In this document: one piece after another, positions 1 to 64,000 of the stretch
How positions within the stretch are numbered: position 1 is the stretch's first letter
Layout: each line of letters opens with the position of its first letter
Source: a virus
DNA length: 64,000 nt
Virus genome (UHGV): UHGV-0101699
Direction: 5' to 3' (one strand)
Notes under the pieces: model-generated
Told to the model about the DNA's origin: nothing
What the model saw: the letters and a program-made list of their open reading frames with translations, nothing else
The model's database searches: none
Made by a program: the position numbers and the translations under genes

Positions 1-1996
1 AGACATAGTCGTCCAACATGCCTGACTGAATTGGACCTGGTCTGAAAAGCGCAGTTGTGGCCACAATGGTTTTGAAGCTCATTGGCTCGATACCACCACC
101 CAGATCTTTGAGTAGCTTCCTCATGGGGCCGGACTCAAGCTGGAACACACCTTGCGTATACCCCGCGGCGAATCCATCAAGTACTTTGCGATCATCCAGT
201 GGGATGGCATCGAGGTTGACGTCCTTACCGGTGCTCTCTTTGATGTAACGTTTTGCGCTATCCAGCAGATCGAGAGTGGCCAGGCCCAGAACGTCCAGTT
301 TGATCAGCCCCATGGCCTCGCAGTATCGTTTATCGAATGCGATGCAACGCGCGTCTCCACGTCGCTCTACAGGGGTACGTTCCGTCAGAGGTACGCCAGC
401 AACAATCATCCCTGCAGCATGGCGGCCGAAGCCACGCATCAGGTTTTGCAACTTGCTCGCCGCCTTAAATGCGTCCGGATGTTTGGTGGCGTACTTGTCC
501 AGGCTGGCCAGCTGCTCGCGCAGCTCCGACAGAGATAAACTGTCATCCTCCAGGGTCTTTAGCTCCTTGGAAACAGCCATATCCGCCGCATCAACTCCAT
601 AAATACGCGCTGTGTCGCGCAGTGCGGAAGCGGCGCCCAGATAAGTGAAGTTCGGAATGCCTGCAACATACTCTTCGCCATATCGGGCATTCAGATACTC
701 GATCACCTCATGGCGCCGCGCCTGGCTAAAGTCCAAATCCGCATCCGGCAAGTCGAGACGTTCAGGGTTAATGAAACGTTCGAACAGAAGACCATGACGG
801 ATTGGGTCAACGTTAGTAATGCCGATGCACCATGCCACCAGAGAGCCGGCGGATGAACCACGACCTGGCCCGACAGGAATACCAGTCTCGCGACTATGAT
901 TCATCAGATCGCGAACCATCAGGAAATAACCGCAGAATCCCAGGCGAGTGAGCGTTTCCATTTCATACTTGAGGCGATCGACGTAAATGCGGTGCTCGGA
1001 AGCTGGTGGCGTGTAGCCAAATTCTTTGTTGCTGAGACGTTTTCGAAGCCCTGCGACAGCCAGTTTCATCAACGTTGCAGGCTCATCGTCTGCCATTTTT
1101 GGCAGCGCCGGCGCCATCTCGTGCCAGCGCCATTCGCACGCCTTAACAATGGAGTCCTGCGTTGTAGAAGCCATGGCGGCAGACACAGATACGCCCATCC
1201 GGACAGAAAACTCTTTCAGAGCCTGCAGCAGATGACGGCGACCATTTATTGCATTGTCGCGCTGGTGGGGGATACGCAGCCGGTGTGGCTGATCGACTTT
1301 GATATTGTTCATCACCATGTGGGCGATGTCTTTGATGTCAGCGTCATCAACCCCTTCGTAATAAGCTGGGTAAAACGCAACGGGCTCGATTTTCAGTGCG
1401 CTTGCCACTTTCATGGCTCGCACGTTGATCTGGTCATAGAATGGCGTAGGGTGTGGATATACGACGCTGTAGAAATTATCGCGTCCACCGGCAGTAATCA
1501 GCGCACTAATAATTTTAGCGAAGTCCGGGCGCTGGAATACGCTGCCGATATCCGAAGTCAGTAACAGTATATTGCCTTTAGCGTATGTAGCCGCCAACTG
1601 GTCGAGCGCCAGGCGTGGCACGAAGTAAAACTGCTCGCGGGTATTGGCTAAAGTCATTAGTTCGCAAATGTCGCGATAACCTTGCTCGTTTTTAATCAGT
1701 GCGGTGAAGCAGTAGTTACGTCCACGCTCCAATGATTCCATACATCCATTAGACTCTTTAGCCAGTTTAGCCCGGTACTCGTATGTTGGATCGTCGACAA
1801 CATTCAGCTTAACACCACAGATCACCGCCATCTCATCGCCAGCTGCTCGTTGCAGGGGGATAACGCTGGCGATATTCATCGTGTCAGCAGAGATAACCGC
1901 GGTATAGCCAGCCTCCTTTGCCACCTTTACTGCGTGCTCTGCTTTCAGTGCTGATTCTCCCAGGGAAAAATCAGTCCTGACCATCAGTGCTTTCAT
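1..1996 (-). CDS. dnaE: DnaE-type DNA polymerase III alpha subunit, N-terminal ~665 aa (gene runs off window start)
   Basis: Own minus-strand translation from ATG at 1996: MKALMVRTDFSLGESALKAEHAVKVAKEAGYTAV (PHP domain) ... PGRGSSAGSLVAWCIGITNVDPIRHGLLFERFINPER (DnaE palm signature); frame open to position 1; preceded by AAGGTAAAAACAC-ATG initiation region shared with other early genes. Plus-strand ORFs 57-1564 are antisense noise. Confidence 0.8.
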   Translation of the reverse strand, partial: MKALMVRTDFSLGESALKAEHAVKVAKEAGYTAVISADTMNIASVIPLQRAAGDEMAVICGVKLNVVDDPTYEYRAKLAKESNGCMESLERGRNYCFTALIKNEQGYRDICELMTLANTREQFYFVPRLALDQLAATYAKGNILLLTSDIGSVFQRPDFAKIISALITAGGRDNFYSVVYPHPTPFYDQINVRAMKVASALKIEPVAFYPAYYEGVDDADIKDIAHMVMNNIKVDQPHRLRIPHQRDNAINGRRHLLQALKEFSVRMGVSVSAAMASTTQDSIVKACEWRWHEMAPALPKMADDEPATLMKLAVAGLRKRLSNKEFGYTPPASEHRIYVDRLKYEMETLTRLGFCGYFLMVRDLMNHSRETGIPVGPGRGSSAGSLVAWCIGITNVDPIRHGLLFERFINPERLDLPDADLDFSQARRHEVIEYLNARYGEEYVAGIPNFTYLGAASALRDTARIYGVDAADMAVSKELKTLEDDSLSLSELREQLASLDKYATKHPDAFKAASKLQNLMRGFGRHAAGMIVAGVPLTERTPVERRGDARCIAFDKRYCEAMGLIKLDVLGLATLDLLDSAKRYIKESTGKDVNLDAIPLDDRKVLDGFAAGYTQGVFQLESGPMRKLLKDLGGGIEPMSFKTIVATTALFRPGPIQSGMLDDYV

Positions 1997-2176
1997 GTGT
2001 TTTTACCTTCTGTTTTTTCTTAATTTTGTCGTTGGGGAAGCCGACGAACTTCCCGTATATCGAAATCGCAACTCCTTTGGCTGCCTGGTGGCAGTCAGGC
2101 CTGTGAGCGCATGACAAACAGGCCGCGCCAGTTTCAGAAGCTGCGATAAGAGATCCAAAACAACCTTTACGCACGA

Positions 2177-3409
2177 TTAACCGAAGATTTTCTGAACCAC
2201 TTCACGCGCCGCTTGCGCAGAGGTGGAGGGGAGTTTATTGATGAATGACTTCTCGATGCCGGCTGCGAAATCACCTCGCATCATTCCGATTTTTGCGGAC
2301 AGAAGCAGCTCACGCGGGCCGATTGGTTGGCTGATCAGGTGTTGCTCATACCCGTCTCGTACCAGATTGGCGAACTTAACCATTTTTTCGGCGTATTCAC
2401 GGATGATTCCCGCTTCAACCAGCATGTTCACCTCAGCACCAGGCTTCATGTACTTGACGTGAGATACGATGCCAAAGCGAGAGAAGTTAGCCGCGTTCTG
2501 GATGTTCGTTCCTTGATAAAGCCCCGTTTCATCCCCTGAACCATTAGTGTTGCCTGTACCGATGAAGGCGAAGCGCTTATGCGGCGCCACGCGACGCCAG
2601 TCAGGTGTCGCTTCTTTGATTACGAGTGGTTCGCCTTCCAGAACTGGCTGGTAGATCCCCAGAATCTGCGGGAATGCAAAATCGTATTCGTCTGCCAGAT
2701 AGACCCAACCGTTCTTCATCGCCAGCGACAGAAGCCCAGGTTCAAAGTAGGTTGTGCCTTCTCGCGCCAGAATCTGGCCCGTAATATGGGCTTCCTCAGT
2801 TGATGCCGTATGCTGTGAGCGGATAACCGGGCGATTCAGGAGCGCGCAAAGCTGGGTTGGCAGAGAGGTTTTCCCCGTACCAGCATGACCCCACAGATAA
2901 CCAGGAATGCCGATCTCCAGCATCATGAAGATGTCTTTAATCAGATCGAAGTCGCCGTATACATAGCCGGCTTTCACTTCTGGCACGAACTCCGGATATG
3001 GCGTGTTGATGTTGACCGTCACCTGAAGGGGTTTGCCTCGGGGCGTGCCAAGTTCCTTGATAGTCAGGCCAAGCAGCTCGTGCGCGGCGACAAGCTCAGT
3101 TTTGTATTCGACTGTCCCTGCATAGCCAGGGTGGGAACTGATATCCGCGATTTTGCCGTCTGCGCCAGCCTTCTCAGAGCGTTTATTCTTTAACGCTTCA
3201 ATGGCCTTTGGAGACAGCGTTGGTTCCCCGGGGAATGCTGTGGTGTACATTTTCACTACGTCATCCACACCAAGCCCTTTGGCTTCTTCCGGAATTCCTT
3301 CGCACCGACCCATCGAAATGTGGGATTTGAGGTGATGGAAGGATTTTCCGCACCATTTGCAGGTGACGGCATCAGAGTGGGCGTTTTGTGGTAGCGCAGT
3401 CGCGGTCAT
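2177..3409 (-). CDS. cobS: CobS-like AAA+ ATPase (MoxR/CobS family) with N-terminal Cys/His zinc-finger-like motif
   Basis: 410-aa ORF; CKWCGKSFHH near N-terminus; Walker A LWGHAGTGKTSL; conserved TIR AAGGAAAAACACATG at 3407-3424. Confidence 0.65.
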   Translation of the reverse strand: MTATALPQNAHSDAVTCKWCGKSFHHLKSHISMGRCEGIPEEAKGLGVDDVVKMYTTAFPGEPTLSPKAIEALKNKRSEKAGADGKIADISSHPGYAGTVEYKTELVAAHELLGLTIKELGTPRGKPLQVTVNINTPYPEFVPEVKAGYVYGDFDLIKDIFMMLEIGIPGYLWGHAGTGKTSLPTQLCALLNRPVIRSQHTASTEEAHITGQILAREGTTYFEPGLLSLAMKNGWVYLADEYDFAFPQILGIYQPVLEGEPLVIKEATPDWRRVAPHKRFAFIGTGNTNGSGDETGLYQGTNIQNAANFSRFGIVSHVKYMKPGAEVNMLVEAGIIREYAEKMVKFANLVRDGYEQHLISQPIGPRELLLSAKIGMMRGDFAAGIEKSFINKLPSTSAQAAREVVQKIFG

Positions 3410-3471
3410 GTGTTTTTCCTTACTTGTTGTCGTTTCTGGGCTCTATTCTATACAAATGTATCAGGCTTTAT

Positions 3472-3485
3472 AGTAACTAGTTACT
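3472..3485. promoter_or_regulatory. palindrome AGTAACTAGTTACT between cobS and cobT
   Basis: read directly. Confidence 0.4.
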
Positions 3486-3505
3486 TATTTTATAGGGCGC
3501 AAGGT

Positions 3506-5785
3506 TTACTCTAAAATGATACGAGATAACTCGCTGACAACTGACGTACCCAACTCTTCGACCTTATTCACTAGCGCATAGTTTTTGTAATACCGGCGCG
3601 GCGCGTCCGTAAGAATGCCAATGGCCAACAGGTTGATGTCACTTGTGTTTTCGATGTCATTCGTTACAGAGCGCAGATGGTTACTAAAGCCATCCCCCGC
3701 AGCGCATGGGGCGCCGTCGCTCTGCACAATCATGATCTTCTTGTCTTCCATACGCCCTGCAAACAGAGAAGCCAGCTGTGCGATGCTCTCGCCATCCACG
3801 TTGTTTAGCAGGGGGAAAGTCTCCGCCACACAGCCCATACGAGCACGTATCTCTGGGGAGTTCGCTTTTTCATGCCAGTTTTTAATAATCGGCAGCATAA
3901 GCGCTTCAAAGCGGCTAAACCCACGTTTCGACATAGTTGCTACATCCGGATTGCCATACGTAGTGAAGCCGGTAATGACGTTCGGAACGTGGATACGATC
4001 TAGGGCGTCAGCCAGTGTGTATGCGGATGCCAGCGCGAGCTCGATTTTTCGGCCGCCCATTGAACCTGACAAATCGATGACCTGTTGAACGCACGCGTTC
4101 ACGGCCTTGTGGTCTTCTTTTCTCCGGAATACCCGATCGTCATTCATCGACAGTCGGTAAAGACTCGCCCCATGTACGCGTCCACGACGCTGGCCAGGGA
4201 TGAACTGAACACGGTTACGACTGGCGATCGCGCGCTCCAGGTCTTTGGCCAAGGTAGATGACACCGAGGAAGACAGATGTCTCTCCACCTTCATCACAAA
4301 CAGTTTTCTGCCCTCTGGAACAATGCGGTAGCGATCTACGGGAGAATACATAGGGATTGCGCCAAAAGCTTTTCTGGCGCGCTTAATATGCTCTTCTGCC
4401 TCGTCAATTGGCCCCAGAAAGTCGTAGGAGCGATTGTATGGCCGGTAATCAGATAGTGACGCGCTGGCCAGCTCCGACTTGATCGCCGACGCCAGCGCAT
4501 CTTCGGTTGAAGAACCTATCTCTTCATCGACGTTTTCTAATGCCTTGAGAGCATCATCAAGAGACATATCGTCAGCGTGTGGGGCAAAGCCGGCATCGCT
4601 TTCATCCGAGGTGTCCCGACCCCCTTCATCCTTCTCCTTGCCACCGTCTTTATCTGCCTTGCCTTCACCGTCTTCGACAGCTTCGCTGTCATCAGAGGAG
4701 CTGCCATGCCTGTCCTCTGAGCCATCATCCGTGGACGGACTGTAATCCCCTTCATCATCTACTTCTTCCCCTACATCCGAGCCCAGAGATGTAACAGGAT
4801 CATCAGCTGTCGTTTCTTCGCTGTCAGGCAAGTCGTCAACATTTTCATGGCCTAAATCGCCATCTTCAGGTTTACTTTCTGTATCATTTATTACTTCATC
4901 ACTGTTAGGTATGTGCTTACTTATCGATTTGTCTGATTTTTCATCATCTTCATCGTCAGAGCTAAACCCATCAGGAGTGCTTTCGAGCCCCTCTTCGTCA
5001 CAAACCTCAGTATCGTCTCCAGCAGCCGGCTCATCCGAACTGTCTTCTTCTGGTTCGGTCTTTTTGGTTACAGAGGATTCAAGCTCAGGTAACGGGCCTT
5101 CTGGCATCTCAGTCATTTCACGCAGGATCTTCGCCATTGCTGCAGCAACCTTGACGCAATCCTCAGTGCTATCCATACGACGAACAGCTTCATCGACGCC
5201 AAACTCTTTCAGTACGGCAATAGGTTTATCGATGAGGTGCCAGTGCTCCTCCATGAAATCAACAAAAGTTGGTTGGCCATCCCACGCCCGTAGAACCGGA
5301 CAGAGGAAGAACTTTAGAAACAACTCGCGTTGATCCCCGCGGCACATCGCTACCGCCTTTTTAATGTGGGGATTAAAATATTTATCAATCATTAGGTTAC
5401 GTGTGGACAATAGGTTCCGCCGGCTGCCGGTGAACACTTCACTCATGCGACGTTCGATGTAGACGTCTTCCAGGGCGTTCCAGAGTCCGAATGCCTTTGT
5501 GTTGCGCATTTTCTTGACGACTTTTTCGTCTGTGAAAAGGAGATGGCCAACCTCGTGATCAAGGAATCCACGTATGGCATTCATAAGCGCAGGGCTTGCG
5601 TCATCTGGTATGGATGGGATGTTAACCATGACTGGCTCACCCTTTTTATTGTAGCGAACGTATGCTGTGTCTCCGCATTCAGCTACAGGAATATTCTTGC
5701 CCGAAAGAAGACCAACGACGCGTTTTACGGAATCGCGGAAGTCCTGTACCTCTTTGAGTACAGTTTTGCTGGGTTTGGTTGCCAT
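3506..5785 (-). CDS. cobT: CobT-like protein: N-terminal domain, long Asp/Glu/Ser-rich acidic linker, C-terminal vWA domain
   Basis: ORF 3506..5878; likely true start MATKPSKTV at 5785 (preceded by AAGGAAAAACACATG); vWA/MIDAS-like DLSGSMGG...IVQSDGAP; ~180-aa low-complexity acidic region (about 4560-5100); pairs with upstream AAA+ ATPase. Confidence 0.6.
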   Translation of the reverse strand: MATKPSKTVLKEVQDFRDSVKRVVGLLSGKNIPVAECGDTAYVRYNKKGEPVMVNIPSIPDDASPALMNAIRGFLDHEVGHLLFTDEKVVKKMRNTKAFGLWNALEDVYIERRMSEVFTGSRRNLLSTRNLMIDKYFNPHIKKAVAMCRGDQRELFLKFFLCPVLRAWDGQPTFVDFMEEHWHLIDKPIAVLKEFGVDEAVRRMDSTEDCVKVAAAMAKILREMTEMPEGPLPELESSVTKKTEPEEDSSDEPAAGDDTEVCDEEGLESTPDGFSSDDEDDEKSDKSISKHIPNSDEVINDTESKPEDGDLGHENVDDLPDSEETTADDPVTSLGSDVGEEVDDEGDYSPSTDDGSEDRHGSSSDDSEAVEDGEGKADKDGGKEKDEGGRDTSDESDAGFAPHADDMSLDDALKALENVDEEIGSSTEDALASAIKSELASASLSDYRPYNRSYDFLGPIDEAEEHIKRARKAFGAIPMYSPVDRYRIVPEGRKLFVMKVERHLSSSVSSTLAKDLERAIASRNRVQFIPGQRRGRVHGASLYRLSMNDDRVFRRKEDHKAVNACVQQVIDLSGSMGGRKIELALASAYTLADALDRIHVPNVITGFTTYGNPDVATMSKRGFSRFEALMLPIIKNWHEKANSPEIRARMGCVAETFPLLNNVDGESIAQLASLFAGRMEDKKIMIVQSDGAPCAAGDGFSNHLRSVTNDIENTSDINLLAIGILTDAPRRYYKNYALVNKVEELGTSVVSELSRIILE

Positions 5786-5804
5786 GTGTTTTTCCTTATC
5801 GAGT

Positions 5805-5817
5805 AAACAAATTGTTT
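5805..5817. promoter_or_regulatory. AAACAAATTGTTT palindrome upstream of cobT-like gene
   Basis: read directly. Confidence 0.6.
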
Positions 5818-5902
5818 TCAGATATAAGAAAATAACACTGCGCGAACAGGGGAGGAAGCAATTCGCGCAGGGGATCAATGAGTTATAGGCGGGTTATAAA
5901 TT

Positions 5903-6133
5903 TTAGTTGATTCGAACCGCGAAAGAGAGGTCGCCAGTATTGATCAGCGTGAAAGAGCCATTTTCCAGGGAAAACCGGAAAACAGTAGCGTCGCGCGCTC
6001 TAACGTTTACCTGGTGATTTGGTAACTCAGATAGTACTTCTGCAGCCTCCAGGTGTGTCAGCGCGAAAACATTGCCTACATTCAGAGCAAGTAAATTAGA
6101 TGACAATTTTTCCATTAATAGCATCCTAATCAA
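5903..6133 (-). CDS. hypothetical small protein (76 aa), divergent from HTH gene; possible Cro-like switch partner
   Basis: ORF with normal GC flanked by AT-rich intergenic DNA; no recognisable motif. Confidence 0.3.
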   Translation of the reverse strand: MIRMLLMEKLSSNLLALNVGNVFALTHLEAAEVLSELPNHQVNVRARDATVFRFSLENGSFTLINTGDLSFAVRIN

Positions 6134-6341
6134 CAGGTTTCATTTGGAGGTGATGGTACTACCTATTGATATAAAAGTTAATAAAAATGTATCGTAATGT
6201 CTTAAACAAAAATAATCAAAAAAATCAACAGAAGTACCGGATTTTACTAATTTATACCTTATTTCGTGTGATTTATGTGCGATAATTGCCTACAAATAGC
6301 CGGATGTAAGACTTTACAATAATAACCGTTGCTGTAATATC

Positions 6342-6355
6342 GGTAAGTACTTACC
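6342..6355. promoter_or_regulatory. perfect palindrome GGTAAGTACTTACC upstream of HTH gene
   Basis: read directly. Confidence 0.6.
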
Positions 6356-6388
6356 ATACAATAAGATCACACGAGGATAGTAACTACA

Positions 6389-6769
6389 ATGACAATGGCC
6401 GATGAGAAGACCGCTCGTTACGTCGCCTACATCGATTCTTTAATCACTGTTTCGCCGAAAAGTCAGTCGGCGATCTCCCGTGAGATTGGTTACAAGAATC
6501 CCAACATTTTGTCCCTGATAAAAAAGGGAAGAATTCCGCTGCCGGTAGAGAAAGTGCTACCACTGGCAGAAGCACTGAATGCAGACCCAGTACGTCTCAT
6601 GATGATGGTTCTTGAAGACCGTCAGCCTGAGCTGGCAGATTTTTTACGAGACCAGGGCATAGCGCCGCTGACTCCGGAAGAACGTGAGGTTCTCGCAGCT
6701 TTCCGCAACCGCTTTCCGGCTCAAACTGATGGTGTTGAGCAGGTTGTGGAAGCAATTAAAAAGCTATGA
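6389..6769 (+). CDS. XRE-family HTH DNA-binding protein (candidate repressor/regulator)
   Basis: 126 aa; HTH-like SQSAISREIGYKNPNILSLIKKGRIP; perfect palindrome GGTAAGTACTTACC 34 bp upstream; adjacent to integrase. Confidence 0.6.
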   Translation: MTMADEKTARYVAYIDSLITVSPKSQSAISREIGYKNPNILSLIKKGRIPLPVEKVLPLAEALNADPVRLMMMVLEDRQPELADFLRDQGIAPLTPEEREVLAAFRNRFPAQTDGVEQVVEAIKKL

Positions 6770-7864
6770 GAAGTTTACTCTGATCAGCTCGGTGGATAGG
6801 CGATCTCCCTTCATTTTGTGGTCAATTTCTTCTAAATCTGGTTGCTCAACAATCGACGAGATGTACGATGAGAAGCTCTCAAGGGCTTCTCGCATCTGAT
6901 CCATGTAGTCATATCGGTCGTATACACGGTCGATACCTTCCAGACTATGATTCATGATCTTACGTGATACTTCCTGAGAAATATTAAGGGCTGGAAAGTA
7001 GCTGCGTGCCGTTCTACGCAGATCACGTGGGGTAAACGACTCCACTTCCCCAAGCTCTGGTCGCTCTAGAATCCGCCTCAACGCCTGGGCTATTGCAACC
7101 TTTGACATTGGCGTATCAGCTTTCTTTTTGTTCGACGGGACGAGCCACTGGCTGCCGGCGCCATAAGCAATCAATTCTTCTACGCACTTCCGCATCAGTG
7201 AGCTCATCGGAAGGGTGTGCGACCGGGCCGATTTGTTGCGAGACCCTTGATTCCATACATTTAGCTTAAGGTCGAACTCGCTTACTCTGGCCCGCAGCAC
7301 TTCATCTGGACGTCTGGCAGCTACGAGGCAAAGCCTTGCCGCCCATTTCGTGCCTGGACATACGTCGAAATAGTCCCAGACATTCCAGAATACCCAAACC
7401 TCTGCGTCCGTCAGGCATCGTTCCCGCGGGGCCGTCTTCGCGCCGCCGGCAACTTTGTTCAGCGACATATCATTCAGGGGCGATGTTTCGATAATTCCCT
7501 GGAAGGCACACCATCCCAGGAACTGCTTCATGATGGAAAAAACACGGCGACCCATCACGATCTTCCCTTCAAGGATCAGCGGGTTGACCAGCTGATTCAC
7601 CATTATTCTATTCAGGTTACTTACTTTTTCCTGAGCGATATGCGGGAGAACATGTATCAAAACACAATGGACAGCTATCTCGGGCCGGCGGCGAGTTATC
7701 AATAATGATAAGCGAGTGAATAACATGAATGCGTCGGCGAAAGTCAGATCGGCTCCCTGCATCGAGACCGATCTGGCATCCATCTGCGATGCCCGATCCA
7801 GATAGGTGATCGCTTCCTGTGACGTGTTTTCCGCTGCGCGTGCTCTGTCAAACGTGTTTTTCAT
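6764..7864 (-). CDS. int: tyrosine integrase/recombinase
   Basis: 366 aa; C-terminal catalytic region ...LRRTARSYFPALNISQEVSRKIMNHSLEGIDRVYDRYDY (R, H, Y catalytic residues in phage-integrase arrangement). Confidence 0.8.
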   Translation of the reverse strand: MKNTFDRARAAENTSQEAITYLDRASQMDARSVSMQGADLTFADAFMLFTRLSLLITRRRPEIAVHCVLIHVLPHIAQEKVSNLNRIMVNQLVNPLILEGKIVMGRRVFSIMKQFLGWCAFQGIIETSPLNDMSLNKVAGGAKTAPRERCLTDAEVWVFWNVWDYFDVCPGTKWAARLCLVAARRPDEVLRARVSEFDLKLNVWNQGSRNKSARSHTLPMSSLMRKCVEELIAYGAGSQWLVPSNKKKADTPMSKVAIAQALRRILERPELGEVESFTPRDLRRTARSYFPALNISQEVSRKIMNHSLEGIDRVYDRYDYMDQMREALESFSSYISSIVEQPDLEEIDHKMKGDRLSTELIRVNFS

Positions 7865-7962
7865 AATCTGGCCACTGTATGACGCTTTTTATACTGTGTT
7901 TATATACAGTATATTAGGCATTGTTTTTATTGAGATCAACCTAAAATACCCTCTTTTGTCTA

Positions 7963-7993
7963 ATGATTCCATACCTACCAAGTATGGAATCAT
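7963..7993. promoter_or_regulatory. perfect 11-bp inverted repeat ATGATTCCATA-n9-TATGGAATCAT upstream of int, followed by AAAGGCCTTTTTTT hairpin
   Basis: read directly; the same 11-mer recurs at 11959-11969 and 13252-13262. Confidence 0.5.
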
Positions 7994-8213
7994 AGAAAGG
8001 CCTTTTTTTGAAAATTAGTCATCAGGGCCGTGCATTTCCCGCTTGTTTGTTTGCGACATCACCCTTGTCTTTGCGTTATGTCCCATCGTTGTCCGGTGCC
8101 AGTTTAGTCATGTTTGCGTCTATGGCTGTCTCGATGCCGCCTGGTCTCGAAGGGGGGACTTCGTCAATTCATGATATGATAGCTTTAATGGTATAGCTAT
8201 GAAGGAATCATAG

Positions 8214-8573
8214 ATGATGACCTTAAAATATTATTTACGGCACTGCTTATGGGGATGGTGTGGTTATGGCTATCTGATCTATTTTATAGTGCGCGATATG
8301 AATGACGGACTAATTTTTCCTGCCTATGTTCCTTATATGCCATTTGTGGTTACATATCTTGTTTTAAGCGCCGTCCTGTACCCATTCTCATATTATACTT
8401 CGGAGAAACTAGCCCTTAAGATAATGACCAAACCCTTTTGGGATCGTCACATTGGCGTGAATAGCGGTGTGTATGGCATGTTCATTATTTTGTGGTTATT
8501 TTGCCTGCCGCTTTCGGTACCGTTATTTCTCGTATATTTATGCATACGCGCAAAGACTAGATTAAGTGCCTAA
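8214..8573 (+). CDS. pore-forming-colicin immunity protein homologue (colicin E1/10-class Imm-like inner-membrane protein)
   Basis: 119 aa, 3-4 predicted TM helices; pattern TLKYYLRHCLWGWCGYGYLIYFIV...VLYPFSYYTSEKLALKIMTKPFWDRH parallels remembered ColE1 Imm [24 protein letters not shown]...[26 protein letters not shown]; AT-rich, plus-strand, own promoter region. Confidence 0.55.
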   Translation: MMTLKYYLRHCLWGWCGYGYLIYFIVRDMNDGLIFPAYVPYMPFVVTYLVLSAVLYPFSYYTSEKLALKIMTKPFWDRHIGVNSGVYGMFIILWLFCLPLSVPLFLVYLCIRAKTRLSA

Positions 8574-8637
8574 AAAATATGAAAATTATCGCAATATAAC
8601 CACGCTACGAATGAGAAAGGCATGGAGCTGCAGGTAA

Positions 8638-9048
8638 CTACGGGTTTGTTAATTTCTGGAAGGCTGCCGCGTATTTGGCGATGTCGCTCATTTTGGCTGG
8701 ATCACTGGCTGTTTTGTGTGCCTCTTTCGGGAAGATGGCCAGCAGACTATACACGTCCTGAAACTTGGCGTGCTGGGTATAAACGAGGGCGCGGTCGCTT
8801 GTACAGTTGAACCTGTTTCGGTGACTATTTCGTTCTTGCTTGGTGAATAAGAGATGAACGTGGTAAACACGAGAGGAAACTACAGAACCAGGTTCGGTAT
8901 AGGGGCCATCTTTGCCAAAAACGGCCGGATAAAAGCCGTTTTTAAAACTCACAAAGTCAGCAAGTAAGGAGGTCTTCAGATCAGGCATTACTCTGAAGAC
9001 CGGCTCCAAAAATTGGGCGTAACTATCACTGTTCCATGTGACTTTCAT
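8638..9048 (-). CDS. YafO-like toxin (ribosome-dependent mRNA interferase family) homologue
   Basis: 136 aa; LLADFVSFKNGFYPAVFGKDGPY / HVHLLF / ALVYTQHAKFQDVYSLLAIFPKEAHKTASD resemble remembered E. coli YafO LTADFISYKRDGVLPDTFGRDALY / HIHL / HLVYCQGAFDEQAWLLIAILKPEPHKLARD. Confidence 0.5.
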   Translation of the reverse strand: MKVTWNSDSYAQFLEPVFRVMPDLKTSLLADFVSFKNGFYPAVFGKDGPYTEPGSVVSSRVYHVHLLFTKQERNSHRNRFNCTSDRALVYTQHAKFQDVYSLLAIFPKEAHKTASDPAKMSDIAKYAAAFQKLTNP

Positions 9049-9057
9049 CGATCAGCC

Positions 9058-9675
9058 TTAATGGAAGGAGAAGTTTGCGAAGACGTCCTCATCAATGAGA
9101 CCTGTCTGCGATTCGATAACCTCAACTTCGTTAAAGCACTGATTTAAAATCATCAGGAGGTCAGAAACCGCCAGACGGTACTCAGTGATAGCATCACTCA
9201 AACGTTTCAGGTACGGATGTGGCAGTTCGGCGTCACGGATGAACTTGTTAACGAAGCCTTCTAAACCGCGTATGGACAGGTCAACGTTCTTCAAGTCCTC
9301 GTAACGGCTTTCACCGAAAGTATCGCGGATCTGTTCCGCACTGTAACCTGAAATGTTATGGGTCAACTGGACGTGTTTCGCCGTCAGCTCTGCGAGCCTT
9401 TGTTCAATATCCGCAAGTTGAGCTGCGGTGTCACTCTCAGCAACCGGAATACCTTCCGTTTGCGGCAGTCTGAACTCATGGGAATCTGCAAAACCGGGCC
9501 TCGTCGACCTTGTGATGCCGCCGAAACGAGGACGCATCTTAAATTTTGTGTGTACACGCTTCGGGAATGCTTTCGGAGTGCTATTTGCATTCGAAAAGCG
9601 TGAAGCGTTAGAAGTCACGGTAGCAAGAGCATTGCTAATGACATTCATATCTTCCAAGCAATTTTCTAAATGCAT
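9058..9675 (-). CDS. hypothetical 205-aa protein immediately upstream of and co-oriented with YafO-like gene (candidate non-canonical antitoxin/partner)
   Basis: ORF with AGAGG SD; 9-nt gap to downstream gene; no similarity to YafN/Phd noticed. Confidence 0.5.
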   Translation of the reverse strand: MHLENCLEDMNVISNALATVTSNASRFSNANSTPKAFPKRVHTKFKMRPRFGGITRSTRPGFADSHEFRLPQTEGIPVAESDTAAQLADIEQRLAELTAKHVQLTHNISGYSAEQIRDTFGESRYEDLKNVDLSIRGLEGFVNKFIRDAELPHPYLKRLSDAITEYRLAVSDLLMILNQCFNEVEVIESQTGLIDEDVFANFSFH

Positions 9676-9769
9676 AAAACCTCTTTACAGCTAAATGGCT
9701 CGTACCTAAGTGTACGCTCTGTTATCAAAAGCGACAAATCAAAACGGCCCCAAACGGAGCCGTATTGTA

Positions 9770-10015
9770 TTACAGAGTGCTTGCGAAAGCAGCAAATTCT
9801 GTGTAACCGCCGATTGGAACATCGTCCAAAAACACCTGGGGAATGGTTTCTACCGGCTTCCCAACCATGCCACTCAGCTTTTGCTTATCGATCCCGGCAG
9901 CGACAATATCGATGTACTGATATTCGCCATATCCATGCCCCTGCAGCTGCTTCGCCAGCTCAACTGCCCGCTTACAGAAGGAGCAATTATCTCGGCCATA
10001 AATCACACACTTCAT
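9770..10015 (-). CDS. nrdH: glutaredoxin/NrdH-like redoxin
   Basis: 81 aa; MKCVIYGRDNCSFCKRAVELAK (CxxC active site in thioredoxin-fold context). Confidence 0.7.
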   Translation of the reverse strand: MKCVIYGRDNCSFCKRAVELAKQLQGHGYGEYQYIDIVAAGIDKQKLSGMVGKPVETIPQVFLDDVPIGGYTEFAAFASTL

Positions 10016-10398
10016 TGTTTTGCCTCGTTAAATCTTTGTTTTAAGAGATATCCTTCAAGTGGCCAGATTTTAGCGACTGCGTTCTGGCGCGCAATCTTAC
10101 GACCGATCTCCGGATCAAAGTTTTCCGGGCTTGCACAAGCTGATTCACCGGTAACGATGAATCCGTTCTCCAACACCAGTACACAAAACGTCAGTAATTT
10201 AAGCGACTCAAGATCAGCGTCGCCAGCAACTGGCACCTCTTTGCCGGCATAGGTCCCACTTGCCAGGGCGCCAGATCTGCCATCAAAGGCCGTAAAATAA
10301 TGTTCGGCGCGGATAACGCTTTGGATACGTTCTGGGGTTACTCGCGCGGCCGTTTTTCCCTTGGCCACGATTTCTTTTTCGATTTCCATGTCAGTCAT
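10012..10398 (-). CDS. hypothetical conserved phage protein (128 aa)
   Basis: ORF with AAGGAAACAAAATG TIR; start overlaps downstream stop. Confidence 0.5.
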   Translation of the reverse strand: MTDMEIEKEIVAKGKTAARVTPERIQSVIRAEHYFTAFDGRSGALASGTYAGKEVPVAGDADLESLKLLTFCVLVLENGFIVTGESACASPENFDPEIGRKIARQNAVAKIWPLEGYLLKQRFNEAKQ

Positions 10399-10407
10399 TT
10401 TGTTTCC

Positions 10408-11184
10408 TTACAGATAAGCTTGAAGCGCCACTTTGCATAGCTCAGAGCGCACGCAATCTTCGGCCGTGAACTCAATGAGCCCTACTTGGCGAGATGGCTG
10501 GAACCGCTGCAGGGCGTCCTCAAGACCAGATTTAACATTACCCGGCAGGTCGCATTGCGTTACATCACCATTCACGATGACTGTTACGTTCTCACCCATC
10601 CGAGTTAGGAACATCTTCATTTGTGACGCCGTCACGTTCTGGGCCTCATCGAGGATGACCACAGCATTTTCGAACGTGCGACCGCGCATATATGCGAAAG
10701 GTGCGATCTCGACTTTGGCCACTTCTGGTTTGAGGCAGTATTCGAGAAATGAAGCGCCCAGGCGCTTCTGGAGCACATCGTAGACGGGACGAAAGAACGG
10801 AGCGAACTTCTCGGCCATATCGCCAGGCAGGAAGCCCAAATCCTCCTCTGCCTGCAGTACGGGGCGCGTAACGATAATTCGCTCTACTTCCTTATCGAGT
10901 AATCGCTGTGCCGCGACTGCCGTCGCCAGGAAGGTTTTACCGCAGCCGGCTTCGCCAGTGGCGAACGTCAGTGCTTTGCTATCAAGGGAGATAAGATAGT
11001 GGGCCTGGGCCTCATTGCGTGCCTCTATGGGGGAAGTGTCACGCTTCGGTTTTGGGGGCAGAGCAGGGGCGGCGGTGGCCAGCTCGTCTACGATAATAGT
11101 GTCGATCTCGTATCCGAGAATACGCGATTTTGACTTAAGCGCCTGGCGAGCTGCACGTCGCGCCTGTTTACGTTTGTTTCCCAT
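10408..11184 (-). CDS. phoH: PhoH-family ATPase
   Basis: Walker A GEAGCGKTFLA, Walker B ILDEAQN; ORF extends to 11280 but terminator hairpin at 11284-11301 and MGNKRKQARR start at 11184 favour shorter form. Confidence 0.8.
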   Translation of the reverse strand: MGNKRKQARRAARQALKSKSRILGYEIDTIIVDELATAAPALPPKPKRDTSPIEARNEAQAHYLISLDSKALTFATGEAGCGKTFLATAVAAQRLLDKEVERIIVTRPVLQAEEDLGFLPGDMAEKFAPFFRPVYDVLQKRLGASFLEYCLKPEVAKVEIAPFAYMRGRTFENAVVILDEAQNVTASQMKMFLTRMGENVTVIVNGDVTQCDLPGNVKSGLEDALQRFQPSRQVGLIEFTAEDCVRSELCKVALQAYL

Positions 11185-11283
11185 ATTGAGTCCTTTCAAG
11201 TGAGTAACCAGACGAACTATACCTAAAAGAGAACGCAAAAGTAAGTAAGTAGTTACATAACAACAAGAGCGCTTATGCAAGAA

Positions 11284-11301
11284 AAGGGGCCGAAGCCCCT
11301 T
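11284..11301. terminator. GC hairpin AAGGGGC-CGAA-GCCCCTT with flanking T-runs on both strands (terminator of tRNA transcript)
   Basis: read directly. Confidence 0.5.
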
Positions 11302-11456
11302 TGGATTTTGCGCTGAAAAAGTGTTGCTAAGATGCTAGAAGCTATGGTTAAAGAACGTCTGCCGTAATGTCTATCACAGCGTTGAGCGGTCTGGCCATGG
11401 TGACAGGCGGAGTCTTTTCGATAAGAAAAACAAAACCAAACCGCTCAACGCTGTGT

Positions 11457-11543
11457 TGGCGGAGGATAATGGAATCGAACCATCATCGCTTTCGCAATGG
11501 GACGGTTTTCAAGACCGCTTGGGCGCCATGCCCTCTATCCTCC
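11457..11543 (-). tRNA. tRNA-Ser (anticodon UGA), type II with long variable arm
   Basis: reverse complement GGAGGAT...GCGGT-CTTGAAA-ACCGT...GATGG-TTCGATT-CCATT-ATCCTCC-G-CCA; acceptor, anticodon and T arms pair; CCA encoded. Confidence 0.65.
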
Positions 11544-11690
11544 GTTCGTTGTGACGCCAGATGCTTATCTTCTGGTTGCTTCAACGAGCTGCAATTCATC
11601 ACAACGGTAAGGGCATTCAGGGAATCAGATCCGTCGCGAACAGCCAAAGAGCGCGCCTTCCTTGCTGTCGTCCAAATACCCTTACCGTTG

Positions 11691-11765
11691 TGGCGATGGT
11701 GGGTGGATTCGAACCACCGACCAGTTGATTAACAGTCAACCGCTCTACCACTGAGCTACACCATC
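11691..11765 (-). tRNA. tRNA-Asn (anticodon GUU)
   Basis: reverse complement GATGGTG-TAGCTCAGTGGTAGAGC-GGTTGACTGTTAATCAAC-TGGTC-GGTGGTTCGAATCCACC-CACCATC-GCCA. Confidence 0.75.
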
Positions 11766-12037
11766 TAAGGTTGACACCGTCAGCCTCTGTCGATTCACGG
11801 ACTTGTGGGGCTGTATCGCCGATTCACCGGTGTCGTTCGCAGCAGTCCTACCGCTTTCTGCCACTTGTGCTTTACGTATTCACCAAACGCTTACAAGCCA
11901 AGATCTTCAAATACTCTCCGAGGGTTGAGGAGGGCTTTCTTTCAGATCTAATTGGATGTATGGAATCATTTAATCGTTGTGGCCACGGGGCAGTGACAAC
12001 AATGGCTATAACCAGAAGGATAATGAATCCGTGACCA

Positions 12038-12130
12038 CAACGTTGAGACCACTGGACGGATTAATGTACTTGGCCCTACATGTCTGCCGGTTCTGCCTCT
12101 GTGATGCAAAAACCAGTGGTCTCAACGTTG
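12038..12130. repeat. 18-bp perfect inverted repeat CAACGTTGAGACCACTGG (12038-12055) / CCAGTGGTCTCAACGTTG (12113-12130), 57-nt spacer, inside ~900-bp non-coding stretch
   Basis: read directly. Confidence 0.8.
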
Positions 12131-12694
12131 CGTGCTGGCTCACCTAACCAGCCGGGTTACGTCGCCATTTTTAACCCAAAACTAAACGACATAAGTAACA
12201 GAAATGACGTAACAGGATAGACGGTCGGGCCTTTGGGAGCCGGGATGTGTTGGACATAAAACCCAACCGCCCATTCTGTTACCTCATCGGTAAGGGCACT
12301 GGTTAACCAGATGCCCTACCTGCGTTTTGCAATCACACTCGCTTAGTGTGTCCCATTTCGGTGACGAGGCTGGAAACTGACCTCGCTGGTGTTTAGCTTT
12401 TTAGGCTACTGCCAGGTACTGATTGTCGTTTGCAGTTATCTTTAAACGTTCAAACAGTCGCGTTTCAACGAAAACAAGCCAATCATAGTTGTATCAATTT
12501 AATAAGTAAATACTTACCTATTATTTCATACGTCAGTTTGATCATTTTTTGATCAGTACTGGCTTCTCATCCTGCGTCCGTTGGATTGTGGCCGTTAAAC
12601 GTTTGACTCTGATCAATCGCACTTTCTTAGATCTGTAGCAGTCACCTGTTCTACGTTGTTAATACATTTTGTCGTCTATGAACGTATAAGTGAT

Positions 12695-13111
12695 TCACAC
12701 AATTTTACTTATCCATCCTTCGATAACATCATAGGCCACATAGCTTTTCGCGATAACAGTTGTCGCTATTACAAAGAACCATTTATGCTTTCCCACAAAT
12801 CTTTTCACCTTTTCATATTTACTCAGTGATCCCTCGTAATACTCAATCAGAGTAATCCACTGCTGAATTTGCTCTTTATAATGATTACAAAGATTTTTAT
12901 TTATTTGGGCTTGCTGCAACGACCGACTCCTAGACAACCAACCACCAGTAACTGGTGGCTTAATTTCAGGCAGTTCAGTATCAAATTTAGTACGTTGTTG
13001 GTTAAGCCGATCAACAACAACACGAAGTTCATCTGCGGTGAGATCATTACGAGCATAAATATCTTTCAGTTGAGCTAGTGTCATATGAAGCACTCTTTTG
13101 GTTGATGACAT
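12695..13111 (-). CDS. hypothetical protein (138 aa) with C-terminal hydrophobic segment
   Basis: ORF; AT-rich. Confidence 0.45.
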   Translation of the reverse strand: MSSTKRVLHMTLAQLKDIYARNDLTADELRVVVDRLNQQRTKFDTELPEIKPPVTGGWLSRSRSLQQAQINKNLCNHYKEQIQQWITLIEYYEGSLSKYEKVKRFVGKHKWFFVIATTVIAKSYVAYDVIEGWISKIV

Positions 13112-13262
13112 TAATTATACCATCTTCAGATATGCTCTGTAGGAGTCGCCCCGTGGAGCTACAGAAATGTAAGTTACGGGCAAACTTCTTAATCAAGTCA
13201 TGACAGATGATGAAGCCAAGGGCGACGCCTCCAAAAAAAGACAATACGATGTATGGAATCAT
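13047..13262 (-). CDS. small membrane protein (71 aa) starting MIPYIV
   Basis: AGGAG SD 9 nt upstream; ATGA overlap with upstream gene; N-terminal TM helix; overlaps 12695..13111 ORF in another frame so one start is probably wrong. Confidence 0.4.
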   Translation of the reverse strand: MIPYIVLSFFGGVALGFIICHDLIKKFARNLHFCSSTGRLLQSISEDGIINVINQKSASYDTSSTERYLCS

Positions 13263-13474
13263 GAGTATTCTCCTGCTTCAATCAGTTGCTCAAGCAGCTC
13301 TCGCCCCTTATTCGTTAACTGGTAGTTCTCTGCCTTTCCTTCCGGTTCGACATTGGCCACCAGGTTCATCTGTTCGAGCTTGGCTCGTGTCTTGGGTTTC
13401 CAGTTAGCGTAGAAACATGACCATTGGCTGATTTCACGCAGGGTTTCCTTCTCTCGCTTACTCAGGACGATCAT
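13259..13474 (-). CDS. hypothetical protein (71 aa)
   Basis: ORF. Confidence 0.45.
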   Translation of the reverse strand: MIVLSKREKETLREISQWSCFYANWKPKTRAKLEQMNLVANVEPEGKAENYQLTNKGRELLEQLIEAGEYS

Positions 13475-13576
13475 CGCCAGTCTCCTTTAGCGTGTCAGTA
13501 ATGTCGATGATGCGGTATACGCGGCCACGTCTTTCCATCAGCCCGCGCTTCACGTAATCGTTGATGCAGCTGAGCA

Positions 13577-14899
13577 TCATTCTTTATCTCCGACACGTTC
13601 TTCGGTATCGCGAAGGCATTTGGGCCACTTAAGCCGCGGATGACGCAGACTGCCATCTGGCGTGTACTCGTGAAAATTCACCTTAACAATACGGCCCATG
13701 TACTTGTCCTGGTTATGCCAGATCTCATCGAGGTAGCGATGTTTGATTCCAGAAGCGCGAACCTCGGTTCCATCTTCGAGGCGAATAACGATTTTGCCGA
13801 GCGTATGAGCAAAGCCGGCATCCGGATCTCCGGGTAGAAAGCCGATAATCTCCCCATCAGCTTCGTTTTCATCTTTTAGTTTCCACCAGCTGCGGGTGCG
13901 CTTGAACTCGTATACAGAATCCGGGTCTTTGCCCATCTCTCCTTCTTCGTTATCGTCCAGACGCTTCATAAACCGCTCTACAAAGTCTTCATGGCTATAG
14001 ATGATGTAGAAGGGGTGCATATGAATGTCAGTCGCGTAATCCTGGCCGCGTGTATTTCTGAACCAGGCCACCAACAGTGAAAGGCGCTGTTTCAGCTTCA
14101 TACCGTTCTTCTGGTATTCGACTGTTTTAGCCTGTACGCGCCACTCTGGTAGGAAGAAATCGAAGATATGATAGGTTGCGCCAACCGCCTTCACGTTCTT
14201 CTTGCGTAGCGCTGAGACTGAATTGTTAAAAGAACCTGCAGTACCTTCACCATCGAAAAAGATGTGTTTGTAGCCGGAGAGTTTGCCCAGCTCCAGCATG
14301 GCAGGTTTCAGGTGATCGAGAGATGTAATCGGGTTTCCGGTACGCGACAGAAAGTTAACCTCTTCCTCGTCCACGATCACTTCACAAATAACCCGAAGAC
14401 CATCCAGTTTGAGGCTGCCTATCATTGGCCATCTGGCTTTGGGATTCGCCTTAAATGGGTACTTGTCGCCTTTTTCTTTATAGGCGGTGGACAGCTGCAC
14501 CTCAAACTTTGGGATCGGGTTGGCGAATACCTTATTGCATAGACTTATGCCGACGCCGGCTTTCGGGTCTTTCAGCAGGAACCGGCGAAATACGTCCTGA
14601 CCGTCTGCACACATCGAAGCAACCAAAGACTCGACCGCAGTAATGGCTGCGTTCCCCGTAAGCTCCCGGGCAGCCAGTTTCTCCAGCAGCTCTATCGCTT
14701 TCTGATCACTGGGTACGGACTTGCTAAGTGGATCGGCCACTTTGTATTTCTTCACCCCGAAACGAACAAATGGGTTCAGCATGAGTGACACCATTCTTTG
14801 TTCGAAGTCATCCATACTGGCCAACGCCTCTTTCTTGGCGTTCGTTCCCATTGTTTTAATGGCGTCCAGCTTATGTTTAAGCGCGATCAGCTTCTCCAT
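13577..14899 (-). CDS. lig: ATP-dependent DNA ligase
   Basis: 440 aa; motif I KxDG in WPMIGSLKLDGLRVICEV. Confidence 0.8.
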   Translation of the reverse strand: MEKLIALKHKLDAIKTMGTNAKKEALASMDDFEQRMVSLMLNPFVRFGVKKYKVADPLSKSVPSDQKAIELLEKLAARELTGNAAITAVESLVASMCADGQDVFRRFLLKDPKAGVGISLCNKVFANPIPKFEVQLSTAYKEKGDKYPFKANPKARWPMIGSLKLDGLRVICEVIVDEEEVNFLSRTGNPITSLDHLKPAMLELGKLSGYKHIFFDGEGTAGSFNNSVSALRKKNVKAVGATYHIFDFFLPEWRVQAKTVEYQKNGMKLKQRLSLLVAWFRNTRGQDYATDIHMHPFYIIYSHEDFVERFMKRLDDNEEGEMGKDPDSVYEFKRTRSWWKLKDENEADGEIIGFLPGDPDAGFAHTLGKIVIRLEDGTEVRASGIKHRYLDEIWHNQDKYMGRIVKVNFHEYTPDGSLRHPRLKWPKCLRDTEERVGDKE

Positions 14900-15366
14900 T
14901 AGTCGGTCTTCTCCTTTAAGGTTTCTTTGATAAGTTCTGAATAAATCTCGCTGGCATCCGGCAGTCTGCCAGTTTCAGCAACGGTCGAAGATTGGCGCTT
15001 CCCTTTAATTCCACTGTAGATAGATGCACTGCCTCTCTTCGGCTGCAGAGTTCTTGCTGTTCGGTTTCTTTCCTCCACCTCTTCAATGAGCGCCGGCATA
15101 TCGACGAAATACAGCGACTCACCTTGCCGGATTTCCTCCACCATCATTTTCAGCGCCTGGCATTTTCCGGCCGAAATGGCGTTCGCACAGGAGGTGAACG
15201 ATGACGCCGGCAGTCGCTTCTCTTTGAAGGCAAGGATCGTGTGCTGACAGACGGTGTAGCTGCAGTACGAGGCATGTCCGTTAAGCTTCACTTCCGGGCA
15301 ACGCAGCGAGTAGCCGTTGAGTCCAGAGATCGAAGGGATTTTTGATAAGTCAGTTTTGGTAGCCAT
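14899..15366 (-). CDS. hypothetical protein (155 aa)
   Basis: ORF, stop/start overlap with ligase. Confidence 0.45.
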   Translation of the reverse strand: MATKTDLSKIPSISGLNGYSLRCPEVKLNGHASYCSYTVCQHTILAFKEKRLPASSFTSCANAISAGKCQALKMMVEEIRQGESLYFVDMPALIEEVEERNRTARTLQPKRGSASIYSGIKGKRQSSTVAETGRLPDASEIYSELIKETLKEKTD

Positions 15367-15441
15367 TTCTCTAAACGATAATCTTGTACTTACTAATCAG
15401 TTTAAATAACTCTGTACGGGGACACAGTACATAGTCACGGC

Positions 15442-16230
15442 TTACCAGGTGGCCCAGCCGGTCATCTTGTCACTTGCGGCTTCGTATCGATAAGGGGTTA
15501 GCAGGTCGTTTGCAGCATGAACGGCGTGGGATTTTGCTTCCTGAATCAGCATAGGCATTTCATTGGCCAAACGACTGATCTTACTTGCGTATTGCGCTAA
15601 AACCCCATCACAGACGCGGCCAGCCTCAACGATCACGTTGATTAAATCCAGATCACTACGACACAAGTCGCAGATACGCCCATAGTCCAGCTCACGAACA
15701 CGCGCTATAGCCTTGTTATAATCTCCAGACATAATCATTTCCAACAAGCCTGGTGGTGCCACCAGATCTACATGGCGCTTTTCAACATCGGGAGAGGTCA
15801 TGACGCTGACGAAAGCCTCTCCTACTGTTTCGCATTTGCTTTCTATGGCTCTTAGAGTCCCGTCCACGCTATTCTCAAGCATTTCCCTGCTTTCCATCTG
15901 GTAGCAGTTTGAGAAGATGATTTTGTCGTCATACCAGGCGCCAAAACGCGCGACTGGCCCAATGCCAGCCTCAAGCGACGGGACGATGAACGCAACCAGA
16001 GCTACACGCTTTTGAACAGTACCAGGCATTTCAGGCGTCTTTGCGTACCACACCACCACTGACGTATGTGTCGCCCCTTCTTTGAGAGGAATGCAGGATA
16101 GCGCATTCGATATATGCTCTGATGCCGTGTTGAATGAGGCATCGATGATGCTCTCCAGTTCGCTCACGCCAAGCTCTACGCCTGACTTCTTGATCATCTC
16201 TAAAACTGCCTGTTCGATATCTTCTTTCAT
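15442..16230 (-). CDS. hypothetical protein (262 aa)
   Basis: ORF. Confidence 0.5.
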   Translation of the reverse strand: MKEDIEQAVLEMIKKSGVELGVSELESIIDASFNTASEHISNALSCIPLKEGATHTSVVVWYAKTPEMPGTVQKRVALVAFIVPSLEAGIGPVARFGAWYDDKIIFSNCYQMESREMLENSVDGTLRAIESKCETVGEAFVSVMTSPDVEKRHVDLVAPPGLLEMIMSGDYNKAIARVRELDYGRICDLCRSDLDLINVIVEAGRVCDGVLAQYASKISRLANEMPMLIQEAKSHAVHAANDLLTPYRYEAASDKMTGWATW

Positions 16231-16276
16231 GTGATGTCCTCCACAACCAGAAATAAAATTATTACATGAAAATATG

Positions 16277-16290
16277 TAAGTAGCTACTTA
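16277..16290. promoter_or_regulatory. TAAGTA-family palindrome TAAGTAGCTACTTA
   Basis: perfect 14-bp palindrome in divergent region. Confidence 0.5.
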
Positions 16291-16518
16291 TCAAAAGACA
16301 GCGAAGAGGGACATAATGGCACCAACCCAACACAGCAGTGCATAGGCCACAAGAGCGTTTAGCTCGGAGCGAAGCTATCTATCAAGACTTAACCTTACTA
16401 ATGCTGTTCGTACTCTGCTAACATCTTAAAGCGCACAGCAATGTGTCAGGGTATTGACCACCCTGATTGATAACAAACGCCATAAAATCAGAATGCGTTT
16501 TGCATAGAAGAGGAAGGT

Positions 16519-17685
16519 ATGACTTTGTGGACTGACTCATATCAAAGTTCAATTGACTCAATCAGTAATTTTATCGACAATAATTTCACACATTATAATG
16601 AAATTCCCGAAAATTTATCTCGCCTAGATGATTCAGTGTTAGCGGATTGTATAATTGTAGTTGCATGGCGATACTTTAAAAACTTATACATTCATCGCCG
16701 AGACTCGCTTAACAAATACACTTCATATAATCAGAAATTTTTACACCAAGGCAACACCCCTAGCTTACAAGAACTAAAAGATGATAAATTTTACTTCCTA
16801 AATAAAATTCTAAGAATATTATTTGAGTACAACTTTTGGGCTTCTGATGATTTTGGCCCGCCCATGTTCTTAAGCCCTGAAATTCTAGAAAAACTGGACA
16901 AGCTAAAACCACCATCAGATTTCCAGGTTAATTTCATTTGGATCGAGCGATCTATGCCTGCGGCTTTGACAAAAGATTTATTGCTATCCGATAAATTTTC
17001 ATACTTAACCAAAATTGCAGTTGACGTAGAAAACTTCGAAAGCACCATATCTCAAAACATTGAAAATGGGCTTAAAGATGTCGAAAATAAAACGAATGAA
17101 TTAAGAGAGCAAATCAATGAACTTATACAATCTTCCAACTCGTCAATACAATCCTTAGACGAATATGATTCCAAACTAAAAGAATATAAAAGTGATTATA
17201 ATTTTGTTCTGTTGAGCAAAGCATTCTCAAGCTTACGAGAAAAAAAAAGAAGAGAATTCATGTTTAATAATTTTATCGTCTTGGTTTTTTCGCTATTTCT
17301 AACTTGTATCCCCCTGATTGCCTTAGCGAATCACATAAAAGGCTGGTATATTGTCGAATTAAACTTGAATTCGCTTGCTTATTACTTGCCGCTACTTTCA
17401 CTAGAGTTGTTAATGTTCTATTTCATGCGCCTTTATTATATTGAAGGGAAGGCTATTAAAGCTCAATTGCTTCAGATAGATCAACGCCTTAGTCTGTGTG
17501 AGTTTATACATGATTATGTTGAGACCAAAAAGAACTCTGGTGCTGAAAAGGAATCCTGGTCGCTTTTTGAGAAGTTGATTTTCAGCCCAATACAGGTTAC
17601 CTCTGAAAATATACCGTCTTTACTGGATGGTGCATCATCTATTGCCGAGTTAGCAGGAAAAGTATTGTCCAAAGATTCTAAATAG
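16519..17685 (+). CDS. AT-rich opposite-strand moron: 388-aa protein with N-terminal soluble domain, coiled-coil and two TM helices (candidate abortive-infection/exclusion or defence effector)
   Basis: very low GC versus flanks; TM segments FMFNNFIVLVFSLFLTCIPLIALA and YLPLLSLELLMFYFMRLYY; own upstream region with TCAGGGT-n7-ACCCTGA inverted repeat (16447-16467); strong terminator downstream. Confidence 0.7.
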   Translation: MTLWTDSYQSSIDSISNFIDNNFTHYNEIPENLSRLDDSVLADCIIVVAWRYFKNLYIHRRDSLNKYTSYNQKFLHQGNTPSLQELKDDKFYFLNKILRILFEYNFWASDDFGPPMFLSPEILEKLDKLKPPSDFQVNFIWIERSMPAALTKDLLLSDKFSYLTKIAVDVENFESTISQNIENGLKDVENKTNELREQINELIQSSNSSIQSLDEYDSKLKEYKSDYNFVLLSKAFSSLREKKRREFMFNNFIVLVFSLFLTCIPLIALANHIKGWYIVELNLNSLAYYLPLLSLELLMFYFMRLYYIEGKAIKAQLLQIDQRLSLCEFIHDYVETKKNSGAEKESWSLFEKLIFSPIQVTSENIPSLLDGASSIAELAGKVLSKDSK

Positions 17686-17690
17686 CCATG

Positions 17691-17715
17691 TTGGCTGCCC
17701 AAAGAGGGCAGCCAA
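17691..17715. terminator. bidirectional hairpin TTGGCTGCCC-AAAGA-GGGCAGCCAA between convergent genes
   Basis: 10-bp perfect stem, 5-nt loop. Confidence 0.7.
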
Positions 17716-17724
17716 CAATACACT

Positions 17725-18849
17725 TCACGAATTAAACACTTTTATACCGAGAACCTTGCTCTGGAGCTCCAGCTGCTTAGAGTAGGGTTTTGCACGATAG
17801 TAGGCTTTGAGAATTTGTTCCTGGGTGGCCTCCCCGGGATCTAGCCCTTCTTCTCCAAGACAGGCTATTTTCACATTTAACCCTATACTGGCTAATCGTC
17901 TGGCGGCCGCCATTGTGTTTCGGATCGCTTGCTTCTCGCTATCCCACATCATGATGACGTTTCGCAGACCATCAGCCTTTAACGACAGAAACGCGCCCAG
18001 TTGGTCTTCTGCGTCTACAGTCGTGTTTCCGGACAGATGCATCCCGAACGTGCCAATGGGCTCTACGTAGTCCCGGAGCGTCTCTTCGTCGAATATGGCG
18101 CGCTTAACCCCCATGACATCGAAAGCCCCTTCACAGACGACGACGGTCTGTTTACCAACTGCGTTATGACCGTTATAGAGAAACCTCCCGGATGCCGGCA
18201 GCTGCATAGGGAAGAGATATCGGCGTTCTGCTGCGCCGGTGACGTCACGCCCCTGGAATGTCTTCATCACCCCATTCAGATCGTAAATCGGTATCAGGAT
18301 GCGCATATCGAATGCCTGCCCTTTTACCTGATCGGTATATGGGTCGACATAAGCATGTTTTCCCTCGACGCAGTAACGCAGGTCAAAATATTTGGCCAGC
18401 TCCGGGGTAATGTTCCGCTCAACAAGATAGTCCGGCAGCCGACCGTCAATTGGCAGTTCATAATGCCGCGGTAAAGCCACCGGGCCTTCAAGTTCCACAG
18501 CACTGGCCAGCACAACCTCTTCTTTTTTTGGCGCCCAACCTTGAGACAAGAGTGCGTTATGTACGTACTCCTCAAAGGCACGACGAGACTTACCGCTGTA
18601 GTGTTTGAGGAAAACCAGCTTGTTAAATTGAATTTCTTCTGGGTGATCGCCGGCGAAGCATTTCCCGACGTTGTTGGTCAGGTTGAAATAGACCTTCCAG
18701 TTTGTGCTTCCGCATACCGGACATTCTTTGATATTCACTTCGCGGCCGCGGGCGCTTACACCGCCGCGACGATAGATGATGCCTTCCATATCCAGCCATT
18801 GTTCGAAATCCAGCTCGGACAGTAACTCTTTGAGGTCACTCATTGTCAT
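17725..18849 (-). CDS. dnaG: DnaG-type DNA primase (zinc finger + TOPRIM)
   Basis: CPVCGSTNWKVYF...KCFAGDH zinc-binding motif; TOPRIM VVVCEGAFDVM; 22-codon upstream ORF (18846-18914) ends in ATGA overlap with primase start. Confidence 0.8.
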   Translation of the reverse strand: MTMSDLKELLSELDFEQWLDMEGIIYRRGGVSARGREVNIKECPVCGSTNWKVYFNLTNNVGKCFAGDHPEEIQFNKLVFLKHYSGKSRRAFEEYVHNALLSQGWAPKKEEVVLASAVELEGPVALPRHYELPIDGRLPDYLVERNITPELAKYFDLRYCVEGKHAYVDPYTDQVKGQAFDMRILIPIYDLNGVMKTFQGRDVTGAAERRYLFPMQLPASGRFLYNGHNAVGKQTVVVCEGAFDVMGVKRAIFDEETLRDYVEPIGTFGMHLSGNTTVDAEDQLGAFLSLKADGLRNVIMMWDSEKQAIRNTMAAARRLASIGLNVKIACLGEEGLDPGEATQEQILKAYYRAKPYSKQLELQSKVLGIKVFNS

Positions 18850-18995
18850 TCACCGCAGTTTTTAAAAGGCAATATCTTGATAAGCCTCGGTTTTTGAATA
18901 CCATAGAGGCTCATGTGTTTTTCCTTTTGTGATTAAACAAAAGGTAATTTGGAAGGGCGTGGGGCTGTTATCCGTCTTTGCCCAACGCCTATTTT

Positions 18996-20336
18996 TTAAA
19001 GAACTTCCATGATCCGCTCGATGAAGCGCATCTGTTCGAGGTTCTGCTTAACGCGAATACTCACCCCGCCCTTCTGGTTACGAGAACCAGCAAAATAGAG
19101 TCGTGCTTCACCTTTGGCTTCTTCCTCCTCAGTCTTGTTGATAGTGATGACTAAGTCGGCAATACGGACTTTTTCGATATTGTCCGCGGCGTGCATCATA
19201 GTGGCCACTTCGGATGAGCCACCTTCACGGTTGGTCTGGGATGCCGTGATTCCTGCAACGTTGTGCTTATCGTAGAGAGCACGCAGATCGGTGTAGATAG
19301 AACGGATGTTCGCCCGGTCGTCACGGAGGTCGTAACTGGCACGCATCAAGTCCGCATAGTCGACCACCACCATATCCGGGATCATGCCATTCGCTTTCAT
19401 GCTATTGAGCATACGATCCAAATCTGCAGGCGACATGCTTCCTGACGGGCGCTCAACCACCCAGAGATTCCCCACCCCTTTCGTCGCGCCAATCTCCGCG
19501 AGTTTCCGGTGAACGTCGTCACGCTGCTCTACCAGCTTTGACATCTCCGTTTCAGACAGCCGCGCATCGAAGCGATCGGAGAGAATCGAGGTATGCACTT
19601 CGAGAGAAAGATACAAAACGTTGTAGCCGGCCAGCGTTGCGTTAATGGAAAACTCCCCCATCGCTGTCGATTTACCTGATTTCGCAAAACCCATGAAGAG
19701 CACCATCTCACGTTTCGCCCACCCTTTTTGATAGAGCATACGATCCAGCAGCGGAAGACCGGTGGTGATGCTGTTCGGCACGTAATCATCAGAGGCTTCA
19801 TATTCACGGGCCTTGTAACGTTCCGCTGCAGAGGCGAAATAGTCATAAATGCCCGTCGCTTCGTTAGAACCGATCTGCTGCACTTTGGCCATGATGGCCA
19901 TCGCTCCCTGGAAGTCGCCCTTCTCCTTCATCTCGGCCGCTTTAATCAACGCATCGTCGAACGCTACACTTTTAGCGAACGTCGCGACCTGGTCGACCAT
20001 GTAAGCCGTATCAGAGAGTTTTTCCGAGAGCACTCGCTTAAACGCCGCCACAACGTCCGGGAACATCTCTTCTCTGATCGTCTTATCGCGTTTAGCACGC
20101 TTCAACATATCGAGGATGGCCGCCGATGAAGGCGCGCTCTTATACATTCTGAAATAGCCAGATACCATGTTCACCAGTATGGCGTTCGCCGCATTGGAGA
20201 ATTGGTTGGGGGCAACCAGATCGCCGGCACGAGTCAGAAACTCATGATCGCGGCAAAAATACGCCGCCAGACGATTCTGGAAGTCGTCGTCGAACTCTTC
20301 AGACAACCCTCGTCCCGTGTGGCAAAGTTCGGTCAT
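18996..20336 (-). CDS. dnaB: DnaB-like replicative helicase
   Basis: 446 aa; Walker A GFAKSGKST in RecA-like C-terminal domain. Confidence 0.8.
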   Translation of the reverse strand: MTELCHTGRGLSEEFDDDFQNRLAAYFCRDHEFLTRAGDLVAPNQFSNAANAILVNMVSGYFRMYKSAPSSAAILDMLKRAKRDKTIREEMFPDVVAAFKRVLSEKLSDTAYMVDQVATFAKSVAFDDALIKAAEMKEKGDFQGAMAIMAKVQQIGSNEATGIYDYFASAAERYKAREYEASDDYVPNSITTGLPLLDRMLYQKGWAKREMVLFMGFAKSGKSTAMGEFSINATLAGYNVLYLSLEVHTSILSDRFDARLSETEMSKLVEQRDDVHRKLAEIGATKGVGNLWVVERPSGSMSPADLDRMLNSMKANGMIPDMVVVDYADLMRASYDLRDDRANIRSIYTDLRALYDKHNVAGITASQTNREGGSSEVATMMHAADNIEKVRIADLVITINKTEEEEAKGEARLYFAGSRNQKGGVSIRVKQNLEQMRFIERIMEVL

Positions 20337-20359
20337 GTGTTTGTTATCCTTTGGTGCTT

Positions 20360-20372
20360 AAACAAGTTGTTT
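20360..20372. promoter_or_regulatory. AAACAAGTTGTTT palindrome upstream of dnaB-like gene
   Basis: read directly. Confidence 0.6.
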
Positions 20373-20400
20373 TCTAATCGTAAAAATATGGAGAAGGCAA

Positions 20401-21126
20401 TCAACACAGTCGCCGTGCTTCTTCCAGTTCTTCCGGGTAATGGGCATAGATAACGCGCTCAGGCACCAGCTCCATCAACCAGACAGCAGAGAAGATGGTG
20501 CGGATACGCTTATCACGGGTGATGTGCTTCAAACGCTCCAGAACCCATTCAAAGTAACGTTCCTGAATTGGGTCATGCTGCATGTCTCCTAAGTGCTTAA
20601 AACTCACTACAGAGTCATCCAGACGCGTTCCCGCACGATTGGCGAGTTTGCTTTCGAAGATCTCAATCAGTTCTGGCTGCCAAAGATGCTGAGGGCGAGG
20701 TAATTTGTCCCAGAGCCGGCGCGCAGCTGCAGAGAGAACAGTTGATATAAAATAGTCATAAGAGCAGCAATACCGATCTGCAAACTGGCGAGCTTTCCAG
20801 AGAGATGTTTTGTTCACCGCCGAAAGCTCTTGGTAAGGCAGGCGTTTCAGACCAGTGCTGAATGGCGCCGTCTCGAAATGCTCGCGGCCATGAGACAGCA
20901 TGATCTGTGAGTATGCGCGCTTATAGGCTTCGGTGAACAGACAGGTTGCCATCAGCGGGTGCATGTCGCGATAGTCAAACCACTTTGTATCAAAGAGCTC
21001 AGCCTCTCCCTGGCATCGTGAAAGACCGATGTTTTCCGCAACCCACTTGTCCATAGCGACCGTGTCCCACTCTGTCATGAAGTCGTACTGGCCGTTGTTT
21101 ATGGTATCAAAAAAGATCTGGCTCAT
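20401..21126 (-). CDS. hypothetical protein (241 aa)
   Basis: ORF. Confidence 0.5.
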   Translation of the reverse strand: MSQIFFDTINNGQYDFMTEWDTVAMDKWVAENIGLSRCQGEAELFDTKWFDYRDMHPLMATCLFTEAYKRAYSQIMLSHGREHFETAPFSTGLKRLPYQELSAVNKTSLWKARQFADRYCCSYDYFISTVLSAAARRLWDKLPRPQHLWQPELIEIFESKLANRAGTRLDDSVVSFKHLGDMQHDPIQERYFEWVLERLKHITRDKRIRTIFSAVWLMELVPERVIYAHYPEELEEARRLC

Positions 21127-21404
21127 GCCCCCACCGATAGGTAACTACTTACTTAACATTTGGCTGATCATATCGACTAGTTACTGTTTTTGGAAGTGGA
21201 AACGGAAGGGAATGTGTCTGGGAATTTGGTATAAAAAGCCTGTCTCCATATAAATAATATGTAGCTTAGTATTTATATACAAAAGCAGGCTACAAAACAG
21301 ATGCCCAGAATCACATAATTTGATTTAATTCCCAGATGCTATGTTACTGACAGAACTGACTGATTAACCAAGGCTGACCATGTTAAAATCAGCGCTTTAT
21401 CCTC

Positions 21405-22478
21405 GTGAGTATTATCAATATGCGCATGAACAAACTTCCCGGATATGGTCTTCCCGAGCTGGCTTTCTGGCCTCAGCCTAAATACGAACGAAATAATTGG
21501 TCTATGTTCTGTCTGAAACTTCGTGATGATGGAACTCTGGCTTGGTATAGGCGATATGTTGATCGAGGTATGCCAAACCTCGCCTTTGATGACGTCTACG
21601 ATAGCTATCTTGATGCAAGAAAAGCGGCGGAAGAACTAAATAAAAACATAGCTTTCAATATAGATGATCTATCTTTAACTCAGCAGCAAAGAGAATCACT
21701 ACGCTTAAAAATTGATAAGGCGCTCATCTCAAAATCGCGACTGATGGATGAGGAGCATATGATGCTAAATGAGGCCATTAGAAGACACACGAACGATCGA
21801 CGTTTGTCATCAGATGAGCTAATTATCAAACCTGAAGGGTTAATCGTACGTCCCTATCTGCTAGACATACTACACGAGATGCCTTACTTGCATTGGATTT
21901 TCCTACCCACCTTCCAGACATGTTTCAGACTAACAGAACCTAACACCTGGGAGCAAGTGCATAGCCCCAGAGCAAAATCATCCAAAATTTGCTACCAGGA
22001 ACGTATCGCCAGAGGGTTTGGTTTATCAGGCACTGCACATTGGGGCAAAACAAAAGCGACTATTCGCTCAATGCTTCTGCCACGTGCCAACCAGCTACTA
22101 CAACTCGCCAGCGTAAAAAGAATGCTGGATGAGGCTCTCCGGAATGGACGAAAAGTAATCGTCGTTGGCAGCTTTGTTTTCTGGTTCGAAGACATAAATC
22201 AGATAGGTTGGAGTGTTAAAGAAGCAAATGACAGCGAAATTACCTCAAGAGGCAATACGCTCTGGAAAGAAGGTACTATCATTTCAAAAAATCACGGTCG
22301 AATAGTCGTTCTACCGTATACAAAGGAAAACGGTGAGCATGTAAAAGGCTACACCAAGAACGCCCCCAACGACGGCAAAGCGATTCCGAGGCATAAGGAT
22401 GAGTATGTTGAGCTGCCATTTGAAATTCTGGATGGTGACTTGATGTTCAGCCTGTTCGGTGAACTTAACTACGAATAA
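21405..22478 (+). CDS. hypothetical 357-aa protein on opposite strand with own promoter region and terminator (moron)
   Basis: ORF; divergent AT-rich region 21127-21404; terminator 22497-22531. Confidence 0.65.
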   Translation: MSIINMRMNKLPGYGLPELAFWPQPKYERNNWSMFCLKLRDDGTLAWYRRYVDRGMPNLAFDDVYDSYLDARKAAEELNKNIAFNIDDLSLTQQQRESLRLKIDKALISKSRLMDEEHMMLNEAIRRHTNDRRLSSDELIIKPEGLIVRPYLLDILHEMPYLHWIFLPTFQTCFRLTEPNTWEQVHSPRAKSSKICYQERIARGFGLSGTAHWGKTKATIRSMLLPRANQLLQLASVKRMLDEALRNGRKVIVVGSFVFWFEDINQIGWSVKEANDSEITSRGNTLWKEGTIISKNHGRIVVLPYTKENGEHVKGYTKNAPNDGKAIPRHKDEYVELPFEILDGDLMFSLFGELNYE

Positions 22479-22496
22479 CTGTCATAGAACGTTGTA

Positions 22497-22531
22497 TTTC
22501 TAAGGCTGGCCTGCATAGACAGCCTTAGAAA
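22497..22531. terminator. bidirectional hairpin TTTCTAAGGCTG-n11-CAGCCTTAGAAA followed by ATTTATAT
   Basis: 12-bp stem read directly. Confidence 0.7.
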
Positions 22532-22537
22532 TTTATA

Positions 22538-22900
22538 TCAGCCTTTCTTCATCAACTCGCGCTTTATTTCGTCAGTACGCATCGTCACATCAGCAGCGGT
22601 GATCGCCTCGTTCATCTTTACGATGTCCTCTATTTCCTGCGGGGACTTCTCTGCCAGATGGAAAATGGCTGCACGTATCACATCAGAACGGGTGAACTTC
22701 TCGAAGCGAGGGATGAACTTCATCATCTCCAGTAATTCGAAATACTCGTCTTCAAGAGACATCGTGCGGCTTTTGATTTTCTCTTTGCCACGTGTTGGAC
22801 GGCCTTGTGGACGGACAGGCTGGCGCATCGGGGTGCTGCTTTTAGGTGCAGCAGCTTCCGCAGCCGGACGTTTTGCCAGATCACCCATTTTCATGGACAT
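22538..22900 (-). CDS. small partition-associated DNA-binding protein, ParG-like (disordered basic/Pro-rich tail + C-terminal RHH-like region), candidate
   Basis: 120 aa; immediately downstream of ParA with ATGA-type overlap; C-terminus SLEDEYFELLEMMKFIPRFEKFTRSDVIRAAIFHL. Confidence 0.5.
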   Translation of the reverse strand: MSMKMGDLAKRPAAEAAAPKSSTPMRQPVRPQGRPTRGKEKIKSRTMSLEDEYFELLEMMKFIPRFEKFTRSDVIRAAIFHLAEKSPQEIEDIVKMNEAITAADVTMRTDEIKRELMKKG

Positions 22901-23565
22901 TATTCACCCTCCAAGGTCATTACGTATTCTACTAATGCTTCAATCTCGGCCTCAGCCTTTTTGTCGCGCTCGGCTCCAGTCATCTCAAATATGGAACGAC
23001 CCGCCTCTTCGGCATCGTCATAGACGTTGCGGTTGTAAAGATTCACCGGTACCGCCTCAATGCCAAAGGTTTCGACAATTTCTTTTGCAGCGATAATGCG
23101 CGCAGCCTGGGAAGGCAGAGACGGGCACTGGTTCATTACAGCACGGATTTTGATTTGGTCATTCACGCTGCTAACGCTGTCGACGATGGGGTCGATGTCA
23201 CGTAAGGATTTCAGATCGCGGCGTTTCGGGCGAAGCGGGATAAGGATCACGTTGGCCATCAGCATAGCCTGGCGCTGAATTTCGGAGTCGAAACCACCAG
23301 CGTCAACGACGACGTAATCGAAACGGCCGCGAAGCGAAGTGATGTGTTTGATGATGTCATCCTGGACATAGGCGAACGGGATCAGCTCCAGTTCTTCATT
23401 GTGCCGGCGGTCTTCACACCACCCTGTCGTGGTGCGCTGGATGTCGATATCAGTGATCTGGACTTTCTTTTTCTTTTTGATTTTCAGACAGGCTGCAATT
23501 TGCTGAGCAACAGTCGATTTGCCTGGGCCACCCTTGGTGCCGCCCACCACAATGATCTGAGTCAT
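22900..23565 (-). CDS. parA: ParA/ParF-type partition ATPase (type Ib)
   Basis: 221 aa; deviant Walker A GGTKGGPGKST; VVDAGG Walker B; contains KKKKK run encoded by homopolymeric tract 23463-23481. Confidence 0.8.
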   Translation of the reverse strand: MTQIIVVGGTKGGPGKSTVAQQIAACLKIKKKKKVQITDIDIQRTTTGWCEDRRHNEELELIPFAYVQDDIIKHITSLRGRFDYVVVDAGGFDSEIQRQAMLMANVILIPLRPKRRDLKSLRDIDPIVDSVSSVNDQIKIRAVMNQCPSLPSQAARIIAAKEIVETFGIEAVPVNLYNRNVYDDAEEAGRSIFEMTGAERDKKAEAEIEALVEYVMTLEGE

Positions 23566-23600
23566 TCGTGATATCCCTACGTGTGATTTATCGTCGTATG

Positions 23601-23613
23601 AAACAACTTGTTT
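23601..23613. promoter_or_regulatory. AAACAACTTGTTT palindrome upstream of parA
   Basis: read directly. Confidence 0.6.
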
Positions 23614-23749
23614 TCTTATATGCGATATAGCCTAAATGCCTACGGCTTCGGTGTAAAGGTGAAATGGTAGGTTATGTAGATACAGATAAATAAAAAATGG
23701 AGAGATTGAAAAGCTGTGGCGAGGAGGCGGCACAAAGCCGCCTGTCGAT

Positions 23750-24499
23750 TTACTGTTCGAACCAGCCGACTGGTGTTCTTGAAGAGCGCGAGATGATTAG
23801 AACAATGAACTTTTGTACATTGATCTGCACTTTATTGGGCAACCATGAGCTCAGTTCGGGGTCGAGCAGTAGGCCACGGTTCCATGGTAAAAAACCAGTG
23901 TTCTTACCCATACCATATTCACCCAGCACGTCCTCGAACTTTTCTGTTTTGGCGTTGTAAATACGGACATCGCCGGTACGCATCAGAGGGCCAGCCCAGA
24001 TCTTGGCGCCGGGAATGGTTTGGTTGTCATCGCAAACCAAATGCTCGTACCAATGAAGAAGGAAAAGATAGGTACTGTGGCACAGTCCTCGCTGACGAAG
24101 CGCTCTGACAGTTTCAACTCCAGCTACCTGATAACTTTCAACTTCAGTGTCATTTTCAACAAAGCTATATTCACGCAGAGCTATTCTGCCTGCGATCGAA
24201 TTTTTGCTATCGTCCAAAAGCCCTGAGCGGAGCAACTCTTTGATGATTTCTTCTTCAGTAGCACCTTCATCGGCTCGATCTAGGATAAACTCGCTCAGCT
24301 GACTCTGGTCATACGCACCTACTCGCTCCATAGAGACATAAAGGCAAATGTCGTCTTCTGGGTCGATGATTTGGATTTCGGAGATTTTATAGAGAGAGGC
24401 TTCGTTGATAAGAAAGCCGAAACGAGCAACGCGAGTCTCCCCAGGGTGAGGAAACTCGCTTAGGTCTTTTGAGTATGCGCTATCTAGTGTAGGAGCCAT
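23750..24499 (-). CDS. hypothetical protein (249 aa)
   Basis: ORF. Confidence 0.5.
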   Translation of the reverse strand: MAPTLDSAYSKDLSEFPHPGETRVARFGFLINEASLYKISEIQIIDPEDDICLYVSMERVGAYDQSQLSEFILDRADEGATEEEIIKELLRSGLLDDSKNSIAGRIALREYSFVENDTEVESYQVAGVETVRALRQRGLCHSTYLFLLHWYEHLVCDDNQTIPGAKIWAGPLMRTGDVRIYNAKTEKFEDVLGEYGMGKNTGFLPWNRGLLLDPELSSWLPNKVQINVQKFIVLIISRSSRTPVGWFEQ

Positions 24500-24876
24500 T
24501 TGGTAGCAGATCTATCAGCCTTTACATGACTGTCAATGCTACCATGTCCTAATACAAAGCGGCGAATAGAATGTTCGATGACCTCAGAAAATTCTTTTAA
24601 ATCGCGCAACAGTTCCGGGTACTGCTTATCAGGTTTTACGACAAAACGAACACGGCCGTTCAGGAAGATAGCTTCCGCTAACGGTTTTACGCTGGCACGC
24701 GCCATCTCAACGTCGTCCTTAAAGGTAACGATGAAGCGTGTGTCTTTGAGCTCAACCGCGTCATTGTTGAGTTTACGGACTTCAATCTTGTGCTTAGCAA
24801 GCACGTGAGTCTCAATAACACTCGTACAATCACGGATTGTCTGTATAGAACGAGAAGCGTTCAGTGCGTTGTGCAT
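24484..24876 (-). CDS. hypothetical protein (130 aa)
   Basis: ORF overlapping previous gene start. Confidence 0.45.
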   Translation of the reverse strand: MHNALNASRSIQTIRDCTSVIETHVLAKHKIEVRKLNNDAVELKDTRFIVTFKDDVEMARASVKPLAEAIFLNGRVRFVVKPDKQYPELLRDLKEFSEVIEHSIRRFVLGHGSIDSHVKADRSATKWLLH

Positions 24877-25150
24877 GTTTCCACCTTAGCCGTTAACAAC
24901 CTAATGTCAGTGCGGCGACCCCCTGTGGGGTTTAGAGGCTACGAGTATGCGTAGCTTGAATGTGACTACACGTTATGACTGTAGTCATATCAAATCTACA
25001 TCATTAAGCAGGATCATTCAACATGAGGTTGAATGAAGCACAGTTAGATGCCGTGAATATCAAGCTCTGACGACAGATGTGAAGAAAAGAGGATACGCCA
25101 TAGTTTAGGTAGTGTAACGCAGCGTATCCTCTGAGGCGGGGCATAAAATG

Positions 25151-25372
25151 CTACCGCCCCCAATCACAAATTCTTTCACCCAGCGTGTTGTGGATCAGGA
25201 TTTCCCTCTCAGTTTCTTCTGTCAGGGCGTCGTCCTTGCTGATGTAGATAGGGTTTGCCCCATCGCAGAATTGTACGCCCACGGTCTGGGGTTTAATCAC
25301 GCATCCACTTATCGCGAAGCTCGCGATGAACGGCAGAAGCATCCTTAGTCCTGACTTCATTAATCGTCTCAT
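25151..25372 (-). CDS. o-spanin (Rz1-like outer-membrane lipoprotein)
   Basis: lipobox LLPFIASFAISGC; embedded in a different frame within 3' end of i-spanin gene. Confidence 0.65.
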   Translation of the reverse strand: MRRLMKSGLRMLLPFIASFAISGCVIKPQTVGVQFCDGANPIYISKDDALTEETEREILIHNTLGERICDWGR

Positions 25373-25544
25373 TTTTCACATCCACTGTGCCTTGAAGCCG
25401 TTTGTTGTTTTCTCTCTGCGCCTTTTCTTCTATGGCCCGCCGGGCAGCGCGTCCACCCCAGGTGTACGCCCCAACGAGCACAAAGAAGACGGCAGCCAAA
25501 GTCATGATGGTCGATTTGACCTTTGAAAGCAGGCTGCCGTTCAT
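25293..25544 (-). CDS. i-spanin (Rz-like)
   Basis: N-terminal TM TIMTLAAVFFVLVGAY then charged coiled-coil; overlapped arrangement with Rz1. Confidence 0.65.
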   Translation of the reverse strand: MNGSLLSKVKSTIMTLAAVFFVLVGAYTWGGRAARRAIEEKAQRENNKRLQGTVDVKNETINEVRTKDASAVHRELRDKWMRD

Positions 25545-25546
25545 GG

Positions 25547-26239
25547 TTACACCACTCCTGCCTGATGCTTACGAACTTGCGACCAGGCAATAAAGCCGGC
25601 GACAACAATGGTCGCAATACCGAAGATAATGCGAACGGTATCCCCGCTGGTGATATGTCCCTGGGCCTTATCCATCGCAACGGAGATCTGCGGCATTACG
25701 TCCGCCAGCTGCGCAATACCGATACCTGCAGTCACCGTTGCGCCGGCTGTTTCTTTCGTGACGGGTACGGCTTTCACTGAAGTTACCGGTTTAACGACGC
25801 CGGCGCGACGCATACCTTCGTCAATAACTTCGGCCGAATACCAGCTATTGAGTGTTTTCAACGGGCCACGACCGTTCTCATGACGAATAATCGCCTCCAC
25901 CAGCGGCCGCATAGTATTGTAATCATGCAGATCGATGATCATGTCCGGCGTCACGCCTACGGCTTTAGATACCTCATTGATATAGGCGGCCGTGTTGTTT
26001 TCATGTGGCGGCGCCCAACGCTCGATGACTTCGCGGATCGTATCGATGCTGGAACCGTCTTTTGCGCGGCGCTTATCATGGTAGGTGATGAGCGTTACTG
26101 TCAGTGCTCGAATCCCCCATACGGGGTCTTTAAAAGTGCAGAACCGCGGTTCCGCCGGGTTGTTTACTAACCCTTGCCACGGCGACCCCTTATCCAGGTT
26201 ACCAGGGTTATTGTTACGAATGCCTCTTGGAGTACTCAT
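25547..26239 (-). CDS. putative endolysin (muramidase-like; N-terminal RGIRNNNPGNL motif) with C-terminal hydrophobic segment
   Basis: ORF 25547..26266, probable start MSTPRGIRNNN at 26239 with AGGAG SD; C-terminal IIFGIATIVVAGFIAWSQV. Confidence 0.55.
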   Translation of the reverse strand: MSTPRGIRNNNPGNLDKGSPWQGLVNNPAEPRFCTFKDPVWGIRALTVTLITYHDKRRAKDGSSIDTIREVIERWAPPHENNTAAYINEVSKAVGVTPDMIIDLHDYNTMRPLVEAIIRHENGRGPLKTLNSWYSAEVIDEGMRRAGVVKPVTSVKAVPVTKETAGATVTAGIGIAQLADVMPQISVAMDKAQGHITSGDTVRIIFGIATIVVAGFIAWSQVRKHQAGVV

Positions 26240-26252
26240 CCTTGTTCTCCTG

Positions 26253-26588
26253 TTATTGCAGTCCATTTTTCACGCCATAAGCGGCCAAACCCAAAAGCAG
26301 CACGGTGATCAGGAACGAGGTAATCTTGGAAATAATGCCTCCAAAGAACCCGCTTGAAATCGTGTCGAGCCGATTAAGAAGTTTGTCCAGGTTGGAATGC
26401 TGAATGCTATGTTGCGCCGGAGTCATATCACCAAAGTAGGTTCGCAGCTGATCGTTGACTTCCTGGCCAATATCATCGCGAAGCTCCTTACTTAATTTTC
26501 CTACGACTTCGCGCGCAACAATTGCGGCAATGCGCTCCACCTGCTCTGGCGTCACGCCTGCCATCTCGTTTGACATGTCTTCCTCCAT
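26253..26588 (-). CDS. putative holin (111 aa, C-terminal TM)
   Basis: position upstream of endolysin; TM ITSFLITVLLLGLAAYGV. Confidence 0.5.
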   Translation of the reverse strand: MEEDMSNEMAGVTPEQVERIAAIVAREVVGKLSKELRDDIGQEVNDQLRTYFGDMTPAQHSIQHSNLDKLLNRLDTISSGFFGGIISKITSFLITVLLLGLAAYGVKNGLQ

Positions 26589-26637
26589 GAATAAGTCAAA
26601 TCGGATGGCAGATTTATATCATAAATTAGAAACTTAT

Positions 26638-26659
26638 TGTAGGTAAGTACTTACATACA
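26638..26659. promoter_or_regulatory. TAAGTA-family palindrome TGTAGGTAAGTACTTACATACA (1 mismatch)
   Basis: intergenic between tail fibre stop and holin start. Confidence 0.5.
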
Positions 26660-26666
26660 AAATGGA

Positions 26667-28112
26667 TTAATTTAATTGCTCACTACTCATGGCCACGCCT
26701 GTATCGAAGGTATTCTGGTTTGTATTTATGGCGTCGCCCCCTTCTGATGAGTTAATTTTATTCTCCAGCGCTTCAACTCGTTTAATCAGGACCTTCACCG
26801 CCGCCAGCGTGTCCATCATTATCACGTTGTTGTCGAGCTGAAGGCGTTCACTGTTAACCTGCTTATTACCATCCAGGTACGAAATATTAACGTGTTTCAC
26901 GTATTGCTCGTCTACTTCCTCGGCCTGCTGCGCGATGATCCCCCGGCGGACGCGGTTCTGTTCGTCGTCGTTATAGACGAACGTCACCAGCTCCAGCGCC
27001 TTTATGCGGTCTACTGACTGCTGCCCATCAGTAGGCGTGATATCGTGCTTCAGGCGAGCGTCAGACGTCCCCAGAAACTGCACGCTACCGCGCTGGCTTC
27101 CGTAGATATTGCCGTCGGCCAGGAATTGCCAATACTGTATTGGTTGCGAAAATCCACCAACAGAAAGAATTAGTCGGTGGTTTGTCCCTACCTGCTCTTC
27201 GAACCACATAGCCGCCTGTCCACCATCAACGTTGCCATCACTACCGCGCGTACTAAATCTTGACGTAAAACGTGGCGCTTGTAACACGGTGCCATTTGCT
27301 ATGTTTCCAGGGTCAGTGTTTAATCTGGCAATGAAGGCTTGCCCGTACAGATCGCCGTACTGCGTAGCAATGCCATAAACCCCGAGACCGCCACGGACTC
27401 GCAGCCCCGGATAAACCGCTAAAGCCCCGTCTTCGGTGATAATTCGATGCGTATAATCTGCAGAGCTACCTTTGTGGTGAAAATCAATGTACGGCGTTGT
27501 GTCGCTGCTGATTTCCAGGTTTCCGGCGTCGATGGCAGTGAACTGTGTATTGCTATTCTTCCTGAGAATTTGCCCTGCAGCCGTTATAGTGGCACTGAAA
27601 GTAACCCCCTTACTGAATATCTGCGTCTGTGTGAACGTGTTTGCTGCGCTCGTCTTCGCTGAATCTTTCAGTGAGTTCCTGAGTTCCGCGAGGTCAGATG
27701 CTTTCGCCATCCCAGATACAGCAGGAACAGTCACAGACGTACCTGTTATAGGGTCTGTCATCGTAATGTCGCCGCTTCCGGTCAGGGCTGTAGACCATCC
27801 TTGGACAACGTTACGCCAAAGAGTAAATGCACTGGCTAGTTGGTTCGCAAAAGACGATGTGCTGGCAGTTTCTGACGTGATAATTCCATATTTCGCACCA
27901 GAAAAAGCAGTTGTTATGTTTCTCGTCAGGGTCAGTTGAGTGTCATTATTTACTGATTTGATGGCATACAGATCAGCACTTCCATTGCGATAAATGACTA
28001 AAATTGAACCCTCTTGAATACCAAGTGCGGGCTCCGACCACTTTGTTGAAATACCAGTAACCTTTGCCTGGTTTGCTGCACCCGTTACGGTGCCAACTTC
28101 ATACATTGCCAT
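26667..28112 (-). CDS. side tail fibre with C-terminal intramolecular-chaperone (peptidase S74-like) domain
   Basis: 481 aa; C-terminal SDARLKHDITP...IKALELVTFVYND... matches S74 autoproteolytic chaperone signature (S-D-x-R-L-K). Confidence 0.75.
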   Translation of the reverse strand: MAMYEVGTVTGAANQAKVTGISTKWSEPALGIQEGSILVIYRNGSADLYAIKSVNNDTQLTLTRNITTAFSGAKYGIITSETASTSSFANQLASAFTLWRNVVQGWSTALTGSGDITMTDPITGTSVTVPAVSGMAKASDLAELRNSLKDSAKTSAANTFTQTQIFSKGVTFSATITAAGQILRKNSNTQFTAIDAGNLEISSDTTPYIDFHHKGSSADYTHRIITEDGALAVYPGLRVRGGLGVYGIATQYGDLYGQAFIARLNTDPGNIANGTVLQAPRFTSRFSTRGSDGNVDGGQAAMWFEEQVGTNHRLILSVGGFSQPIQYWQFLADGNIYGSQRGSVQFLGTSDARLKHDITPTDGQQSVDRIKALELVTFVYNDDEQNRVRRGIIAQQAEEVDEQYVKHVNISYLDGNKQVNSERLQLDNNVIMMDTLAAVKVLIKRVEALENKINSSEGGDAINTNQNTFDTGVAMSSEQLN

Positions 28113-28164
28113 AATTACATTCCTTGTAATTTTAATGAGCGGCTCTCAAAGAGCCGCCTGAAAC

Positions 28165-31100
28165 TTAAGCCAGAGAGATGGAGCCAGTAGTTCTGTACAT
28201 CGAGACAACCCCTGTAAACCGGAACTGACCGCTATCGCCACGATTCGGCCACTGAATGGTAATCTGGTGACGTTGACCGAAGTTTGACGCCGGGATACGG
28301 ATTGAGAAGATTGATGTTTCAAAGTCCTTGCCATCGTTTCCAGAGTCAAAAGTCCAAACGGTCGTTTCATCAACGCGAATTGTTACGTTCTGACGCCATA
28401 CCTGAACAATCGCAACGGAACCATTGAACACCATACGCCGTTCAAAGGGCATACCGTCAATCGTTGCAATCAGGTAGCGCGTGCCGGATGAGGTATTCCC
28501 GGAAGCTGGCCAGTTTTTAACAACACGGTCGGTCATTGTCACAACGTCACCAACAATTTTATTGGCCTGAACAGTGCCAAGCACAGTGCAGTTCTCGTTA
28601 ATAGTCACGTTATTAAGCACACCAGTATTTGCGTGAACTTCACCACGAATAACTACGTTGTTGAACTGTGAACTACCGTCTTTTCCAATTCTCCAGCCAC
28701 TTGAACCGTTAACGAAATTGTCAGATCGGATTTCACCGCCAATTTTTGCATTGGTGATGGAGCCATCCTTAATCACAGCGGCATTCATGTAGGCAACGCC
28801 ATTTTCCACAACAAATGGTGTGGTCGTGTTTCCGTTAGAGGTATTGATTAAGCCGAAGCGATCAGCCTGAACCAGAAACTGGCTCTGCAAATTTTTGCCA
28901 TCGATACCTAAAGCGATACCAGCAGCATACTTTTTACCGTTGCTGTTGGTTTCCATTTTGACCATCCAGGTACTGTTAACGTTGCCGTTTTCGACAACCG
29001 TTTTCTTCAGCTCCTGCAGCTCGGCTGACTGGCCTCCTACCTGAGCTGTCAAATTCGTCTGCTGCTGAGACAGTGCGCTTATCGTTGTGGCCTGGGTCTG
29101 CTGAGTTGACTTAATTGCCGCCAGAGAGGTGGTGGCGTTATTCAACTCCGTCTGGTTTTTGATGTTTGCCGATGCCTGCGCGTCAATTTGCGACTGCAAG
29201 CTGGTATTCAGCGACGACTGCGTTTTCTCGTTGTTGGTGATGGTCTGCGCCATCTGATCAACCTTCGAAGACGCATCATTCACCTGGGACGTCAAAGAGG
29301 ACAGCTGAGACGCCTGGGATGTCACCTGCCCTTCTACATAGGTAACACGTGAGGTAAGGCTGGTGAGCGCGGATGCGTTCGCATTAGCCGAATCCTGTGC
29401 CTCTTTTGCGTCCGTGATATCGGTGACAACAACGTCATCGATATATAGATCATACCCCGGTGTACCAGTGCCAGTTGTGCCGCGGGTAGATACCCAAAAT
29501 GCGCCGCGAGTGTGGCCAGCGGCTACACGGAGCGTACCGGTGAATTTCTTCCATGCGCCTCTTGCACCCAATGCGGCTTCATTGATAGTGATTGCCGTCG
29601 GCCAGTTATTGTTGTTGGCAGCGTTTTGGGTCTGCAAACCAACGAGCGTTGACCACCCAGAGGATGGCGACTGATCTGCCGGCATCATCGCCCAGAGTTC
29701 AATGCGGAATACCGCATTTTCACGCAGAGCAATCCACTTACCGATGGTTTTATCGCTGTTTCCGCCCTCACCGGCGCTGCGGGAAACACGCAACGACTTC
29801 GTTCCGCTTCGTTTCTGAGAGCTGACGACGACCGCACGCGAGCCGCTGATCTGCTGGTTTTCGGAGTACGTCTCCAGAGAACCATCAAACCACGGGTTGC
29901 TCCCCATCGCCTGAACAGTGCTCAAAGAGTTTTTGAGCGAAGTTGTCTGGCTGCTCTGGGTTTCAATTTCTTTCTCGTTCTGCGTGACGCGGTTCGTTAA
30001 TGCCGTTAACGCAGCTGCATCCGCTTTCTTCGAAACATTTGTGTTTGTGGTCGCAAGGTCATTCTTAAGTTGCGTAACCTGGCTGCCCTGGCTGGTGATG
30101 TCATTCTCTGTCTTGGTCACACGACTATCGAGTTTAGTGATCGCGCTCGAGTTCGCCTGAGTTTCAACAGAGTCGGTCACATCGACGACATAAAAATCAT
30201 CAAAGTACATCGCGCCTGCGGACAAGAAAGCAGTGAACTGAACGTCAGCAACGACATCCTTTGTCGCCTTCCAGGTCCAGGACACTTCCTGCCAGTTCGA
30301 AGTGAACGGGCCATAAGCCTTACTTGCGATTAGACCGTTACCTTCTGCCACACGGAATTTTGTGTTGTCAGTCGACTGAATGGTGGTATTAGGGTCCTGC
30401 TTTGCCCAGATGCCAATTTTGTACGACCGATCCTTTTTGAAGGAGATCTTCTGGCCCACGCCTGCAGAACCACCCGCCGCCAGTTTGGCGGCTTTGGTGC
30501 CAAGATGTGGAACCTGCAGCGTTACCACCGTGGCAATCCCGCTCCAGCCTGTATAGCCCTCCGTACCACGCTCAAAAGACGGGTTTACGATCAGGTTCCC
30601 GGGGATCTGGCTTGCTGCATCCACGCTGGCGTTACTGGACGCAAGGCTGTTTTCCAGTGCCGTTGTCGAGGAGCTCAGGGAGTCAATATTATCCCCCTGG
30701 GTCTTCACTGTGTTCTGGAGCGTGGTAATTGCCGACGCGTTCGCATCAGCCTTCATCATCACACCGCCGGCGGCGCCCAGTCCCATCATTACCCCGTTCA
30801 CAAACTCGACTGAGGTCGAGATGTGGGCGGTGCCGTCGCCACCGGTTGGCGCACGCAGTTCCAGACCATCGCCAGGCTTCATGCCTTTGCGGCCAAGGAG
30901 AATGTAGGCACCACGATACGGTAGAGAGTTGACGACTTCGGATGTGCCACCAAGAGATTCCAGGGCAGACAATACTTTACCTCGGTTGCCAGTTGGCTCA
31001 TCGAATGTCAGGACACAAACGTAAGTCCCACTGGCCAGTGCCTCGATATCAGCCGACATCGTGGCACCATTATTCGCGCTGCCAAAGACATCGTATGTTT

Positions 31101-34100
31101 TGGATGTCGCAATCACCGTTGATCCGTCGCTGTGTTTTGCAAAAGTGACCAGCGCCCAGCTGCGACCAGGGGTAAACAGGTTTTTGCCGCTTTCATCAAA
31201 AACCCCAGGAGTTACGCTGTTGCCATTCCCCCGTGCAGTGACAGTAAACACAGTGCGACGGTTCATCGAGGCCTGCAGGCTGGTAATGCTACTGTTCGCC
31301 GCGGTTAAATCGCCCCCCTGAGATGTCACCGTGTTCCGGAGATCCTGCAATGCAGAAGCATCAGCTTTCTTGGCAATATTGTTCTGAGCTGTCGACAGCC
31401 CGTTCTCCAACGATGTGGTGCGATTTCCGATAGAGCTAATGGAAGTGCCTTGCTGATTCACTTTCGTTGTCAGCGAATCCACAGCCGACGCACTGGCGCT
31501 ATCAGACGGAGACTCGTTCCAGTCGGAAACAACGTTACCTACCTCAAACTTCGGACTGTTGATGTACACCGTCTGGTCTTTGGAGGTATTGCTCTCGATA
31601 CGGCACAGAATCAGGCGCTTGGTGCCCGTGGTAGGTGTCTGTTTCCACTTAACCCAATAGCGGGCCCATGAAGTGGTCAGCGTGAACTGCGCACGACCAT
31701 CAGTGTTGTTACCTTTCGCACCCTGGCTGGTCTCGATAGACGTTGTGGTGTTCGGATTGTAGAAGAACGCCGTCATCGTCTGGCCAGTAACGCCGCCTTT
31801 CGCATAGAAGCTGTAAACGTACTCACCTGCATCGACCGGCGACTCAAGCGTGATTTCCCGCAGATCCTTGTAACCGGAGCCGGCTTTTACAGTTGCGCCA
31901 ATTACCGCATTACCACGATACGTATCGCTGACAACGTTCGACCAGCCGGTCATATCGCCGGAGTTCTTGATCAGGTTTGTACCGCCGACAGAAATTGCAT
32001 CAACCTTGTTGTTCAGATTCGTGACAGAAGAACTCGTTGAGTTAATGTCTTTTTCGGTCTGGGTAACACGGTTGGTCAGTGCCGTCAGAGCATTTGCGTC
32101 CGCTTTTTGAGCAACGTTTGCATTTGTTGTTCTCAAATTGTTCTCAAGATTGGTAGTGCGTGTACCAATACTTAAGATGTTCTCCCCCTGCTGATTTACC
32201 GTAGAGGTCAGCGAATCAACCGCTTTCGCCGTGGCGTCGAGGGAATCCTGGACTTTGGAGGAGTCGGTTACGTTCCGCAGATGCCAGTCAGTCACATACC
32301 AGACGGTGCCGAATGGGCTGGACTGGTTAATTTGCAGGAATGGACGGAAGAAGCCGCGATCGACAATCCCCTGAGTAATTTTGAATCGCCAGGTTACTCG
32401 CTGCCATGTGGCCGACGCCTTGCGGTTGCCGCCGGATGACAGAGGCGCGCCCACGCTGCCGCTTGGCCTTGTTGCGGTTCCGAGATACAGGTTGAAATCA
32501 GCGGAGCCGGTACCACACGCGACGAGAGCAGACATTTCATAGACATCCCCCAATGTCGCCGGAATAGCAGCAAAATTTGGGTGATGGTCGCGAGCCGCAA
32601 TGCGTGCGACATAAGCGTATGGGCAATTGGCTGGCACGCCCTCAGACGAGCTGGAAACCACAGTGAAGCCCATCTGACTAAACTCTGGGTCAAATGTCGG
32701 GTTGCTAATCAAATCGCCACTTGTCGCATTCCCTGCGCGTACAGATGAATTAAGCGCAGTGATACTGCTATTCGCAGAGGATAAGCCCGACTCTGTTTGA
32801 TCGACGCGCCCGGACAACACGCTTAAAGCGCTCTGATCCGCTTTTTTACTGACGTTGTTATTGGTCGTTGCCAGGTCATTTGTCAGTTTGGTGATGCTGT
32901 TACCCTGACTGGTGATCTGGTCACCCTGTTGGGAGACGGTCGAGTCCAGTGTCGAAATCGCATTGGCGTTAGCATCTGCTGTACTTTGCGCATTGTAGGC
33001 ATCAGTTACTTCGGTAATGACCAGGTCATCAATGAGGAATGAGTTTCCCGCCTTAACGCTGCTAACGTTAGGAATAGAAATCCTCACCATTGCCTGCTTA
33101 ATACCGCTCTTCGTTGATTTCAGGTAACCAGAAACCTTCGTCCATTGAGTTGAAGAGAGATCCTTTGCCGCTTTGGTAACTGCCGGCCACTGCCAGGAGT
33201 TGTCCTGATACTGGAGCGACAAACCGATAGAGATCTGTGCATTCTCGGCCATAGCGGTACTCTTGGCATCCCGCTTAACCCAGCATTCCATATAGAAGAC
33301 TGCGTTATCGCGTACCTGGAAACCGCTGAAAATGTGATTATCGCTGTTATCAGTTGCGTTAGCGTTGTAATCATTCGGACGCGTCACACGGATGCACTTA
33401 TTACCGCCATGCGAGTCATCAGTGGTCACGATAACGCGATTATTTGATAGATTGTGGCCAACCGCGTAGCTTTCAAAAGTGCCATCAGGAAGCAGATTAG
33501 CGCCGCGTTTGGATTGCTGGTTCAGAGAGCTGCTGAGCGACGTAATGTTGCTGTTCGCCGCCGTCAGACCGGACTCCGTCTTCTCTACCCGACCTGTCAG
33601 CGTAGTGACTGCCGACTGATCGGCCTTTTTCGCGATGTTTGCGTCAGCGGCTTCGAGGTCATTGGTCAACTTAGTGATGCTGTTGCCCTGGCTGGTGATT
33701 TTGTCACCCTGCTGTGTCACCGTGCTCGACAACGTAGACAGCGCATCGCTATTAGCCTTGATCTTCACCTCATCCGTGATATCAAAGACCTTAAATGTAT
33801 CAACCCAGATTTCGGCATTAGCCGGGTGCGCGTAAAGCTTAAAGTTCTGGCCATCAGCGTTAGAGGCAGTAAGTCCAGTCTCCCAGGTAATGGTCTGCCA
33901 CTCACTGGTTAGTGTGACGTTTTTATCTTCATAATTGCTGTCGGTCTGGCCGATTTTATTCTGGCGCCGGATCAACATGTTCATCGCCCCGGACACGCCC
34001 TTGGCTTTAACCACAACACGATATTTGCGCTGACCATTAAGCGGCAGCGGCTTGTTGTTGTTGGAGAAGATGCCTGGGCTGGTAGTGGTCGTCCGGTTCA

Positions 34101-37100
34101 GCTTAACCCCAGCCTTACCATCACCGAAGTTGCCGAAAGTGACGCCTGCCGGATACTGGGTATCCCACGCAGTTGCACCCTGCAGGAAATCGTAGTTCGG
34201 GATCAGGTTGTCACCGGCGTTTCTGGCAGCGGTCAGGGTGTTATTCAGGTTCGTGATGCTGTTACCCTGGCTGGAAATCGTATCCCCCTGCTTGGAGACC
34301 GTATTTTGCAGCGTAGACAGCGCCTGTGCATCTGCCTTATTCGCCAGATTAGCGTTGGTCTGTTCGAGGCTATTTCGCAGGTCAGTAACGCTCTGTGAGG
34401 TGCTCGTGACGCGATCACCTACGGTGCTGACGTTTGAGGTGACGGCGCTAATGGCATTCGAAAGCGCGTTCATCCCAAGAGCAGAATTCAGCTGGGCTAC
34501 CTTCTCGGACAGTTTAAAACCGAGGTTAATGTAAGCCTGACCAGTCCATTGGTTCACCAGGAACTCAACCGTGCTCCAGCCAGCTTTCAGATCAAAGCTA
34601 ACCGTATTCCAGCTCGCATTACCAAAGGCAACCCTAACACCGTTCACGTACACGGCGCCCGTATCATCAAAAACACGAGAACCTGGTGCCATAGTGATGG
34701 TGGTATCAGCATTGACTTTCACGAAGGCTTTGTAATGCGCGATCACGTAACTGCCGGCGCTCGCAAAGTCCAGTTTTGCCGCGTCAGGAACCTCATCGAT
34801 CGAGATTGGCGCCTTACCGTTGATATCGCTAAAGGTCGGCTCAGTGGTATTGTTCGCCAGTTGTACGTTGTATACGCTACGCACCCACATGTTCTGGCGG
34901 CCGTTAACCATCTGGTTTGACAGCGAAGTGATGCTGTTGGAGTTCGACGTAATGTCTTTTCCCTGCTGGGTCACGGTGCTGTTGAGGGTTGATAACGCAT
35001 TGGACGTCGCATCAATCGCTTTCTCATTGCTCACGTCAACGCAGAAGACGTCATCGAGATACATATAGCCGGAAGCGACACTTGCGCGCAGAGACACAAC
35101 CACGCTGGCGGTTTTGGCTGGCGTATACTCGCCGCTAATAAGTGCCCAGTTAGTCGACAGCCCGGCGCCGGTGATCGGGATATCCTTTAACGGCGTCAGA
35201 TCTGCGTTTCGAAGGCTAATCTTGTTGTTGCCGGCATTATTGATCGCGAAGTCAGCGGATTTGCGAACCCATGCGCCGATACGATAAGTCTTGCCAGCCT
35301 GCAGCTCGACCGTTTGATTGCAGCCTGAGTCACCGCCAGAGGCCAGTTTACCCGCCTGGATGATGTATTTCCCCGATTTGGGGTTTTGGGCCTCCAGCAG
35401 AGTCCAACCAACATACTCCCAACCTTCGAAACCACGTTCAAAAGAGTTGTTTTTGAGCATGTTGCCGATGATCGCTTTCGAGGCATCCGCATCAGCATTG
35501 GCGTTATCCAGCGAGTTTGACAGGCTGGTGATGCTCTGGGACTGGCTGGAGATCTGATTTTCGGCAGCAGTTACGCGGTTTGTCAGATTAGTCACAGCTG
35601 AGGCGTCGGCTTTGTTCTTGATGCTGTTCTGCATCGAAGTGATCTGCTGCCCTTGGCTGGTAATGGTGCCCTCAACAGACGATACCCGAGAGGTCAGAGC
35701 ATTGGTGGCACTGGCGTTCGCCTCAATCGCCAGGGCATCAGTGACGTCAACAAAACCAACATCATCGAAGTACTGGGAACCGGTTTTGAGAGAAGACATG
35801 ATCGATACGTCAACTTTACCGGTCAGCGTCGCCTTCCAGGTATCAGAGACCTCTTTCCATGTTTCATCTTTGGGCAGATTCTCCGGACGGATCGGAATCT
35901 CTTTGAGCAACGTGGCTGCGCCAATACGCAGTTTGTTGTTGCCAGGGCTGCTGATTACCGCATCCGTGGTGCAGCGCACAAAAGAGGACAGCTTGTATGT
36001 CCGCCCTTCGACGACGCTTACAGATTGCGTGATTTGCACCGTGCCAGCGGCGCAAACAAGAATTTTACTACCAGAATGGGGCGCACTCGCCTTGATAATA
36101 CTGGATACGCTGTTCCCTGCAGACCACCCTGCCAGGTCACGCTCAAAGGAGGCGTTAACCAGCAAATTGCTCGGATTGCTTTTGGCAGTATCGGTATCGC
36201 TCTGGATATCGCTCAGCGAGTTATTCAGGGTGGTGATGCTTTCACTCTGGCTGCTAAGGGTTTTATCCTGCTGGGTTACGGTCGACTGCAGACCCGTGAT
36301 CGCCTTGCTATTCGCAGACACACCAGACTCAACACTTCCTACGCGATTGTCCAGCGTAGACAATGCCGCACCTTGTGATTTAAGGGTGTTGCCCTGCTCT
36401 TCAACCTTCTGGGAAATTGTCTGTACTGCACTGGCATCGGCCTTCTGGCCAAGGCTTGTTTGCAACCCGGTAATCTTGCTTGCCTGGGAAGCTTGTTCAG
36501 TGGACAGCGTATGCAGCTCTTCTGCAACAGAGGCTTTGTTTCTGTTGAATTCAGTCTGCAGGGATTCACGCGCACTCGCTTCCGCAGCATCGGCAGTGAT
36601 ACGAGCATTTTTCTCCTGATAGATCAGACCGGAGCGAATGTCGTCCAGATTTCCGCTTTCAGATGAACCGCGGATTTGTGCAGCCAATGTGCTGCGCGCC
36701 TGCGCTTCGGCGGTATCTGCATTCGCACGAGCCTGCTGCTCTTCCTGTAACGCGGCCATGCCTGCGCCCGGCGTCGGTCGACCAACGGCGATCCAGTCGA
36801 ATAACAGGTAATTGTCCGCATCCTGACCCGAAGTGAAATCGAAGCGGAAACGACGAATCGTTGTCGAATCCCGCCACTCAATGTCGTGCAGGGTCAGAAT
36901 CGCAATACCCTTGTCGTCGTATTCCGGCTCATTGATAACCACGGAGCGACCAGCATTCCAGCCAGTTTCATCAGCGCCGATCCAGAACATTCTGGCGTTC
37001 CAGGTTGGGTTGCCAACCTTTTTAACGCGCATCTTAATGAAACGATAAGCATGGGCATCGATCGTCAATCCGTTAGGGGAACGACAGGTTGAGGTCGGAT

Positions 37101-40100
37101 TGTTCGCTTTCAGCCAGCCATCGCTGGTGACGCTCATTGGCGTGTAGCCATTATCATCTTCCGTCCAGCCTTCGGCGTCCTGGTCGAAATACCAGATTTT
37201 CAGAGAGTCAAACTGTTCCCCTGTGCCAGCGGCAATCTGCGAGATCTGTCGCGCGAGGTTTTCGTCACCGGAGGTCACAACCTCAGACAAGCTATCGATA
37301 GAGGTTTTCAGCTCATTCTTCGCGCTCAGCAGTTGGTCGGCCGCTTGCTTGGCTGCATCATTAACATCTGCAATACGGTCATTCGTCTCTTTCTGAATGG
37401 CCGCAGTCAAATCTTTGCTGGTCTGGGACAGCGACGTTGTCAGTGATGACTGCGCTTTCTTAATCTCCTGCGACAGAGCAGCGTCGCCGTCTTTAATCGA
37501 CTGTTTTGCAGCTTCAATTTGGCTGTTTACATTGGAGATGTTGGTATTGATCGTCTGGTTGACCGTATCGATATTGTCGACAATTGTCTGATTGACGGTA
37601 TCAATGTCCTCTTTCAGCGACTGATTGACAGAGTCAACCTGCGCCTTAATTTCGGAGGAGGTTTGCGCAAGGTCGTTTTCAACTTGCTGAATAGACTCGT
37701 TGACTGAGTTCTGAACCTCGCCAATGGCGTTGTCTACCGCCTCCTGAGTGGCTTTGCTGTCGATTTCGTCGAGCAGCTCTTTGCCGAGTTCAGAAGATGT
37801 GATCTTGTCTTTCAGGAAAGACAATACGTCGCGAGTGGTGGCCTCTGTACCGAGGTTCGAGTTCGGCTGGCCTACCATCCCACGTTTGTTTACCGCACGA
37901 ATCCAGTAATACCAGGTCTCGTTGTCACCCAGCCCAGCGTGAGTGAAAGTCGTTGTGGCGGCCTGAGCAATGAGTGTCGCGGTGTCCAGCTTATTTGTTT
38001 TGGACGCATACACGTTGATCTGCGCGAGGTCGACTGAATCAGGGTTAACCCAATTCAATACCACGTTACGATAATCCCCCACCGCGGTCAGTGATGTGGG
38101 CGCCCCTGGCGGCGTCATCGTGCCTTTTACCTGATAGACAGCAGTAATAATCTCGGATTTTTTGCCGCCGAAGGAAACGGAATACAGCTGGAAGTCATAT
38201 CGCCCATTTTCGGCAACATTGACGATTTCATATTGTTCTTCCGTGGCGCGGGCAGATTGCCAGTTGGAGACGTTGCCCTCGTCGGAGCGGCGCCAGCTGA
38301 CCCAGTATTCTGGTGATTTACCTTCCCAGGCAAGCATCAGCTTCACGGACAAGTTGCCCGGACTGGACAGATAGGTGCCTTCTGAGATGACCAGATTGCT
38401 CGGTTTGGAATATGTGGGATCAAGAACCGTCGTATTTTCTGGAACGAGCGCGGCCCCGTTATCAATCGCCTGGTACTTAGATGCATTGTTCTGCACCACC
38501 GTGATATCAAACGACCCCGGGGTTTCACCTTGCGCGATAGCGACAACGCGCGCCCGCATTGGAACCAGGTCTGGTTCGGTGATCGTCCAGACGCCATTCG
38601 CTACTGGTTGATCGGCTGTGGCCAACGCCGTCTTGAAGGTAACTTTAGTGATGTTGTCGCCGGTCTCGTTGATGTCTCGCTCAACGATTTTGCCTTCCTG
38701 ATTGATGATGCGGATGAAGCTACCGCTCTTTTTCAGAGAGACAGGTGCATCGAGGGTGATGCTGTTTTTGGTGAAAGAGACAATGCGACCGGAATTGCGT
38801 TTGCCGGCACGATATTTGTTCTGAATCAGAACGGTTTCGCCCGGCATCAGGAACGAGGCGTCCAGGCCCGCGGTAAAGGTGATCATGTCTGACTCCATAC
38901 GCGCGGTATAGAGCAGCCACAAACCTACACGATGAGCCTGACCACGGCTGGTGCATCCGAACGCAACGGCCTCGGTCTTGCGCTCCCCGTATCGGGCCAT
39001 CGCTTCCTGATCTTCAACATACTCAACGTTCTGCTTATAGCCGTCTTGTTTGTTGTTATAAGTGATCAGCGCTACGGACGGCCGGTCTTTTCGAGCAGAG
39101 CCTTTATAGGTAAACAGGCCATCTTTTACGTTTGCGTTGGTAAACAGCATGACAGGGTCAGACGGGCTGTCCTGCATGATATTCACCATGCCACCAGCCC
39201 AGAAAACCATGCCACGGAAAGCGCCGGCAATATCCTGAATCAGACGATAAGCGTCCTGACGACTGGTGATCTGGGTGTTGATTGCAAAGCGTTTTTCTTT
39301 GCCGCCAAAGCCATCATCAACCTCTTCGTCGCAGTAGCGACCGATCTGATAAAGCTGGCCAAGGTCAATCATTGACTCCGAAACAAATTTGCCGAGGCCA
39401 TAACGAGCATTGGTCAGCAGATCGAACAGAATCCAGGCAGGGTTGGAAGACGACAGAAGCTTAAATGTTCCATCCCAAACGCCGTTATAAGTGTTCGTAT
39501 TTTCATCATAATTCGAAGGCACACGGATTTTGAGGCCACGGATAAGATACGAACGTGACGGCATAGAGCTACCAAACTGCTCAGAGTTAACCTTAAGGCC
39601 AACCAGAACGGAGTTCGGGTAGTTCATTGGGGTATCAACGATCTCACCGATAGAGTCGACCCAGGTATCGTTAAAGAGATACTGATCGTTGCTGTCGGCG
39701 GAGAGACGAAGCACGCGCACTTTATAGGCACGCCCAGGCTTTGGAAGCTGGATTTCGTAACTGCGGTAGTAGACACCAGTCTTTTTCGCAGTCAGCGTCA
39801 CGTCAGAGCTGCTCTCACCTGTAGCAATCACGTCATAGAAAGAGCCATTGCCATTGGCCAGCTGGAACTTAAACTGGACAGAAGTACCGTTTGTGTCCCC
39901 TGTTTTCTTGTCAATGCTACGCAGCGACGGGAACTTCATGATCACTCGGACACGATCAGCGTCGTCGTTATCGATGGCGACCGTAACCGCGTTTGTGGTT
40001 TTCAGCTGTGTGTTAACGGCCTTTGGCGTTTCGACAAAATCGAAACCAGGCATCGGGCTTTGGTCTTGCGAACCATCCCGGAAATCCCAGGTTACACCGG

Positions 40101-40341
40101 AATAGTTGAATGATCCGTCTTCGTTCTCCAGCGCCACGCCATCGATGAAGATAGATTTAGCGCCGTTAATCAACCCGCCAACAACACCTTCCCCGAGCAG
40201 ATCGAGGATAGACGCCATGGCCCGCGAATTAACGGTATCATCCGCTTCAACTGGTGTACGGCTTGAGCCTGAGCTCTTTTTGCCGCCCGCTCCCGCAATC
40301 AGGAGGGGCAATCTCTTTTTCTTGAACTGATCCATGTTCAA
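28165..40341 (-). CDS. J: giant central tail fibre / host-specificity protein, lambda gpJ-like N-terminus plus ~10 tandem coiled-coil + CBM-like modules (4058 aa)
   Basis: N-terminus GSSRTPVEADDTVNSRAMASILDLLGEGVVGGLINGAKSIFIDG resembles lambda J start; FN3-like TPPGAPTSLTAVGDYRNVVLNWVNP; position after I-K-L-M-H homologues. Confidence 0.85.
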   Translation of the reverse strand: MNMDQFKKKRLPLLIAGAGGKKSSGSSRTPVEADDTVNSRAMASILDLLGEGVVGGLINGAKSIFIDGVALENEDGSFNYSGVTWDFRDGSQDQSPMPGFDFVETPKAVNTQLKTTNAVTVAIDNDDADRVRVIMKFPSLRSIDKKTGDTNGTSVQFKFQLANGNGSFYDVIATGESSSDVTLTAKKTGVYYRSYEIQLPKPGRAYKVRVLRLSADSNDQYLFNDTWVDSIGEIVDTPMNYPNSVLVGLKVNSEQFGSSMPSRSYLIRGLKIRVPSNYDENTNTYNGVWDGTFKLLSSSNPAWILFDLLTNARYGLGKFVSESMIDLGQLYQIGRYCDEEVDDGFGGKEKRFAINTQITSRQDAYRLIQDIAGAFRGMVFWAGGMVNIMQDSPSDPVMLFTNANVKDGLFTYKGSARKDRPSVALITYNNKQDGYKQNVEYVEDQEAMARYGERKTEAVAFGCTSRGQAHRVGLWLLYTARMESDMITFTAGLDASFLMPGETVLIQNKYRAGKRNSGRIVSFTKNSITLDAPVSLKKSGSFIRIINQEGKIVERDINETGDNITKVTFKTALATADQPVANGVWTITEPDLVPMRARVVAIAQGETPGSFDITVVQNNASKYQAIDNGAALVPENTTVLDPTYSKPSNLVISEGTYLSSPGNLSVKLMLAWEGKSPEYWVSWRRSDEGNVSNWQSARATEEQYEIVNVAENGRYDFQLYSVSFGGKKSEIITAVYQVKGTMTPPGAPTSLTAVGDYRNVVLNWVNPDSVDLAQINVYASKTNKLDTATLIAQAATTTFTHAGLGDNETWYYWIRAVNKRGMVGQPNSNLGTEATTRDVLSFLKDKITSSELGKELLDEIDSKATQEAVDNAIGEVQNSVNESIQQVENDLAQTSSEIKAQVDSVNQSLKEDIDTVNQTIVDNIDTVNQTINTNISNVNSQIEAAKQSIKDGDAALSQEIKKAQSSLTTSLSQTSKDLTAAIQKETNDRIADVNDAAKQAADQLLSAKNELKTSIDSLSEVVTSGDENLARQISQIAAGTGEQFDSLKIWYFDQDAEGWTEDDNGYTPMSVTSDGWLKANNPTSTCRSPNGLTIDAHAYRFIKMRVKKVGNPTWNARMFWIGADETGWNAGRSVVINEPEYDDKGIAILTLHDIEWRDSTTIRRFRFDFTSGQDADNYLLFDWIAVGRPTPGAGMAALQEEQQARANADTAEAQARSTLAAQIRGSSESGNLDDIRSGLIYQEKNARITADAAEASARESLQTEFNRNKASVAEELHTLSTEQASQASKITGLQTSLGQKADASAVQTISQKVEEQGNTLKSQGAALSTLDNRVGSVESGVSANSKAITGLQSTVTQQDKTLSSQSESITTLNNSLSDIQSDTDTAKSNPSNLLVNASFERDLAGWSAGNSVSSIIKASAPHSGSKILVCAAGTVQITQSVSVVEGRTYKLSSFVRCTTDAVISSPGNNKLRIGAATLLKEIPIRPENLPKDETWKEVSDTWKATLTGKVDVSIMSSLKTGSQYFDDVGFVDVTDALAIEANASATNALTSRVSSVEGTITSQGQQITSMQNSIKNKADASAVTNLTNRVTAAENQISSQSQSITSLSNSLDNANADADASKAIIGNMLKNNSFERGFEGWEYVGWTLLEAQNPKSGKYIIQAGKLASGGDSGCNQTVELQAGKTYRIGAWVRKSADFAINNAGNNKISLRNADLTPLKDIPITGAGLSTNWALISGEYTPAKTASVVVSLRASVASGYMYLDDVFCVDVSNEKAIDATSNALSTLNSTVTQQGKDITSNSNSITSLSNQMVNGRQNMWVRSVYNVQLANNTTEPTFSDINGKAPISIDEVPDAAKLDFASAGSYVIAHYKAFVKVNADTTITMAPGSRVFDDTGAVYVNGVRVAFGNASWNTVSFDLKAGWSTVEFLVNQWTGQAYINLGFKLSEKVAQLNSALGMNALSNAISAVTSNVSTVGDRVTSTSQSVTDLRNSLEQTNANLANKADAQALSTLQNTVSKQGDTISSQGNSITNLNNTLTAARNAGDNLIPNYDFLQGATAWDTQYPAGVTFGNFGDGKAGVKLNRTTTTSPGIFSNNNKPLPLNGQRKYRVVVKAKGVSGAMNMLIRRQNKIGQTDSNYEDKNVTLTSEWQTITWETGLTASNADGQNFKLYAHPANAEIWVDTFKVFDITDEVKIKANSDALSTLSSTVTQQGDKITSQGNSITKLTNDLEAADANIAKKADQSAVTTLTGRVEKTESGLTAANSNITSLSSSLNQQSKRGANLLPDGTFESYAVGHNLSNNRVIVTTDDSHGGNKCIRVTRPNDYNANATDNSDNHIFSGFQVRDNAVFYMECWVKRDAKSTAMAENAQISIGLSLQYQDNSWQWPAVTKAAKDLSSTQWTKVSGYLKSTKSGIKQAMVRISIPNVSSVKAGNSFLIDDLVITEVTDAYNAQSTADANANAISTLDSTVSQQGDQITSQGNSITKLTNDLATTNNNVSKKADQSALSVLSGRVDQTESGLSSANSSITALNSSVRAGNATSGDLISNPTFDPEFSQMGFTVVSSSSEGVPANCPYAYVARIAARDHHPNFAAIPATLGDVYEMSALVACGTGSADFNLYLGTATRPSGSVGAPLSSGGNRKASATWQRVTWRFKITQGIVDRGFFRPFLQINQSSPFGTVWYVTDWHLRNVTDSSKVQDSLDATAKAVDSLTSTVNQQGENILSIGTRTTNLENNLRTTNANVAQKADANALTALTNRVTQTEKDINSTSSSVTNLNNKVDAISVGGTNLIKNSGDMTGWSNVVSDTYRGNAVIGATVKAGSGYKDLREITLESPVDAGEYVYSFYAKGGVTGQTMTAFFYNPNTTTSIETSQGAKGNNTDGRAQFTLTTSWARYWVKWKQTPTTGTKRLILCRIESNTSKDQTVYINSPKFEVGNVVSDWNESPSDSASASAVDSLTTKVNQQGTSISSIGNRTTSLENGLSTAQNNIAKKADASALQDLRNTVTSQGGDLTAANSSITSLQASMNRRTVFTVTARGNGNSVTPGVFDESGKNLFTPGRSWALVTFAKHSDGSTVIATSKTYDVFGSANNGATMSADIEALASGTYVCVLTFDEPTGNRGKVLSALESLGGTSEVVNSLPYRGAYILLGRKGMKPGDGLELRAPTGGDGTAHISTSVEFVNGVMMGLGAAGGVMMKADANASAITTLQNTVKTQGDNIDSLSSSTTALENSLASSNASVDAASQIPGNLIVNPSFERGTEGYTGWSGIATVVTLQVPHLGTKAAKLAAGGSAGVGQKISFKKDRSYKIGIWAKQDPNTTIQSTDNTKFRVAEGNGLIASKAYGPFTSNWQEVSWTWKATKDVVADVQFTAFLSAGAMYFDDFYVVDVTDSVETQANSSAITKLDSRVTKTENDITSQGSQVTQLKNDLATTNTNVSKKADAAALTALTNRVTQNEKEIETQSSQTTSLKNSLSTVQAMGSNPWFDGSLETYSENQQISGSRAVVVSSQKRSGTKSLRVSRSAGEGGNSDKTIGKWIALRENAVFRIELWAMMPADQSPSSGWSTLVGLQTQNAANNNNWPTAITINEAALGARGAWKKFTGTLRVAAGHTRGAFWVSTRGTTGTGTPGYDLYIDDVVVTDITDAKEAQDSANANASALTSLTSRVTYVEGQVTSQASQLSSLTSQVNDASSKVDQMAQTITNNEKTQSSLNTSLQSQIDAQASANIKNQTELNNATTSLAAIKSTQQTQATTISALSQQQTNLTAQVGGQSAELQELKKTVVENGNVNSTWMVKMETNSNGKKYAAGIALGIDGKNLQSQFLVQADRFGLINTSNGNTTTPFVVENGVAYMNAAVIKDGSITNAKIGGEIRSDNFVNGSSGWRIGKDGSSQFNNVVIRGEVHANTGVLNNVTINENCTVLGTVQANKIVGDVVTMTDRVVKNWPASGNTSSGTRYLIATIDGMPFERRMVFNGSVAIVQVWRQNVTIRVDETTVWTFDSGNDGKDFETSIFSIRIPASNFGQRHQITIQWPNRGDSGQFRFTGVVSMYRTTGSISLA
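28980..37210. repeat. in-frame tandem module repeats inside J gene (coiled-coil + beta-sandwich units; DNA motif GTGATGCTGTTrCCCTGGCTGG recurs at ~32889, 33674, 34254, 34921, 35530, 36225)
   Basis: protein-level repeats N[LP][LI]xNxSFER/GxxGW ... and DNA-level recurrences read directly; antisense ORFs in this region mirror the repeats. Confidence 0.8.
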
Positions 40342-40351
40342 AAAACTTCCC

Positions 40352-40963
40352 TTACAGTTGGTCTATGGTGATTGAAGAACTCACAATCTGTGAGCCAACT
40401 AAAATTTCCTCGCCGTAATTAAGCTGAACCGGGTTTCCCTGGTTGCTGGTGTTTTGAGGCCCATCGAAATAAAACGAATCCGTGTTATCAGCCTGTCTGA
40501 CAGACGCATTTGATGCCTGCGGCGAAATCAGCATGGACACACCGCCCATCATCAATGACATCCCTCCCATCATCAGCGCAGATGACGCACCCGCGGTAAG
40601 ACCAAAGCCAATCGCACCGACAGCGATCATCGCGGCGCCTACGAAAGTCTGGAACCACCCAAACGCCTTACCACCGCTGCCACGTGGTACGGGAGTAATG
40701 CGGATTTTTGCGATATTTTCCGACTCGCCCATCATCTGGTATTCGGTGTCGTCCATTGACCACTTGTGGCCCTGCTTATTTGTGACCTGGATGTGGTACT
40801 TATCGAAGTGGTTACGGTTACGCTTAATCCAGGCTTTAAAGCCCGGGCGATTCGCCTCAATCAAATCGATGGCTTGTTTGGTGTTGCGCACCTTCAATTT
40901 CCAATGGCGGCCAAAGTTCTTTGCCATCGCACCGCCGAGCTGAACATGAACTAATTCAGACAC
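40352..40963 (-). CDS. I: tail assembly protein I-like
   Basis: 203 aa; position between K and J; C-terminal hydrophobic/Gly-rich segment. Confidence 0.65.
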   Translation of the reverse strand: MSELVHVQLGGAMAKNFGRHWKLKVRNTKQAIDLIEANRPGFKAWIKRNRNHFDKYHIQVTNKQGHKWSMDDTEYQMMGESENIAKIRITPVPRGSGGKAFGWFQTFVGAAMIAVGAIGFGLTAGASSALMMGGMSLMMGGVSMLISPQASNASVRQADNTDSFYFDGPQNTSNQGNPVQLNYGEEILVGSQIVSSSITIDQL

Positions 40964-41748
40964 GTCTCGTCTCCCTTGAGTAAATCCCTGTGACGCAGGT
41001 GATGCGTCGTGTGCTTCTGATACATCCCACCGTAATAAGCCCGACAGCTGAGACGGTCGATCTGGTGATGCATGATCATGCCGTCGCCGATGTATACCGC
41101 GCAGTGATCTGGCATTTTCCCGTACTGGATGAAGAAGATGTCGCCGCGCTGGGGTTCCGTCCCCGGCGCCATGCGGACAAGTCCTTCATTTCGGTAGTTC
41201 TGGTCGAGGATGTCGTTGTCCCCCGTGTACCAGGAAGGAATATGCAGGTGGGCGTTTGCATTCAGCTCAACGTCAAATTCACGCTTTAGGTAATCGCGGC
41301 ACAGCATCCAGCAATCAAACACACCGAATACGTATGGGCGCCCGAGGTAGGGCATCTCAAAACCACACGGATAAATGACGTTCATTTCGCTAAAGTGGAA
41401 TGGCATATCGCTTTCCACATTTTTGCGAATTGCCAGAATCATCCACGGTAGTTCCGTCGCCTCGCACCCGGAGCGATCCGGGTCTGACGCCTCTGCGCTG
41501 CGCTCAACGTGAGAGTGCCAAATAGCGATCACTTCCCCAGCATCTTCGGCCGCAATAATGTCGCTGGCACGCATGACAAAATCCTCACGTGGCGTTTCAG
41601 AGACATTCATCGCTTCCATAAAGCGATATTTCTCACCCTGTGTGCGCACCAGAAAGCCACACGCTTCATTCGGGTAACGTTGGATAGCGCAGCGGTAGAT
41701 ATCCTGCATGACTTCTGAGCCCAGCTCAGGTAACGTCTGGTTACTCAT
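40951..41748 (-). CDS. K: tail assembly protein K-like (MPN/JAB + NlpC/P60 domains)
   Basis: JAB motif EACGFLV...IAIWHSHVERSAEASDPD; NlpC/P60-like GDIFFIQYGKMPDHCAVYIGDG; ORF extends to 41970 but MSNQTLPEL start at 41748 abuts L stop. Confidence 0.75.
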   Translation of the reverse strand: MSNQTLPELGSEVMQDIYRCAIQRYPNEACGFLVRTQGEKYRFMEAMNVSETPREDFVMRASDIIAAEDAGEVIAIWHSHVERSAEASDPDRSGCEATELPWMILAIRKNVESDMPFHFSEMNVIYPCGFEMPYLGRPYVFGVFDCWMLCRDYLKREFDVELNANAHLHIPSWYTGDNDILDQNYRNEGLVRMAPGTEPQRGDIFFIQYGKMPDHCAVYIGDGMIMHHQIDRLSCRAYYGGMYQKHTTHHLRHRDLLKGDETCLN

Positions 41749-42442
41749 ATCGTGTCGCCCCAATAAATCCGCCAAAATGAATAACGCCATTCGCGAAGTA
41801 GTTGCGACGAGCATTACAGGCGTCGTAACGCTTGGTGCAGTAGTCGGCGCCGGCCAAAGAGGTTTGCTGGTTGTTTTTGTCGAAATATGGGCCGGTGTAG
41901 CCACACTCTGTTCCGCGATATTTCCACGGGCAGCTGTTTTTGATGATCTGACGATACGGCAGTTGAACACCCATCAGATCTAAGACGCTGGACAGCTCGA
42001 ATTCGACATACTGGTGTGTCTCCAGGGTCTTCTGTTCGACGAACCACATTTCATCAGCAAAATGCTGACTTGGGTCTGCGGTCGGGTTTCCATCCGGAAA
42101 GTTCACCGCGTCCAGAAAACGTGCCAGCGTCATCTTGCGAATGATTTTGCAGCCAATCAGATCGTCATTGGCCTGCAGCTCGGCAGAAATTACACCGTCG
42201 TAGTTGGAAACCTGAATCTTTGGACGAGGAAGTGTTCCCTGACCGCTTTTATCAAAGCCAGACGCTTTAATTGGCCACGGCTCATAGGAAACTCCCTGCC
42301 AGACAATTGGCTGGCTAAGCCCGTTGGTGCCGGCATGGAAATACAACTTGCCGCCGGAGGTTGTCACCGACATATCCAGCTCGAACAACTCAATGAGCGC
42401 AGAAGGCGATAAACTCTGAATATCAGCTCTAATACCCATCAC
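41741..42442 (-). CDS. L: minor tail protein L-like
   Basis: 233 aa; C-terminal Cys cluster CGYTGPYFDKNNQQTSLAGADYCTKRYDAC. Confidence 0.75.
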   Translation of the reverse strand: MMGIRADIQSLSPSALIELFELDMSVTTSGGKLYFHAGTNGLSQPIVWQGVSYEPWPIKASGFDKSGQGTLPRPKIQVSNYDGVISAELQANDDLIGCKIIRKMTLARFLDAVNFPDGNPTADPSQHFADEMWFVEQKTLETHQYVEFELSSVLDLMGVQLPYRQIIKNSCPWKYRGTECGYTGPYFDKNNQQTSLAGADYCTKRYDACNARRNYFANGVIHFGGFIGATRYE

Positions 42443-42492
42443 TTCATCCTTGAAAAACTCAACGTCACATCCTGTGACGTTGATATATAATA

Positions 42493-42516
42493 ATAGATAA
42501 GTACTTACTTATCTAT
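42493..42516. promoter_or_regulatory. TAAGTA-family palindrome ATAGATAAGTA-CT-TACTTATCTAT
   Basis: 11-bp arms, between M stop and L start. Confidence 0.5.
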
Positions 42517-42525
42517 AGTCGCAAA

Positions 42526-42861
42526 TTAAGACTCAAAAACCTGTCTAAATGTTGCCGTAAGCACTTGATAACCTGGGTAACGTTTTACCGTATGGCTATC
42601 ACAAACCACGATAATTGCTTTGCCTCTTGGGTTAGTCCAAACGAATGACTCCACCCCTGCGCGGGCAGTCAAAAAATCATCAACGTCGTTTACCACGTCA
42701 TGGCTGCGGGTGAACGTGAGAGACCACTCTTCTTTAATCCGATTGAGCCCCTGCGACTGGCGCTGCTCGTAATCATCGCCGTAGTTCAGCACGGTCACGT
42801 TAGGCTTTACCGTTTTCTCAGACTCATAATCTGGATACCAATTAAATACTTTCCTCGACAT
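42526..42861 (-). CDS. M: minor tail protein M-like
   Basis: ORF 42526..43050; likely start MSRKVFNWYP at 42861 (112 aa, lambda M-size) just downstream of tape-measure stop. Confidence 0.6.
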   Translation of the reverse strand: MSRKVFNWYPDYESEKTVKPNVTVLNYGDDYEQRQSQGLNRIKEEWSLTFTRSHDVVNDVDDFLTARAGVESFVWTNPRGKAIIVVCDSHTVKRYPGYQVLTATFRQVFES

Positions 42862-42904
42862 ATCACTTCCTTGTGATGGCCGCCCGCTAAGGCGGCCGGC
42901 TTTA

Positions 42905-45900
42905 TTACCCTCTGGTGGTATGCGGATTAAGTGAACCACCAGAACGTTTCTCTTCGGCAATCGTCTCAAGCACAATCGACTTAATTTGCCGCGCTGCACC
43001 GTTCCAGAGATTGCTCTCACTTCCACTGCTGCTCTCGCTGGTTCGTCCATCCTTGGTCACATTGATTTGAATTGAGACAGGGGACACCGCGTTACCCGTA
43101 CTCTTTCCAGCCGACTCTGCAGAAAGTGTGACTGGAATGGTTCGACCATCTGGTAACGGGACGTAAGCCTCGTTCATTGAGCCCTCGCCAAACATCGCCA
43201 ACTGTGGTGAGGTGGCAATTCCGCCTTTCTGATAAGCTCTCAGAGGCACAACCCCTTCCCTGCCAAAGATGCCGCCATTGGCGTGTTTCTTCACATTTGG
43301 CTTTGAGCCTGATGGCGTCGAAGACCCAGCCCAAGCGGACACTGCGGTACTGGCCAGTGACAGACCGAAATTCAGCCAACGGCTGGACGAACTCGACGAC
43401 GAAGCACCTACCATGGCGAATGTAGCTGCCAGCGCCCCAGCCGCGGTAGACAGATTCCCCATACTGAGGATGCTGCTGTTAACCGCTTTGGTTTGATCTT
43501 TCGTAGCGTCAGTACCGGTGAACAATGACTTAGTCCAGTCCCAGACGCCATTCACCGCCTGGCTTAAACCGCTGGCCGCATTCTGAGACGCTTGCCCCAT
43601 AGAATTTATGCCGGAGGCTGTCTCCTTAGTGGCCTCGCCGACAGATTTATCCCCATTGGCCACCGCCCCACCAGAATTACCGAGCTGAACCCCTTGATTA
43701 GCGATCGCAGACGCTACGCCATTCATGAGATTTCCACTTTGTGCATTGCCGGCGTTTGTCGTTCCCATTCCCAACATATTCATGAGAGGCAGAGTGATCT
43801 GGGTCTTCACGACCATGTTGGTGATGTCTTTAAGGATCGATGTGGCCAGACTGGAGAAGCTCATCTTCCCGTTAACAACAAAGTCAGTAAGCGTGTCGGT
43901 TAAGCCGCTAAACAGATCTGTCCAGGTGCCCTCAATCTGCTCAGCCAGGTTCTCATACTCCAGAGCCAACTGCTGGGTCGCTGTACCTGTTTGCTTAATC
44001 AGCGCATTGTTGCCAGCGGCCACCAGCTGATTAAGCTGCTTGTTGTAAAGCGAGATGATTTTCGGGTCAGTCGCTTTATCACGCAGCTCAATCAGCGCCT
44101 TAAGATTGCGGTTGTAGGTATCCGAAAACTCGGCAGCCTTCTCCTCATGGCTTTGCATCAAGCCTGCGCTGATAATCGAATCCGATTCCGGCGCCCAAGC
44201 GCTGATCATTTGCTCGACGTTGCGGCGATTAAACATTTCACGGTATTCGGGGGTAGCGTTCCTCAAATCCGCGAGACGTTTTTTGGCCTGGTCAACCATC
44301 TCCTGCGAGATAAACTCGTTAGGCGTGGCGTTTGCAAGATCGGTTAGTGACTTAGTGACATCACGCAGCGACTGATCAAACGACACAGTAGCCTTTGAAC
44401 TTTCGCCCATTTGCCCCATGAGCTGATCAGCTTTATCCAGAGCCTTCTGGTAGCCGGCAGCCAGCTTCTGTTGCGCACTTTCCTCCCTCTTCGCGGCGCG
44501 TTCCGAGGCATTCGCGGTACGCTTCCCTGCCCTCTCGGCGGCAGCGGCATCCTGTTCACGAGCTTTGGTTAGTGCGGCTATGGCGGCTGCACGCTCCTTC
44601 TCACTCATCTTTTCCAGAGACGATGCAGTGGAGGCTTTCTGCAGGTTAAGCTGAGTTTTAAGCTGCTTCGGCCCAATGATAGGTTTTCCTTCAAAATCCA
44701 TCATTGGTGTGCCATCAGGCAGCGTGCGCTGGTAAACCGCAGAGTCCATCTGGTTGCGCATGTACTGCGCGAGCGCTTTATCAGCAGCTTTATCTCCAGA
44801 CAAACCTCCAATCCGTTTGCCATCAACGGAAAGAAGCTCTTTGCCAGTTTCTGCTGCATTGTTTCGTTCAAACTCGGCCTGTTTTAGCTCCTGAGCAATT
44901 GTCTCAAGATTCTCCTGATAACCACGAATACTGCCTTGCAGTTTACGCGCCTGCTCTGAGTTGCCCTCTTTCTTCGCTTTTTCTAGGGAATCATTAAGAT
45001 TCGCTATTTGCATTTCTACAGCGTTCTTACGTGAGGACAAGGCATCAACAAGTTGCTGTGCAGGTTCCAGATAAGATTTATTTACAATCTCACTTATTGG
45101 TTTAAGTGCTTTAATTTTCTCATCATCAGACAACGAATTATCCGACAGAATTTTTTGTCTTTTTTCCAGTGCCTCTTGACGAGCTTTCGCAAAAGTTGCT
45201 GCAAAATCTTTATTTTCATCTCTGATTTTCTCGAGTTGGGATTCAGTCGCTTCTTTTGCTAAACGTTTAGCTACAGAAATGTCTCCACGACCAATAGCCA
45301 CACTAGTTTTATCGCGTTCAGTGCGCAGATCATTCAGTTCAGCCTCAATCTTCTTACGTTCAGTCTGATTAATCTTGATAGTGGTTCCGGCCATCCCTGG
45401 TCCGTAGACCATTTTTTCACCAGAATTTAGCTCCTGCTCCTTCTGAGCTATTTGGCGATCAAGACGTTCCTTGTAATCCGCCATCTGTGCCCGCTTGGCG
45501 GCTGTCATCGCCTCGGGGATTTTGCGGATCTCATCAACGACTTTTGACGTTTCGCTGCGGAGCATAGTCATGTAAGTGATCAGCCCCGCCACTGCTGTCA
45601 TTGCGGCAGTAAACACAAAGCCAATCGGGTTTGCTGCGATAAACGCAGTCAGCCCAGCGAATGCCCCTTTCAGCCCCGTAATCGCGCCACGAATGGCAAA
45701 AATGAGCGATGGGATTGGTGCCAGTCCCATGCGTGCAGCACGATTGAAACGAGTGACCGCCGTCGCTCCCAGCGTGAATGGTGTCTGGATTACAGTGGAC
45801 ATTTTCATGAAGGTGGAAAGCATCTGGCCGCCGGCGCCGACAACACCTAAAATGCCCGCTCTGAGCATTTTAAATGCCACCATTCCGGCGACAATTTTGC

Positions 45901-47464
45901 CCAGCGTAATAACCAACTCCTGATTCTTAGCCAACCATTGCGCCAGCTCGCGCAGGCCATCAATCGCGGTGGTAAGCCCCTCTCCCAGTGAATTAGCGAA
46001 CGAAATGCCTTCAGCGCTGTTCATTACGGCCGCCAGCTCTTTCATCCCCTTGGTCAGAGAATCAAGATATCCAGCCTGCCCCACTCGATCGGCAAACAGA
46101 GTGAAAGAGGTTTGCAGCTGCGCCAACGCACCGGTGTAGGTTTGCATCATATCTTTGGCGGCATTTTCGTTTTCCGCACGCAAACCAACAAACATCAATG
46201 AAAGAGCATGTTTCGCTTCAACGGTCCCACTGGAGACGGCTTTGGTTAGCTCACCCATCGTGATACCGGCCGCATCTGCCATGGCCTTCATCGCATTTGG
46301 AACCGCTTCACCCAATTGCTGGCGGAGCTCTTCCATCGACACAACGCCTTTACCAGACATCTGTTGGACAGCCACCGCCGCTCGTTTAAGCAACTCACTA
46401 TCGCCACCAAAACGTGCGACTGAGTCCACCAGGGCCTTTAACGAGCCATCAGTGGGATCGAGCCCAGCAGAGCGGAACTTCACAAATGAGTCGGTTAAAG
46501 ACTGCATCGCAAATGGGGCGTTTTTCGCCATGTTCACGATATACTGCATGTCTTGAGCAGCGGCTTCTCCAGGATTGACTTTATCCTTGTTCAAGCCACG
46601 CAACATGACACGCATACGCTGCATTTCGGCCGCAGCCTCTACGATCGGCTTCTGCCAACCAAACAGGATGTCAGTGACCGTTCTGGCCGCATCCCCAATT
46701 TCTCCCAGAAGGAAAATATTGCCGCGTAATCCTGAGAAGACGCCATTTTCACGACCACCACCGCGATGGGGCGCAGCGGTAAATCGATCAGCGCCACCTC
46801 CGCTGCCTCCCCCGCCCGTTGTGGTTGTTCTGACCCTGACCGGACGGCTGATCAGCTGCTGGCTTCGAATAACGCCATCCATCTGATCTTTGACTTTTTT
46901 TAACCCCTCGGCCGCCTGGCTTGTCGTTGTCCCCCAATTGCTCAGACGCTTGCTGGTCGCATTTAGTCTGGTGTTCATCCCACCAAGAGAAGTAGTGGCA
47001 CCCTTGATCTCAGTGTTGAATTTACCGGCATGGTCTCCTGCGTATTTAACCCAATCAGAAAACTCATTGAGTTCCGACTGAACCTTCCGCAATGAGGCCA
47101 GGAACTTGTGCGTAGACGATGTGGCCGAATCAACGCGATCTGTGAATGTCCGCAAATCAGTGCTGATAGCGGACAGTTCACGTTGTGCCTTTCGAGAGGT
47201 GTTGGAAACGAGCTCAAAACCGGCAGCTACGTCCTGCAGTTTGTCTGCCGTAGAATTGAGTCGTGTTTCAAGAGCGCCAAGAATGCTGGAGACCGAACCC
47301 AGAGAGCGCTCGAGGTTTTTAATTTTTTGAGCCGGTTTGGTAGCCCGCTCGCCAAATTTGGTAAGTAATTTACCCGCCCGGTCGATTGACGCCGTAAACT
47401 GTTTGTCTTCCAGCGACAGGATAAACTCTACGTTTTGTGACATTCCCTTGTCATCCTCTGCCAA
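42905..47464 (-). CDS. H: tape measure protein (1519 aa)
   Basis: size, coiled-coil N-half, hydrophobic central helices, Gly-rich C-terminus; between GT and M. Confidence 0.85.
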   Translation of the reverse strand: MAEDDKGMSQNVEFILSLEDKQFTASIDRAGKLLTKFGERATKPAQKIKNLERSLGSVSSILGALETRLNSTADKLQDVAAGFELVSNTSRKAQRELSAISTDLRTFTDRVDSATSSTHKFLASLRKVQSELNEFSDWVKYAGDHAGKFNTEIKGATTSLGGMNTRLNATSKRLSNWGTTTSQAAEGLKKVKDQMDGVIRSQQLISRPVRVRTTTTGGGGSGGGADRFTAAPHRGGGRENGVFSGLRGNIFLLGEIGDAARTVTDILFGWQKPIVEAAAEMQRMRVMLRGLNKDKVNPGEAAAQDMQYIVNMAKNAPFAMQSLTDSFVKFRSAGLDPTDGSLKALVDSVARFGGDSELLKRAAVAVQQMSGKGVVSMEELRQQLGEAVPNAMKAMADAAGITMGELTKAVSSGTVEAKHALSLMFVGLRAENENAAKDMMQTYTGALAQLQTSFTLFADRVGQAGYLDSLTKGMKELAAVMNSAEGISFANSLGEGLTTAIDGLRELAQWLAKNQELVITLGKIVAGMVAFKMLRAGILGVVGAGGQMLSTFMKMSTVIQTPFTLGATAVTRFNRAARMGLAPIPSLIFAIRGAITGLKGAFAGLTAFIAANPIGFVFTAAMTAVAGLITYMTMLRSETSKVVDEIRKIPEAMTAAKRAQMADYKERLDRQIAQKEQELNSGEKMVYGPGMAGTTIKINQTERKKIEAELNDLRTERDKTSVAIGRGDISVAKRLAKEATESQLEKIRDENKDFAATFAKARQEALEKRQKILSDNSLSDDEKIKALKPISEIVNKSYLEPAQQLVDALSSRKNAVEMQIANLNDSLEKAKKEGNSEQARKLQGSIRGYQENLETIAQELKQAEFERNNAAETGKELLSVDGKRIGGLSGDKAADKALAQYMRNQMDSAVYQRTLPDGTPMMDFEGKPIIGPKQLKTQLNLQKASTASSLEKMSEKERAAAIAALTKAREQDAAAAERAGKRTANASERAAKREESAQQKLAAGYQKALDKADQLMGQMGESSKATVSFDQSLRDVTKSLTDLANATPNEFISQEMVDQAKKRLADLRNATPEYREMFNRRNVEQMISAWAPESDSIISAGLMQSHEEKAAEFSDTYNRNLKALIELRDKATDPKIISLYNKQLNQLVAAGNNALIKQTGTATQQLALEYENLAEQIEGTWTDLFSGLTDTLTDFVVNGKMSFSSLATSILKDITNMVVKTQITLPLMNMLGMGTTNAGNAQSGNLMNGVASAIANQGVQLGNSGGAVANGDKSVGEATKETASGINSMGQASQNAASGLSQAVNGVWDWTKSLFTGTDATKDQTKAVNSSILSMGNLSTAAGALAATFAMVGASSSSSSSRWLNFGLSLASTAVSAWAGSSTPSGSKPNVKKHANGGIFGREGVVPLRAYQKGGIATSPQLAMFGEGSMNEAYVPLPDGRTIPVTLSAESAGKSTGNAVSPVSIQINVTKDGRTSESSSGSESNLWNGAARQIKSIVLETIAEEKRSGGSLNPHTTRG

Positions 47465-47837
47465 AAATTTGCATCAGCTGCTCTTTGGCGTCGGGGTCTG
47501 CCTTATCCATATGCGGACGGTAGACTTTATCAGTAACGACTGGCCTTCCAATCCTGAGTTGCAACCCCTCCATGAACGCCTTAACGCCATCGCCATCCGC
47601 TTGGGCGACGCGGGCGACCTGCAGATTGCGGACATCCTCTTCCGCTCGCAGACGATCGATATTGCGGCTGAGCATCCAGAACATGGTCAACGGGACACTC
47701 AGTAGCTCTATTGGCGATACGGCGTAGTGAGCAACTACACGACTGAAATAGAATCCGAGATCTATCGAAACGGTCTTTACCCCGGATTCATCGCGGGATA
47801 TTACTTTGCCCCTTCGCCAGCCGCTTTTTCGTTCTCT
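47451..47837 (-). CDS. T: T-frame segment of tail assembly chaperone GT (-1 frame overlapping 3' end of G, open from 47837 to 47451)
   Basis: -1 frame is open across last 12 codons of G and continues to 47451; no canonical XXXYYYZ heptamer found (candidate GAAAAAG at 47824-47830). Confidence 0.5.
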   Translation of the reverse strand, partial: RERKSGWRRGKVISRDESGVKTVSIDLGFYFSRVVAHYAVSPIELLSVPLTMFWMLSRNIDRLRAEEDVRNLQVARVAQADGDGVKAFMEGLQLRIGRPVVTDKVYRPHMDKADPDAKEQLMQIFGRG

Positions 47838-48118
47838 TCATCAATCACTTCCATGGCGAAGGTGAAGATCTGCTGGAGTTGCTGGACAGTCAGTTTCTCC
47901 AGAACGGAGTCAGGTACTGACGGAATGACTTTGCGTACCAGTTCTGCGTAGGCAGTTACCTGGTCGACGGGAGACATATTCATGAGGTCTTTGTCTTCCA
48001 TCTGCTTGATAGAAACAAAGAGGCCGACGGTCATTTCAACGATGGGATATTCTTTGCCACCAAATTTGATGCTTTTTTTCGGCGGCAGAATGGAGTCGAG
48101 ATCGAGTAATTTGGTCAT
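47801..48118 (-). CDS. G: tail assembly chaperone G-like
   Basis: 105 aa acidic protein between V and H homologues. Confidence 0.65.
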   Translation of the reverse strand: MTKLLDLDSILPPKKSIKFGGKEYPIVEMTVGLFVSIKQMEDKDLMNMSPVDQVTAYAELVRKVIPSVPDSVLEKLTVQQLQQIFTFAMEVIDEENEKAAGEGAK

Positions 48119-48179
48119 GGTTTAAATCCTTTTAAACTCATACAGAGGCCCATCCATGGGCCTCTTTGGTTATCACAAT

Positions 48180-48926
48180 TTAGCTTGCGGCAGTTACAGA
48201 GACGGCTTTGGTCGCCTTCTTGGCGCCGTCATTAGTTGTGAAGGTGATATTGGCTGAACCGACAGCTTTACCAGTTACCAGTCCGTTCTGATCTACGGTC
48301 GCTTTATCAGTCGCATCAGAGCTCCACACGCCAGTCTTATTGGTTGCATCGGCCGGGGTAAAGGTTGCGCTCAACTGAACTTTAGCGCCCACTTTTACGG
48401 TCGGTGAAGACGGGGTCAGCGTGACGCTCTCAACCGGCTTTGGGAGGCTCATTTTCCCCAACACGCCAGCGTCGTCCGGGTAAGCGGAAAACTCAACTGA
48501 GAACACGCGAACGTCGTCAGACTGGTAGGTCATGGTGAAGTTACCCGCGGTTGCTGCTTTAGGGATGGTCAGAACATAATCCGTCGCATCCTGCGGGGTC
48601 AGCACCAACTCTTTCGCAACGTCGATCAGGTTCACACCCTGCGCAGACGTGATGGTTACGGTATCTTCGCCAGAACTCAGCGTGGAACCTGGCATCAGAT
48701 CGACCATGTTTTTCAACACGGATTCAGCCAGCGGCGCAGTAATGGTGATATTGCGGCCCTGGATCAGCTCGGAGATCGTGGTCTGGCCCAGCTGGTCTAC
48801 GGTCACTTTCAGCGTTTCGGTTGCGATTTCAACCTGAACACCGCCTTTGGTGTAACCCAGATCCACGCCACCAAACGACACCTTGCAGGCGCCAAGCTTG
48901 ATGTTTTTAACATGGGTATTGGACAT
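48180..48926 (-). CDS. V: major tail protein V-like with C-terminal Ig-like (Big_2) domain
   Basis: 248 aa; C-terminal VTLTPSSPTVKVGAKVQLSATFTPADATNKTGVWSSDATDKATVDQNGLVTGKAVGSANITFT. Confidence 0.8.
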   Translation of the reverse strand: MSNTHVKNIKLGACKVSFGGVDLGYTKGGVQVEIATETLKVTVDQLGQTTISELIQGRNITITAPLAESVLKNMVDLMPGSTLSSGEDTVTITSAQGVNLIDVAKELVLTPQDATDYVLTIPKAATAGNFTMTYQSDDVRVFSVEFSAYPDDAGVLGKMSLPKPVESVTLTPSSPTVKVGAKVQLSATFTPADATNKTGVWSSDATDKATVDQNGLVTGKAVGSANITFTTNDGAKKATKAVSVTAAS

Positions 48927-48976
48927 TATTGGAAAACTCCTTTTTCCGTTAAAACAGTGTCATTCCGACACACAAT

Positions 48977-48994
48977 AGTAAGTATATACTTACT
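48977..48994. promoter_or_regulatory. TAAGTA-family palindrome AGTAAGTATATACTTACT
   Basis: 18-bp perfect palindrome between U stop and V start. Confidence 0.5.
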
Positions 48995-49386
48995 TATTTA
49001 TTCAGTTCAATAAAGTACCCGGCAAATTCAAGTGGAATCCCCGTTTCAATAAGCGATCCGTCATTTATTGGATACGTTATTGGCATCGCCATCGGCCTAA
49101 CCATTTTGAAGAATACCCCGTCAGACTCAACGTTGCTAACAGGAAGGATATCCATGATTTTGTTGGCCATTTCAACAGATTTTGTGATACTCGCATTGCG
49201 AACTACTATCGTGAATGAGTCGAAGTAAAAACCCTGCAAATCCGGGTCGATGGTTATGCCTGTATTGGGATTAATCAGCAAAATGCCAGACTTAACTTTT
49301 GCTGGCATATAGTGACAGAAAATGTCCGTCCCTACTTTTCCAAGCCCATTTTTCTGTATCAATTTTGCGAATGCTTCTACAAACAT
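48994..49386 (-). CDS. U: tail terminator U-like
   Basis: ORF 48994..49473; internal start MFVEAF at 49386 gives 131 aa (lambda U size) abutting upstream stop. Confidence 0.5.
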   Translation of the reverse strand: MFVEAFAKLIQKNGLGKVGTDIFCHYMPAKVKSGILLINPNTGITIDPDLQGFYFDSFTIVVRNASITKSVEMANKIMDILPVSNVESDGVFFKMVRPMAMPITYPINDGSLIETGIPLEFAGYFIELNK

Positions 49387-49387
49387 G

Positions 49388-49861
49388 TCAACCTCGCGTA
49401 AATCCTGCTTTTCTGGCGGCTTCCATGATCGTTTGCGAAAATTGCTTTTCGCTGATCTGAGTCGCTCGCTCAAGGAAATATGGGCCCACTTTAGGCTTCA
49501 CGCCGGCGACAGGAGGGTTGGTAACATTCTTCATACGAGACAAATAACCAAGACGGTACTTACCAAGCTCCATGTATTTGGCATAGTCCCCCACCTCAAC
49601 GCCTGGATGCCCTTCTCGCTGCTTTGCGCCTGAAACGGAAAGCTCAATACGAAGCCCCGCGTATCCTTCTTTTACAACCCGCGCAAAAATGGCGCTCTCA
49701 AGCGATCCGGTTTCAAGCGGGGCCATGGCTCGTGCCAGTCGTTCAACCAGACGCGCCAGCTTTTCCATGTCCCTGATTAGATATCGCTTGAACGCTTTCT
49801 GGCTGTTATTAAGTCTGGCGCCGGCACGCTTAAACTGGTGTGCGTCATATTTCAAACCCAT
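49388..49861 (-). CDS. tail completion protein (Z / HK97 gp10-like), candidate
   Basis: position and size (157 aa). Confidence 0.45.
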   Translation of the reverse strand: MGLKYDAHQFKRAGARLNNSQKAFKRYLIRDMEKLARLVERLARAMAPLETGSLESAIFARVVKEGYAGLRIELSVSGAKQREGHPGVEVGDYAKYMELGKYRLGYLSRMKNVTNPPVAGVKPKVGPYFLERATQISEKQFSQTIMEAARKAGFTRG

Positions 49862-50310
49862 ATATTCGCCCCCAACTCAAGATGCCCAGGGCGGCCTCGT
49901 AGTCCCCATCGCCGATGTACGCTTGAGACCTTCAGCTTCTGTCCCTCCAGCACAAGAACGTCGTCGAGTTGAACAGCGGCTTCAAGTGGAGCAATAAGTA
50001 CTGCGTCAAACAATTCCAGAGCCGCCTTTCCGCGGCTTCCAGAGCTATCTGCCCTGACGGACGATTTTTCATTGCTCTGTTCAAATTTAACGACGCCTAC
50101 TTTCGTCTTCCTGACGAACTGCAATTGCGCTTCACCGTAGACGTTTTTGGAACCAAACCGGTAGATCGACAATTCGGCTTGCCACGAAATATTCATCCAC
50201 TCTCCTTGTGTGAAGTCGTCGCACTCATTACCAGGCGGAGGCGCGGTTTCCCGTCTTTGGCCTGTCGACCAGAAGTAAAGAGCACGACGTGTGTTACGCA
50301 CGACGAACAA
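49852..50310 (-). CDS. head-tail joining protein, candidate
   Basis: position; 152 aa. Confidence 0.4.
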   Translation of the reverse strand: MFVVRNTRRALYFWSTGQRRETAPPPGNECDDFTQGEWMNISWQAELSIYRFGSKNVYGEAQLQFVRKTKVGVVKFEQSNEKSSVRADSSGSRGKAALELFDAVLIAPLEAAVQLDDVLVLEGQKLKVSSVHRRWGLRGRPGHLELGANIWV

Positions 50311-51130
50311 TCATCCGATTGTTGATGTAACTAATAAGCAATCGCCAGGTGCTGCGGGCCACACGGACATTCGCCACTTTGCTTGTGCGGTACATATTGG
50401 TTGTTTCACCGATCGATTCAGACAAAATGCCGTCTTCTCGCGCACTCGCAATATCGTTGCCATTGGCGATCTCGCATGCCTCATTAACGGTGGCCAGAAG
50501 CAGCGCCTCTTTAAAGTAGTCTGGCAAATCCGCAAACTGCTCCGAAGTGATCCGCTCCCAGTCCACCAAATCCTGCCGATACACGCCGTCAGCCCCCCAG
50601 GGAATGTCATAGACATTCAGCATGTTTTGGGGACGGTCATACCGGTCGAAATCGATGCGCATGATCCTCCGGATAGAGAAAGGTAAGGTTTTGATTCGCC
50701 GTGTCGCTTCGATTAGCCGCTTGCGCATCAAACCCTCTCCATCAGCCAGCAATGTATCTCCATTGATCATATCAATGGCCTGCATTTGAGCATCGGCTAC
50801 GGTGGCAAACGACTGACCCGGGACGGATAGTTCAAAGCTATTAAGCAGCACATACATCTGCCGCTCTTCGTGGGTTAGCCCACCCGCTGTGGCCTTCACG
50901 ATGACGTAGCGCAGATCACGCTCTTTTTCGACCAGCTGGTTATGCTCTGCTGAGATCACAACCGGTATAGACATTTGGCCTTCTGCAATATCGAGAGGCT
51001 CTTCATCCACAAGTGTGGTACCTGCACTATCTCGCACAGTGTAAGAGGCGGAATCGATATCCAGTACGTTAAAGGCGAAGGTCAGAGACACGATGTCTCC
51101 GCTACGAAACGTGTCGATCAGAGCCATCAC
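50294..51130 (-). CDS. hypothetical structural protein (278 aa)
   Basis: ORF in head-tail region. Confidence 0.4.
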   Translation of the reverse strand: MMALIDTFRSGDIVSLTFAFNVLDIDSASYTVRDSAGTTLVDEEPLDIAEGQMSIPVVISAEHNQLVEKERDLRYVIVKATAGGLTHEERQMYVLLNSFELSVPGQSFATVADAQMQAIDMINGDTLLADGEGLMRKRLIEATRRIKTLPFSIRRIMRIDFDRYDRPQNMLNVYDIPWGADGVYRQDLVDWERITSEQFADLPDYFKEALLLATVNEACEIANGNDIASAREDGILSESIGETTNMYRTSKVANVRVARSTWRLLISYINNRMIVRRA

Positions 51131-51594
51131 TCACCGCCTTGTGCTTTCAGGATGCCCTCAATCATTTCAACAATGCCCTTCGCTTTCACGCCAAGCGTGT
51201 TGCCGATCTGGCGCAGGCCGGCGATACCTTCACAGTCAGCAATGGACTCCAGCTCTTCTCGGGTGAAGCGCTGCACATGTTTTGTCTCCTCCTTCGCGAC
51301 GCCACGTTTCATAGGGACAATATCAGGGGCCGTAGGCTCCACAATCTGATCGGCCACCAGCTCGTTACGATTGCTGAAGGCAGCTGATGGAGAGACATTT
51401 TGCCCATCAATCGTTTCGGCACGCATTGAGGCGCAGATCCGCTGTTGATCGAGGAATGGCAGCTCTGCTACGGAAATGCCGTCTTTAAAGTAAACGCCGC
51501 ACAGGATGCCCGTGTATCCAAGGAACTGAGGTTCCAGAAGATGAATTTTTGCTGGTTTCATGAGTTTTCCTCTGAACAGGGTGGCCAGAGCCAC
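51127..51594 (-). CDS. hypothetical structural protein (155 aa)
   Basis: ORF. Confidence 0.4.
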   Translation of the reverse strand: MALATLFRGKLMKPAKIHLLEPQFLGYTGILCGVYFKDGISVAELPFLDQQRICASMRAETIDGQNVSPSAAFSNRNELVADQIVEPTAPDIVPMKRGVAKEETKHVQRFTREELESIADCEGIAGLRQIGNTLGVKAKGIVEMIEGILKAQGGE

Positions 51595-51608
51595 CCCTTG
51601 TTACTGAA

Positions 51609-52037
51609 TCAGGCTGCAGCTGCTGTAACTTGAACAGTTGCGGTAGCTTTATGGCTGCCGTCTGCGGTCGTGACTTCAATTGTTGCAGTCCCTTCTGCAA
51701 CGCCGGTCACGAGACCAGTAGCCGCGTCAACCGTTGCAAATTCAGCATTTTTCGACGCCCAGGTAACTTTCTTGTTGGTAGCACCAGCAGGCGCCACGGT
51801 AGCCGTGAGTTGAACCGTTTTTTTCACCTCCACCGATGCCGACTTAGGACTTACCGACACACCAGTAACAGCGACAGTGGGCTCCATCGGAACCGCTCGC
51901 ATAGCTGCGGTGATACGGTTCTGCATGCGCTCGTTTACTGGATGATCGGACACCGATTTAGTGAAAGAAGTACGGAACATAACCCCCGTAAAGTCGGTGA
52001 AGGCCTTTTCAGTGATCTTCACTTTTTTTTCTGACAT
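51609..52037 (-). CDS. Ig-like (Big_2) domain protein, probable capsid decoration
   Basis: 142 aa; VTGVSVSPKSASVEVKKTVQLTATVAPAGATNKKVTWASKNAEFATVDAATGLVTGVAEGTATIEVT. Confidence 0.65.
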   Translation of the reverse strand: MSEKKVKITEKAFTDFTGVMFRTSFTKSVSDHPVNERMQNRITAAMRAVPMEPTVAVTGVSVSPKSASVEVKKTVQLTATVAPAGATNKKVTWASKNAEFATVDAATGLVTGVAEGTATIEVTTADGSHKATATVQVTAAAA

Positions 52038-52083
52038 ATATCGCTCCTATAAAAAGGGCGGGCGTATAGCCCACCCATTTAAA

Positions 52084-52111
52084 AATAATAGGTAAGTACT
52101 TACCTATTATT
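52084..52111. promoter_or_regulatory. 28-bp perfect palindrome AATAATAGGTAAGTACTTACCTATTATT (TAAGTA family)
   Basis: verified base by base; between capsid stop and decoration gene start. Confidence 0.7.
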
Positions 52112-52115
52112 AGGA

Positions 52116-52994
52116 TTAAATTTTGACGTTAGTCAGCGCCGCGATAGCTTTGTCGTGCTTATTGGCCAGAGAGCAGTACCACTTCACACGAGTACGTACT
52201 GCGTCTTTGTTCTGAACGGTGCCAATGTTTTCCACAACGATACCGGCGTTTTCGCCGCCGTACAGACCAGTTACACCGTTTTCTTCAGAAAGGTGCAGAC
52301 AGTAGATATCCGCTTTGGTGGAGTCCGCAACCGGAATGAAGTCGTTTACGATAAACGGAACGCCGTTATGGCACAGCATTGGTCGACCGAAGTTTTCCAT
52401 CATGATTTCGGACGGGCCTACGTTTACGGTTCGCAGCAGCGCACGATATGCGCGAAGATGCTCAGAACGCATCATGATGCAGTCTGCGCCCAGATCTTTA
52501 ACTGCGTCGACCAGTTCGTCGAACATAGAGAAAGTCATGGATGCGCCGGAGATGTCGATCTTCTGATCGTCATGCATCAGCTTCGGAATACCGTCGAAGG
52601 CTTTGTTGTTAGTGGTGGAGTCGCCAACAATCAGATTGCGACGGAAGGCACGAGCCAGACCTTTGACTTTCTGACGAACCTGGATAGCCAGCTGGTTGTT
52701 GGTATCAGCCATAGTGGTAGCCAGGAATTTGTCGACGTCAACGTCGCCAGCCAGAATGCGCAGCTTCGCAACTTTCTCTTCGAAGGTTGCTGCACCTTCG
52801 GTGATGGTGTCGTTCACATCAATGAAAGTAGCTTCGCTCAGGGTTTTTTCGCGGTTATAAAGATATGCCTTCGAATTGATCTTCATGAAAGGCAGGACGG
52901 CAAACAGGTCGTCACGATCGATAATGGTCTCGATCACGCCCTGTTCAAGCTCGTTATTAGACAGCTTTTCAGCTTCTTCACGCAGTAATGGCAT
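52116..52994 (-). CDS. major capsid protein, candidate
   Basis: 292 aa; position after portal and scaffold. Confidence 0.55.
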   Translation of the reverse strand: MPLLREEAEKLSNNELEQGVIETIIDRDDLFAVLPFMKINSKAYLYNREKTLSEATFIDVNDTITEGAATFEEKVAKLRILAGDVDVDKFLATTMADTNNQLAIQVRQKVKGLARAFRRNLIVGDSTTNNKAFDGIPKLMHDDQKIDISGASMTFSMFDELVDAVKDLGADCIMMRSEHLRAYRALLRTVNVGPSEIMMENFGRPMLCHNGVPFIVNDFIPVADSTKADIYCLHLSEENGVTGLYGGENAGIVVENIGTVQNKDAVRTRVKWYCSLANKHDKAIAALTNVKI

Positions 52995-53020
52995 CTTTCA
53001 TTTCCCTATGATTTAAGATG

Positions 53021-53920
53021 TTACTTGATTCCGATTTTCCCTAAACCGGCAGTCAACTTATCCATTGTCGACTTGTTCTTCGGCTGGGTTACTTTGTGGG
53101 TCGGTTTACTAATTGAACCAGCACCCTGCTTAGCTTCGCTGCGCAATAAAGCGTCAGCTTCCGGATCTGCACGTAAAATACGCTCAATCGCGGATTCGAA
53201 CGGTAACGGCTTACCTTCGCCGTCAACCAGAACAGCACGCTCTTTCTGACCTGCCGGCTTGTCATAGCCAACGACGTTACCGTCTTCACCCACTTCGAAA
53301 TGAGAGCCGTAGATAACGCGGGCCTTAGCCGGAGTCATCAGAACTTTTTCACGCAGGAAATTGGAGCCAGAAAAGGACGCACCGACGGTCATTTCAACCA
53401 GCTGGGCTTTAAGTGCGGCGTTTTCGCTCTCCAGAGCGGAAAAACGTTCATCACGTTGAGCTATCTCTGCCTGGTGAGCTTCGATCATTTGCTTTTTCAC
53501 AGCATCGAATTCACCGCGGCGTTCCAGTTCAGCTTGCTCCGCCTCACGGCGTGCGTTTTCTGCGGCTTGCTCAGCTTCAAGAAGCTGGCGTGCTCGTGCC
53601 GGATCGATATCACCGTACTGAGCCAGCTGATCGGCCATGGCACGCTCTTTTTCCTTGCGTTTCATGTTCTCTTTCAGCAGGTCAGCACCGGCTTTCTTGG
53701 ATTTACGCAATTCAGCGAGCAACTCTTCCTGAGTCATCCCTCCGAATTCATCGTCTTCGATTTTCGGCTGATCTTTCTGCTCGCCGTTCTGCTTACCAGA
53801 TTCCTGGGTGCCCTGCTCTTCTGCACCAGCGGGAGCTCCAGCGCCTGCGCCACCACGTTCATGTGATTCGGCGACATCCATGAGGCCACGACGGGCCATA
53901 AGCATTTGCCACAGATTCAT
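53021..53920 (-). CDS. scaffolding protein
   Basis: 299 aa, charged coiled-coil (EELLAELRKSKKAGADLLKENMKRKEKERAMADQLAQ...), between portal and capsid. Confidence 0.65.
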   Translation of the reverse strand: MNLWQMLMARRGLMDVAESHERGGAGAGAPAGAEEQGTQESGKQNGEQKDQPKIEDDEFGGMTQEELLAELRKSKKAGADLLKENMKRKEKERAMADQLAQYGDIDPARARQLLEAEQAAENARREAEQAELERRGEFDAVKKQMIEAHQAEIAQRDERFSALESENAALKAQLVEMTVGASFSGSNFLREKVLMTPAKARVIYGSHFEVGEDGNVVGYDKPAGQKERAVLVDGEGKPLPFESAIERILRADPEADALLRSEAKQGAGSISKPTHKVTQPKNKSTMDKLTAGLGKIGIK

Positions 53921-53942
53921 AAAAATTCCTTTTAATTACTTA

Positions 53943-55517
53943 TCACTCGGTTGCTTGAGTTGATGAGTTCCCATTCCCTTGGGATAGATCTTGTCCGCTC
54001 TCTTGGACCGTATCACGATGATAAGTAAGTACTGACTTATTTTCAAGGGTGTTAAGAGCATTTTTTGGCGGAAAATTCAAGAGATCTTTCTCAAATTCTT
54101 TCTGCATCGCGGCCGAAATATTCGGGAAGATTTTCTCAATGAGCATTTCCATCTGATATCGACGCACAGAATCCGGTGCTTCCAGCAGCCCAAGTTTCTC
54201 GGCAACGGCAAATTCATCCGTCAGACCGCGGATATCAAAGCTCTCCGGATAGGCAATCAGCGAATGCTCCTCATCGAGATCGACCCCCATCCACTTCGCC
54301 GCCAAAAACATCATCTGGCGTTCAGCCCGCTCAAGACGCTCGGCTTTAGTAATAAGCAGACTATTAACCCGCTGAAAATCATATAACTTGGCGGCCCCGG
54401 ATGAATTATCGATCCCCTTAGCGTTATCCTGCTTTGTTCGCTCGCCAGCGACCCCAACGGAGTGGTAGATCTCATTAATCACGGTCTGGATAGTGGTGAT
54501 GATCATCTGAGCTTGCTTAGGGTCTGGCGACAAATAAAAAGGCTGGTTGCCACTTTCCGAGTCATAGGTGAAGACGCGTTTTGTCCCCATTTCCATTACC
54601 TTTGCGTGATTCTCATCGCCTGGCAGGAGCGACTGAACGGGAATGGCCAGTTGGCTGAACGTCTGATCCTGAATAATGGCGTCAAGGTTCGACAGATAGT
54701 TGGCTACTGCACGGTCAAGGTAGGCGATATCATCAATAAGCGACGGGCTAAAATACGGCGATTCGCTCTCCCCTATGCAATCAACAGGAAACACAGGTAC
54801 AACGCCAAGTTTGTGTTCGCCTTTATCTTCAAGCACAACTTTTGCGGTCCGACGACCGGCATTCCCGGCGCCTTTCTTAACCTCTTCCCGGAATAGATAC
54901 CACTCGTTACGTGTCCATAGACGATAACGCTGATATTCCTGGCCAGATGAGGTAAAAGGATCTTGATCATCGCGCGCCACTTCGACAATCAGCGCCCAGA
55001 TCAAATTGCCGTCATCGTCCCACGCCATATCCAACATCTGCTGCGGAGAAATCCAGTAGGCATAGGCGCGAACATCCTTCTTCTTCTCGTCAGCGACGGA
55101 TTCTGCGTCACTATCCATCGTGCTATCGACCACCACCCAGACACGGCCATAGATGGAGGACTGGAGGTCAAGCGCGGACATAAAGCCATCGATGGAAACA
55201 TTATGTCGTGTCGCGCGTTTCCAGAACTTCTGAATTGGCTCAGGCGCTTCTTCTACATTTCGATGGATGTCCTCTTTAAAGAGATATTTATTAATCAGGT
55301 TCACCACTTCCCTGGTGTGATTGAAGCGGTAGGCGCGTTCCAGACGCTCCTTGAACTCCTGATCACCTTCTTTGAAGTATCGGAAAATGTTGTCATCGAA
55401 CCAGGCACGCCCGCCAGCGTATGTGCTGGCGAGGAAATCCCAGTGCTCTTTTTTCTTTATGTATTCGGGGTGGCGTCTTGCCACAAGATCCTTAATTTGC
55501 TTATCAGTCAATTCCAT
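53943..55517 (-). CDS. portal protein
   Basis: ORF 53943..55532; second Met MELTDKQ at 55517 has GGAAGGA SD; size and position. Confidence 0.65.
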   Translation of the reverse strand: MELTDKQIKDLVARRHPEYIKKKEHWDFLASTYAGGRAWFDDNIFRYFKEGDQEFKERLERAYRFNHTREVVNLINKYLFKEDIHRNVEEAPEPIQKFWKRATRHNVSIDGFMSALDLQSSIYGRVWVVVDSTMDSDAESVADEKKKDVRAYAYWISPQQMLDMAWDDDGNLIWALIVEVARDDQDPFTSSGQEYQRYRLWTRNEWYLFREEVKKGAGNAGRRTAKVVLEDKGEHKLGVVPVFPVDCIGESESPYFSPSLIDDIAYLDRAVANYLSNLDAIIQDQTFSQLAIPVQSLLPGDENHAKVMEMGTKRVFTYDSESGNQPFYLSPDPKQAQMIITTIQTVINEIYHSVGVAGERTKQDNAKGIDNSSGAAKLYDFQRVNSLLITKAERLERAERQMMFLAAKWMGVDLDEEHSLIAYPESFDIRGLTDEFAVAEKLGLLEAPDSVRRYQMEMLIEKIFPNISAAMQKEFEKDLLNFPPKNALNTLENKSVLTYHRDTVQESGQDLSQGNGNSSTQATE

Positions 55518-55532
55518 TTGTTTTCCTTCCAT

Positions 55533-55554
55533 GATAGGTAAGTACTTACTTATC
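55533..55554. promoter_or_regulatory. TAAGTA-family palindrome GATAGGTAAGTACTTACTTATC (1 mismatch) overlapping terL stop, 5' of portal RBS
   Basis: read directly. Confidence 0.5.
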
Positions 55555-56806
55555 TTGAGCCACCAAGAATAACACGATTTTTTACGGGATACCTACGATG
55601 AACCGGGTAGCCCAAGGCATCCGCGCTGTGCTCAATCCCCCCGCTCTTATCCATATCGCGCGAGCCTGGTTTGTAGATAACTTTCTCCAGTGAATCGATG
55701 AGATGTTTGCACTTAGGGTCGATATACAAACGAGTTTCGCCAGAGGCGCTCATCAACATGCGGTTCACTGAGTTCACACGATCAGCAATCGGTGGGTGCT
55801 TTTTCGGATAATCAACACGCAGAAAGCCCTTCTCCTTGAAGATGTCGATGTCCGATTCCCCACGAGCGTGCTGACGATAGGCGCCGGCCGGGTCTGGGAA
55901 AATTGTGACCTGCGATTTCCACCGCCAGAAGCGACGCTCCAGCTCATCGCACACTTCTGCCGTATTCGACGAAAACAAGACAAGCTCATCCACAGCCCAC
56001 AGCTCCCCATTCGGTTGTGGCTGCAGGATGACCGACGACATTGGATCAATGTTGAAGTCCTGGCCTACCCACACCGGTAATTTAGGATTGAACTGCAGCG
56101 GCTTAACGTGAACGCTACGATCGAACGGGTAATACACGCGCCCTGACATGTTTTCGAAGCTGGCGAGGTACTCCTGAGCGAACGACTTAGGGTCCATATC
56201 GTTCTTGGCTGCCTCGATTTCTGCCGTCGGAACGAATGGTGAATCAGCGGTTACAAACTGCCAGCTTTTCCACTGACCTTTGCGCTGCAGCTCTTTGTTC
56301 TGCCCGATAGTCCATAGTTTATGGAATTCGGAGAACCCTTTCGGTGTACCGATGATCAGCGCGCCGCCGCGGGTGGATGACAATGTCGGACGGAGAACCT
56401 TGTACCAGGTGTCTGGCTTCATATCCTGGAACTCGTCGAGCACAACGAAATGCAGCGCAACACCACGAAGCGTATCCGGTTTATCCGCGCCTTTAAGCGC
56501 GATCTCCGAACCGTTTTTCAACACGATGGTCATCGTGGTGTCGTTCTTCTTCCGAATCCACTTACGCGGCAGAACCTCCTGCAGATCATCCCATAGAATC
56601 TGGCGCGCCATTTGGTAGGTCGGCGCGACGTACCAAACTCGTTGTTTTCTTTCCTTAGCGGCAGCGCGAATGATGGTTGAGATCGACAGCCTCGATTTAC
56701 CCCAACGTCGTCCGGCGCACACCACTTTGAAACGATGTGGCGACTGGAAGACTTGCATCTGCCCGGAATGCAGCTGTACGAGACTTAGAGACGACGGGAT
56801 GGACAT
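55550..56806 (-). CDS. terL: terminase large subunit
   Basis: Walker A VVCAGRRWGKSR, Walker B VVLDEF; C-terminal nuclease-like region. Confidence 0.8.
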   Translation of the reverse strand: MSIPSSLSLVQLHSGQMQVFQSPHRFKVVCAGRRWGKSRLSISTIIRAAAKERKQRVWYVAPTYQMARQILWDDLQEVLPRKWIRKKNDTTMTIVLKNGSEIALKGADKPDTLRGVALHFVVLDEFQDMKPDTWYKVLRPTLSSTRGGALIIGTPKGFSEFHKLWTIGQNKELQRKGQWKSWQFVTADSPFVPTAEIEAAKNDMDPKSFAQEYLASFENMSGRVYYPFDRSVHVKPLQFNPKLPVWVGQDFNIDPMSSVILQPQPNGELWAVDELVLFSSNTAEVCDELERRFWRWKSQVTIFPDPAGAYRQHARGESDIDIFKEKGFLRVDYPKKHPPIADRVNSVNRMLMSASGETRLYIDPKCKHLIDSLEKVIYKPGSRDMDKSGGIEHSADALGYPVHRRYPVKNRVILGGSR

Positions 56807-56808
56807 GG

Positions 56809-57450
56809 TTATGCATCTCCATCATCGTCTTCGCCCGATGCGTCAAAATCGCTCTCAGCTTCGCTCAGCGCTTCTTCTTCGAGTGATTCCAACAGATCGT
56901 CATCAATCACTTCGGGCTCATCATCTTCCTTGCGCAGCTGGGCCACCTGTGATGGGGTTAGCTCGCCAAAGACAAGGTTCGGAATATCCTCTTCACCGCC
57001 TTCTTCTTTCTCCATGCCCAATGCCTTGGAGGAAATTTCGAAGCATTTGGCCAGCGTGCCGCTGGCGCGCTGCAGGCTTTTAAGATCGTCCTCAATCGAG
57101 GCCAGTGGCTTACCTTCGCGCTTTGCTGTAGTGACCTCGACCATCACCATCTGACCAAGGGCATACGCCCAGCCGTCATAGCGTGTCCGGCGGTCTTCTA
57201 TCTTTTCGGCTCGGGCTTTAGCGCGCAGTTCTGCATCGGACTTGAGAGACTCGCGCACCATCTTCCCAACAGAATCAGCGCCTTTCTCTAATCCACGCTT
57301 TTTGAAGTGTCTGGAGAGCGTTTCACGACGGATGCCGTACTCTTCTTCCAGTTTTGAGAGCGTATACTCGCCCGAAGTCCATTTCGCTTCGGCTTCCGCC
57401 CATTCAGCCGGAGTCAGGCGAGTTTTGCTCTCGTCTTTTTCGACAGTCAT
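56809..57450 (-). CDS. terS: terminase small subunit (N-terminal HTH, acidic C-terminus)
   Basis: ORF 56809..57498; MTVEKDESK start at 57450 has AGAGGG SD; HTH YTLSKLEEEYGIRRETLSRHFKKRG. Confidence 0.6.
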   Translation of the reverse strand: MTVEKDESKTRLTPAEWAEAEAKWTSGEYTLSKLEEEYGIRRETLSRHFKKRGLEKGADSVGKMVRESLKSDAELRAKARAEKIEDRRTRYDGWAYALGQMVMVEVTTAKREGKPLASIEDDLKSLQRASGTLAKCFEISSKALGMEKEEGGEEDIPNLVFGELTPSQVAQLRKEDDEPEVIDDDLLESLEEEALSEAESDFDASGEDDDGDA

Positions 57451-57492
57451 AGATCCCTCTAAAACACACACAGAGCGCTTCCTTGCGCTCTT

Positions 57493-57505
57493 AAACAATT
57501 TGTTT
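57493..57505. promoter_or_regulatory. AAACAATTTGTTT palindrome (member of 4-copy TnAAACAAnTTGTTTTCT family)
   Basis: 43 nt upstream of terS start; other copies 5805-5817, 20360-20372, 23601-23613. Confidence 0.6.
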
Positions 57506-57554
57506 TCTAGTTGTATTAATTAGGTCTGGGGAATCTGTTTGAGAGCCTGCTTTC

Positions 57555-57603
57555 GTATATATTTAATAAGTGACTTATTAGTTATATATACAGCCGCAGG
57601 CTG
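57555..57603. terminator. AT-rich imperfect palindrome GTATATATTTAATAAGT-g-ACTTATTAGTTATATATAC followed by CAGCCGCAGGCTG hairpin
   Basis: read directly; downstream of gene 57626..57892. Confidence 0.35.
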
Positions 57604-57625
57604 TTAATCTGACTCCCAGACCAAC

Positions 57626-57892
57626 TTACATCACCAGTAACTTGGCTCTGGCTCGACCTAATGTCGTCAGCCCCAGAGTTCGACGCTGGTAGCCAGAATC
57701 CTCTCGCGGCCGGCAGTCGTGCTTTTCGACCAAACCTTTCTTGATCAGCGCGCGCAGGGAGAATTGCATAGACTGCTTTGTCGTCCGGTAAGGCAGCACT
57801 TCCAGCAGCTCGTCCAGATCGAGCAAATGTCCACGTTCATGGCCTAAGTTGATGGTCTTAATGATGTCTTTCTGTTTATCAGTCAGTGTCAT
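57626..57892 (-). CDS. small winged-helix-like transcriptional regulator, candidate
   Basis: 88 aa; last gene of GNAT/ABC/ParB operon. Confidence 0.45.
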   Translation of the reverse strand: MTLTDKQKDIIKTINLGHERGHLLDLDELLEVLPYRTTKQSMQFSLRALIKKGLVEKHDCRPREDSGYQRRTLGLTTLGRARAKLLVM

Positions 57893-57901
57893 GGCAAATC
57901 C

Positions 57902-58801
57902 TTATGCCGGTAACGCAATATCCAGTGGTGCATTCAGCGGTTGTTTATCAAAAGCCAGCAGTGGCAGTGTGTCAGGCAGCTGGCGACCAAAATCAGGGTT
58001 GCGATAAACCCCATAGAGCGGTGAAGTGAAGCTCAGATTGTGAATATCCTTGAGCAGTTTCACGATGCTGGCCTCATCCACCAGGCTATCCGCGATATCC
58101 TGAATGGTAGTGCCACGGTTGCGGCCTGCTTTTGCCAGAGAACTATTCTTGTGATAGTCCGCCACCAGATCTCGCAGAGCGCGGCGCCGGCGTGAATCAG
58201 TCATCGCAAACAGCTCTTTCACAATCGCTTCGTTGTCGCCGGGATCAGAACGAAAATGGCGCTGAAAGACGCGAAGCGCGCTTTCGTAGCTCTTCGGACG
58301 TTCAGGACGGATGAAGCAAAACCCTGCTTTCATGGCAAACGGGTTATATTTGCTCATCGACGACTGGATCTCGATGATTGGCCGGTCATGCATCCTGCTA
58401 ACCAGATTAATCATGCGATACGATACCCCGACGCCACGATACTGGGTGTCCACTACAGAGCGGCTGATCACAGCGAAGTTGTTGTTTACGTAACGTCCCC
58501 AGTACTGATTTGCCACAGTGGTGTTGGTTGTGGGTTTCAGCTTTGGAAACATGCGATGCCGCGGCGCCAGCAGCAGTTTAGGGAAGGCCATAACTACAAC
58601 GCCTACCAACCGACCATCTAGCTCACAACGGTAGTAGGTAGGGGCGAACGGCTTCCCATCTGTCTTGTAGTGAAGCGACTTAAGCGCGTGCCAGTCTTCT
58701 ACCGTCCCCCTGGTGACGGTCATGCGCTCAAGAAAGTCCAGATGGCGCGGGAACTCCTCCGGGCGATACCGTTTGATGATGATGTCTGTCATGCCGATCA
58801 C
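57902..58801 (-). CDS. GNAT-like acetyltransferase-fold protein with C-terminal extension, candidate
   Basis: 299 aa; motif-A-like AVISRSVVDTQYRGVGVSYRMINLV. Confidence 0.4.
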   Translation of the reverse strand: MIGMTDIIIKRYRPEEFPRHLDFLERMTVTRGTVEDWHALKSLHYKTDGKPFAPTYYRCELDGRLVGVVVMAFPKLLLAPRHRMFPKLKPTTNTTVANQYWGRYVNNNFAVISRSVVDTQYRGVGVSYRMINLVSRMHDRPIIEIQSSMSKYNPFAMKAGFCFIRPERPKSYESALRVFQRHFRSDPGDNEAIVKELFAMTDSRRRRALRDLVADYHKNSSLAKAGRNRGTTIQDIADSLVDEASIVKLLKDIHNLSFTSPLYGVYRNPDFGRQLPDTLPLLAFDKQPLNAPLDIALPA

Positions 58802-59052
58802 CTGCGCTCGATATTGGCATTGATGAAGTCCAGGCGAAGCGATTCCATCGCCCCAACCATGACGTATGGGCGCCCACCGTTATGCCAGCAATCCAGAACA
58901 CTCCCGTCGTTATTGATCATCAGCAGCGCCAGGCTCTGGCTTTTGCCTTCTCTGGCGTACTGGAGTGCATCTTCCAGCAGGCGGATGACTTCAACGTTAT
59001 TGTTGTCAGTCTCTTTCGATGGCTTCAGCTCTACGATCTTCAAATCAGGCAT
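58798..59052 (-). CDS. hypothetical 84-aa protein
   Basis: ORF overlapping neighbours by 4 and 8 nt. Confidence 0.45.
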   Translation of the reverse strand: MPDLKIVELKPSKETDNNNVEVIRLLEDALQYAREGKSQSLALLMINNDGSVLDCWHNGGRPYVMVGAMESLRLDFINANIERR

Positions 59053-59683
59053 ATTCCACCTTCACGCGTTCTTTGTAGTGCTTGGTGATCTGCATATCCG
59101 GGCGCAGCGCGTTCTTCAGGTCTTCGTGGGTCGTCGCCACCATTACCGTCGCACCTACCTTTCGCGCGGCACGCTGGAGGTTCGACGCCACAACCTGGGC
59201 GGTAACACGATCAAGAACTGCGCCAAATTCATCCGCAGCCCATACCTTTGCGCCCGACTCAATAAGCTTGGCGATCTTGAGCCGGTATTTCTGGCCATCC
59301 GACATTTCAGAAGGTTTGCGCACAAAGAGATAGGCATCATTCAAGCCAGCCATCGAAAGCAGCCCTAACGCTTCGCTGGTGGTTTTACCCAGTTGGTCAA
59401 TGACATTGACGTCGTTGTCAAAGGTAAAGTCATCAATGGAGGCGACTGAAAGCCCTTCATCTTTCATCTGGCGTTGTAGCTCACGCAGCACGACAGATTT
59501 TCCGGAGCCTGACTGGCCAGTGATGTAGACCACATCACCCTGCTCGACTTCCAGCTCAAGATTGTCGTAAAGCGTCCAGTCTTTTTCATCCAGACCAAGC
59601 CCAAACGATTCGGCGATCTCAAGCGTGCGAGTGGTCTTGTTGACACGGGTCTGGAACGATACGTTGATGGTATATGTGCTCAT
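59045..59683 (-). CDS. stand-alone minimal ABC-type ATPase (NBD only, 212 aa)
   Basis: Walker A ITGQSGSGKS, signature MSDGQKYRL, Walker B VWAADEFGAVLD, H-loop ATTHE. Confidence 0.7.
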   Translation of the reverse strand: MSTYTINVSFQTRVNKTTRTLEIAESFGLGLDEKDWTLYDNLELEVEQGDVVYITGQSGSGKSVVLRELQRQMKDEGLSVASIDDFTFDNDVNVIDQLGKTTSEALGLLSMAGLNDAYLFVRKPSEMSDGQKYRLKIAKLIESGAKVWAADEFGAVLDRVTAQVVASNLQRAARKVGATVMVATTHEDLKNALRPDMQITKHYKERVKVEYA

Positions 59684-60357
59684 GCTTCGACTCCCCCGGA
59701 GGAAACTTTCTGCGCATAAGCAACGAACGCGTCTACCCCGCTCTCTCCCGTGATTTCTTCCATGTGGGCAAGCAAATCCCCCACGACAATCGCAGAGCCA
59801 GCAGGGAGCGTTTTAAAGCCCAGAACATCGACCACTCGAACCTCTTCGGCGGCGACTTCGCGACTGATTTCGGTGTGCTCTTCTTTCTGGCGCTCGGTTT
59901 CCTCCCCCAGATCCATAACCAGTGCGCCAGTATCCATTTCTTCGGTCATGCTACCGACCAGCACGTTCAGCTCACGCTCGTCAAAGCCGAAGACTTCAAC
60001 GTCACCAAATACCAGAGACTCCAGCTCTTTCTGTAACTTGATGGCATCGTAATCAATGCTGGCCAGCCGGTTATCCTCCAGACGCTTCGCCTTCACTTCT
60101 TCATCGGACAGATCGTCGCGAACGATCACCGGCACACTTTTCAGCCCCGCTAAAAGCGCAGCTTCGCGGCGGCCATGGCCAGTAATGATGACATCGTCTT
60201 TATCGACAGTGATCGGCTGGTCAAAACCACGCTTTTTTATGGCTGCGGCCAGGTCACGGATCTGCTGCTCGTCATGCTTTTTGGCGTTCATTTCATAGGG
60301 AATGAGCTCTGCCGGGTCTCGGTAGACGATTTCGAACGTTTTGGTCATTAAATACAC
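59680..60357 (-). CDS. ParB/Srx-fold (ParB N-terminal-like nuclease domain) protein
   Basis: 225 aa; ...PITVDKDDVIITGHGRREAALLAGLKSVPVIV. Confidence 0.65.
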   Translation of the reverse strand: MYLMTKTFEIVYRDPAELIPYEMNAKKHDEQQIRDLAAAIKKRGFDQPITVDKDDVIITGHGRREAALLAGLKSVPVIVRDDLSDEEVKAKRLEDNRLASIDYDAIKLQKELESLVFGDVEVFGFDERELNVLVGSMTEEMDTGALVMDLGEETERQKEEHTEISREVAAEEVRVVDVLGFKTLPAGSAIVVGDLLAHMEEITGESGVDAFVAYAQKVSSGGVEA

Positions 60358-61058
60358 TCCTTGTAGTTATCGACCAGCCATACCAGAGCTTCACCAGCAT
60401 TCTCCATGTCGTTGCCGGTGTTGATCGCCTGCTCTTTGATGATGGATTTGATGGTTTCGGTAACGCGATCAGAAGCGTCAAACGTCACTTTGAAGCGCAT
60501 GGTCTGGTGTTCCGCACCAACACGCTCAGCTTTTTCGCGAGAGTCCTTCTCAATGGGCTCTTCGTCGCCACGCGACAACGCCTCAAGCATTTCCAGGTCA
60601 ATTGCCGACTCACGAGCTAGTGTGGCCGCCAGTTCGTCGTCGTAAGGGGCAATTTCCGACAGCTGATAATCGAGTTCTGACTGAATTTCCTCGATCAGAC
60701 GCTGTAATGCGACCTGATCGTCTTCGCCGTATCGCTCGTTATCGACCAGAGACATTTGTTTCGCTACCAGATCGCTTATTTTGCCCACCGATATAACAGG
60801 AACCGTGGAAATACCCTGTTCCATAGCGGCTCGCCAGCGATGTTCGCCACCGAGGATCTCAAATTGGCCACCGTCCAGCTCACGCGCGAGAATTGGCTTG
60901 AAAAAACCCAGTTTTTCGATGGAGCCTTTCAGTTTTTCGAAGTTTTGAGCACCAACCGAGTTGGTGTTCCAGGGATTTGGCCGGAGTCTGGCCACTTCTA
61001 CCTGCAGAATGGTAATTTTTACGTCCATACTTTTTGATACAATCCATTGCATAAGCAC
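60348..61058 (-). CDS. ParB/Srx-fold protein (second, tandem)
   Basis: 236 aa; LRPNPWNTN...FEILGGEHRWRAAMEQGISTVPVI (GxxRxxA ParB box). Confidence 0.7.
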   Translation of the reverse strand: MLMQWIVSKSMDVKITILQVEVARLRPNPWNTNSVGAQNFEKLKGSIEKLGFFKPILARELDGGQFEILGGEHRWRAAMEQGISTVPVISVGKISDLVAKQMSLVDNERYGEDDQVALQRLIEEIQSELDYQLSEIAPYDDELAATLARESAIDLEMLEALSRGDEEPIEKDSREKAERVGAEHQTMRFKVTFDASDRVTETIKSIIKEQAINTGNDMENAGEALVWLVDNYKECI

Positions 61059-61111
61059 TTACTTACTATTCTAGCCAATTAACATATAAAAGGCACGAAG
61101 GAAAGATATTT

Positions 61112-62671
61112 ATGACTGTTAGGATTGTTTCGAACGCGGTCAACGCTATGGTCTCCGGCGCTGATGACAACGTGAAGCGACTCGTCCAGGAAATGCTGAG
61201 TTACGAAGTCGAAGCTGGCGACTGGAAAGGCACCAGTACTATGTTCAACTGGAGCAAAAATGCCTTCCCCGCGGGTTTTGCTAAATCGGTAGCAGCAAAT
61301 CTGGTGAAGGCTGGCATTAAATGCGTGCATATTCGCAAAGACAAGGTTCCGGCGCTTGGTAAACCAAACCCGGCAGTTAACCCCTTCCCCTATAATCCGG
61401 ACTATGCGTATCAAGATCAGGCTGTAGAGACACTGGTTCGCGAAGGAATGATGATTGCGCAGATCGCCACAGGCGGGGGAAAGTCGAACGTAGCTTGCAA
61501 AGCCGCGGCGCGTATTGGACGCATGACGCTGTTTTTAACCACCCGCTCTGTTCTTATGTTTCAAATGGCAGATAACTTCCAGAAGTCGATCGACTATCGA
61601 GCTGAGAATGGAGAGCCGTGGCTTAAAGGTCAGAAGGTTGGCATCATTGGTTCTGGTGAGTTTCAGGTGTCTCGCCATATCAATGTCGCAACAGTGCAAA
61701 CCCTGGCGAGTTTTCTTGAAGAGCCTCCACGCGATATGCCGGCGGAGAAAAAGGCTTATCATCTTAAGCGCCGGGAGCTGGTTAAGCGATTCCTCTCAAG
61801 CGTCTCACTGCTAATCCTCGAAGAAGCCCACGAATCCTCCGGTTCAAACTTTTATGACATCGCCAGGCTTTGCATTAACGCAGACTATCGCCTGGCGCTG
61901 ACGGCAACCCCGTTTATGAAGGCTTCAACTGAGGCCAATATGCGTCTGATGGCGGTTGCAGGACGCATCGAGATAAAGGTCACTGAAAAATATCTGATCG
62001 AGCGAGGTATTTTGGCCAAACCTTACTTCGTATACCATAAAATCGCGTACACTCCGGATGAGGCTCGTATACGAGCGGAGCTCGCTTCCAAGCATCTGAA
62101 CTTCAGAGTTGGTATGAGTACGCCGTATCAGAAAGCTTATCAGCTCGGTATCGTTTACAATATTGGACGTAACGAGGCCGTCGTTCGCGACGCGCTGATG
62201 TACCGTGATCATGGACTGAACTGTATGACCCTGGTGAGGATCAAACGCCACGGTCAGATACTGATGGAAATGATGAAAGAGAGCGGCTTACGGGTAGATT
62301 TTATTTACGGTGAATCCAACCAGAGTACCAGACAGGCTAAGCTTAACAGCCTGGCTGCAGGGAAAATTGATGTGCTGATCGGCTCTACGATACTGGATGT
62401 CGGTGTCGATGTGCCAAGTGTTGGCGCCGTAATTCTTGCCGGAGGAGGCAAGGCCGAAGTCGAAATGCGTCAACGTGTTGGTCGCGGCCTTCGTGCCAAG
62501 AAGAATCAGGCAAATGTGTGTTTTATTTCGGATTTTATCGATATAAGCAACAAACACCTGATGTCACACTCATACGAACGAAAACACATTATTGACACCA
62601 CTCCCGGGTTTGCGGAAGGCGTGTTGCCTGTCGGGAGCAGTTTTGACTTTGGTGTATTACAAAGAGATTAA
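61112..62671 (+). CDS. superfamily-2 (DEAH-like) DNA helicase
   Basis: motif I QIATGGGKS, motif II LILEEAHES, motif VI QRVGRGLR. Confidence 0.8.
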   Translation: MTVRIVSNAVNAMVSGADDNVKRLVQEMLSYEVEAGDWKGTSTMFNWSKNAFPAGFAKSVAANLVKAGIKCVHIRKDKVPALGKPNPAVNPFPYNPDYAYQDQAVETLVREGMMIAQIATGGGKSNVACKAAARIGRMTLFLTTRSVLMFQMADNFQKSIDYRAENGEPWLKGQKVGIIGSGEFQVSRHINVATVQTLASFLEEPPRDMPAEKKAYHLKRRELVKRFLSSVSLLILEEAHESSGSNFYDIARLCINADYRLALTATPFMKASTEANMRLMAVAGRIEIKVTEKYLIERGILAKPYFVYHKIAYTPDEARIRAELASKHLNFRVGMSTPYQKAYQLGIVYNIGRNEAVVRDALMYRDHGLNCMTLVRIKRHGQILMEMMKESGLRVDFIYGESNQSTRQAKLNSLAAGKIDVLIGSTILDVGVDVPSVGAVILAGGGKAEVEMRQRVGRGLRAKKNQANVCFISDFIDISNKHLMSHSYERKHIIDTTPGFAEGVLPVGSSFDFGVLQRD

Positions 62672-62673
62672 TT

Positions 62674-62952
62674 ATGACCGAAAATCGCTCAATTTCATGT
62701 CAGGTGAAGCTCACCGAAAAAGCCAACGAAAAGCTTGGTTCGTTCAAAACGCGCCTGAAAGAGCGCAACATCAAAATGTCGAAGTCAGACATCATTAACC
62801 TTGTTCTGACCAAGATGAGCACAGCAGAGTTTGAGAAGATCGCGACCTCGATGGCAGCGGCTGAAAAGGCCAGGGAAAAAGTGATACAGATCTACGAGAA
62901 CTCCGGGATGACCAAGGAAGACCTGGAAGACATCCTAAAACGGCTGCCGTAG
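62674..62952 (+). CDS. hypothetical 92-aa protein
   Basis: ORF starting 2 nt after helicase stop. Confidence 0.45.
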   Translation: MTENRSISCQVKLTEKANEKLGSFKTRLKERNIKMSKSDIINLVLTKMSTAEFEKIATSMAAAEKAREKVIQIYENSGMTKEDLEDILKRLP

Positions 62953-62977
62953 ACTTCTTCTTTTTCCCCGTCATGCA

Positions 62978-63553
62978 ATGTTCATCATGTGCTCGTCAAT
63001 AACAAAGGAGCACATGATGAATTACTTAGCAGAATTACCATTTGTTGACATCTTCGATGCCAAAGCCAACAAGGCTTTTTTCTGGCGCGTCGACAATCCA
63101 CTCGATTATAAGTGCGGCGTGAACGGGGCGAAGACGTTCGTAGAGTTTATCGAGAAGTATCCATTTATGAACAACAGCAATGTTCTTTATCGGGTCGCGT
63201 GCGATATGAGCGACTCAGGGCTTATTAAATCGGAATCAGCAAGAGGGTTCTTCAATACGCTGGATACATTGCTTTCACCGAAAAGTGAAATATCAGCCAG
63301 TGGAGCAACTAAAATCAGAGGCAGAGCACGTCGCACCATCAATGAGGTAGCATGTGATATGGGGATCACAAGCATGAAACTTCTAAACTTTCTTGCTCTT
63401 ATTGGGTGGATAGACAATGCAACTGTACAGCCAACCAATGATTCGCTTACTGAAGGCGTGTTACGAAAAAACAGCAAAATGCCGTTTGGTTTCACAATAA
63501 CCAGAAAGGGTGAACGCTTGATTGCGAGCAAATACCAAGCATTGAGTAAATAA
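62978..63553 (+). CDS. hypothetical 191-aa protein
   Basis: ORF. Confidence 0.45.
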   Translation: MFIMCSSITKEHMMNYLAELPFVDIFDAKANKAFFWRVDNPLDYKCGVNGAKTFVEFIEKYPFMNNSNVLYRVACDMSDSGLIKSESARGFFNTLDTLLSPKSEISASGATKIRGRARRTINEVACDMGITSMKLLNFLALIGWIDNATVQPTNDSLTEGVLRKNSKMPFGFTITRKGERLIASKYQALSK

Positions 63554-63684
63554 TCAACGACATGCCGGAGCTTACTTGCTCCAGCATGTGATCTACATCA
63601 CATTTCAATTATCTCGCACCTCCGGCTGAAAAAAGATCTTGATTAGCTTAGATATATGAGTAGCCTCCATTTCATAGAATTTAA

Positions 63685-64000
63685 ATGGAGGATCTGGGAG
63701 TGGCTCTTTCAAATATACAACTTCAAACCATCATTAATAATTCTGTTGACAACCCACATTATTTACTGCTGAATAATGACATAAGAATACAACGGGCAAA
63801 AGAAACAAATAAAAAAGAACATGCTAGAGGGTTCTATTTTGGAGATGAGCACATAAACTCATTAAAAAGTCCAAATATCGATCCATTTCATATATACATA
63901 ATTTCACCAGAGAATCAATCAAGAAGAGATGATTACTCGCTGGTCATATTCCCTTTCGACATTAAAAAATTAATTCATATTATTGATAGAATAGACGGCA
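63685..64000 (+). CDS. AT-rich partial ORF (MEDLGVALSNIQ...), runs off window end
   Basis: open frame from ATG 63685; very low GC. Confidence 0.35.
   Translation, partial: MEDLGVALSNIQLQTIINNSVDNPHYLLLNNDIRIQRAKETNKKEHARGFYFGDEHINSLKSPNIDPFHIYIISPENQSRRDDYSLVIFPFDIKKLIHIIDRIDG

Follow-up and report, generated by a model that had tools for sequence, protein, structure and literature searches.

A probable orphan colicin E1-type immunity gene in the accessory cargo of a Klebsiella SSU5-related phage-plasmid

Introduction

The immunity protein of colicin E1 (ColE1 Imm, or Cei; Pfam family PF03526) resides in the inner membrane, where it binds the membrane helices of the channel domain and keeps the channel shut. 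Its topology comprises three membrane-spanning segments. Colicins 5 and 10 group with colicin K, whose immunity protein, Cki, belongs to a separate family (PF17500). The Pfam family named Colicin_im is that of the colicin A-type immunities (A, B and N), which are four-helix proteins of ~175 residues.

Immunity genes are also found without a toxin. Orphan colicin immunity genes have been described on 243 E. coli plasmids and were read as an "immunity gain" in bacterial warfare (PMC12546727). Immunities to pore-formers were the commonest type, making up 146 of the orphan genes (PMC12546727, Nat Commun 2025). In Klebsiella, telomere phages encode the telocin TelA together with ImmA, an inner-membrane immunity protein to a pore-former, which is expressed in the carrier state (PMC12042878, Sci Adv 2025).

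Here, we analyse a gene from the virus genome UHGV-0101699, of which a stretch of 64,000 nucleotides (hereafter, the window) was studied. An initial annotation had described its product as a phage-borne homologue of an immunity protein to pore-forming colicins of the "E1/10-class".

Results

The gene occupies a variable slot in a Klebsiella phage-plasmid

The window is 98–99% identical to the Klebsiella phages vB_KpnS_p4727, pJN2-26 and vB_Kpn_1825-KPC53, and parts of Salmonella phage SSU5 are ~81% identical to it. Its phage genes include those for a tape measure, a portal, a terminase and a 4,058-aa central tail fibre, and it is matched by hundreds of circular, non-mobilizable Klebsiella plasmid records of 106–113 kb. 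The near-identity to phages, taken together with the matches to plasmid records, identifies the carrier by sequence as a ~110 kb SSU5-related phage-plasmid of Klebsiella, kept extrachromosomally. The group name for these phage-plasmids is pKpn (PMC9600943). The features around the gene (imm) are as follows.

6764–7864, minus strand: tyrosine recombinase ("integrase") of the backbone (PF00589, 38.1 bits)
8015–10407, no strand assigned: variable cargo slot between the recombinase region and phoH, holding imm, the YafO pair, the glutaredoxin and the Gp49-like gene
8172–8180, plus strand: putative extended -10 promoter TGATATGAT (TGn + TATGAT), kept in five genomic contexts
8201–8206, plus strand: Shine-Dalgarno sequence GAAGGA, 7 nt 5' of the ATG, read from the sequence and kept in the upstream alignment
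8214–8573, plus strand: imm, assigned as an orphan immunity gene; its 119-aa product is predicted to be an inner-membrane protein and belongs with the E1/Ia/Ib colicin immunities
8638–9048, minus strand: YafO-family toxin gene, convergent with imm (PF13957, 78.7 bits)
9058–9675, minus strand: 205-aa partner upstream of the YafO toxin gene
9770–10015, minus strand: glutaredoxin (by Pfam)
10012–10398, minus strand: Gp49-like gene (by Pfam)

The initial annotation had seen a 119-aa plus-strand reading frame in an AT-rich patch, with its neighbours on the opposite strand, and all of this holds. The reading frame starts with ATGATG, and both the recombinase gene (6764–7864) and the YafO-family toxin gene (8638–9048) are on the minus strand. 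The AT-richness is modest, with a GC content of 39.7% for the gene and 40.1% for positions 7865–8640 against 49.9% for the whole window. The gene had further been described as a moron "beside the integrase". The recombinase does adjoin it, but a reading as cargo at the attachment site of an integrated prophage is wrong, because the element is an extrachromosomal phage-plasmid.

The content of the slot differs between relatives. Similarity to Klebsiella phage GArcari-2022b ends at 8014 and restarts at 10408, and in that phage the slot lacks imm and holds another YafO pair together with a gene for a 286-aa protein; phage Cyrano has yet another gene in this position. Sister phage-plasmids carry a Colicin_M-domain toxin, one Cmi/YebF-like gene and one Acb2/Tad1-like gene beside an 81%-identical copy of imm, and the region can therefore be viewed as bacteriocin and anti-defence cargo. 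The "tellurite/colicin resistance" gene of the SSU5 papers is a different gene from imm.

The product groups with the colicin E1/Ia/Ib immunity proteins

A Pfam search of the window protein at E ≤ 10 reported PF03526 ("Colicin E1 (microcin) immunity protein") alone. The score of 26.9 bits (E 4.3e-6) is marginal, the gathering cutoff being 25, and the match covers only residues 49–82; the model itself has 55 positions. An NCBIfam search returned nothing at E ≤ 10. The authentic immunity protein of the Enterobacter plasmid pMS-37d, described below, reaches only 17 bits on PF03526, and the Pfam model therefore under-detects this subfamily. The initial annotation had proposed a search with the Colicin_im profile; an immunity profile was indeed matched, but it was PF03526 ("Microcin") and not Colicin_im.

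We compared the window protein directly with authentic ColE1 Imm, taken from plasmid ColE1 (NC_001371, 59–400, minus strand, 113 aa). BLASTP aligned the two proteins (119 versus 113 residues) collinearly over their full length with 29% identity (E 6e-12), in keeping with the similarity in length and sequence noted in the initial annotation. A custom HMM was built from four distant colicin-paired immunity proteins (ColE1, an Ia-type protein from an E. coli IncI plasmid, Arsenophonus and Serratia) and run against 1,167 six-frame fragments of the window. The 8214–8573 reading frame was the sole match (57 bits, E 1e-16), and the next-best fragment had an E-value of 1.5. True ColE1 Imm is matched, too, by phrog_22982 ("unknown function"), the PHROG family to which the window protein belongs (E 1.3e-8).

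The window protein and ColE1 Imm share an N-terminal xLKYYL motif, a (Y/C)P(F/Y)S motif that ends the second hydrophobic segment, an FW(D/E)R loop, and a conserved cysteine and proline in the last hydrophobic segment. Two of the motifs given in the initial annotation are borne out by the authentic sequence, TLKYYL aligning with SLRYYI and FWDRH with FFERR. The third, YP(F/Y)S(K/Y)Y, needs a correction, as YPFSYY aligns with CPYSKY and the first residue in ColE1 is C, not Y. The positions conserved across the family (Y6, Y7, P57, F58, E64, W76, C97 and P103) are all kept in the window protein.

Two other classes of immunity protein were rejected. Like the window protein, Cki is a small immunity protein directed at an E1-like pore domain, but the likeness in sequence is confined to the N-terminus: there was no PF17500 (CKI) match at E ≤ 10, and BLASTP with Cki of pColK-K235 aligned only a nine-residue motif (MxLKYYL), with no further significant similarity (E 0.19). 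For the four-helix immunities of the colicin A/B/N type (~175 aa), only PF03526 was matched and 119 residues are too few. On these comparisons we assign the product of 8214–8573 to the colicin E1/Ia/Ib immunity family (PF03526). The "E1/10-class" label is only half right, since the protein sits with the E1, Ia and Ib immunities and not with the colicin K family.

A helix layout like that of ColE1 Imm had also been suggested. In a Kyte-Doolittle analysis, the second (~39–59) and third (~80–114) hydrophobic segments are clear. The first (~10–26) is rich in W, G, Y and C, less hydrophobic than its ColE1 Imm counterpart and below the threshold used, although it aligns with the first segment of ColE1 Imm. 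AlphaFold2, given a shallow alignment of seven sequences, placed helices at 17–30, 36–55 and 86–118; this prediction is unreliable (pLDDT 50.7, pTM 0.32) and the model was too poor for a fold search.

Relatives of the protein are paired with pore-forming colicins

On plasmids, all of the distant homologues that we looked at are arranged tail-to-tail with a gene for a "colicin-like pore-forming protein", and it is this adjacency to pore-forming colicins that anchors the function of the family. The closest colicin-linked relative of the window protein is the Imm of pMS-37d (51% identity and 73% similarity over 113 residues), which falls in the same subfamily, defined by an alignment with 27 invariant positions. 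Plasmids pMS-37d and pEh65_4 represent two types of small mobilizable Col plasmid from Enterobacter hormaechei. On both, the colicin and lysis genes flank an oppositely oriented imm, a layout as in ColE1, and imm is annotated as "hypothetical" or left uncalled. In the pMS-37d colicin, the pore domain (PF01024) is most similar to those of pyocin S5 and colicins Ib, Ia and E1; the N-terminus resembles that of colicin A, and the receptor-binding coiled coil those of E2, E3 and E9. Colicins of this type (at least ~78% identity) occurred on only six plasmids in the plasmid collection, all from E. hormaechei.

Beyond further orphans and truncated remnants, searches with the pMS-37d pore domain and with the subfamily profile yielded nothing but rare colicins of the Enterobacter type. 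No toxin-linked Imm more than 56% identical to the window protein was found in a collection of 5.8 billion proteins or in context look-ups. One colicin has a pore domain 66% identical to that of pMS-37d and an Imm only ~27% identical; the pore domains of colicins K and E1 are 63% identical and Pfam places the two immunity proteins in separate families. Judged from these pairs, the pore domain changes far more slowly than the immunity protein. The 51% identity to pMS-37d Imm is therefore no predictor of cross-protection and is too low to assume a shared specificity.

No cognate colicin accompanies the gene

Within the window, nothing significant was found by tblastn with five pore-forming colicins or by phmmer with the pMS-37d colicin. 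The pMS-37d pore domain had no match in 50,697 phage records, which include the full genomes of close relatives. We class the window gene as an orphan immunity gene, rather than part of a colicin–imm–lysis operon, because no PF01024-type sequence occurs in the window or in related phages and because the gene convergent with it encodes a YafO-family toxin. The absence of a cognate colicin had been noted at the outset, and it now extends from the window to the phage records and to the surroundings of the close homologues examined.

These homologues form a clade with at least 64% identity, and no pore-former lies beside its members in the contexts inspected (Klebsiella phage-plasmids, a Salmonella contig, Raoultella, Citrobacter and one further chromosomal copy). 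In the Salmonella contig, the clade imm adjoins a TPS/ShlB (CDI-like) locus. The clade thus sampled appears to be orphan-only. A profile search of genome contigs with the subfamily alignment gave only three loci. The wider subfamily consists of 59 clusters, mostly annotated as "hypothetical" and without a Pfam call; all four of the clusters sampled were orphans, their surroundings being prophage-like or carrying H-NS-like genes.

Could the gene serve a pore-former encoded elsewhere in the same strain, be it on the chromosome, another plasmid or a part of the element outside the window? The element, at ~110 kb, extends beyond the 64 kb of the window, 13 Klebsiella plasmid records bear pore-forming colicin-like genes, and the high prevalence of imm could mirror dependence on a resident toxin. 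However, complete near-identical phage genomes (110–120 kb) are among the phage records and contain no pore-domain match. The 13 Klebsiella pore-former plasmids, all less than 60% identical to the pMS-37d colicin, stand against 251 plasmids with imm, and no pore-former plasmid encodes an Imm close to the window protein. Since known immunity genes also directly adjoin their toxin, we hold a toxin encoded elsewhere to be very unlikely.

A second alternative is that the immunity fold has been reused for a membrane factor that serves the phage, for example in superinfection exclusion or holin modulation. Such a role would fit a clade that is never beside a toxin in the contexts inspected and for which our searches yielded no cognate toxin. 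It would also fit the phage or prophage settings of several members: the phage-plasmid itself, a prophage-like region by icd in Raoultella planticola, and a position beside tail-fibre and invertase genes in Enterobacter asburiae. Against this, the PADLOC defence models did not match the window protein, all family members with a known partner are paired with a pore-forming colicin, and the family-wide conserved positions listed above are kept. Orphans are also found in non-phage chromosomal islands and beside the TPS/CDI-like locus, contexts that fit interbacterial competition better than phage biology. We therefore regard a phage-serving role as unlikely, and prefer an immunity protein that still acts against a pore-forming bacteriocin.

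The gene is retained with its own putative expression signals

Some relatives indicate how a toxin can be lost. A Leclercia chromosome carries a lysis gene, imm and only the last ~84 codons of a colicin gene truncated at its 5' end, while an IS66 insertion truncates the colicin beside an intact imm in two metagenomic contigs. These loci can be read as decay intermediates, illustrating routes by which orphans can arise. They would be expected, too, if imm were a non-functional hitchhiker from a decayed colicin operon, kept by its linkage to the backbone, as would the location of imm in a low-GC variable slot and its absence from some relatives.

The upstream region of imm speaks against a hitchhiker. 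The block from TGATATGAT (8172–8180) through the Shine-Dalgarno sequence is conserved across five unrelated contexts, and similarity to the upstream region of the sister phage-plasmid copy starts exactly at 8172. A generic promoter and terminator scan found no plus-strand promoter directly 5' of imm and no convincing terminator; it missed TGATATGAT because there is no matching -35 element. The extended -10 is a consensus match, recognised solely through its conservation across contexts. From the conserved block we infer, as a consensus argument only, that imm is a self-contained, constitutively expressed cassette of ~400 bp.

The backbone recombinase, at 90% identity or more, is found in ~313 plasmid records and imm in 251, and thus ~80% of the Klebsiella lineage carries the gene. 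The E. coli and Shigella cousins of the phage-plasmid are without it. Pairwise Nei-Gojobori dN/dS values were 0.11–0.37 for orphan copies and 0.18 for a colicin-linked Enterobacter pair, and imm is under purifying selection. The reading frame is intact in ~250 records, its dN/dS is in the same range as that of the colicin-linked pair, and the flanks of imm in the window contain no colicin remnant. Repeated acquisition by different replicons also argues for selection. A decayed passenger is, on this evidence, highly improbable.

The imm clade is very common in what is a clinically abundant phage-plasmid lineage.

Discussion

We conclude that the gene at 8214–8573 is likely to specify immunity to a pore-forming bacteriocin of the E1/Ia type, and that it is an orphan within the accessory cargo of an SSU5-related (pKpn-like) phage-plasmid of Klebsiella. 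In essence this upholds the initial annotation, apart from its class label, the Pfam model it named and its view of the element. Its role is probably to protect the host from the pore-forming toxin of a competitor. In such a mechanism, imm would be expressed constantly, from a promoter of its own, for as long as the cell harbours the phage-plasmid, and the protein, with three predicted membrane spans, would sit in the inner membrane, by analogy with ColE1 Imm. When an incoming E1/Ia-type channel domain inserts, the protein would bind its membrane helices and block opening. Carrier cells would then outlive the toxin of the competitor, and the phage-plasmid would be favoured along with them. With no toxin on the element, the benefit would be purely defensive.

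Comparison with the known systems indicates where this locus departs from them. ColE1 imm is found on a small Col plasmid, whereas the window gene is on a phage-plasmid and has neither a colicin nor a lysis gene adjacent to it. The pMS-37d and pEh65_4 genes are likewise part of a standard colicin–imm–lysis operon, and the window gene lacks such a colicin partner. In the orphans of the E. coli plasmid survey, the immunity gene is also kept without its toxin (PMC12546727). That survey covered E. coli plasmids and required >99% identity to toxin-linked immunity genes. For the window clade, by contrast, no toxin-linked member is known above 56% identity, and the gene occurs in Klebsiella on a phage-plasmid.

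The telocin system resembles the window element in placing bacteriocin-related cargo on a Klebsiella phage-plasmid (PMC12042878). The backbones differ, the telocin phages being N15-like and linear and the window element SSU5-like and circular. ImmA, for which four helices are predicted, is paired with its toxin, unlike the window protein, which is of the smaller E1 type and without a toxin. We rejected the window gene as a telocin immunity, ImmA being a four-helix protein of another immunity class.

The family assignment is already public. In many plasmid records from Klebsiella, RefSeq/PGAP labels this very gene as a "colicin E1 family microcin immunity protein", and the same gene is hypothetical in GenBank phage records. 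An immunity function is plausible. In the literature, we found no paper on imm in SSU5/pKpn-like phage-plasmids and no experiments on the protein. Conceptually, the analysis adds little, as orphan colicin immunity is documented and the RefSeq family name is already right. Its practical use lies in re-annotation, which could be extended to PHROG family 22982 ("unknown function") and to many "hypothetical" homologues.

A broader reading goes beyond the single gene, and we offer it tentatively, as doubtful. The window gene may belong to an orphan-only lineage of E1-type immunities in Klebsiella, Raoultella and Salmonella, spread by phage-plasmids as a self-expressed 400-bp cassette, at times together with a Cmi-like colicin M immunity gene; its proteins may neutralise several pore-formers or an unsampled toxin family. 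Were this so, part of the 59 clusters would be orphan immunities to pore-formers, so far overlooked in the chromosomes of Enterobacteriaceae, and temperate phage-plasmids would hand on ready-made bacteriocin protection by infection.

If the protein is protective, around four fifths of the members of a very common phage-plasmid lineage of K. pneumoniae would confer resistance to a class of pore-forming bacteriocins. This would bear on the klebicins and colicins proposed as anti-Klebsiella agents, and the locus would be a clear case of a phage moving defensive "warfare" cargo without the weapon.

Annotation and divergence of the immunity proteins

We examined how the immunity protein family is represented in the databases. 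The PHROG family of the window immunity protein, phrog_22982, is labelled 'unknown function' and matches the authentic ColE1 immunity protein (E 1.3e-8). The related clusters from Enterobacteriaceae (P0023-P0067, about 45) carry the name 'hypothetical' and lack a Pfam call, and the authentic immunity protein of the Enterobacter hormaechei Col plasmid pMS-37d scores 17 bits on PF03526, the Pfam colicin E1 immunity model, which is under the model cutoff. The sole E. coli match for the immunity gene among complete genomes is:

L003: E. coli CRE389 plasmid pKP389-3, a Klebsiella-type phage-plasmid

The majority of the L003 genes are annotated as frameshifted pseudogenes and its immunity product is called shortened, at 78 aa. 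These frameshifts probably stem from a low-quality assembly.

Next, we compared the pMS-37d colicin and immunity protein to a second pair:

L028, 3069-4773: colicin and immunity protein

The pore domains are 66% identical, while the immunity proteins share only ~27% identity. Similarly, the pores of colicin K (L025, pColK-K235) and colicin E1 (L004, plasmid ColE1) are 63% identical, while their immunity proteins, Cki and Cei, are assigned to separate Pfam families. Comparison of these sequences shows that immunity proteins diverge far more quickly than the pore domains they target. The L028 colicin appears to be split into two ORFs, of 288 aa and 132 aa.

Decaying colicin operons

Intact immunity genes were found beside colicin remnants at three loci:

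L016, 4713-5724: chromosomal colicin operon in decay, Leclercia sp. metagenome-assembled genome
L026, 3610-4743, and L027, 490-2048: IS66-truncated colicin with intact immunity gene, metagenomic contigs

In the Leclercia operon, the lysis lipoprotein and immunity genes are intact, and all that is left of the colicin is a C-terminal stretch of about 84 residues, which is 83% identical to the pMS-37d colicin. At L026 and L027, an IS66-family insertion has left only the last ~149 residues of a pMS-37d-type colicin, adjoining the intact immunity gene. Such insertion into the colicin is a second way in which orphan immunity genes arise.

The two E. hormaechei Col plasmids have a further, curious gene, which adjoins the Tol-dependent colicin on both:

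L001, 2446-2865, and L018, 4406-4828: 'cell envelope integrity protein TolA' (PGAP label), about 140 aa

This plasmid-borne TolA fragment might interfere with colicin import.

Other genes in the window

The cargo slot also contains a toxin pair:

8638-9675, minus strand: YafO-family toxin gene (PF13957, 78.7 bits) and upstream partner

The toxin is 136 aa in length. Its partner (phrog_13546, labelled 'unknown function') has no Pfam match and, at 205 aa, is unusually large for an antitoxin. In the same slot, the related Klebsiella phage GArcari-2022b and sister phage-plasmids encode another YafO, of 138 aa, whose partner is 174-175 aa in length.

Elsewhere, we noted:

3506-5878, minus strand: 790-aa protein with a long, highly acidic central region rich in serine and aspartate
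11457-11543, minus strand: tRNA-Ser(TGA)
11691-11765, minus strand: tRNA-Asn(GTT)
28165-40341, minus strand: single ORF of 4,058 aa with PHROG matches

The 790-aa protein is labelled 'porphyrin biosynthesis / CobT-like' in related records, and its gene adjoins an AAA ATPase gene, a pair conserved in the SSU5 family. Phages P7 and D6 have a region that shares about 89% identity with the sequence surrounding tRNA-Ser (about 11444-11618). At its N-terminus, the 4,058-aa ORF has matches to PHROGs for central tail fibre J and for tail host-specificity, followed by matches to several families labelled unknown-function, and the product is a giant tail or host-range protein.

Colicin M-type cargo

Finally, we investigated the genes surrounding immunity homologues in other elements:

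L021 (CP057316.1), 3229-4847: three adjoining genes beside an 81%-identical immunity gene, sister Klebsiella phage-plasmid
L006, 5472-6345, and L007-L009, about 5705-6234: Cmi/YebF-like gene, divergent to an adjoining E1-type immunity homologue

The L021 cargo, absent from the window, encodes a Colicin_M-domain protein (276 aa), an adjoining YebF/Cmi-like protein (124 aa), which is probably the immunity protein to its Colicin_M-domain neighbor, and an Acb2/Tad1-hairpin anti-defence homologue. Thus, a complete colicin M-type toxin module is present on some SSU5-like phage-plasmids. The Cmi/YebF-like gene lies beside an E1-type immunity homologue even without the Colicin M toxin (L006 copy, 76% identical), and in Raoultella planticola a 37-residue Cmi/YebF-like remnant is found upstream of the immunity gene. 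The E1-type and Cmi/YebF-like immunity genes seem to travel together as a pair.

Follow-up and report, generated by a model that had tools for sequence, protein, structure and literature searches.

A YafO-family toxin gene and its long upstream partner as a putative bicistronic toxin-antitoxin cassette on a Klebsiella phage-plasmid

Background

By experiment, YafO of Escherichia coli is an mRNA interferase that depends on translation and is neutralised by the partner encoded upstream, while in HigBA loci the toxin gene comes first and the antitoxin is an HTH protein (PMC2814082). The YafO family has been described as small and chromosome-bound, rarely changing partners and associated with Phd-type antitoxins, with no members on plasmids or phages (Leplae 2011, PMC3141249), and in prophage surveys it is listed as "YafO alone" (PMC10449497). 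Among phage-plasmids, P1 carries the type II toxin-antitoxin (TA) module phd-doc as persistent "plasmid-like" cargo used for maintenance (PMC7969092), and TA-type defence systems such as CapRel are carried by others (bioRxiv 10.1101/2025.09.12.675607). Literature searches on YafO in combination with phage-plasmid, SSU5 or NetFlax gave nothing specific.

The gene pair described here lies in a 64,000-nt stretch of DNA from the virus genome UHGV-0101699, hereafter called the window. An earlier note, made without database searches, had read the pair as a YafO-like toxin homologue accompanied by a novel 205-aa protein in the antitoxin position instead of YafN. The comparative evidence weighs strongly in favour of a toxin-antitoxin cassette that is autonomous and bicistronic, in which the upstream product would be the antitoxin.

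Results

Two co-oriented open reading frames, 9 nt apart on the minus strand, were found exactly where the earlier note had placed them, the longer one upstream (Table 1). Both are in the same frame, and the junction between them reads TAA GGC TGA TCG ATG. The cassette region is 100% identical to the 108-kb IncFIB non-mobilizable plasmid pKPN20-2 and shares 97-98% identity with database entries filed as Klebsiella phages, so the phage-plasmid setting that the note had assumed holds. In these elements the cassette occupies a slot between grxA and the integrase gene, and the genes upstream of it are phoH-gp49-grxA. Some Klebsiella phage-plasmids of this kind carry carbapenemase genes (the relative vB_Kpn_1825-KPC53).

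Table 1. Coordinates of the cassette features in the window
Feature	Position	Strand	Remarks
YafO-family toxin gene	8638..9048	-	136 aa, basic, pI 9.35; RelE/HigB-like predicted fold
Junction	9049..9060	-	partner stop overlaps toxin Shine-Dalgarno (TAAGG), 9 nt before toxin ATG
Partner gene, putative antitoxin	9058..9675	-	205 aa, acidic, pI 5.5; PHROG 13546
Acidic tail of partner	9061..9132	-	residues 182-205, ..ESQTGLIDEDVFANFSFH, pI 4.05, 6 D/E, no K/R
Three-helix core of partner	9133..9447	-	residues 77-181; helices 78-108, 113-148, 154-181
Basic linker of partner	9448..9585	-	residues 31-76, pI 11.7, length varies, predicted disordered
N-terminal amphipathic helix of partner	9586..9675	-	residues 1-30, conserved M-R/H-LENCLEDM..ALATVTSNAS
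Partner Shine-Dalgarno AAGAGG	9680..9685	-	4 nt before partner ATG
Inverted repeat CGTAC-N6-GTACG	9701..9716	.	stem on + strand; overlaps -10 and expected transcription start
Candidate sigma-70 promoter	9709..9737	-	-35 TTGTCG (9737-9732), 17-nt spacer, -10 TACACT (9714-9709)
Terminator-like hairpin	9744..9763	-	just after grxA stop (9770); T-rich run down to about 9734

The product of the downstream gene scores 78.7 bits with the Pfam family YafO_toxin (PF13957; gathering cut-off 25, E = 3.8e-22), matching positions 4-101 of the 101 in the profile, and shares 36% identity with E. coli K-12 YafO in an alignment of 110 aa (E = 1e-17). The YafO likeness noticed earlier is thereby borne out, and the segments that had been picked out (LLADFVSFK..GKDGPY, HVHL, and ALVYTQ...LLAIFP..AHK.A.D) are aligned conserved blocks shared with YafO. 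The score against the NCBIfam equivalog of E. coli YafO (NF007377) is 60.9 bits and stays below the cut-off of 153; by this score and the 36% identity the toxin is a YafO family member of a separate clade and is not orthologous to the E. coli protein. Its predicted structure is a confident RelE-superfamily alpha/beta fold, and six residues (K36, H63, H65, T83, Y90, and H111), invariant in 35 sequences from both YafO clades, constitute a candidate active site. Systematic differences in the N-terminal beta1-alpha1 region set the long-partner YafO clade apart from the canonical one. The toxin belongs to phrog_1651, built from phage proteins, and already carries the PGAP name "YafO family toxin", the partner alone lacking an annotation.

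The partner, larger than typical antitoxins, bears no similarity to YafN (BLASTP E = 3) and has no PF02604 match, in agreement with the earlier note, which had seen no resemblance to the YefM/Phd-like YafN. It gave no Pfam match above noise, no NCBIfam match, and no PADLOC match, and no significant sequence or fold match was found in the PDB; matches to Pfam DUF2000 (E = 0.047) and to a NudE-like coiled coil in the PDB (E = 0.027) were rejected as noise, and Foldseek searches of the PDB and BFVD returned generic helical bundles only (E above 0.05). Its only family is PHROG 13546 ("unknown function"), an orphan, Enterobacterales-restricted family made of phage proteins. By Pfam or fold search no DNA-binding domain (RHH, HTH, AbrB, or Phd) was recognised, a disordered linker of basic charge being all that the partner offers, and classical autoregulation is therefore unsupported. 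The acidic partner and the basic toxin show charge complementarity.

Four regions can be distinguished in the partner. In the AF2 model the N-terminal block (pLDDT 72-94) contains a helix at residues 6-27, which may pack on the bundle. The linker that follows is poorly conserved, with indels and pLDDT below 50, and contains 10 K/R against 3 D/E. The core is conserved, is modelled at pLDDT 88-97, and contains invariant RGLEG and EYR motifs as well as the invariant residues Y125, N130, R136, L138, E139, E165, and R167. The tail has low pLDDT and is predicted to be unstructured in isolation; D195 and F199 are invariant in it, and S189, T191, F202, and H205 are at least 90% conserved. We propose that this conserved acidic tail is the likely toxin-binding and neutralising segment.

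The cassette appears to have expression signals of its own. The hairpin behind grxA (8-bp stem with six G-C pairs, then TTTGATTTGT) is terminator-like and would set the cassette apart from the phoH-gp49-grxA genes; it also precedes the cassette in the Kluyvera locus L011. The candidate promoter was called by eye and by conservation and was not reported by a consensus promoter scanner at its thresholds; the scan gave a single site, inside the partner coding sequence, fewer than expected by chance, and this site was disregarded. Similar elements stand upstream of the partner in Erwinia L006 (TTGTCG-17-TAAACT), L008 (TTGTCG-17-TACACT), Pantoea L009 (TTGTGG-17-TACACT), and L018 (TTGTTG-17-TACCCT), and the Brenneria/Samsonia/Pectobacterium group has TTGCAT-17-TAAAAT at that position instead. 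The inverted repeat could be an operator, a speculative reading because the repeat is weakly conserved in the other loci. At the partner Shine-Dalgarno, AAGAGGTTTTATG is conserved in L006, L008, L009, L011, and L018. At the junction, T(A/G)AGG is found at the same distance from the toxin ATG in eight of 10 independent loci, and the stop/Shine-Dalgarno overlap would be a signature of translational coupling.

The pair was found in at least eight distinct contexts. Besides the phage-plasmid these include Brenneria (chromosome), Erwinia (chromosome, between metabolic genes), Pantoea (a contig, beside an integrase gene), Samsonia, Pectobacterium, Kluyvera, Enterobacter, and metagenomic contigs; a genome scan with the toxin subfamily alignment returned five loci. 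Conservation of the pair in relatives, which the note had left for checking, is thus evident from the same gene order in unrelated contexts and from the plasmid records, in which the ratio is almost 1:1 (at 60% identity or more, 317 records have the partner and 314 the toxin). Every YafO toxin at least 45% identical to that of the window has a gene of the partner family (170-217 aa) directly upstream, and members of the partner family were found nowhere but immediately upstream of a toxin gene of this YafO clade, which follows them without exception. Identities to the window (partner/toxin) are 69/77, 55/71, 51/62, 45/55, and 37/46%. Purifying selection acts on both genes, and partner pN is higher in every comparison; partner dN/dS against Kluyvera is about 0.16, a rough value because dS is near saturation. 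Two loci, L018 and L008, have a damaged toxin next to a full-length partner, an erosion asymmetry for which the argument draws on three loci. In its behaviour the pair resembles a mobile module of two genes that brings along a promoter-like element and signals for coupled translation.

Canonical YafO relatives (31-39% identical to the toxin) are preceded by a PhdYeFM/YafN gene of 97-100 aa with a 4-nt overlap; this upstream PF02604 gene, present in the canonical-clade loci, is absent at 8638-9675. The suggestion in the earlier note of a toxin-antitoxin hybrid with a swapped antitoxin stands for whole clades, with a long partner in one and PhdYeFM upstream in the other, and fails as a recent event: on these comparisons the partnership is old and co-diverging and did not arise recently as a hybrid in this phage-plasmid. 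As for an RNA antitoxin (type I/III), no Rfam match was obtained at E<=1, and no direct or tandem repeats were found in 8500-9900.

Discussion

We consider it probable (about 0.7) that 8638-9737(-) forms a type II TA cassette, bicistronic and self-contained, on a pKpn/SSU5-type Klebsiella phage-plasmid. The generic type II layout is present, i.e., two adjacent, co-oriented, tightly spaced genes with the putative antitoxin gene first. Both genes would be transcribed from the candidate promoter of the cassette and translationally coupled through the stop/Shine-Dalgarno overlap. By analogy with E. coli YafO the toxin may be a ribosome-dependent mRNA endonuclease, which the acidic partner would neutralise through direct binding, with the acidic tail as the likeliest binding element and the helical bundle serving as scaffold or for oligomerisation; protease sensitivity or nucleic-acid binding may reside in the disordered, basic linker. 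If the element were lost or synthesis of the partner stopped, the toxin would be freed and translation arrested. For the phage-plasmid, the cassette would most likely provide post-segregational stabilisation, i.e., selfish addiction.

The same molecular mechanism could primarily serve abortive infection, which the earlier note had also mentioned: the large partner would sense a competing phage and release the toxin, to the protection of the population that hosts the phage-plasmid. This anti-phage role is a possibility of some weight, though an unlikely one, and it draws on the slot between grxA and the integrase gene. The cassette of the window (type A) is present in 317 plasmids, and in 257 other plasmids the same slot holds a second YafO cassette (type B), with an unrelated-looking partner and a distinct YafO clade, found in sister phage-plasmids (e.g., NZ_CP140512, L023); such highly divergent alternatives are typical of defence hotspots. 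Type B resembles type A in that a long non-YafN gene (174-182 aa) precedes a 138-aa YafO toxin of phrog_1651, and its annotation is likewise limited to "hypothetical protein" and "YafO family toxin". It differs in that the toxins of the two types are only about 30% identical and its genes overlap by 10 nt, whereas those of type A are 9 nt apart. Homology between the type A and type B partners is unsupported (hhalign E = 0.23 for a single sequence; E = 0.016, probability 2.8%, profile to profile). The hydrophobic N-termini of the type B and C partners had given rise to the idea of an N-terminal signal peptide in the type A partner, which was rejected, since its N-terminus is acidic, polar, and modelled as a confident helix. 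One type B copy adjoins a type I restriction enzyme gene and a RelE/ParE toxin gene, a neighbourhood that would suit a defence role, as would a partner bigger than simple neutralisation needs and the TA-type defence already known from phage-plasmids, e.g., CapRel. However, neither protein matched a defence model in PADLOC-DB v2 (a toxin match to PDC-M55B at E = 0.013 is noise), the partner has no recognisable sensor domain, and the Erwinia chromosomal copies lie among metabolic genes, outside any defence island.

It is improbable that the partner is a co-factor, adaptor, or regulator (e.g., one directing the YafO-like protein to a substrate) rather than an antitoxin, or that the YafO of this clade is non-toxic and the pair forms a two-subunit unit. 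The partner does lack any known antitoxin fold or domain and is unusually long for an antitoxin, and strict co-occurrence with co-divergence is equally expected for any obligate heteromer. Yet the gene order, the stop/Shine-Dalgarno coupling, the charges, and the faster evolution of the upstream gene fit the conventions of type II TA loci; in decayed loci the toxin is the first to be lost; the toxin keeps the invariant His, Lys, and Tyr residues of E. coli YafO, whose toxicity is established by experiment; and the minimal Erwinia context offers no other antitoxin candidate, protein or RNA. That the pair serves the phage lytic programme (e.g., host translation shut-off or superinfection timing) is highly improbable, for although both PHROG families (phrog_1651 and phrog_13546) are made of phage proteins and the pair adjoins the phage auxiliary genes phoH, gp49, and grxA, the cassette has its own promoter-like element with a terminator-like hairpin ahead of it, occurs also in non-phage chromosomal contexts, and can be replaced at the same position by another cassette type, which makes it shell and not core phage content (PMC7969092).

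Further long-partner YafO loci have been found outside types A and B. In pKpnU95 (L024) and Pseudomonas oryzihabitans (L026), partners of phrog_8416 and phrog_22162 (165-178 aa) lie 8 nt before the gene of a plasmid or prophage YafO toxin; they too are long, upstream, and without a Pfam family, but belong to other PHROG families and have other C-terminal tails. The pKpnU95 partner has the RGLEG motif in common with type A, with a marginal hhalign match (E = 2.4e-4, probability 44%); homology between the type A and Pseudomonas partners is unsupported (E = 0.17). As a wider conjecture, which we regard as distinctly doubtful, mobile-element YafO toxins might in general be controlled, in place of YafN, by fast-evolving long helical partners (among them phrog_13546, type B, phrog_8416, and phrog_22162) that also act as infection or stress sensors, and the grxA-integrase slot of SSU5-type elements would then be a diversifying abortive-infection hotspot. 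If so, phage-plasmids could keep rival phages out of clinical Klebsiella and Enterobacter.

The pairing of YafO with an uncharacterised 205-aa partner, present in hundreds of plasmids and several chromosomes, has never been studied; since annotation pipelines name only the toxin, such loci look like orphan toxins. A YafO clade carried by hundreds of phage-plasmids, always with a domain-less partner of 170-217 aa, differs from the chromosome-bound picture of the family, and in sister elements the slot is taken by at least one further type with a long partner. If the type II TA reading is confirmed, the partner would define a new antitoxin family, provide a handle on the maintenance of phage-plasmids of about 110 kb in clinical Klebsiella, and offer a system in which to ask how a non-canonical helical protein neutralises a RelE-fold toxin. 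In concept the finding extends the familiar mix-and-match principle of TA evolution only incrementally.

Comparison with known systems

HigB-type toxins of the RelE superfamily (Vibrio cholerae HigB2, 5mje; Mycobacterium tuberculosis HigB1, 7nbu) are only about 8% identical in sequence to the toxin, and the order of HigBA loci, toxin first with an HTH antitoxin, differs from that of the present cassette, in which the partner comes first and has no HTH. The M. tuberculosis HigB system needs a SecB-like chaperone; unlike in that system, no third gene is conserved with the partner-toxin pair. The phd-doc module of P1 is a functional analogue, i.e., a type II TA module carried by a phage-plasmid, with toxin and antitoxin families (Doc/Fic kinase and Phd) unrelated to those of the cassette.

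Among the known systems closest to the cassette is E. coli K-12 YafN-YafO, whose toxin is in the same Pfam family and whose antitoxin gene comes first and toxin gene second, as would be the case here. The differences lie in the upstream partner, a 97-aa Phd/YefM-type protein in E. coli and a predicted helical protein of 205 aa, dissimilar to it, here; in the junction, a gap or overlap of 2-4 nt in yafN-yafO and a 9-nt gap with a stop/Shine-Dalgarno overlap here; and in the setting, since E. coli yafNO is embedded in the SOS dinB operon (dinB-yafN-yafO-yafP), whereas the cassette described here stands alone on mobile elements.

The toxin and its partner

The 136-aa product of the downstream gene, which an earlier note had likened to E. 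coli YafO, is a YafO-family protein: it matches the Pfam model YafO_toxin (PF13957) with E=3.8e-22 (78.7 bits; gathering score 25) and E. coli K-12 YafO (NC_000913) with 36% identity over 110 residues (E=1e-17), and the matching segments quoted in that note are conserved blocks of the YafO alignment. Its score against the NCBIfam equivalog for E. coli YafO lies far under the cut-off (60.9 bits vs 153); the protein belongs to the family without being an ortholog of E. coli YafO. In the plasmid pKPN20-2 the same protein is labelled by PGAP 'type II toxin-antitoxin system YafO family toxin'. Residues K36, H63, H65, T83, Y90 and H111 are kept in the toxin and are invariant across both YafO clades of the toxin alignment. 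A sequence search found no solved structure for any YafO relative, and the predicted RelE/HigB-like fold agrees with the earlier placing of YafO in the RelE superfamily from secondary structure and with the experimental finding that E. coli YafO cleaves translated mRNA only (PMC2814082). The window toxin is probably a ribosome-dependent mRNase.

The 205-aa gene lying 9 nt upstream is, as the earlier note also held, unlike YafN (E=3). Its product has no Pfam match above noise, none in NCBIfam or PADLOC and no significant match in a PDB sequence search; it falls into just one family, PHROG 13546 ('unknown function'), and the PGAP label in pKPN20-2 is 'hypothetical protein'. Among 5.8 billion proteins searched by word index, 30 relatives came up, all in Enterobacterales; among 1.84 billion cluster representatives, searched exhaustively with an HMM, there were only 12 matches, eight of them below 1e-10. 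By sequence the partner family is an orphan and very narrow. The partner alignment and an AlphaFold model (mean pLDDT 72.8) concur on four parts (see table), the last being highly acidic (pI 4.05, six D/E and zero K/R). Foldseek comparison of the partner with PDB and BFVD yielded generic helical bundles only (E above 0.05), and no RHH, HTH, AbrB or Phd-like DNA-binding module was found in it. The toxin is basic (pI 9.35) and complements its acidic partner. The partner coding sequence contains an imperfect inverted repeat of 16 nt, with 81% complementarity and a loop of 16 nt, in the stretch coding for the beginning of the variable, basic linker.

Features of the YafO cassette, its surroundings and related loci (window numbering; positions after an L-number are those of the retrieved locus)
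Feature	Position	Strand	Description
Colicin-immunity-like gene	8214-8573	+	119-aa hydrophobic protein, convergent with toxin gene
Toxin gene	8638-9048	-	136-aa YafO-family ORF, co-oriented with partner gene
Partner gene	9058-9675	-	205-aa ORF
Partner, N-terminal part	residues 1-30		conserved; confident helix 6-27 (alignment and AlphaFold model)
Partner, linker	residues 31-76		poorly conserved, variable length, predicted disordered, pI 11.7
Partner, core	residues 78-181		confident three-helix core with invariant RGLEG and EYR motifs
Partner, tail	residues 182-205		ESQTGLIDEDVFANFSFH; strongly conserved, low model confidence
Inverted repeat	9555-9602		within partner gene
Shine-Dalgarno AAGAGG		-	4 nt ahead of partner ATG
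Candidate promoter TTGTCG-17 nt-TACACT	9737-9709	-	directly after hairpin; by eye and conservation
Terminator-like hairpin and T-run	9763-9744	-	3' of grxA
phoH ORF	10408-11280	-	290 aa from TTG start
tRNA-Ser(tga)	11457-11543	-	just upstream of phoH
tRNA-Asn(gtt)	11691-11765	-	just upstream of phoH
Type B cassette	L023 2483-3417; L028 1501-2432; L030 1342-2273		174-175 aa partner, 10-nt overlap with 138-aa YafO toxin
Type B cassette, pKSB1_9A_3	L029 901-2432		K. pneumoniae
Pseudomonas oryzihabitans pair	L026 1489-2435		plasmid
Decayed copy, Enterobacter bugandensis	L018 2501-2848		
Decayed copy	L008 5607-6032		
Decayed copy, Acerihabitans	L015 2695-3240		

Conservation of the pair

Each partner homologue with readable context has a PF13957 gene directly downstream, namely on the chromosomes of Brenneria goodwinii and Erwinia sp. 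JUb26 (flanked by an AsnC regulator and HNH/SDR genes), on a metagenomic contig, in Pantoea sp. Morm (adjoining an integrase) and in Enterobacter bugandensis, and the same holds for a distant family member of 173 aa. When one genome per species was scanned, the toxin clade turned up in representatives of five more species, with the partner upstream in each. Conservation in relatives, a check raised in the earlier note, came out in favor of the pair, which is kept across unrelated contexts. Of the plasmids in PLSDB, 317 have the partner and 314 have the toxin at 60% identity or more. The pairing is obligate and conserved and moves as a unit.

Partner/toxin identities to the window pair are 69/77, 55/71, 51/62, 45/55, 43/55, 39/52 and 37/46%, and 41/46% for the Enterobacter locus; the partner is the less conserved protein in every pair, and both values drop together. 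Both genes are under purifying selection, the dN/dS values against Kluyvera being about 0.16 for the partner and 0.10 for the toxin, rough figures because dS is close to saturation. At three loci the cassette has decayed: an internal deletion takes out the HxHL block of the toxin in E. bugandensis and an early stop interrupts the toxin at L008, each beside an intact partner (203 aa in the former), and in Acerihabitans neither gene is full length, both being truncated. If the partner is an antitoxin, the toxin should be lost first, as is seen here in a sample of three loci only.

Operon signals and neighborhood

From the partner stop codon to the toxin ATG the sequence reads TAA GGC TGA TCG ATG. 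In eight of ten loci the partner stop codon overlaps the toxin Shine-Dalgarno (T[A/G]AGG), 9 nt before the ATG, which points to translational coupling. The same -35/-10/Shine-Dalgarno layout precedes the partner gene in Erwinia, Pantoea, Enterobacter and one metagenomic locus, and the Brenneria/Samsonia/Pectobacterium group has another conserved pair instead (TTGCAT-17-TAAAAT); a consensus promoter scanner gave no call for the candidate promoter in the window, from which the cassette would be transcribed and may be autoregulated. No Rfam family and no repeat array were found at the cassette, hence no candidate for an RNA antitoxin.

Over window 8000-11300 the identity is 100% to pKPN20-2, a non-mobilizable IncFIB plasmid of 108 kb from K. 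pneumoniae, and 97-98% to records deposited as the Klebsiella phages vB_KpnS_p4727, vB_Kpn_1825-KPC53 and pJN2-26. The pKpn group consists of Klebsiella IncFIB elements about 110 kb in size and is part of the SSU5 phage-plasmid supercommunity, in whose shell genome TA systems have been reported (PMC7969092); we infer that the window element belongs to this group. Same-strand neighbors of the cassette are phoH, a Gp49-family gene and grxA, and downstream lie a tyrosine-recombinase gene and the convergent colicin-E1-immunity-like gene. The product of the latter (PF03526, colicin E1 (microcin) immunity, E=4.3e-6; phrog_22982) is named 'colicin E1 family microcin immunity protein' in sister plasmids and is absent from the pKPN20-2 gene table; no colicin gene was found near it. 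The two tRNA genes fall in a stretch without CDS in the plasmid annotation. PGAP gives phoH 258 aa, and this shorter start is probably correct, since the longer form begins with 30 residues that seem hydrophobic and do not resemble PhoH.

Two groups of YafO toxins

Toxin relatives at 31-39% identity (among them chromosomal K. variicola and Pectobacteriaceae proteins and E. coli) are preceded, with a 4-nt overlap, by a PF02604 (PhdYeFM/YafN) gene of 97-100 aa; for those at 45% or more, the upstream gene is the long partner. In the toxin alignment the greatest difference between the groups is in the N-terminal beta1-alpha1 region (W/Y-N..Y..F[LF]xP[VT]F in long-partner clades, RVFK..LIR.QL in YafN-linked clades), which may help to set partner specificity.

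YafO toxins with about 30% identity to that of the window are found on another 215 plasmids, and the inspected loci among them have no YafN and a long unannotated gene upstream. One such partner family, type B (174-182 aa), was found in 257 plasmids, both elsewhere and, in sister phage-plasmids, in the same grxA-integrase slot, where its toxin (L023, L028 and L030) is about 30% identical to that of the window; with different cassettes in it, the slot behaves like an exchangeable hotspot for TA or defence genes. In pKSB1_9A_3 the genes immediately preceding the type B cassette encode a type I restriction endonuclease R subunit and a RelE/ParE-family toxin, suggesting a clustered TA or defence island. 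Other YafO partners are a 178-aa phrog_8416 protein in pKpnU95 and, 8 nt before the toxin on the Pseudomonas oryzihabitans plasmid, a 165-aa unannotated phrog_22162 protein; the latter locus lies outside Enterobacterales. The pKpnU95 partner shows marginal similarity to the window partner (E=2.4e-4, probability 44%) and has the RGLEG motif in common with it; homology of the window partner to the type B and phrog_22162 partners was not significant. YafO toxins on mobile elements thus generally have long non-YafN partners, for which one superfamily cannot be claimed.

Interpretation and comparison with known systems

These findings are best explained by an autonomous type II TA cassette whose toxin is a RelE-fold, probably ribosome-dependent mRNase and whose antitoxin, in the place of YafN, is an uncharacterised helical protein. 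Antitoxins of the RelB, Phd and YefM types bind their toxins through disordered regions, and by analogy the conserved acidic C-terminal tail of the partner, disordered alone, could be the neutralising element and would bind the putatively toxic YafO protein directly. The observation of the earlier note is fully confirmed, and its swapped-antitoxin reading is supported; the cassette would join a known toxin family to a previously undescribed, putative antitoxin family. On a phage-plasmid an addiction module is the default reading; the allelic diversity at the grxA-integrase slot leaves room for an abortive-infection role. The cassette is widespread in clinically relevant phage-plasmids.

Our literature search found no paper describing or testing the phrog_13546 partner family. 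Leplae et al. found only 25 YafO sequences, with plasmids and phages contributing none; the partners were Phd or unclassified 'guilt-by-association' sequences (PMC3141249). An E. coli survey reported 13 partner clusters, only 8% known, for six YafO_toxin clusters (PMC10790755); non-YafN partners had therefore been catalogued earlier, anonymously. Prophage surveys report a 'YafO toxin' without antitoxin (PMC10449497), and such solitary toxins in Pseudomonas prophages may have unrecognised long partners like that on the P. oryzihabitans plasmid.

What the first reader, a model, noticed from the sequence alone, without database searches (positions are those of the whole stretch)
11598..12690. ~900-bp non-coding stretch after the tRNA pair containing long perfect inverted repeats
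Downstream of tRNA-Asn and tRNA-Ser there is no convincing ORF for about 900 bp. The region holds:
- an 18-bp perfect inverted repeat (12038-12055 / 12113-12130) with a 57-nt spacer;
- a 14-bp perfect inverted repeat CACAACGGTAAGGG / CCCTTACCGTTGTG bracketing 11598-11691 between the two tRNAs;
- one TAAGTA-family site (12501-12525).

This much structure suggests a replication origin, a partition or incompatibility site, or structured non-coding RNAs, rather than spacer DNA.
Basis: seen in the sequence. Interest (0 to 1): 0.55.

Follow-up and report, generated by a model that had tools for sequence, protein, structure and literature searches.

The report
Phage tmRNA-like RNA gene with hairpins
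The "empty" 900 bases are a minus-strand RNA operon of a Klebsiella phage-plasmid: its first product copies the tag-coding half of the bacterial ribosome-rescue RNA (tmRNA) but has no tRNA-like half, its 5' end is complementary to the host tmRNA, and it belongs to a family found in hundreds of enterobacterial phages that nobody appears to have described.

Summary
The inverted repeats are at the stated coordinates, and no reading frame in the interval is conserved.

The interval lies in one minus-strand transcription unit, in this order:
- a promoter inside the TAAGTA palindrome (12510-12482)
- a tmRNA-like RNA
- long hairpins
- tRNA-Asn, hairpin, tRNA-Ser, hairpin
- a terminator (11299-11279)

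The tmRNA-like RNA carries a resume-like signal and a 10-codon tag frame, GCA...TAA (12433-12401), encoding ANDNQYLAVA (E. coli: ANDENYALAA). The stop codon sits in a hairpin, and two pseudoknots with compensatory changes follow.

Relatives occur in SSU5-like phage-plasmids (including Y. pestis pMT1), Felix O1-like, Vi01-like, HK620/lambdoid and Klebsiella sipho-phages. Their tags fit AN[DE]x-x-[YF]LAVA.

No tRNA-like domain was found: ARAGORN calls a tmRNA in 1 of 217 copies.

The conserved 5' leader is antisense to host tmRNA nt ~82-104, which includes the resume codon. This is statistically strong in two lineages and weak in the window's own lineage.

Best reading: a phage RNA that targets or re-templates host trans-translation. 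The hairpins are probably processing or stability elements.

The parts
12482..12516 (-). Promoter of the RNA operon. The -35 TTTACT is at 12510-12505 and the -10 TATGAT at 12487-12482, inside the palindrome TAAGTAAATACTTA (12503-12516). The inferred start site is about 12476-12474.
   Evidence: It is the only sigma-70-like site found in 11000-13400. TAAGTATTTACTTA and the -10 are conserved across SSU5-like relatives. DP01 and SUSP1 have TTGACA-N17-TAnnnT promoters at the same distance from the conserved GUUUUCG. The palindrome family is enriched in the window.
12434..12475 (-). 5' leader. Two blocks are conserved across all lineages: GUUUUCGUUG (12475-12466) and GCGACUGUUU (12461-12452). They are antisense to E. 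coli tmRNA C95-C104 (tag codons 2-5) and A82-C91 (the residue I recall as A86, plus the resume codon). The resume-like AAAGAUAACU follows.
   Evidence: The best antisense alignment of every lineage's leader maps to tmRNA nt 57/81/82 to 104/106. Against 1020 decoys, family B gives 0, 0, 0 and 7 decoys at or above the observed score, and the Felix O1-likes give 3 and 20. The window's family gives 120/1020, so it is not significant on its own.
12401..12433 (-). tmRNA-like tag reading frame: GCA AAC GAC AAT CAG TAC CTG GCA GTA GCC TAA, encoding ANDNQYLAVA*.
   Evidence: ARAGORN at a lowered threshold reports 'resume consensus' and this tag. Rfam tmRNA_permuted and alpha_tmRNA align the resume codon and tag at 21.7 and 18.2 bits, below gathering. 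There are 217 homologous frames, all 10 codons followed by a stop.
12315..12445 (-). Core structured module. It holds a helix-5-like hairpin (CUGG 12415-12412 with CCAG 12389-12386) with the stop codon in its loop. Pseudoknot a has S1 12385-12381 with 12369-12365 and S2 UUCC 12375-12372 with GGGA 12354-12351. Pseudoknot b has stem CACAC 12350-12346 with GUGUG 12338-12334.
   Evidence: A covariance model built only from the other phage lineages hits here at 78.7 bits, E=1.7e-15, and this is its only hit in the window. On 43 distinct sequences 96.1% of cells pair, against 25-40% when the partners are slid, and 45 cells have changes on both sides against 13.7+-3.3 in shuffles. Both pseudoknot stems covary in family B.
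12289..12320 (-). Hairpin GGUAGGGCAUCUGG-UUAA-CCAGUGCCCUUACC. Its arms belong to the same family as the hairpin after tRNA-Asn.
   Evidence: Three pairs alternate between G-C and A-U across 70 family-A sequences.
12134..12288 (-). Domain specific to the SSU5-like lineage. It contains the long helix 12288-12262 with 12229-12203, the helix 12194-12185 with 12166-12157, and the hairpin GCUGG 12152-12148 with CCAGC 12138-12134.
   Evidence: It is conserved in all SSU5-like relatives and in pMT1. Pairs are kept, with G-U/G-C and some double changes. The global fold is not settled.
12038..12130 (-). The stem is conserved; the loop varies in size and sequence between relatives.
   Evidence: z -6.0. 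Sixteen distinct variants keep pairing through compensatory changes: GAGAC/GUCUC, GAGAU/AUCUC, GAGGC/GCCUC. Loops range from 52 to 78 nt beyond a fixed 19-nt arm.
11975..12042 (-). Hairpin UGUGGUCACGG...CCGUGGCCACA, which overlaps the 3' arm of the previous hairpin. It looks like a minihelix but has no 3' CCA.
   Evidence: z -4.7. The stem covaries, with UGUGAAA/UUUCACA in SSU5. The tails after the stem are ACGA, ACAU or ACAC, and rarely CCA.
11691..11765 (-). tRNA-Asn (GUU).
   Evidence: ARAGORN; Rfam tRNA, 77.5 bits.
11600..11692 (-). Arms are CACAACGGUAAGGGUAUU and AAUGCCCUUACCGUUGUG.
   Evidence: z -5.2. It is absent in Cyrano, where tRNA-Thr fills this position.
11457..11543 (-). tRNA-Ser (UGA).
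   Evidence: ARAGORN.
11375..11455 (-). Long hairpin one base after the CCA of tRNA-Ser.
   Evidence: z -10.2. The same arm type follows the last tRNA in SSU5 and Cyrano.
11279..11299 (-). Intrinsic terminator of the RNA operon: GGGGC-UUCG-GCCCC followed by UUUUCUU.
   Evidence: Sequence; fold of -16.1 kcal/mol, z -3.5. The consensus scan did not list it.

Best explanation
The interval is the front part of a roughly 1.2-kb minus-strand RNA operon: promoter 12510-12482, tmRNA-like RNA, hairpins, tRNA-Asn, hairpin, tRNA-Ser, hairpin, terminator 11299-11279.

Its first product descends from the mRNA-like half of tmRNA. It has a resume-like signal, a 10-codon tag frame (ANDNQYLAVA), the stop codon in a hairpin, and two H-type pseudoknots. 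It lacks the tRNA-like domain that tmRNA needs to be charged and to enter the ribosome.

I infer that it acts on the host's trans-translation system. Its conserved 5' leader pairs with host tmRNA across the upstream linker, the resume codon and the first tag codons. That would block the host tag template. The phage linker and resume codon then leave the duplex on the pseudoknot-1 side, where the host's own linker begins, so the phage tag may be offered in place of the host's ('template swap'). The host tmRNA would supply alanine charging and SmpB binding.

They most likely direct processing (for example by RNase III) or protect ends.

What is shown: the transcription-unit anatomy, the homology and structure of the module, its spread among phages, and the absence of a detectable tRNA-like domain. 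What is inferred: pairing with host tmRNA, translation of the tag, and the role of the hairpins.
For: Context: the window is an SSU5-like Klebsiella phage-plasmid, 100% identical to NZ_CP075317.1 over the interval.

Transcription unit: tRNAs on the minus strand, a conserved promoter and a terminator.

Tag frame:
- ARAGORN recognises it, at a lowered threshold here and at default settings in Moogle. Rfam tmRNA models align it weakly, below gathering.
- 217 homologous frames carry AN[DE][NDET]x[YF]LAVA plus a stop. Codons 3-6 vary only conservatively: GAC/GAA/GAT, and TAC/TAT/TTC/TTT.
- There is an in-frame stop 6 codons upstream and no start codon (sequence).

Structure: covariation supports both pseudoknots. 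A covariance model from the other lineages finds the window copy at E=1.7e-15.

No tRNA-like domain: ARAGORN calls a tmRNA in 1 of 217 copies, the 5' motif has no 3' partner, and no consistent CCA end exists.

Antisense leader:
- In every lineage the leader's best antisense match falls on tmRNA nt 57/81/82 to 104/106. Against 1020 decoys, family B gives 0, 0, 0 and 7 decoys at or above the observed score, and the Felix O1-likes give 3 and 20.
- Duplex energies for family B are -41 to -47 kcal/mol, with 0 of 150 decoys as low.
- Leaders match host tmRNA better than their own tag region.

Hairpins: stems are kept by compensatory changes while loops vary. They flank the module in HK620 and other lambdoid copies.
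Against: - In the window's own lineage the leader-tmRNA complementarity is only 10+10 bp around a 4x3 internal loop. It is not significant on its own: 120 of 1020 decoys score as well, and 13 of 150 by energy.
- Lineages are homologous, so their agreement on the target site is not independent evidence.
- Klebsiella tmRNA was not available. E. coli ssrA was used as proxy.
- From memory, the Salmonella tag is ANDETYALAA, which would put a mismatch in the GUUUUCG helix, yet Salmonella phages keep GUUUUCG.
- My search pattern fixed codons 1-2 and 7-9 and most of codons 3 and 10, so LAVA conservation is partly circular. Those nucleotides also form the hairpin.
- Two plasmid copies have a frameshift or a nonsense codon in the tag.
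- There are no expression data. The published pMT1 sRNAs lie elsewhere.
- No precedent exists for a ribosome resuming on a template annealed in trans to tmRNA.
- The covariance model does not hit true E. coli ssrA, and the Rfam scores are far below gathering.
Confidence: 0.5

Rival explanations
1. It is the coding piece of a genuine multi-piece (permuted-type) phage tmRNA. The tRNA-like acceptor piece would be encoded elsewhere, or be too divergent to recognise, and the two would assemble by base pairing and work like alpha-proteobacterial two-piece tmRNA.
For: - Felix O1-like phages carry a hairpin-closed, permuted tRNA-like element (T-arm, acceptor 3' strand, short linker, acceptor 5' strand, D-arm). 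The acceptor covaries, and in Moogle a GCCA is encoded. It lies about 600 nt upstream of the tag.
- ARAGORN calls a permuted tmRNA there.
- Vi01 has weak tRNA-like sequences on both sides of the tag.
- The best Rfam hits are to the permuted models.
- Peptide-like conservation of the tag implies translation.
Against: - In the window a promoter and then a protein gene lie directly upstream.
- ARAGORN finds only two ordinary tRNAs in the 64 kb window.
- HK620 has no tRNA and no tRNA-like call in the locus fetched around its element, and 73 of 217 copies have no tRNA within 1.5-1.8 kb.
- Three real tRNAs separate the Felix O1 tRNA-like element from the tag, and it lacks G3-U70.
- No sequence complementary to the conserved 5' end exists.
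Confidence: 0.15
2. It is an untranslated decoy or sponge. As a mimic of the tmRNA mRNA-like and pseudoknot region, with or without antisense pairing, it would titrate tmRNA, SmpB, S1 or RNase R. Alternatively it would absorb a host nuclease that attacks tmRNA during infection, much as phage tRNA arrays replace tRNAs cut by defence nucleases.
For: - It lacks a tRNA-like domain.
- It sits inside phage tRNA clusters on the same strand.
- It is complementary to host tmRNA.
- A phage RNA that is little more than the tRNA-like domain, from mycobacteriophage DS6A, is already proposed to inhibit tmRNA by titrating SmpB (PMC4131195; PMC11915505).
- Copies with a broken tag frame persist.
Against: The tag frame keeps its exact length, its stop codon and conservative codon changes at positions 3, 4 and 6 across unrelated phages. 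A pure decoy would not need that. The broken copies sit in visibly decaying loci: Kp AR_0152 has also lost a hairpin and part of tRNA-Asn.
Confidence: 0.22
3. It is a relic: a fragment of host ssrA once captured by a phage and spread by recombination among tRNA-cluster regions, with no present function. The hairpins would be ordinary tRNA-operon processing or terminator structures.
For: ssrA is a common phage integration site (PMC11915505). Similarity to E. coli ssrA is short: 32 of 49 nt, E=0.03. Some copies are decayed.
Against: - The tag region is not the 3' end of ssrA, which is the part used as an attachment site.
- Intact copies are kept in at least 55 sequence clusters from at least five unrelated phage types, with their own promoters.
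- Compensatory changes in four helices show selection on structure.
- The tag differs consistently from the E. coli tag (LAVA rather than ALAA).
Confidence: 0.05
4. One reading: the inverted repeats mark a replication origin, or a partition or incompatibility site, acting at the DNA level.
For: The long perfect palindromes could extrude as cruciforms or bind dimeric proteins. CAACGTTG at the base of two hairpins is itself palindromic.
Against: - There is no GC-skew inflection here.
- There are no iterons or clustered direct repeats.
- The hairpins co-occur with tRNAs and the tmRNA-like module in lytic phages with quite different replication systems.
- Loop sequences are free to vary while the stems co-vary.
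Confidence: 0.03

Closest known systems
Bacterial tmRNA (SsrA; Rfam RF00023), mRNA-like domain with pseudoknots PK2 and PK3
   Same: It has a GCA resume codon preceded by an A-rich AUAA-type signal. The tag is 10 codons and begins AND. An aromatic residue sits at tag position 6, as Tyr does in ANDENYALAA. The tag ends in a hydrophobic Ala-rich stretch followed by a stop codon in the loop of a hairpin, and H-type pseudoknots follow directly.
   Different: - It has no acceptor stem, T-arm or 3' CCA, and no PK1; the leader is only about 42 nt.
- Scores are well below the Rfam gathering thresholds.
- The tag ends LAVA rather than ALAA.
- It carries an extra 5' segment antisense to the host tmRNA.
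- It is embedded in a tRNA operon with its own promoter.
Two-piece (circularly permuted) tmRNA of alpha- and beta-proteobacteria and cyanobacteria (RF01849, RF04321)
   Same: These give the best, though weak, Rfam matches. A coding piece that lacks the 3' tRNA-like half is normal there. The alpha-type tag start, AUAAUUGCAAACGACAAC, is very similar.
   Different: In true permuted genes the acceptor piece lies directly upstream in the same transcript, and the coding piece begins with the acceptor 5' strand. Here a promoter or a hairpin lies directly upstream, and no partner sequence exists.
Mycobacteriophage tmRNAs (Bxz1 group) and the DS6A tRNA-like-domain-only RNA
   Same: These are phage-encoded derivatives of tmRNA. 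DS6A shows that a phage can carry half a tmRNA, presumably to interfere with the host system (PMC4131195).
   Different: Those keep the tRNA-like half, either alone or as a complete tmRNA. This family keeps the opposite half. It was not named in the text of either tmRNA census that I read.
'ssrA' reported by ARAGORN in Citrobacter phage Moogle (PMC4319497)
   Same: It is the same element, with tag ANDNVFLAVA**.
   Different: It was reported in one sentence as a tmRNA gene. The ARAGORN call spans 749 nt and overlaps three real tRNAs, so its tRNA-like domain assignment is not credible. No family, structure or antisense feature was described.
RNase III processing hairpins that flank mature RNAs (rRNA operon stems, phage T7 R sites) and tRNA 3' external spacers
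   Same: These are long, nearly perfect 18-20 bp stems placed directly at the ends of tRNAs and of the tmRNA-like module. The stems are conserved while the loops vary.
   Different: The arm sequence itself is conserved across unrelated phages (CACAAC...GUUGUG base), which generic RNase III sites are not. Cleavage was not tested.

Membership tests
tmRNA (standard form, RF00023) | Tag reading frame with an Ala resume codon, no start codon, ending in stop codon(s) | tested here: met
   GCA...TAA at 12433-12401, with an in-frame stop 6 codons upstream and no start codon. ARAGORN reports the resume consensus and tag. 217 homologues keep 10 codons plus a stop.
tmRNA (standard form, RF00023) | Stop codon in a helix-5 hairpin, followed by pseudoknots | tested here: met
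   The hairpin and two H-type pseudoknots have compensatory changes. Paired cells are 91-96%, against 25-41% when the partners are slid.
tmRNA (standard form, RF00023) | tRNA-like domain: 7-bp acceptor stem with G3-U70, T-arm, 3' CCA | tested here: not met
   ARAGORN finds no tmRNA in the window and calls one in only 1 of 217 family members. The conserved 5' end has no 3' partner. No consistent CCA-ended helix exists.
tmRNA (standard form, RF00023) | Reaches the curated Rfam score | tested here: not met
   The standard model gives no hit at E<=10. tmRNA_permuted scores 21.7 bits (gathering 47) and alpha_tmRNA 18.2 bits (gathering 50).
Two-piece (permuted) tmRNA | Acceptor piece (T-arm, acceptor 3' strand, CCA) directly upstream in the same precursor, pairing with the 5' end of the coding piece | tested here: not met
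   In the window a promoter and then a protein gene lie upstream. Candidate pieces exist only in Felix O1-like phages, about 600 nt away and separated from the tag by three tRNAs.
Antisense RNA against host tmRNA (proposed here) | Complementarity to the target beyond chance, at a functional site, conserved across relatives | tested here: inconclusive
   Every lineage maps to tmRNA nt 57/81/82 to 104/106. Family B (0-7 of 1020 decoys) and the Felix O1-likes (3 and 20 of 1020) are significant. The window's lineage is not (120 of 1020). Only E. coli ssrA was used as the target.
Plasmid or phage replication origin, or partition site | Iterons or clustered direct repeats, an AT-rich unwinding element, a GC-skew switch, an adjacent rep or par gene | tested here: not met
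   Direct repeats are only short two- or three-copy families. Cumulative skew is monotonic across 8-20 kb. The neighbouring genes are phoH, a 138-aa ORF and ligase.
RNase III-type processing hairpins | About two turns of nearly perfect dsRNA flanking mature RNAs, cleaved by RNase III | not testable with these tools
   The structural part is met: 18-20 bp stems abut the tRNA CCA ends. Cleavage needs an experiment.

The most novel reading that the evidence does not exclude
Enterobacterial phages carry a 'hijacker' RNA that anneals through its 5' leader to the host tmRNA's linker, resume codon and first tag codons, and puts its own linker, resume codon and tag frame in their place. The host tmRNA-SmpB complex would still rescue stalled ribosomes, but the nascent chains would end in a phage-specified tag (A)AN[DE]xx[YF]LAVA instead of (A)ANDENYALAA. 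From memory of the published ssrA-tag determinants, the N-terminal residues that bind SspB would be kept while the C-terminal ClpX determinant is altered, which would change the fate of the tagged proteins. This would be trans-translation on a template supplied in trans, a mechanism not known for any system.
Probability: 0.2. Interest if true: 0.95.

Novelty: new variant of a known kind. Interest (0 to 1): 0.8.

Why it matters
tmRNA is near-universal in bacteria, and its two halves have been thought to work only together. Here the tag-template half stands alone, conserved and structured, in well-studied phages: Felix O1-like, Vi01-like, HK620/P22-like and Klebsiella siphophages, plus SSU5-like plasmids of Salmonella, Klebsiella and E. 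coli and pMT1 of Yersinia pestis.

This suggests that phages manipulate ribosome rescue or protein tagging in a way not yet described. It also gives a concrete, testable handle:
- a defined RNA
- a predicted target site that includes the resume codon and, from memory, the frame-setting residue A86
- a predicted peptide tag that can be searched for by mass spectrometry

In practical terms it explains a recurring unannotated gap in these genomes, and it shows that the occasional ARAGORN 'ssrA' calls there are not real tmRNA genes. It may also bear on why phage-plasmids and lytic phages carry tRNA clusters.

Tried and rejected
- **Wrong scan pattern.** My first collection scans used 9 N instead of 10. 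The viral scan returned one chance match and the genome scan 18 (L012-L030), none near a tmRNA or tRNA call. The corrected pattern worked.
- **Standard acceptor stem.** I looked for one formed by the conserved 5' GUUUUCG. No CGRRRRC partner sits at a consistent place.
- **tRNA-like domain downstream.** The helix UGUGGUG...CACCACA in lambdoid copies and the window's 11975-12042 hairpin look like minihelices. However, the tail is ACAC, ACAA or ACGA far more often than CCA, and there is no G3-U70.
- **Intramolecular leader-tag pairing.** It scores lower than leader-host tmRNA pairing.
- **Duplex energy as the only test.** Long loopy duplexes inflate the background. I added a stricter local pairing score with 1020 decoys.
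- **Global consensus fold of the SSU5-type RNA.** RNAalifold proposes long-range closures that conflict with the covarying pseudoknots, so I kept only the locally supported helices.
- **Known large phage RNAs near tRNAs (GOLLD, ROOL) and ribozymes.** Rfam gives no hits at E<=1, or at E<=10 over the interval itself.
- **Expression evidence in Y. pestis.** The published pMT1 sRNAs sR082 and sR083 map elsewhere.
- **Literature.** No paper in the library contains any of six family tag peptides, and none describes a tmRNA-like element in these phages beyond one sentence on Moogle.
Full report
**1. What is in the sequence**

The window is an SSU5-like phage-plasmid of Klebsiella. The interval is 100% identical to plasmid NZ_CP075317.1 and 98.5% identical to Klebsiella phage vB_Kpn_1825-KPC53. 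Genes around the finding run on the minus strand:
- ligase, 13577-14899
- a 138-aa ORF, 12695-13111
- tRNA-Asn, 11691-11765
- tRNA-Ser, 11457-11543
- phoH, 10408-11280

The stretch therefore lies upstream of the tRNAs in the direction of transcription.

As RNA they fold with z from -2.9 to -10.2. Their arms share the motif CACAACGKTRAG, and 6 of its 8 occurrences in 64 kb lie within 11375-12132, against about 1 expected in the whole window.

No ORF in the interval is conserved. Relatives have stops or only partial matches, while the ligase control is 83-96% identical with no stops.

**2. The interval is conserved, and its core occurs in unrelated phages**

All SSU5-like relatives keep a gap of about 750 bp with no conserved gene upstream of tRNA-Asn; where anything is annotated there, it is a stray short ORF that overlaps or abuts the gap and differs between records. 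These include SSU5, Cyrano, pJN2-26, many Enterobacter, Salmonella and E. coli plasmids, and Y. pestis pMT1.

A core of about 100 nt (window 12343-12443) also matches about 400 phage records of quite different kinds:
- Felix O1-like phages
- Vi01-like phages (Kuttervirus)
- HK620
- Klebsiella siphophages of about 46 kb
- Aeromonas phage pIS4-A

In those genomes it again sits inside or just upstream of a tRNA cluster on the same strand. In HK620 it sits in the late-operon leader between pR'/qut and tQ.

**3. The core is the mRNA-like half of a tmRNA**

On the minus strand, 12433-12401 reads GCA AAC GAC AAT CAG TAC CTG GCA GTA GCC TAA, which encodes ANDNQYLAVA*. It is preceded by AAAGAUAACU. E. 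coli tmRNA has AAAAAUAGUC before GCA and encodes ANDENYALAA**. There is an in-frame stop six codons upstream and no start codon.

ARAGORN at a lowered threshold reports 'resume consensus' and this tag but no credible tRNA-like domain. The Rfam tmRNA_permuted and alpha_tmRNA models align exactly this region at 21.7 and 18.2 bits, far below gathering.

Homologous frames in relatives:

| Source | Tag |
|---|---|
| SSU5, pMT1 | ANEDTYLAVA |
| Cyrano | ANEEVYLAVA |
| DP01, pIS4-A, HK620 | ANEEMYLAVA |
| Vi01 | ANDNTFLAVA |
| JH2, Moogle | ANDNVFLAVA |
| SUSP1 | ANDNAFLAVA |

A corrected pattern scan of IMG/VR and metagenome contigs gave 239 loci. Of these, 217 carry a 10-codon frame plus stop, and they fall into 55 clusters at 90% identity. 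Codons 3, 4 and 6 vary only conservatively (D/E; N/D/E/T; Y/F, using all four of TAC, TAT, TTC and TTT), while codon 5 is free.

One caveat applies: the pattern fixed codons 1-2 and 7-9 and most of codons 3 and 10, so the constancy of LAVA is partly built in.

**4. Structure**

After the tag, the stop codon lies in a hairpin and two H-type pseudoknots follow.

On 23 sequences of the non-SSU5 lineages, 91% of cells pair, against 35-41% when the partners are slid. There are 38 cells with changes on both sides, against 11.2+-3.4 in shuffles. Clean compensatory alternation occurs in pseudoknot a (both stems) and in pseudoknot b stem 1.

A covariance model built from those lineages alone finds the window copy at 12315-12445(-) with 78.7 bits and E=1.7e-15. 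It is the only hit in the window, and the model does not hit E. coli ssrA. On the resulting 43 distinct sequences, 96.1% of cells pair against 25-40% slid, with 45 double-change cells against 13.7+-3.3. That alignment was fitted to the model's nested stems, so it leans towards them. The pseudoknot second stems were tested only on the MAFFT alignment.

**5. No tRNA-like domain**

- ARAGORN finds no tmRNA in the window and calls one in only 1 of the 217 copies.
- That call, and the published 'ssrA' of phage Moogle (PMC4319497), spans 749 nt and overlaps three real tRNAs.
- The conserved 5' motif GUUUUCG has no complementary 3' partner.
- Minihelix-like stems downstream rarely end in CCA and lack G3-U70.
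- Felix O1-like phages do have a curious hairpin-closed, permuted tRNA-like element about 600 nt upstream. Nothing comparable exists in the window, in the HK620 locus, or in the 73 copies with no tRNA nearby.

**6. The leader is antisense to host tmRNA**

The RNA starts either at its own promoter or at the base of an upstream hairpin, and in both cases the conserved (A/U)GUUUUCG follows within a few bases.
- Own promoter: the window (-35 at 12510-12505, -10 at 12487-12482), DP01 and SUSP1.
- Upstream hairpin: HK620 and other lambdoid copies.

The only leader blocks conserved across lineages are GUUUUCG(U) and GCGAC. They are complementary to E. coli tmRNA CGAAAAC (tag codons 3-5) and GUC|GC (positions -3 to +2 of the resume codon).

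In the window, 12475-12466 pairs with tmRNA C95-C104 and 12461-12452 pairs with A82-C91. That is 10+10 bp around a 4x3 internal loop.

With a pairing-score local alignment, every lineage's best site on the 363-nt tmRNA is nt 57/81/82 to 104/106:

| Lineage | Decoys scoring at least as well (of 1020) |
|---|---|
| DP01 (family B) | 0 |
| L101 (family B) | 0 |
| Vi01 (family B) | 0 |
| HK620 (family B) | 7 |
| JH2 (Felix O1-like) | 3 |
| Moogle (Felix O1-like) | 20 |
| Window, SSU5 and Cyrano (family A) | 117-126 |
| L045 (divergent family-A branch, tag ANDTQYLAVA) | 376 |

Duplex energies for family B are -41 to -47 kcal/mol, and 0 of 150 decoys are as low. Leaders match host tmRNA better than their own tag region, because the phage's own resume context is AUAACU|GCA or AUAAAU|GCA rather than AUAGUC|GCA.

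So the signal is strong in two lineages and only suggestive in the window's own lineage. The lineages are homologous, so their agreement is not independent evidence.

**7. Most likely mechanism**

Shown:
- This is a promoter-to-terminator RNA operon, with the terminator at 11299-11279.
- Its first product is a structured descendant of the tmRNA tag template without a tRNA-like domain.
- Each functional RNA is flanked by long hairpins whose stems co-vary while the loops vary.

Inferred: the RNA pairs with host tmRNA over the linker, resume codon and first codons. This would block the host tag template. The phage strand leaves the duplex at the PK1-proximal end and continues into its own linker and resume codon, so it may offer its own tag in place of the host's.

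The peptide-like conservation of the tag favours translation, and therefore the swap, over a pure decoy. The lack of any precedent, and the weak pairing in this lineage, argue for caution.

The hairpins most plausibly direct processing or protect ends. The fact that 'own promoter' and 'upstream hairpin' copies converge on the same 5' motif supports a role in defining ends.

**8. Rivals**

- A true multi-piece tmRNA with an undetected acceptor piece
- An untranslated decoy or sponge
- A functionless relic

The last is disfavoured by the monotonic GC skew, the absence of iterons, and the fact that the same hairpins and module occur in lytic phages. No replicon was mapped in this window; the related plasmids are typed IncFIB or rep_cluster_488.

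**9. Novelty**

The tmRNA censuses name only mycobacteriophages and Bacillus phage G in the text I read. The 2025 update counts 79 phage sequences without naming these. No paper in the library contains any of six family tag peptides searched for. The only trace I found is one sentence calling the Moogle element 'ssrA'.

I classify it as a new variant of a known kind: derived from tmRNA, lacking the tRNA-like domain, with an antisense leader. There is a real chance that the mechanism is new.

**10. Limits**

- There are no expression data.
- Klebsiella ssrA was not available.
- My mistaken first pattern spent the genome-contig scan.
- E-values from the shortened model calibration are rough.
- The global fold of the SSU5-specific domain, 12288-12134, is unresolved.

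Noticed in passing
window 3474-61065 (about 12 loci, e.g. 11242-11259, 16277-16290, 42498-42511, 55535-55552): The palindrome TAAGTA-NN-TACTTA has 18 matches against 0.03 expected. The sites I checked against the ORF list sit just upstream of a minus-strand gene block. It looks like the phage-plasmid's own promoter or operator motif, and the copy at 12503-12516 drives the RNA operon.
   Followed up: partly
L031 (Y. pestis pMT, NZ_CP045150.1) 1501-1913: pMT1 keeps the tmRNA-like module (promoter through the first long hairpin, tag ANEDTYLAVA) about 100 bp beyond the end of caf1R, the F1 capsule regulator gene. The tRNAs are gone. The published pMT1 sRNAs sR082 and sR083 map elsewhere.
   Followed up: partly
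L035 (Salmonella plasmid AnCo3) and L036 (K. pneumoniae AR_0152 plasmid): These are decayed copies. AnCo3 has a 1-nt deletion in the tag frame. AR_0152 has CAG>TAG in codon 5, has lost the 12038-12130-type hairpin, and has a truncated tRNA-Asn.
   Followed up: no
L008 about 880-960, L010 about 945-1010, L011 about 1440-1510 (Felix O1-like phages): An unannotated tRNA-like element with a permuted layout: T-arm, acceptor 3' strand, 2-4 nt linker (GCCA in Moogle), acceptor 5' strand, D-arm. The acceptor helix covaries between phages. It lies about 600 nt upstream of the tag, with three tRNAs in between.
   Followed up: partly
L004 (Salmonella phage Vi01) 1-3372: This is a 3.3-kb stretch without annotated genes around the module. 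ARAGORN calls three tRNAs in it at default settings; lowering the threshold adds two weak tRNA-like sequences, one with a 4-nt anticodon, about 185 nt upstream and about 340 nt downstream of the tag.
   Followed up: partly
L007 (HK620) 1290-1895; L145, L184: In lambdoid and P22-like copies the module lies in the late-operon leader after a tR'-like terminator. It is flanked by two hairpins of the CAGGTAAGAGCA arm family. Some hairpin loops carry T-arm-like pieces, and L184 even has a T-arm, acceptor 3' strand and CCA that ARAGORN does not call.
   Followed up: partly
window 12605-13111: Homology to the very close relative pJN2-26 stops at 12604. The 138-aa ORF at 12695-13111(-) is replaced there, and in SSU5 and Cyrano, by an unrelated gene of about 100 aa annotated 'C-type natriuretic protein'. 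This is a swappable cassette directly upstream of the RNA promoter.
   Followed up: no
window 28165-40341: A single minus-strand ORF of 4058 aa.
   Followed up: no
window 12545-12562: TGATCAAAAAATGATCA is an inverted repeat around an A-run. The TGATCAAAAAA half is conserved in all SSU5-like relatives, about 40 nt upstream of the -35. It could be an operator or an UP-like element.
   Followed up: no
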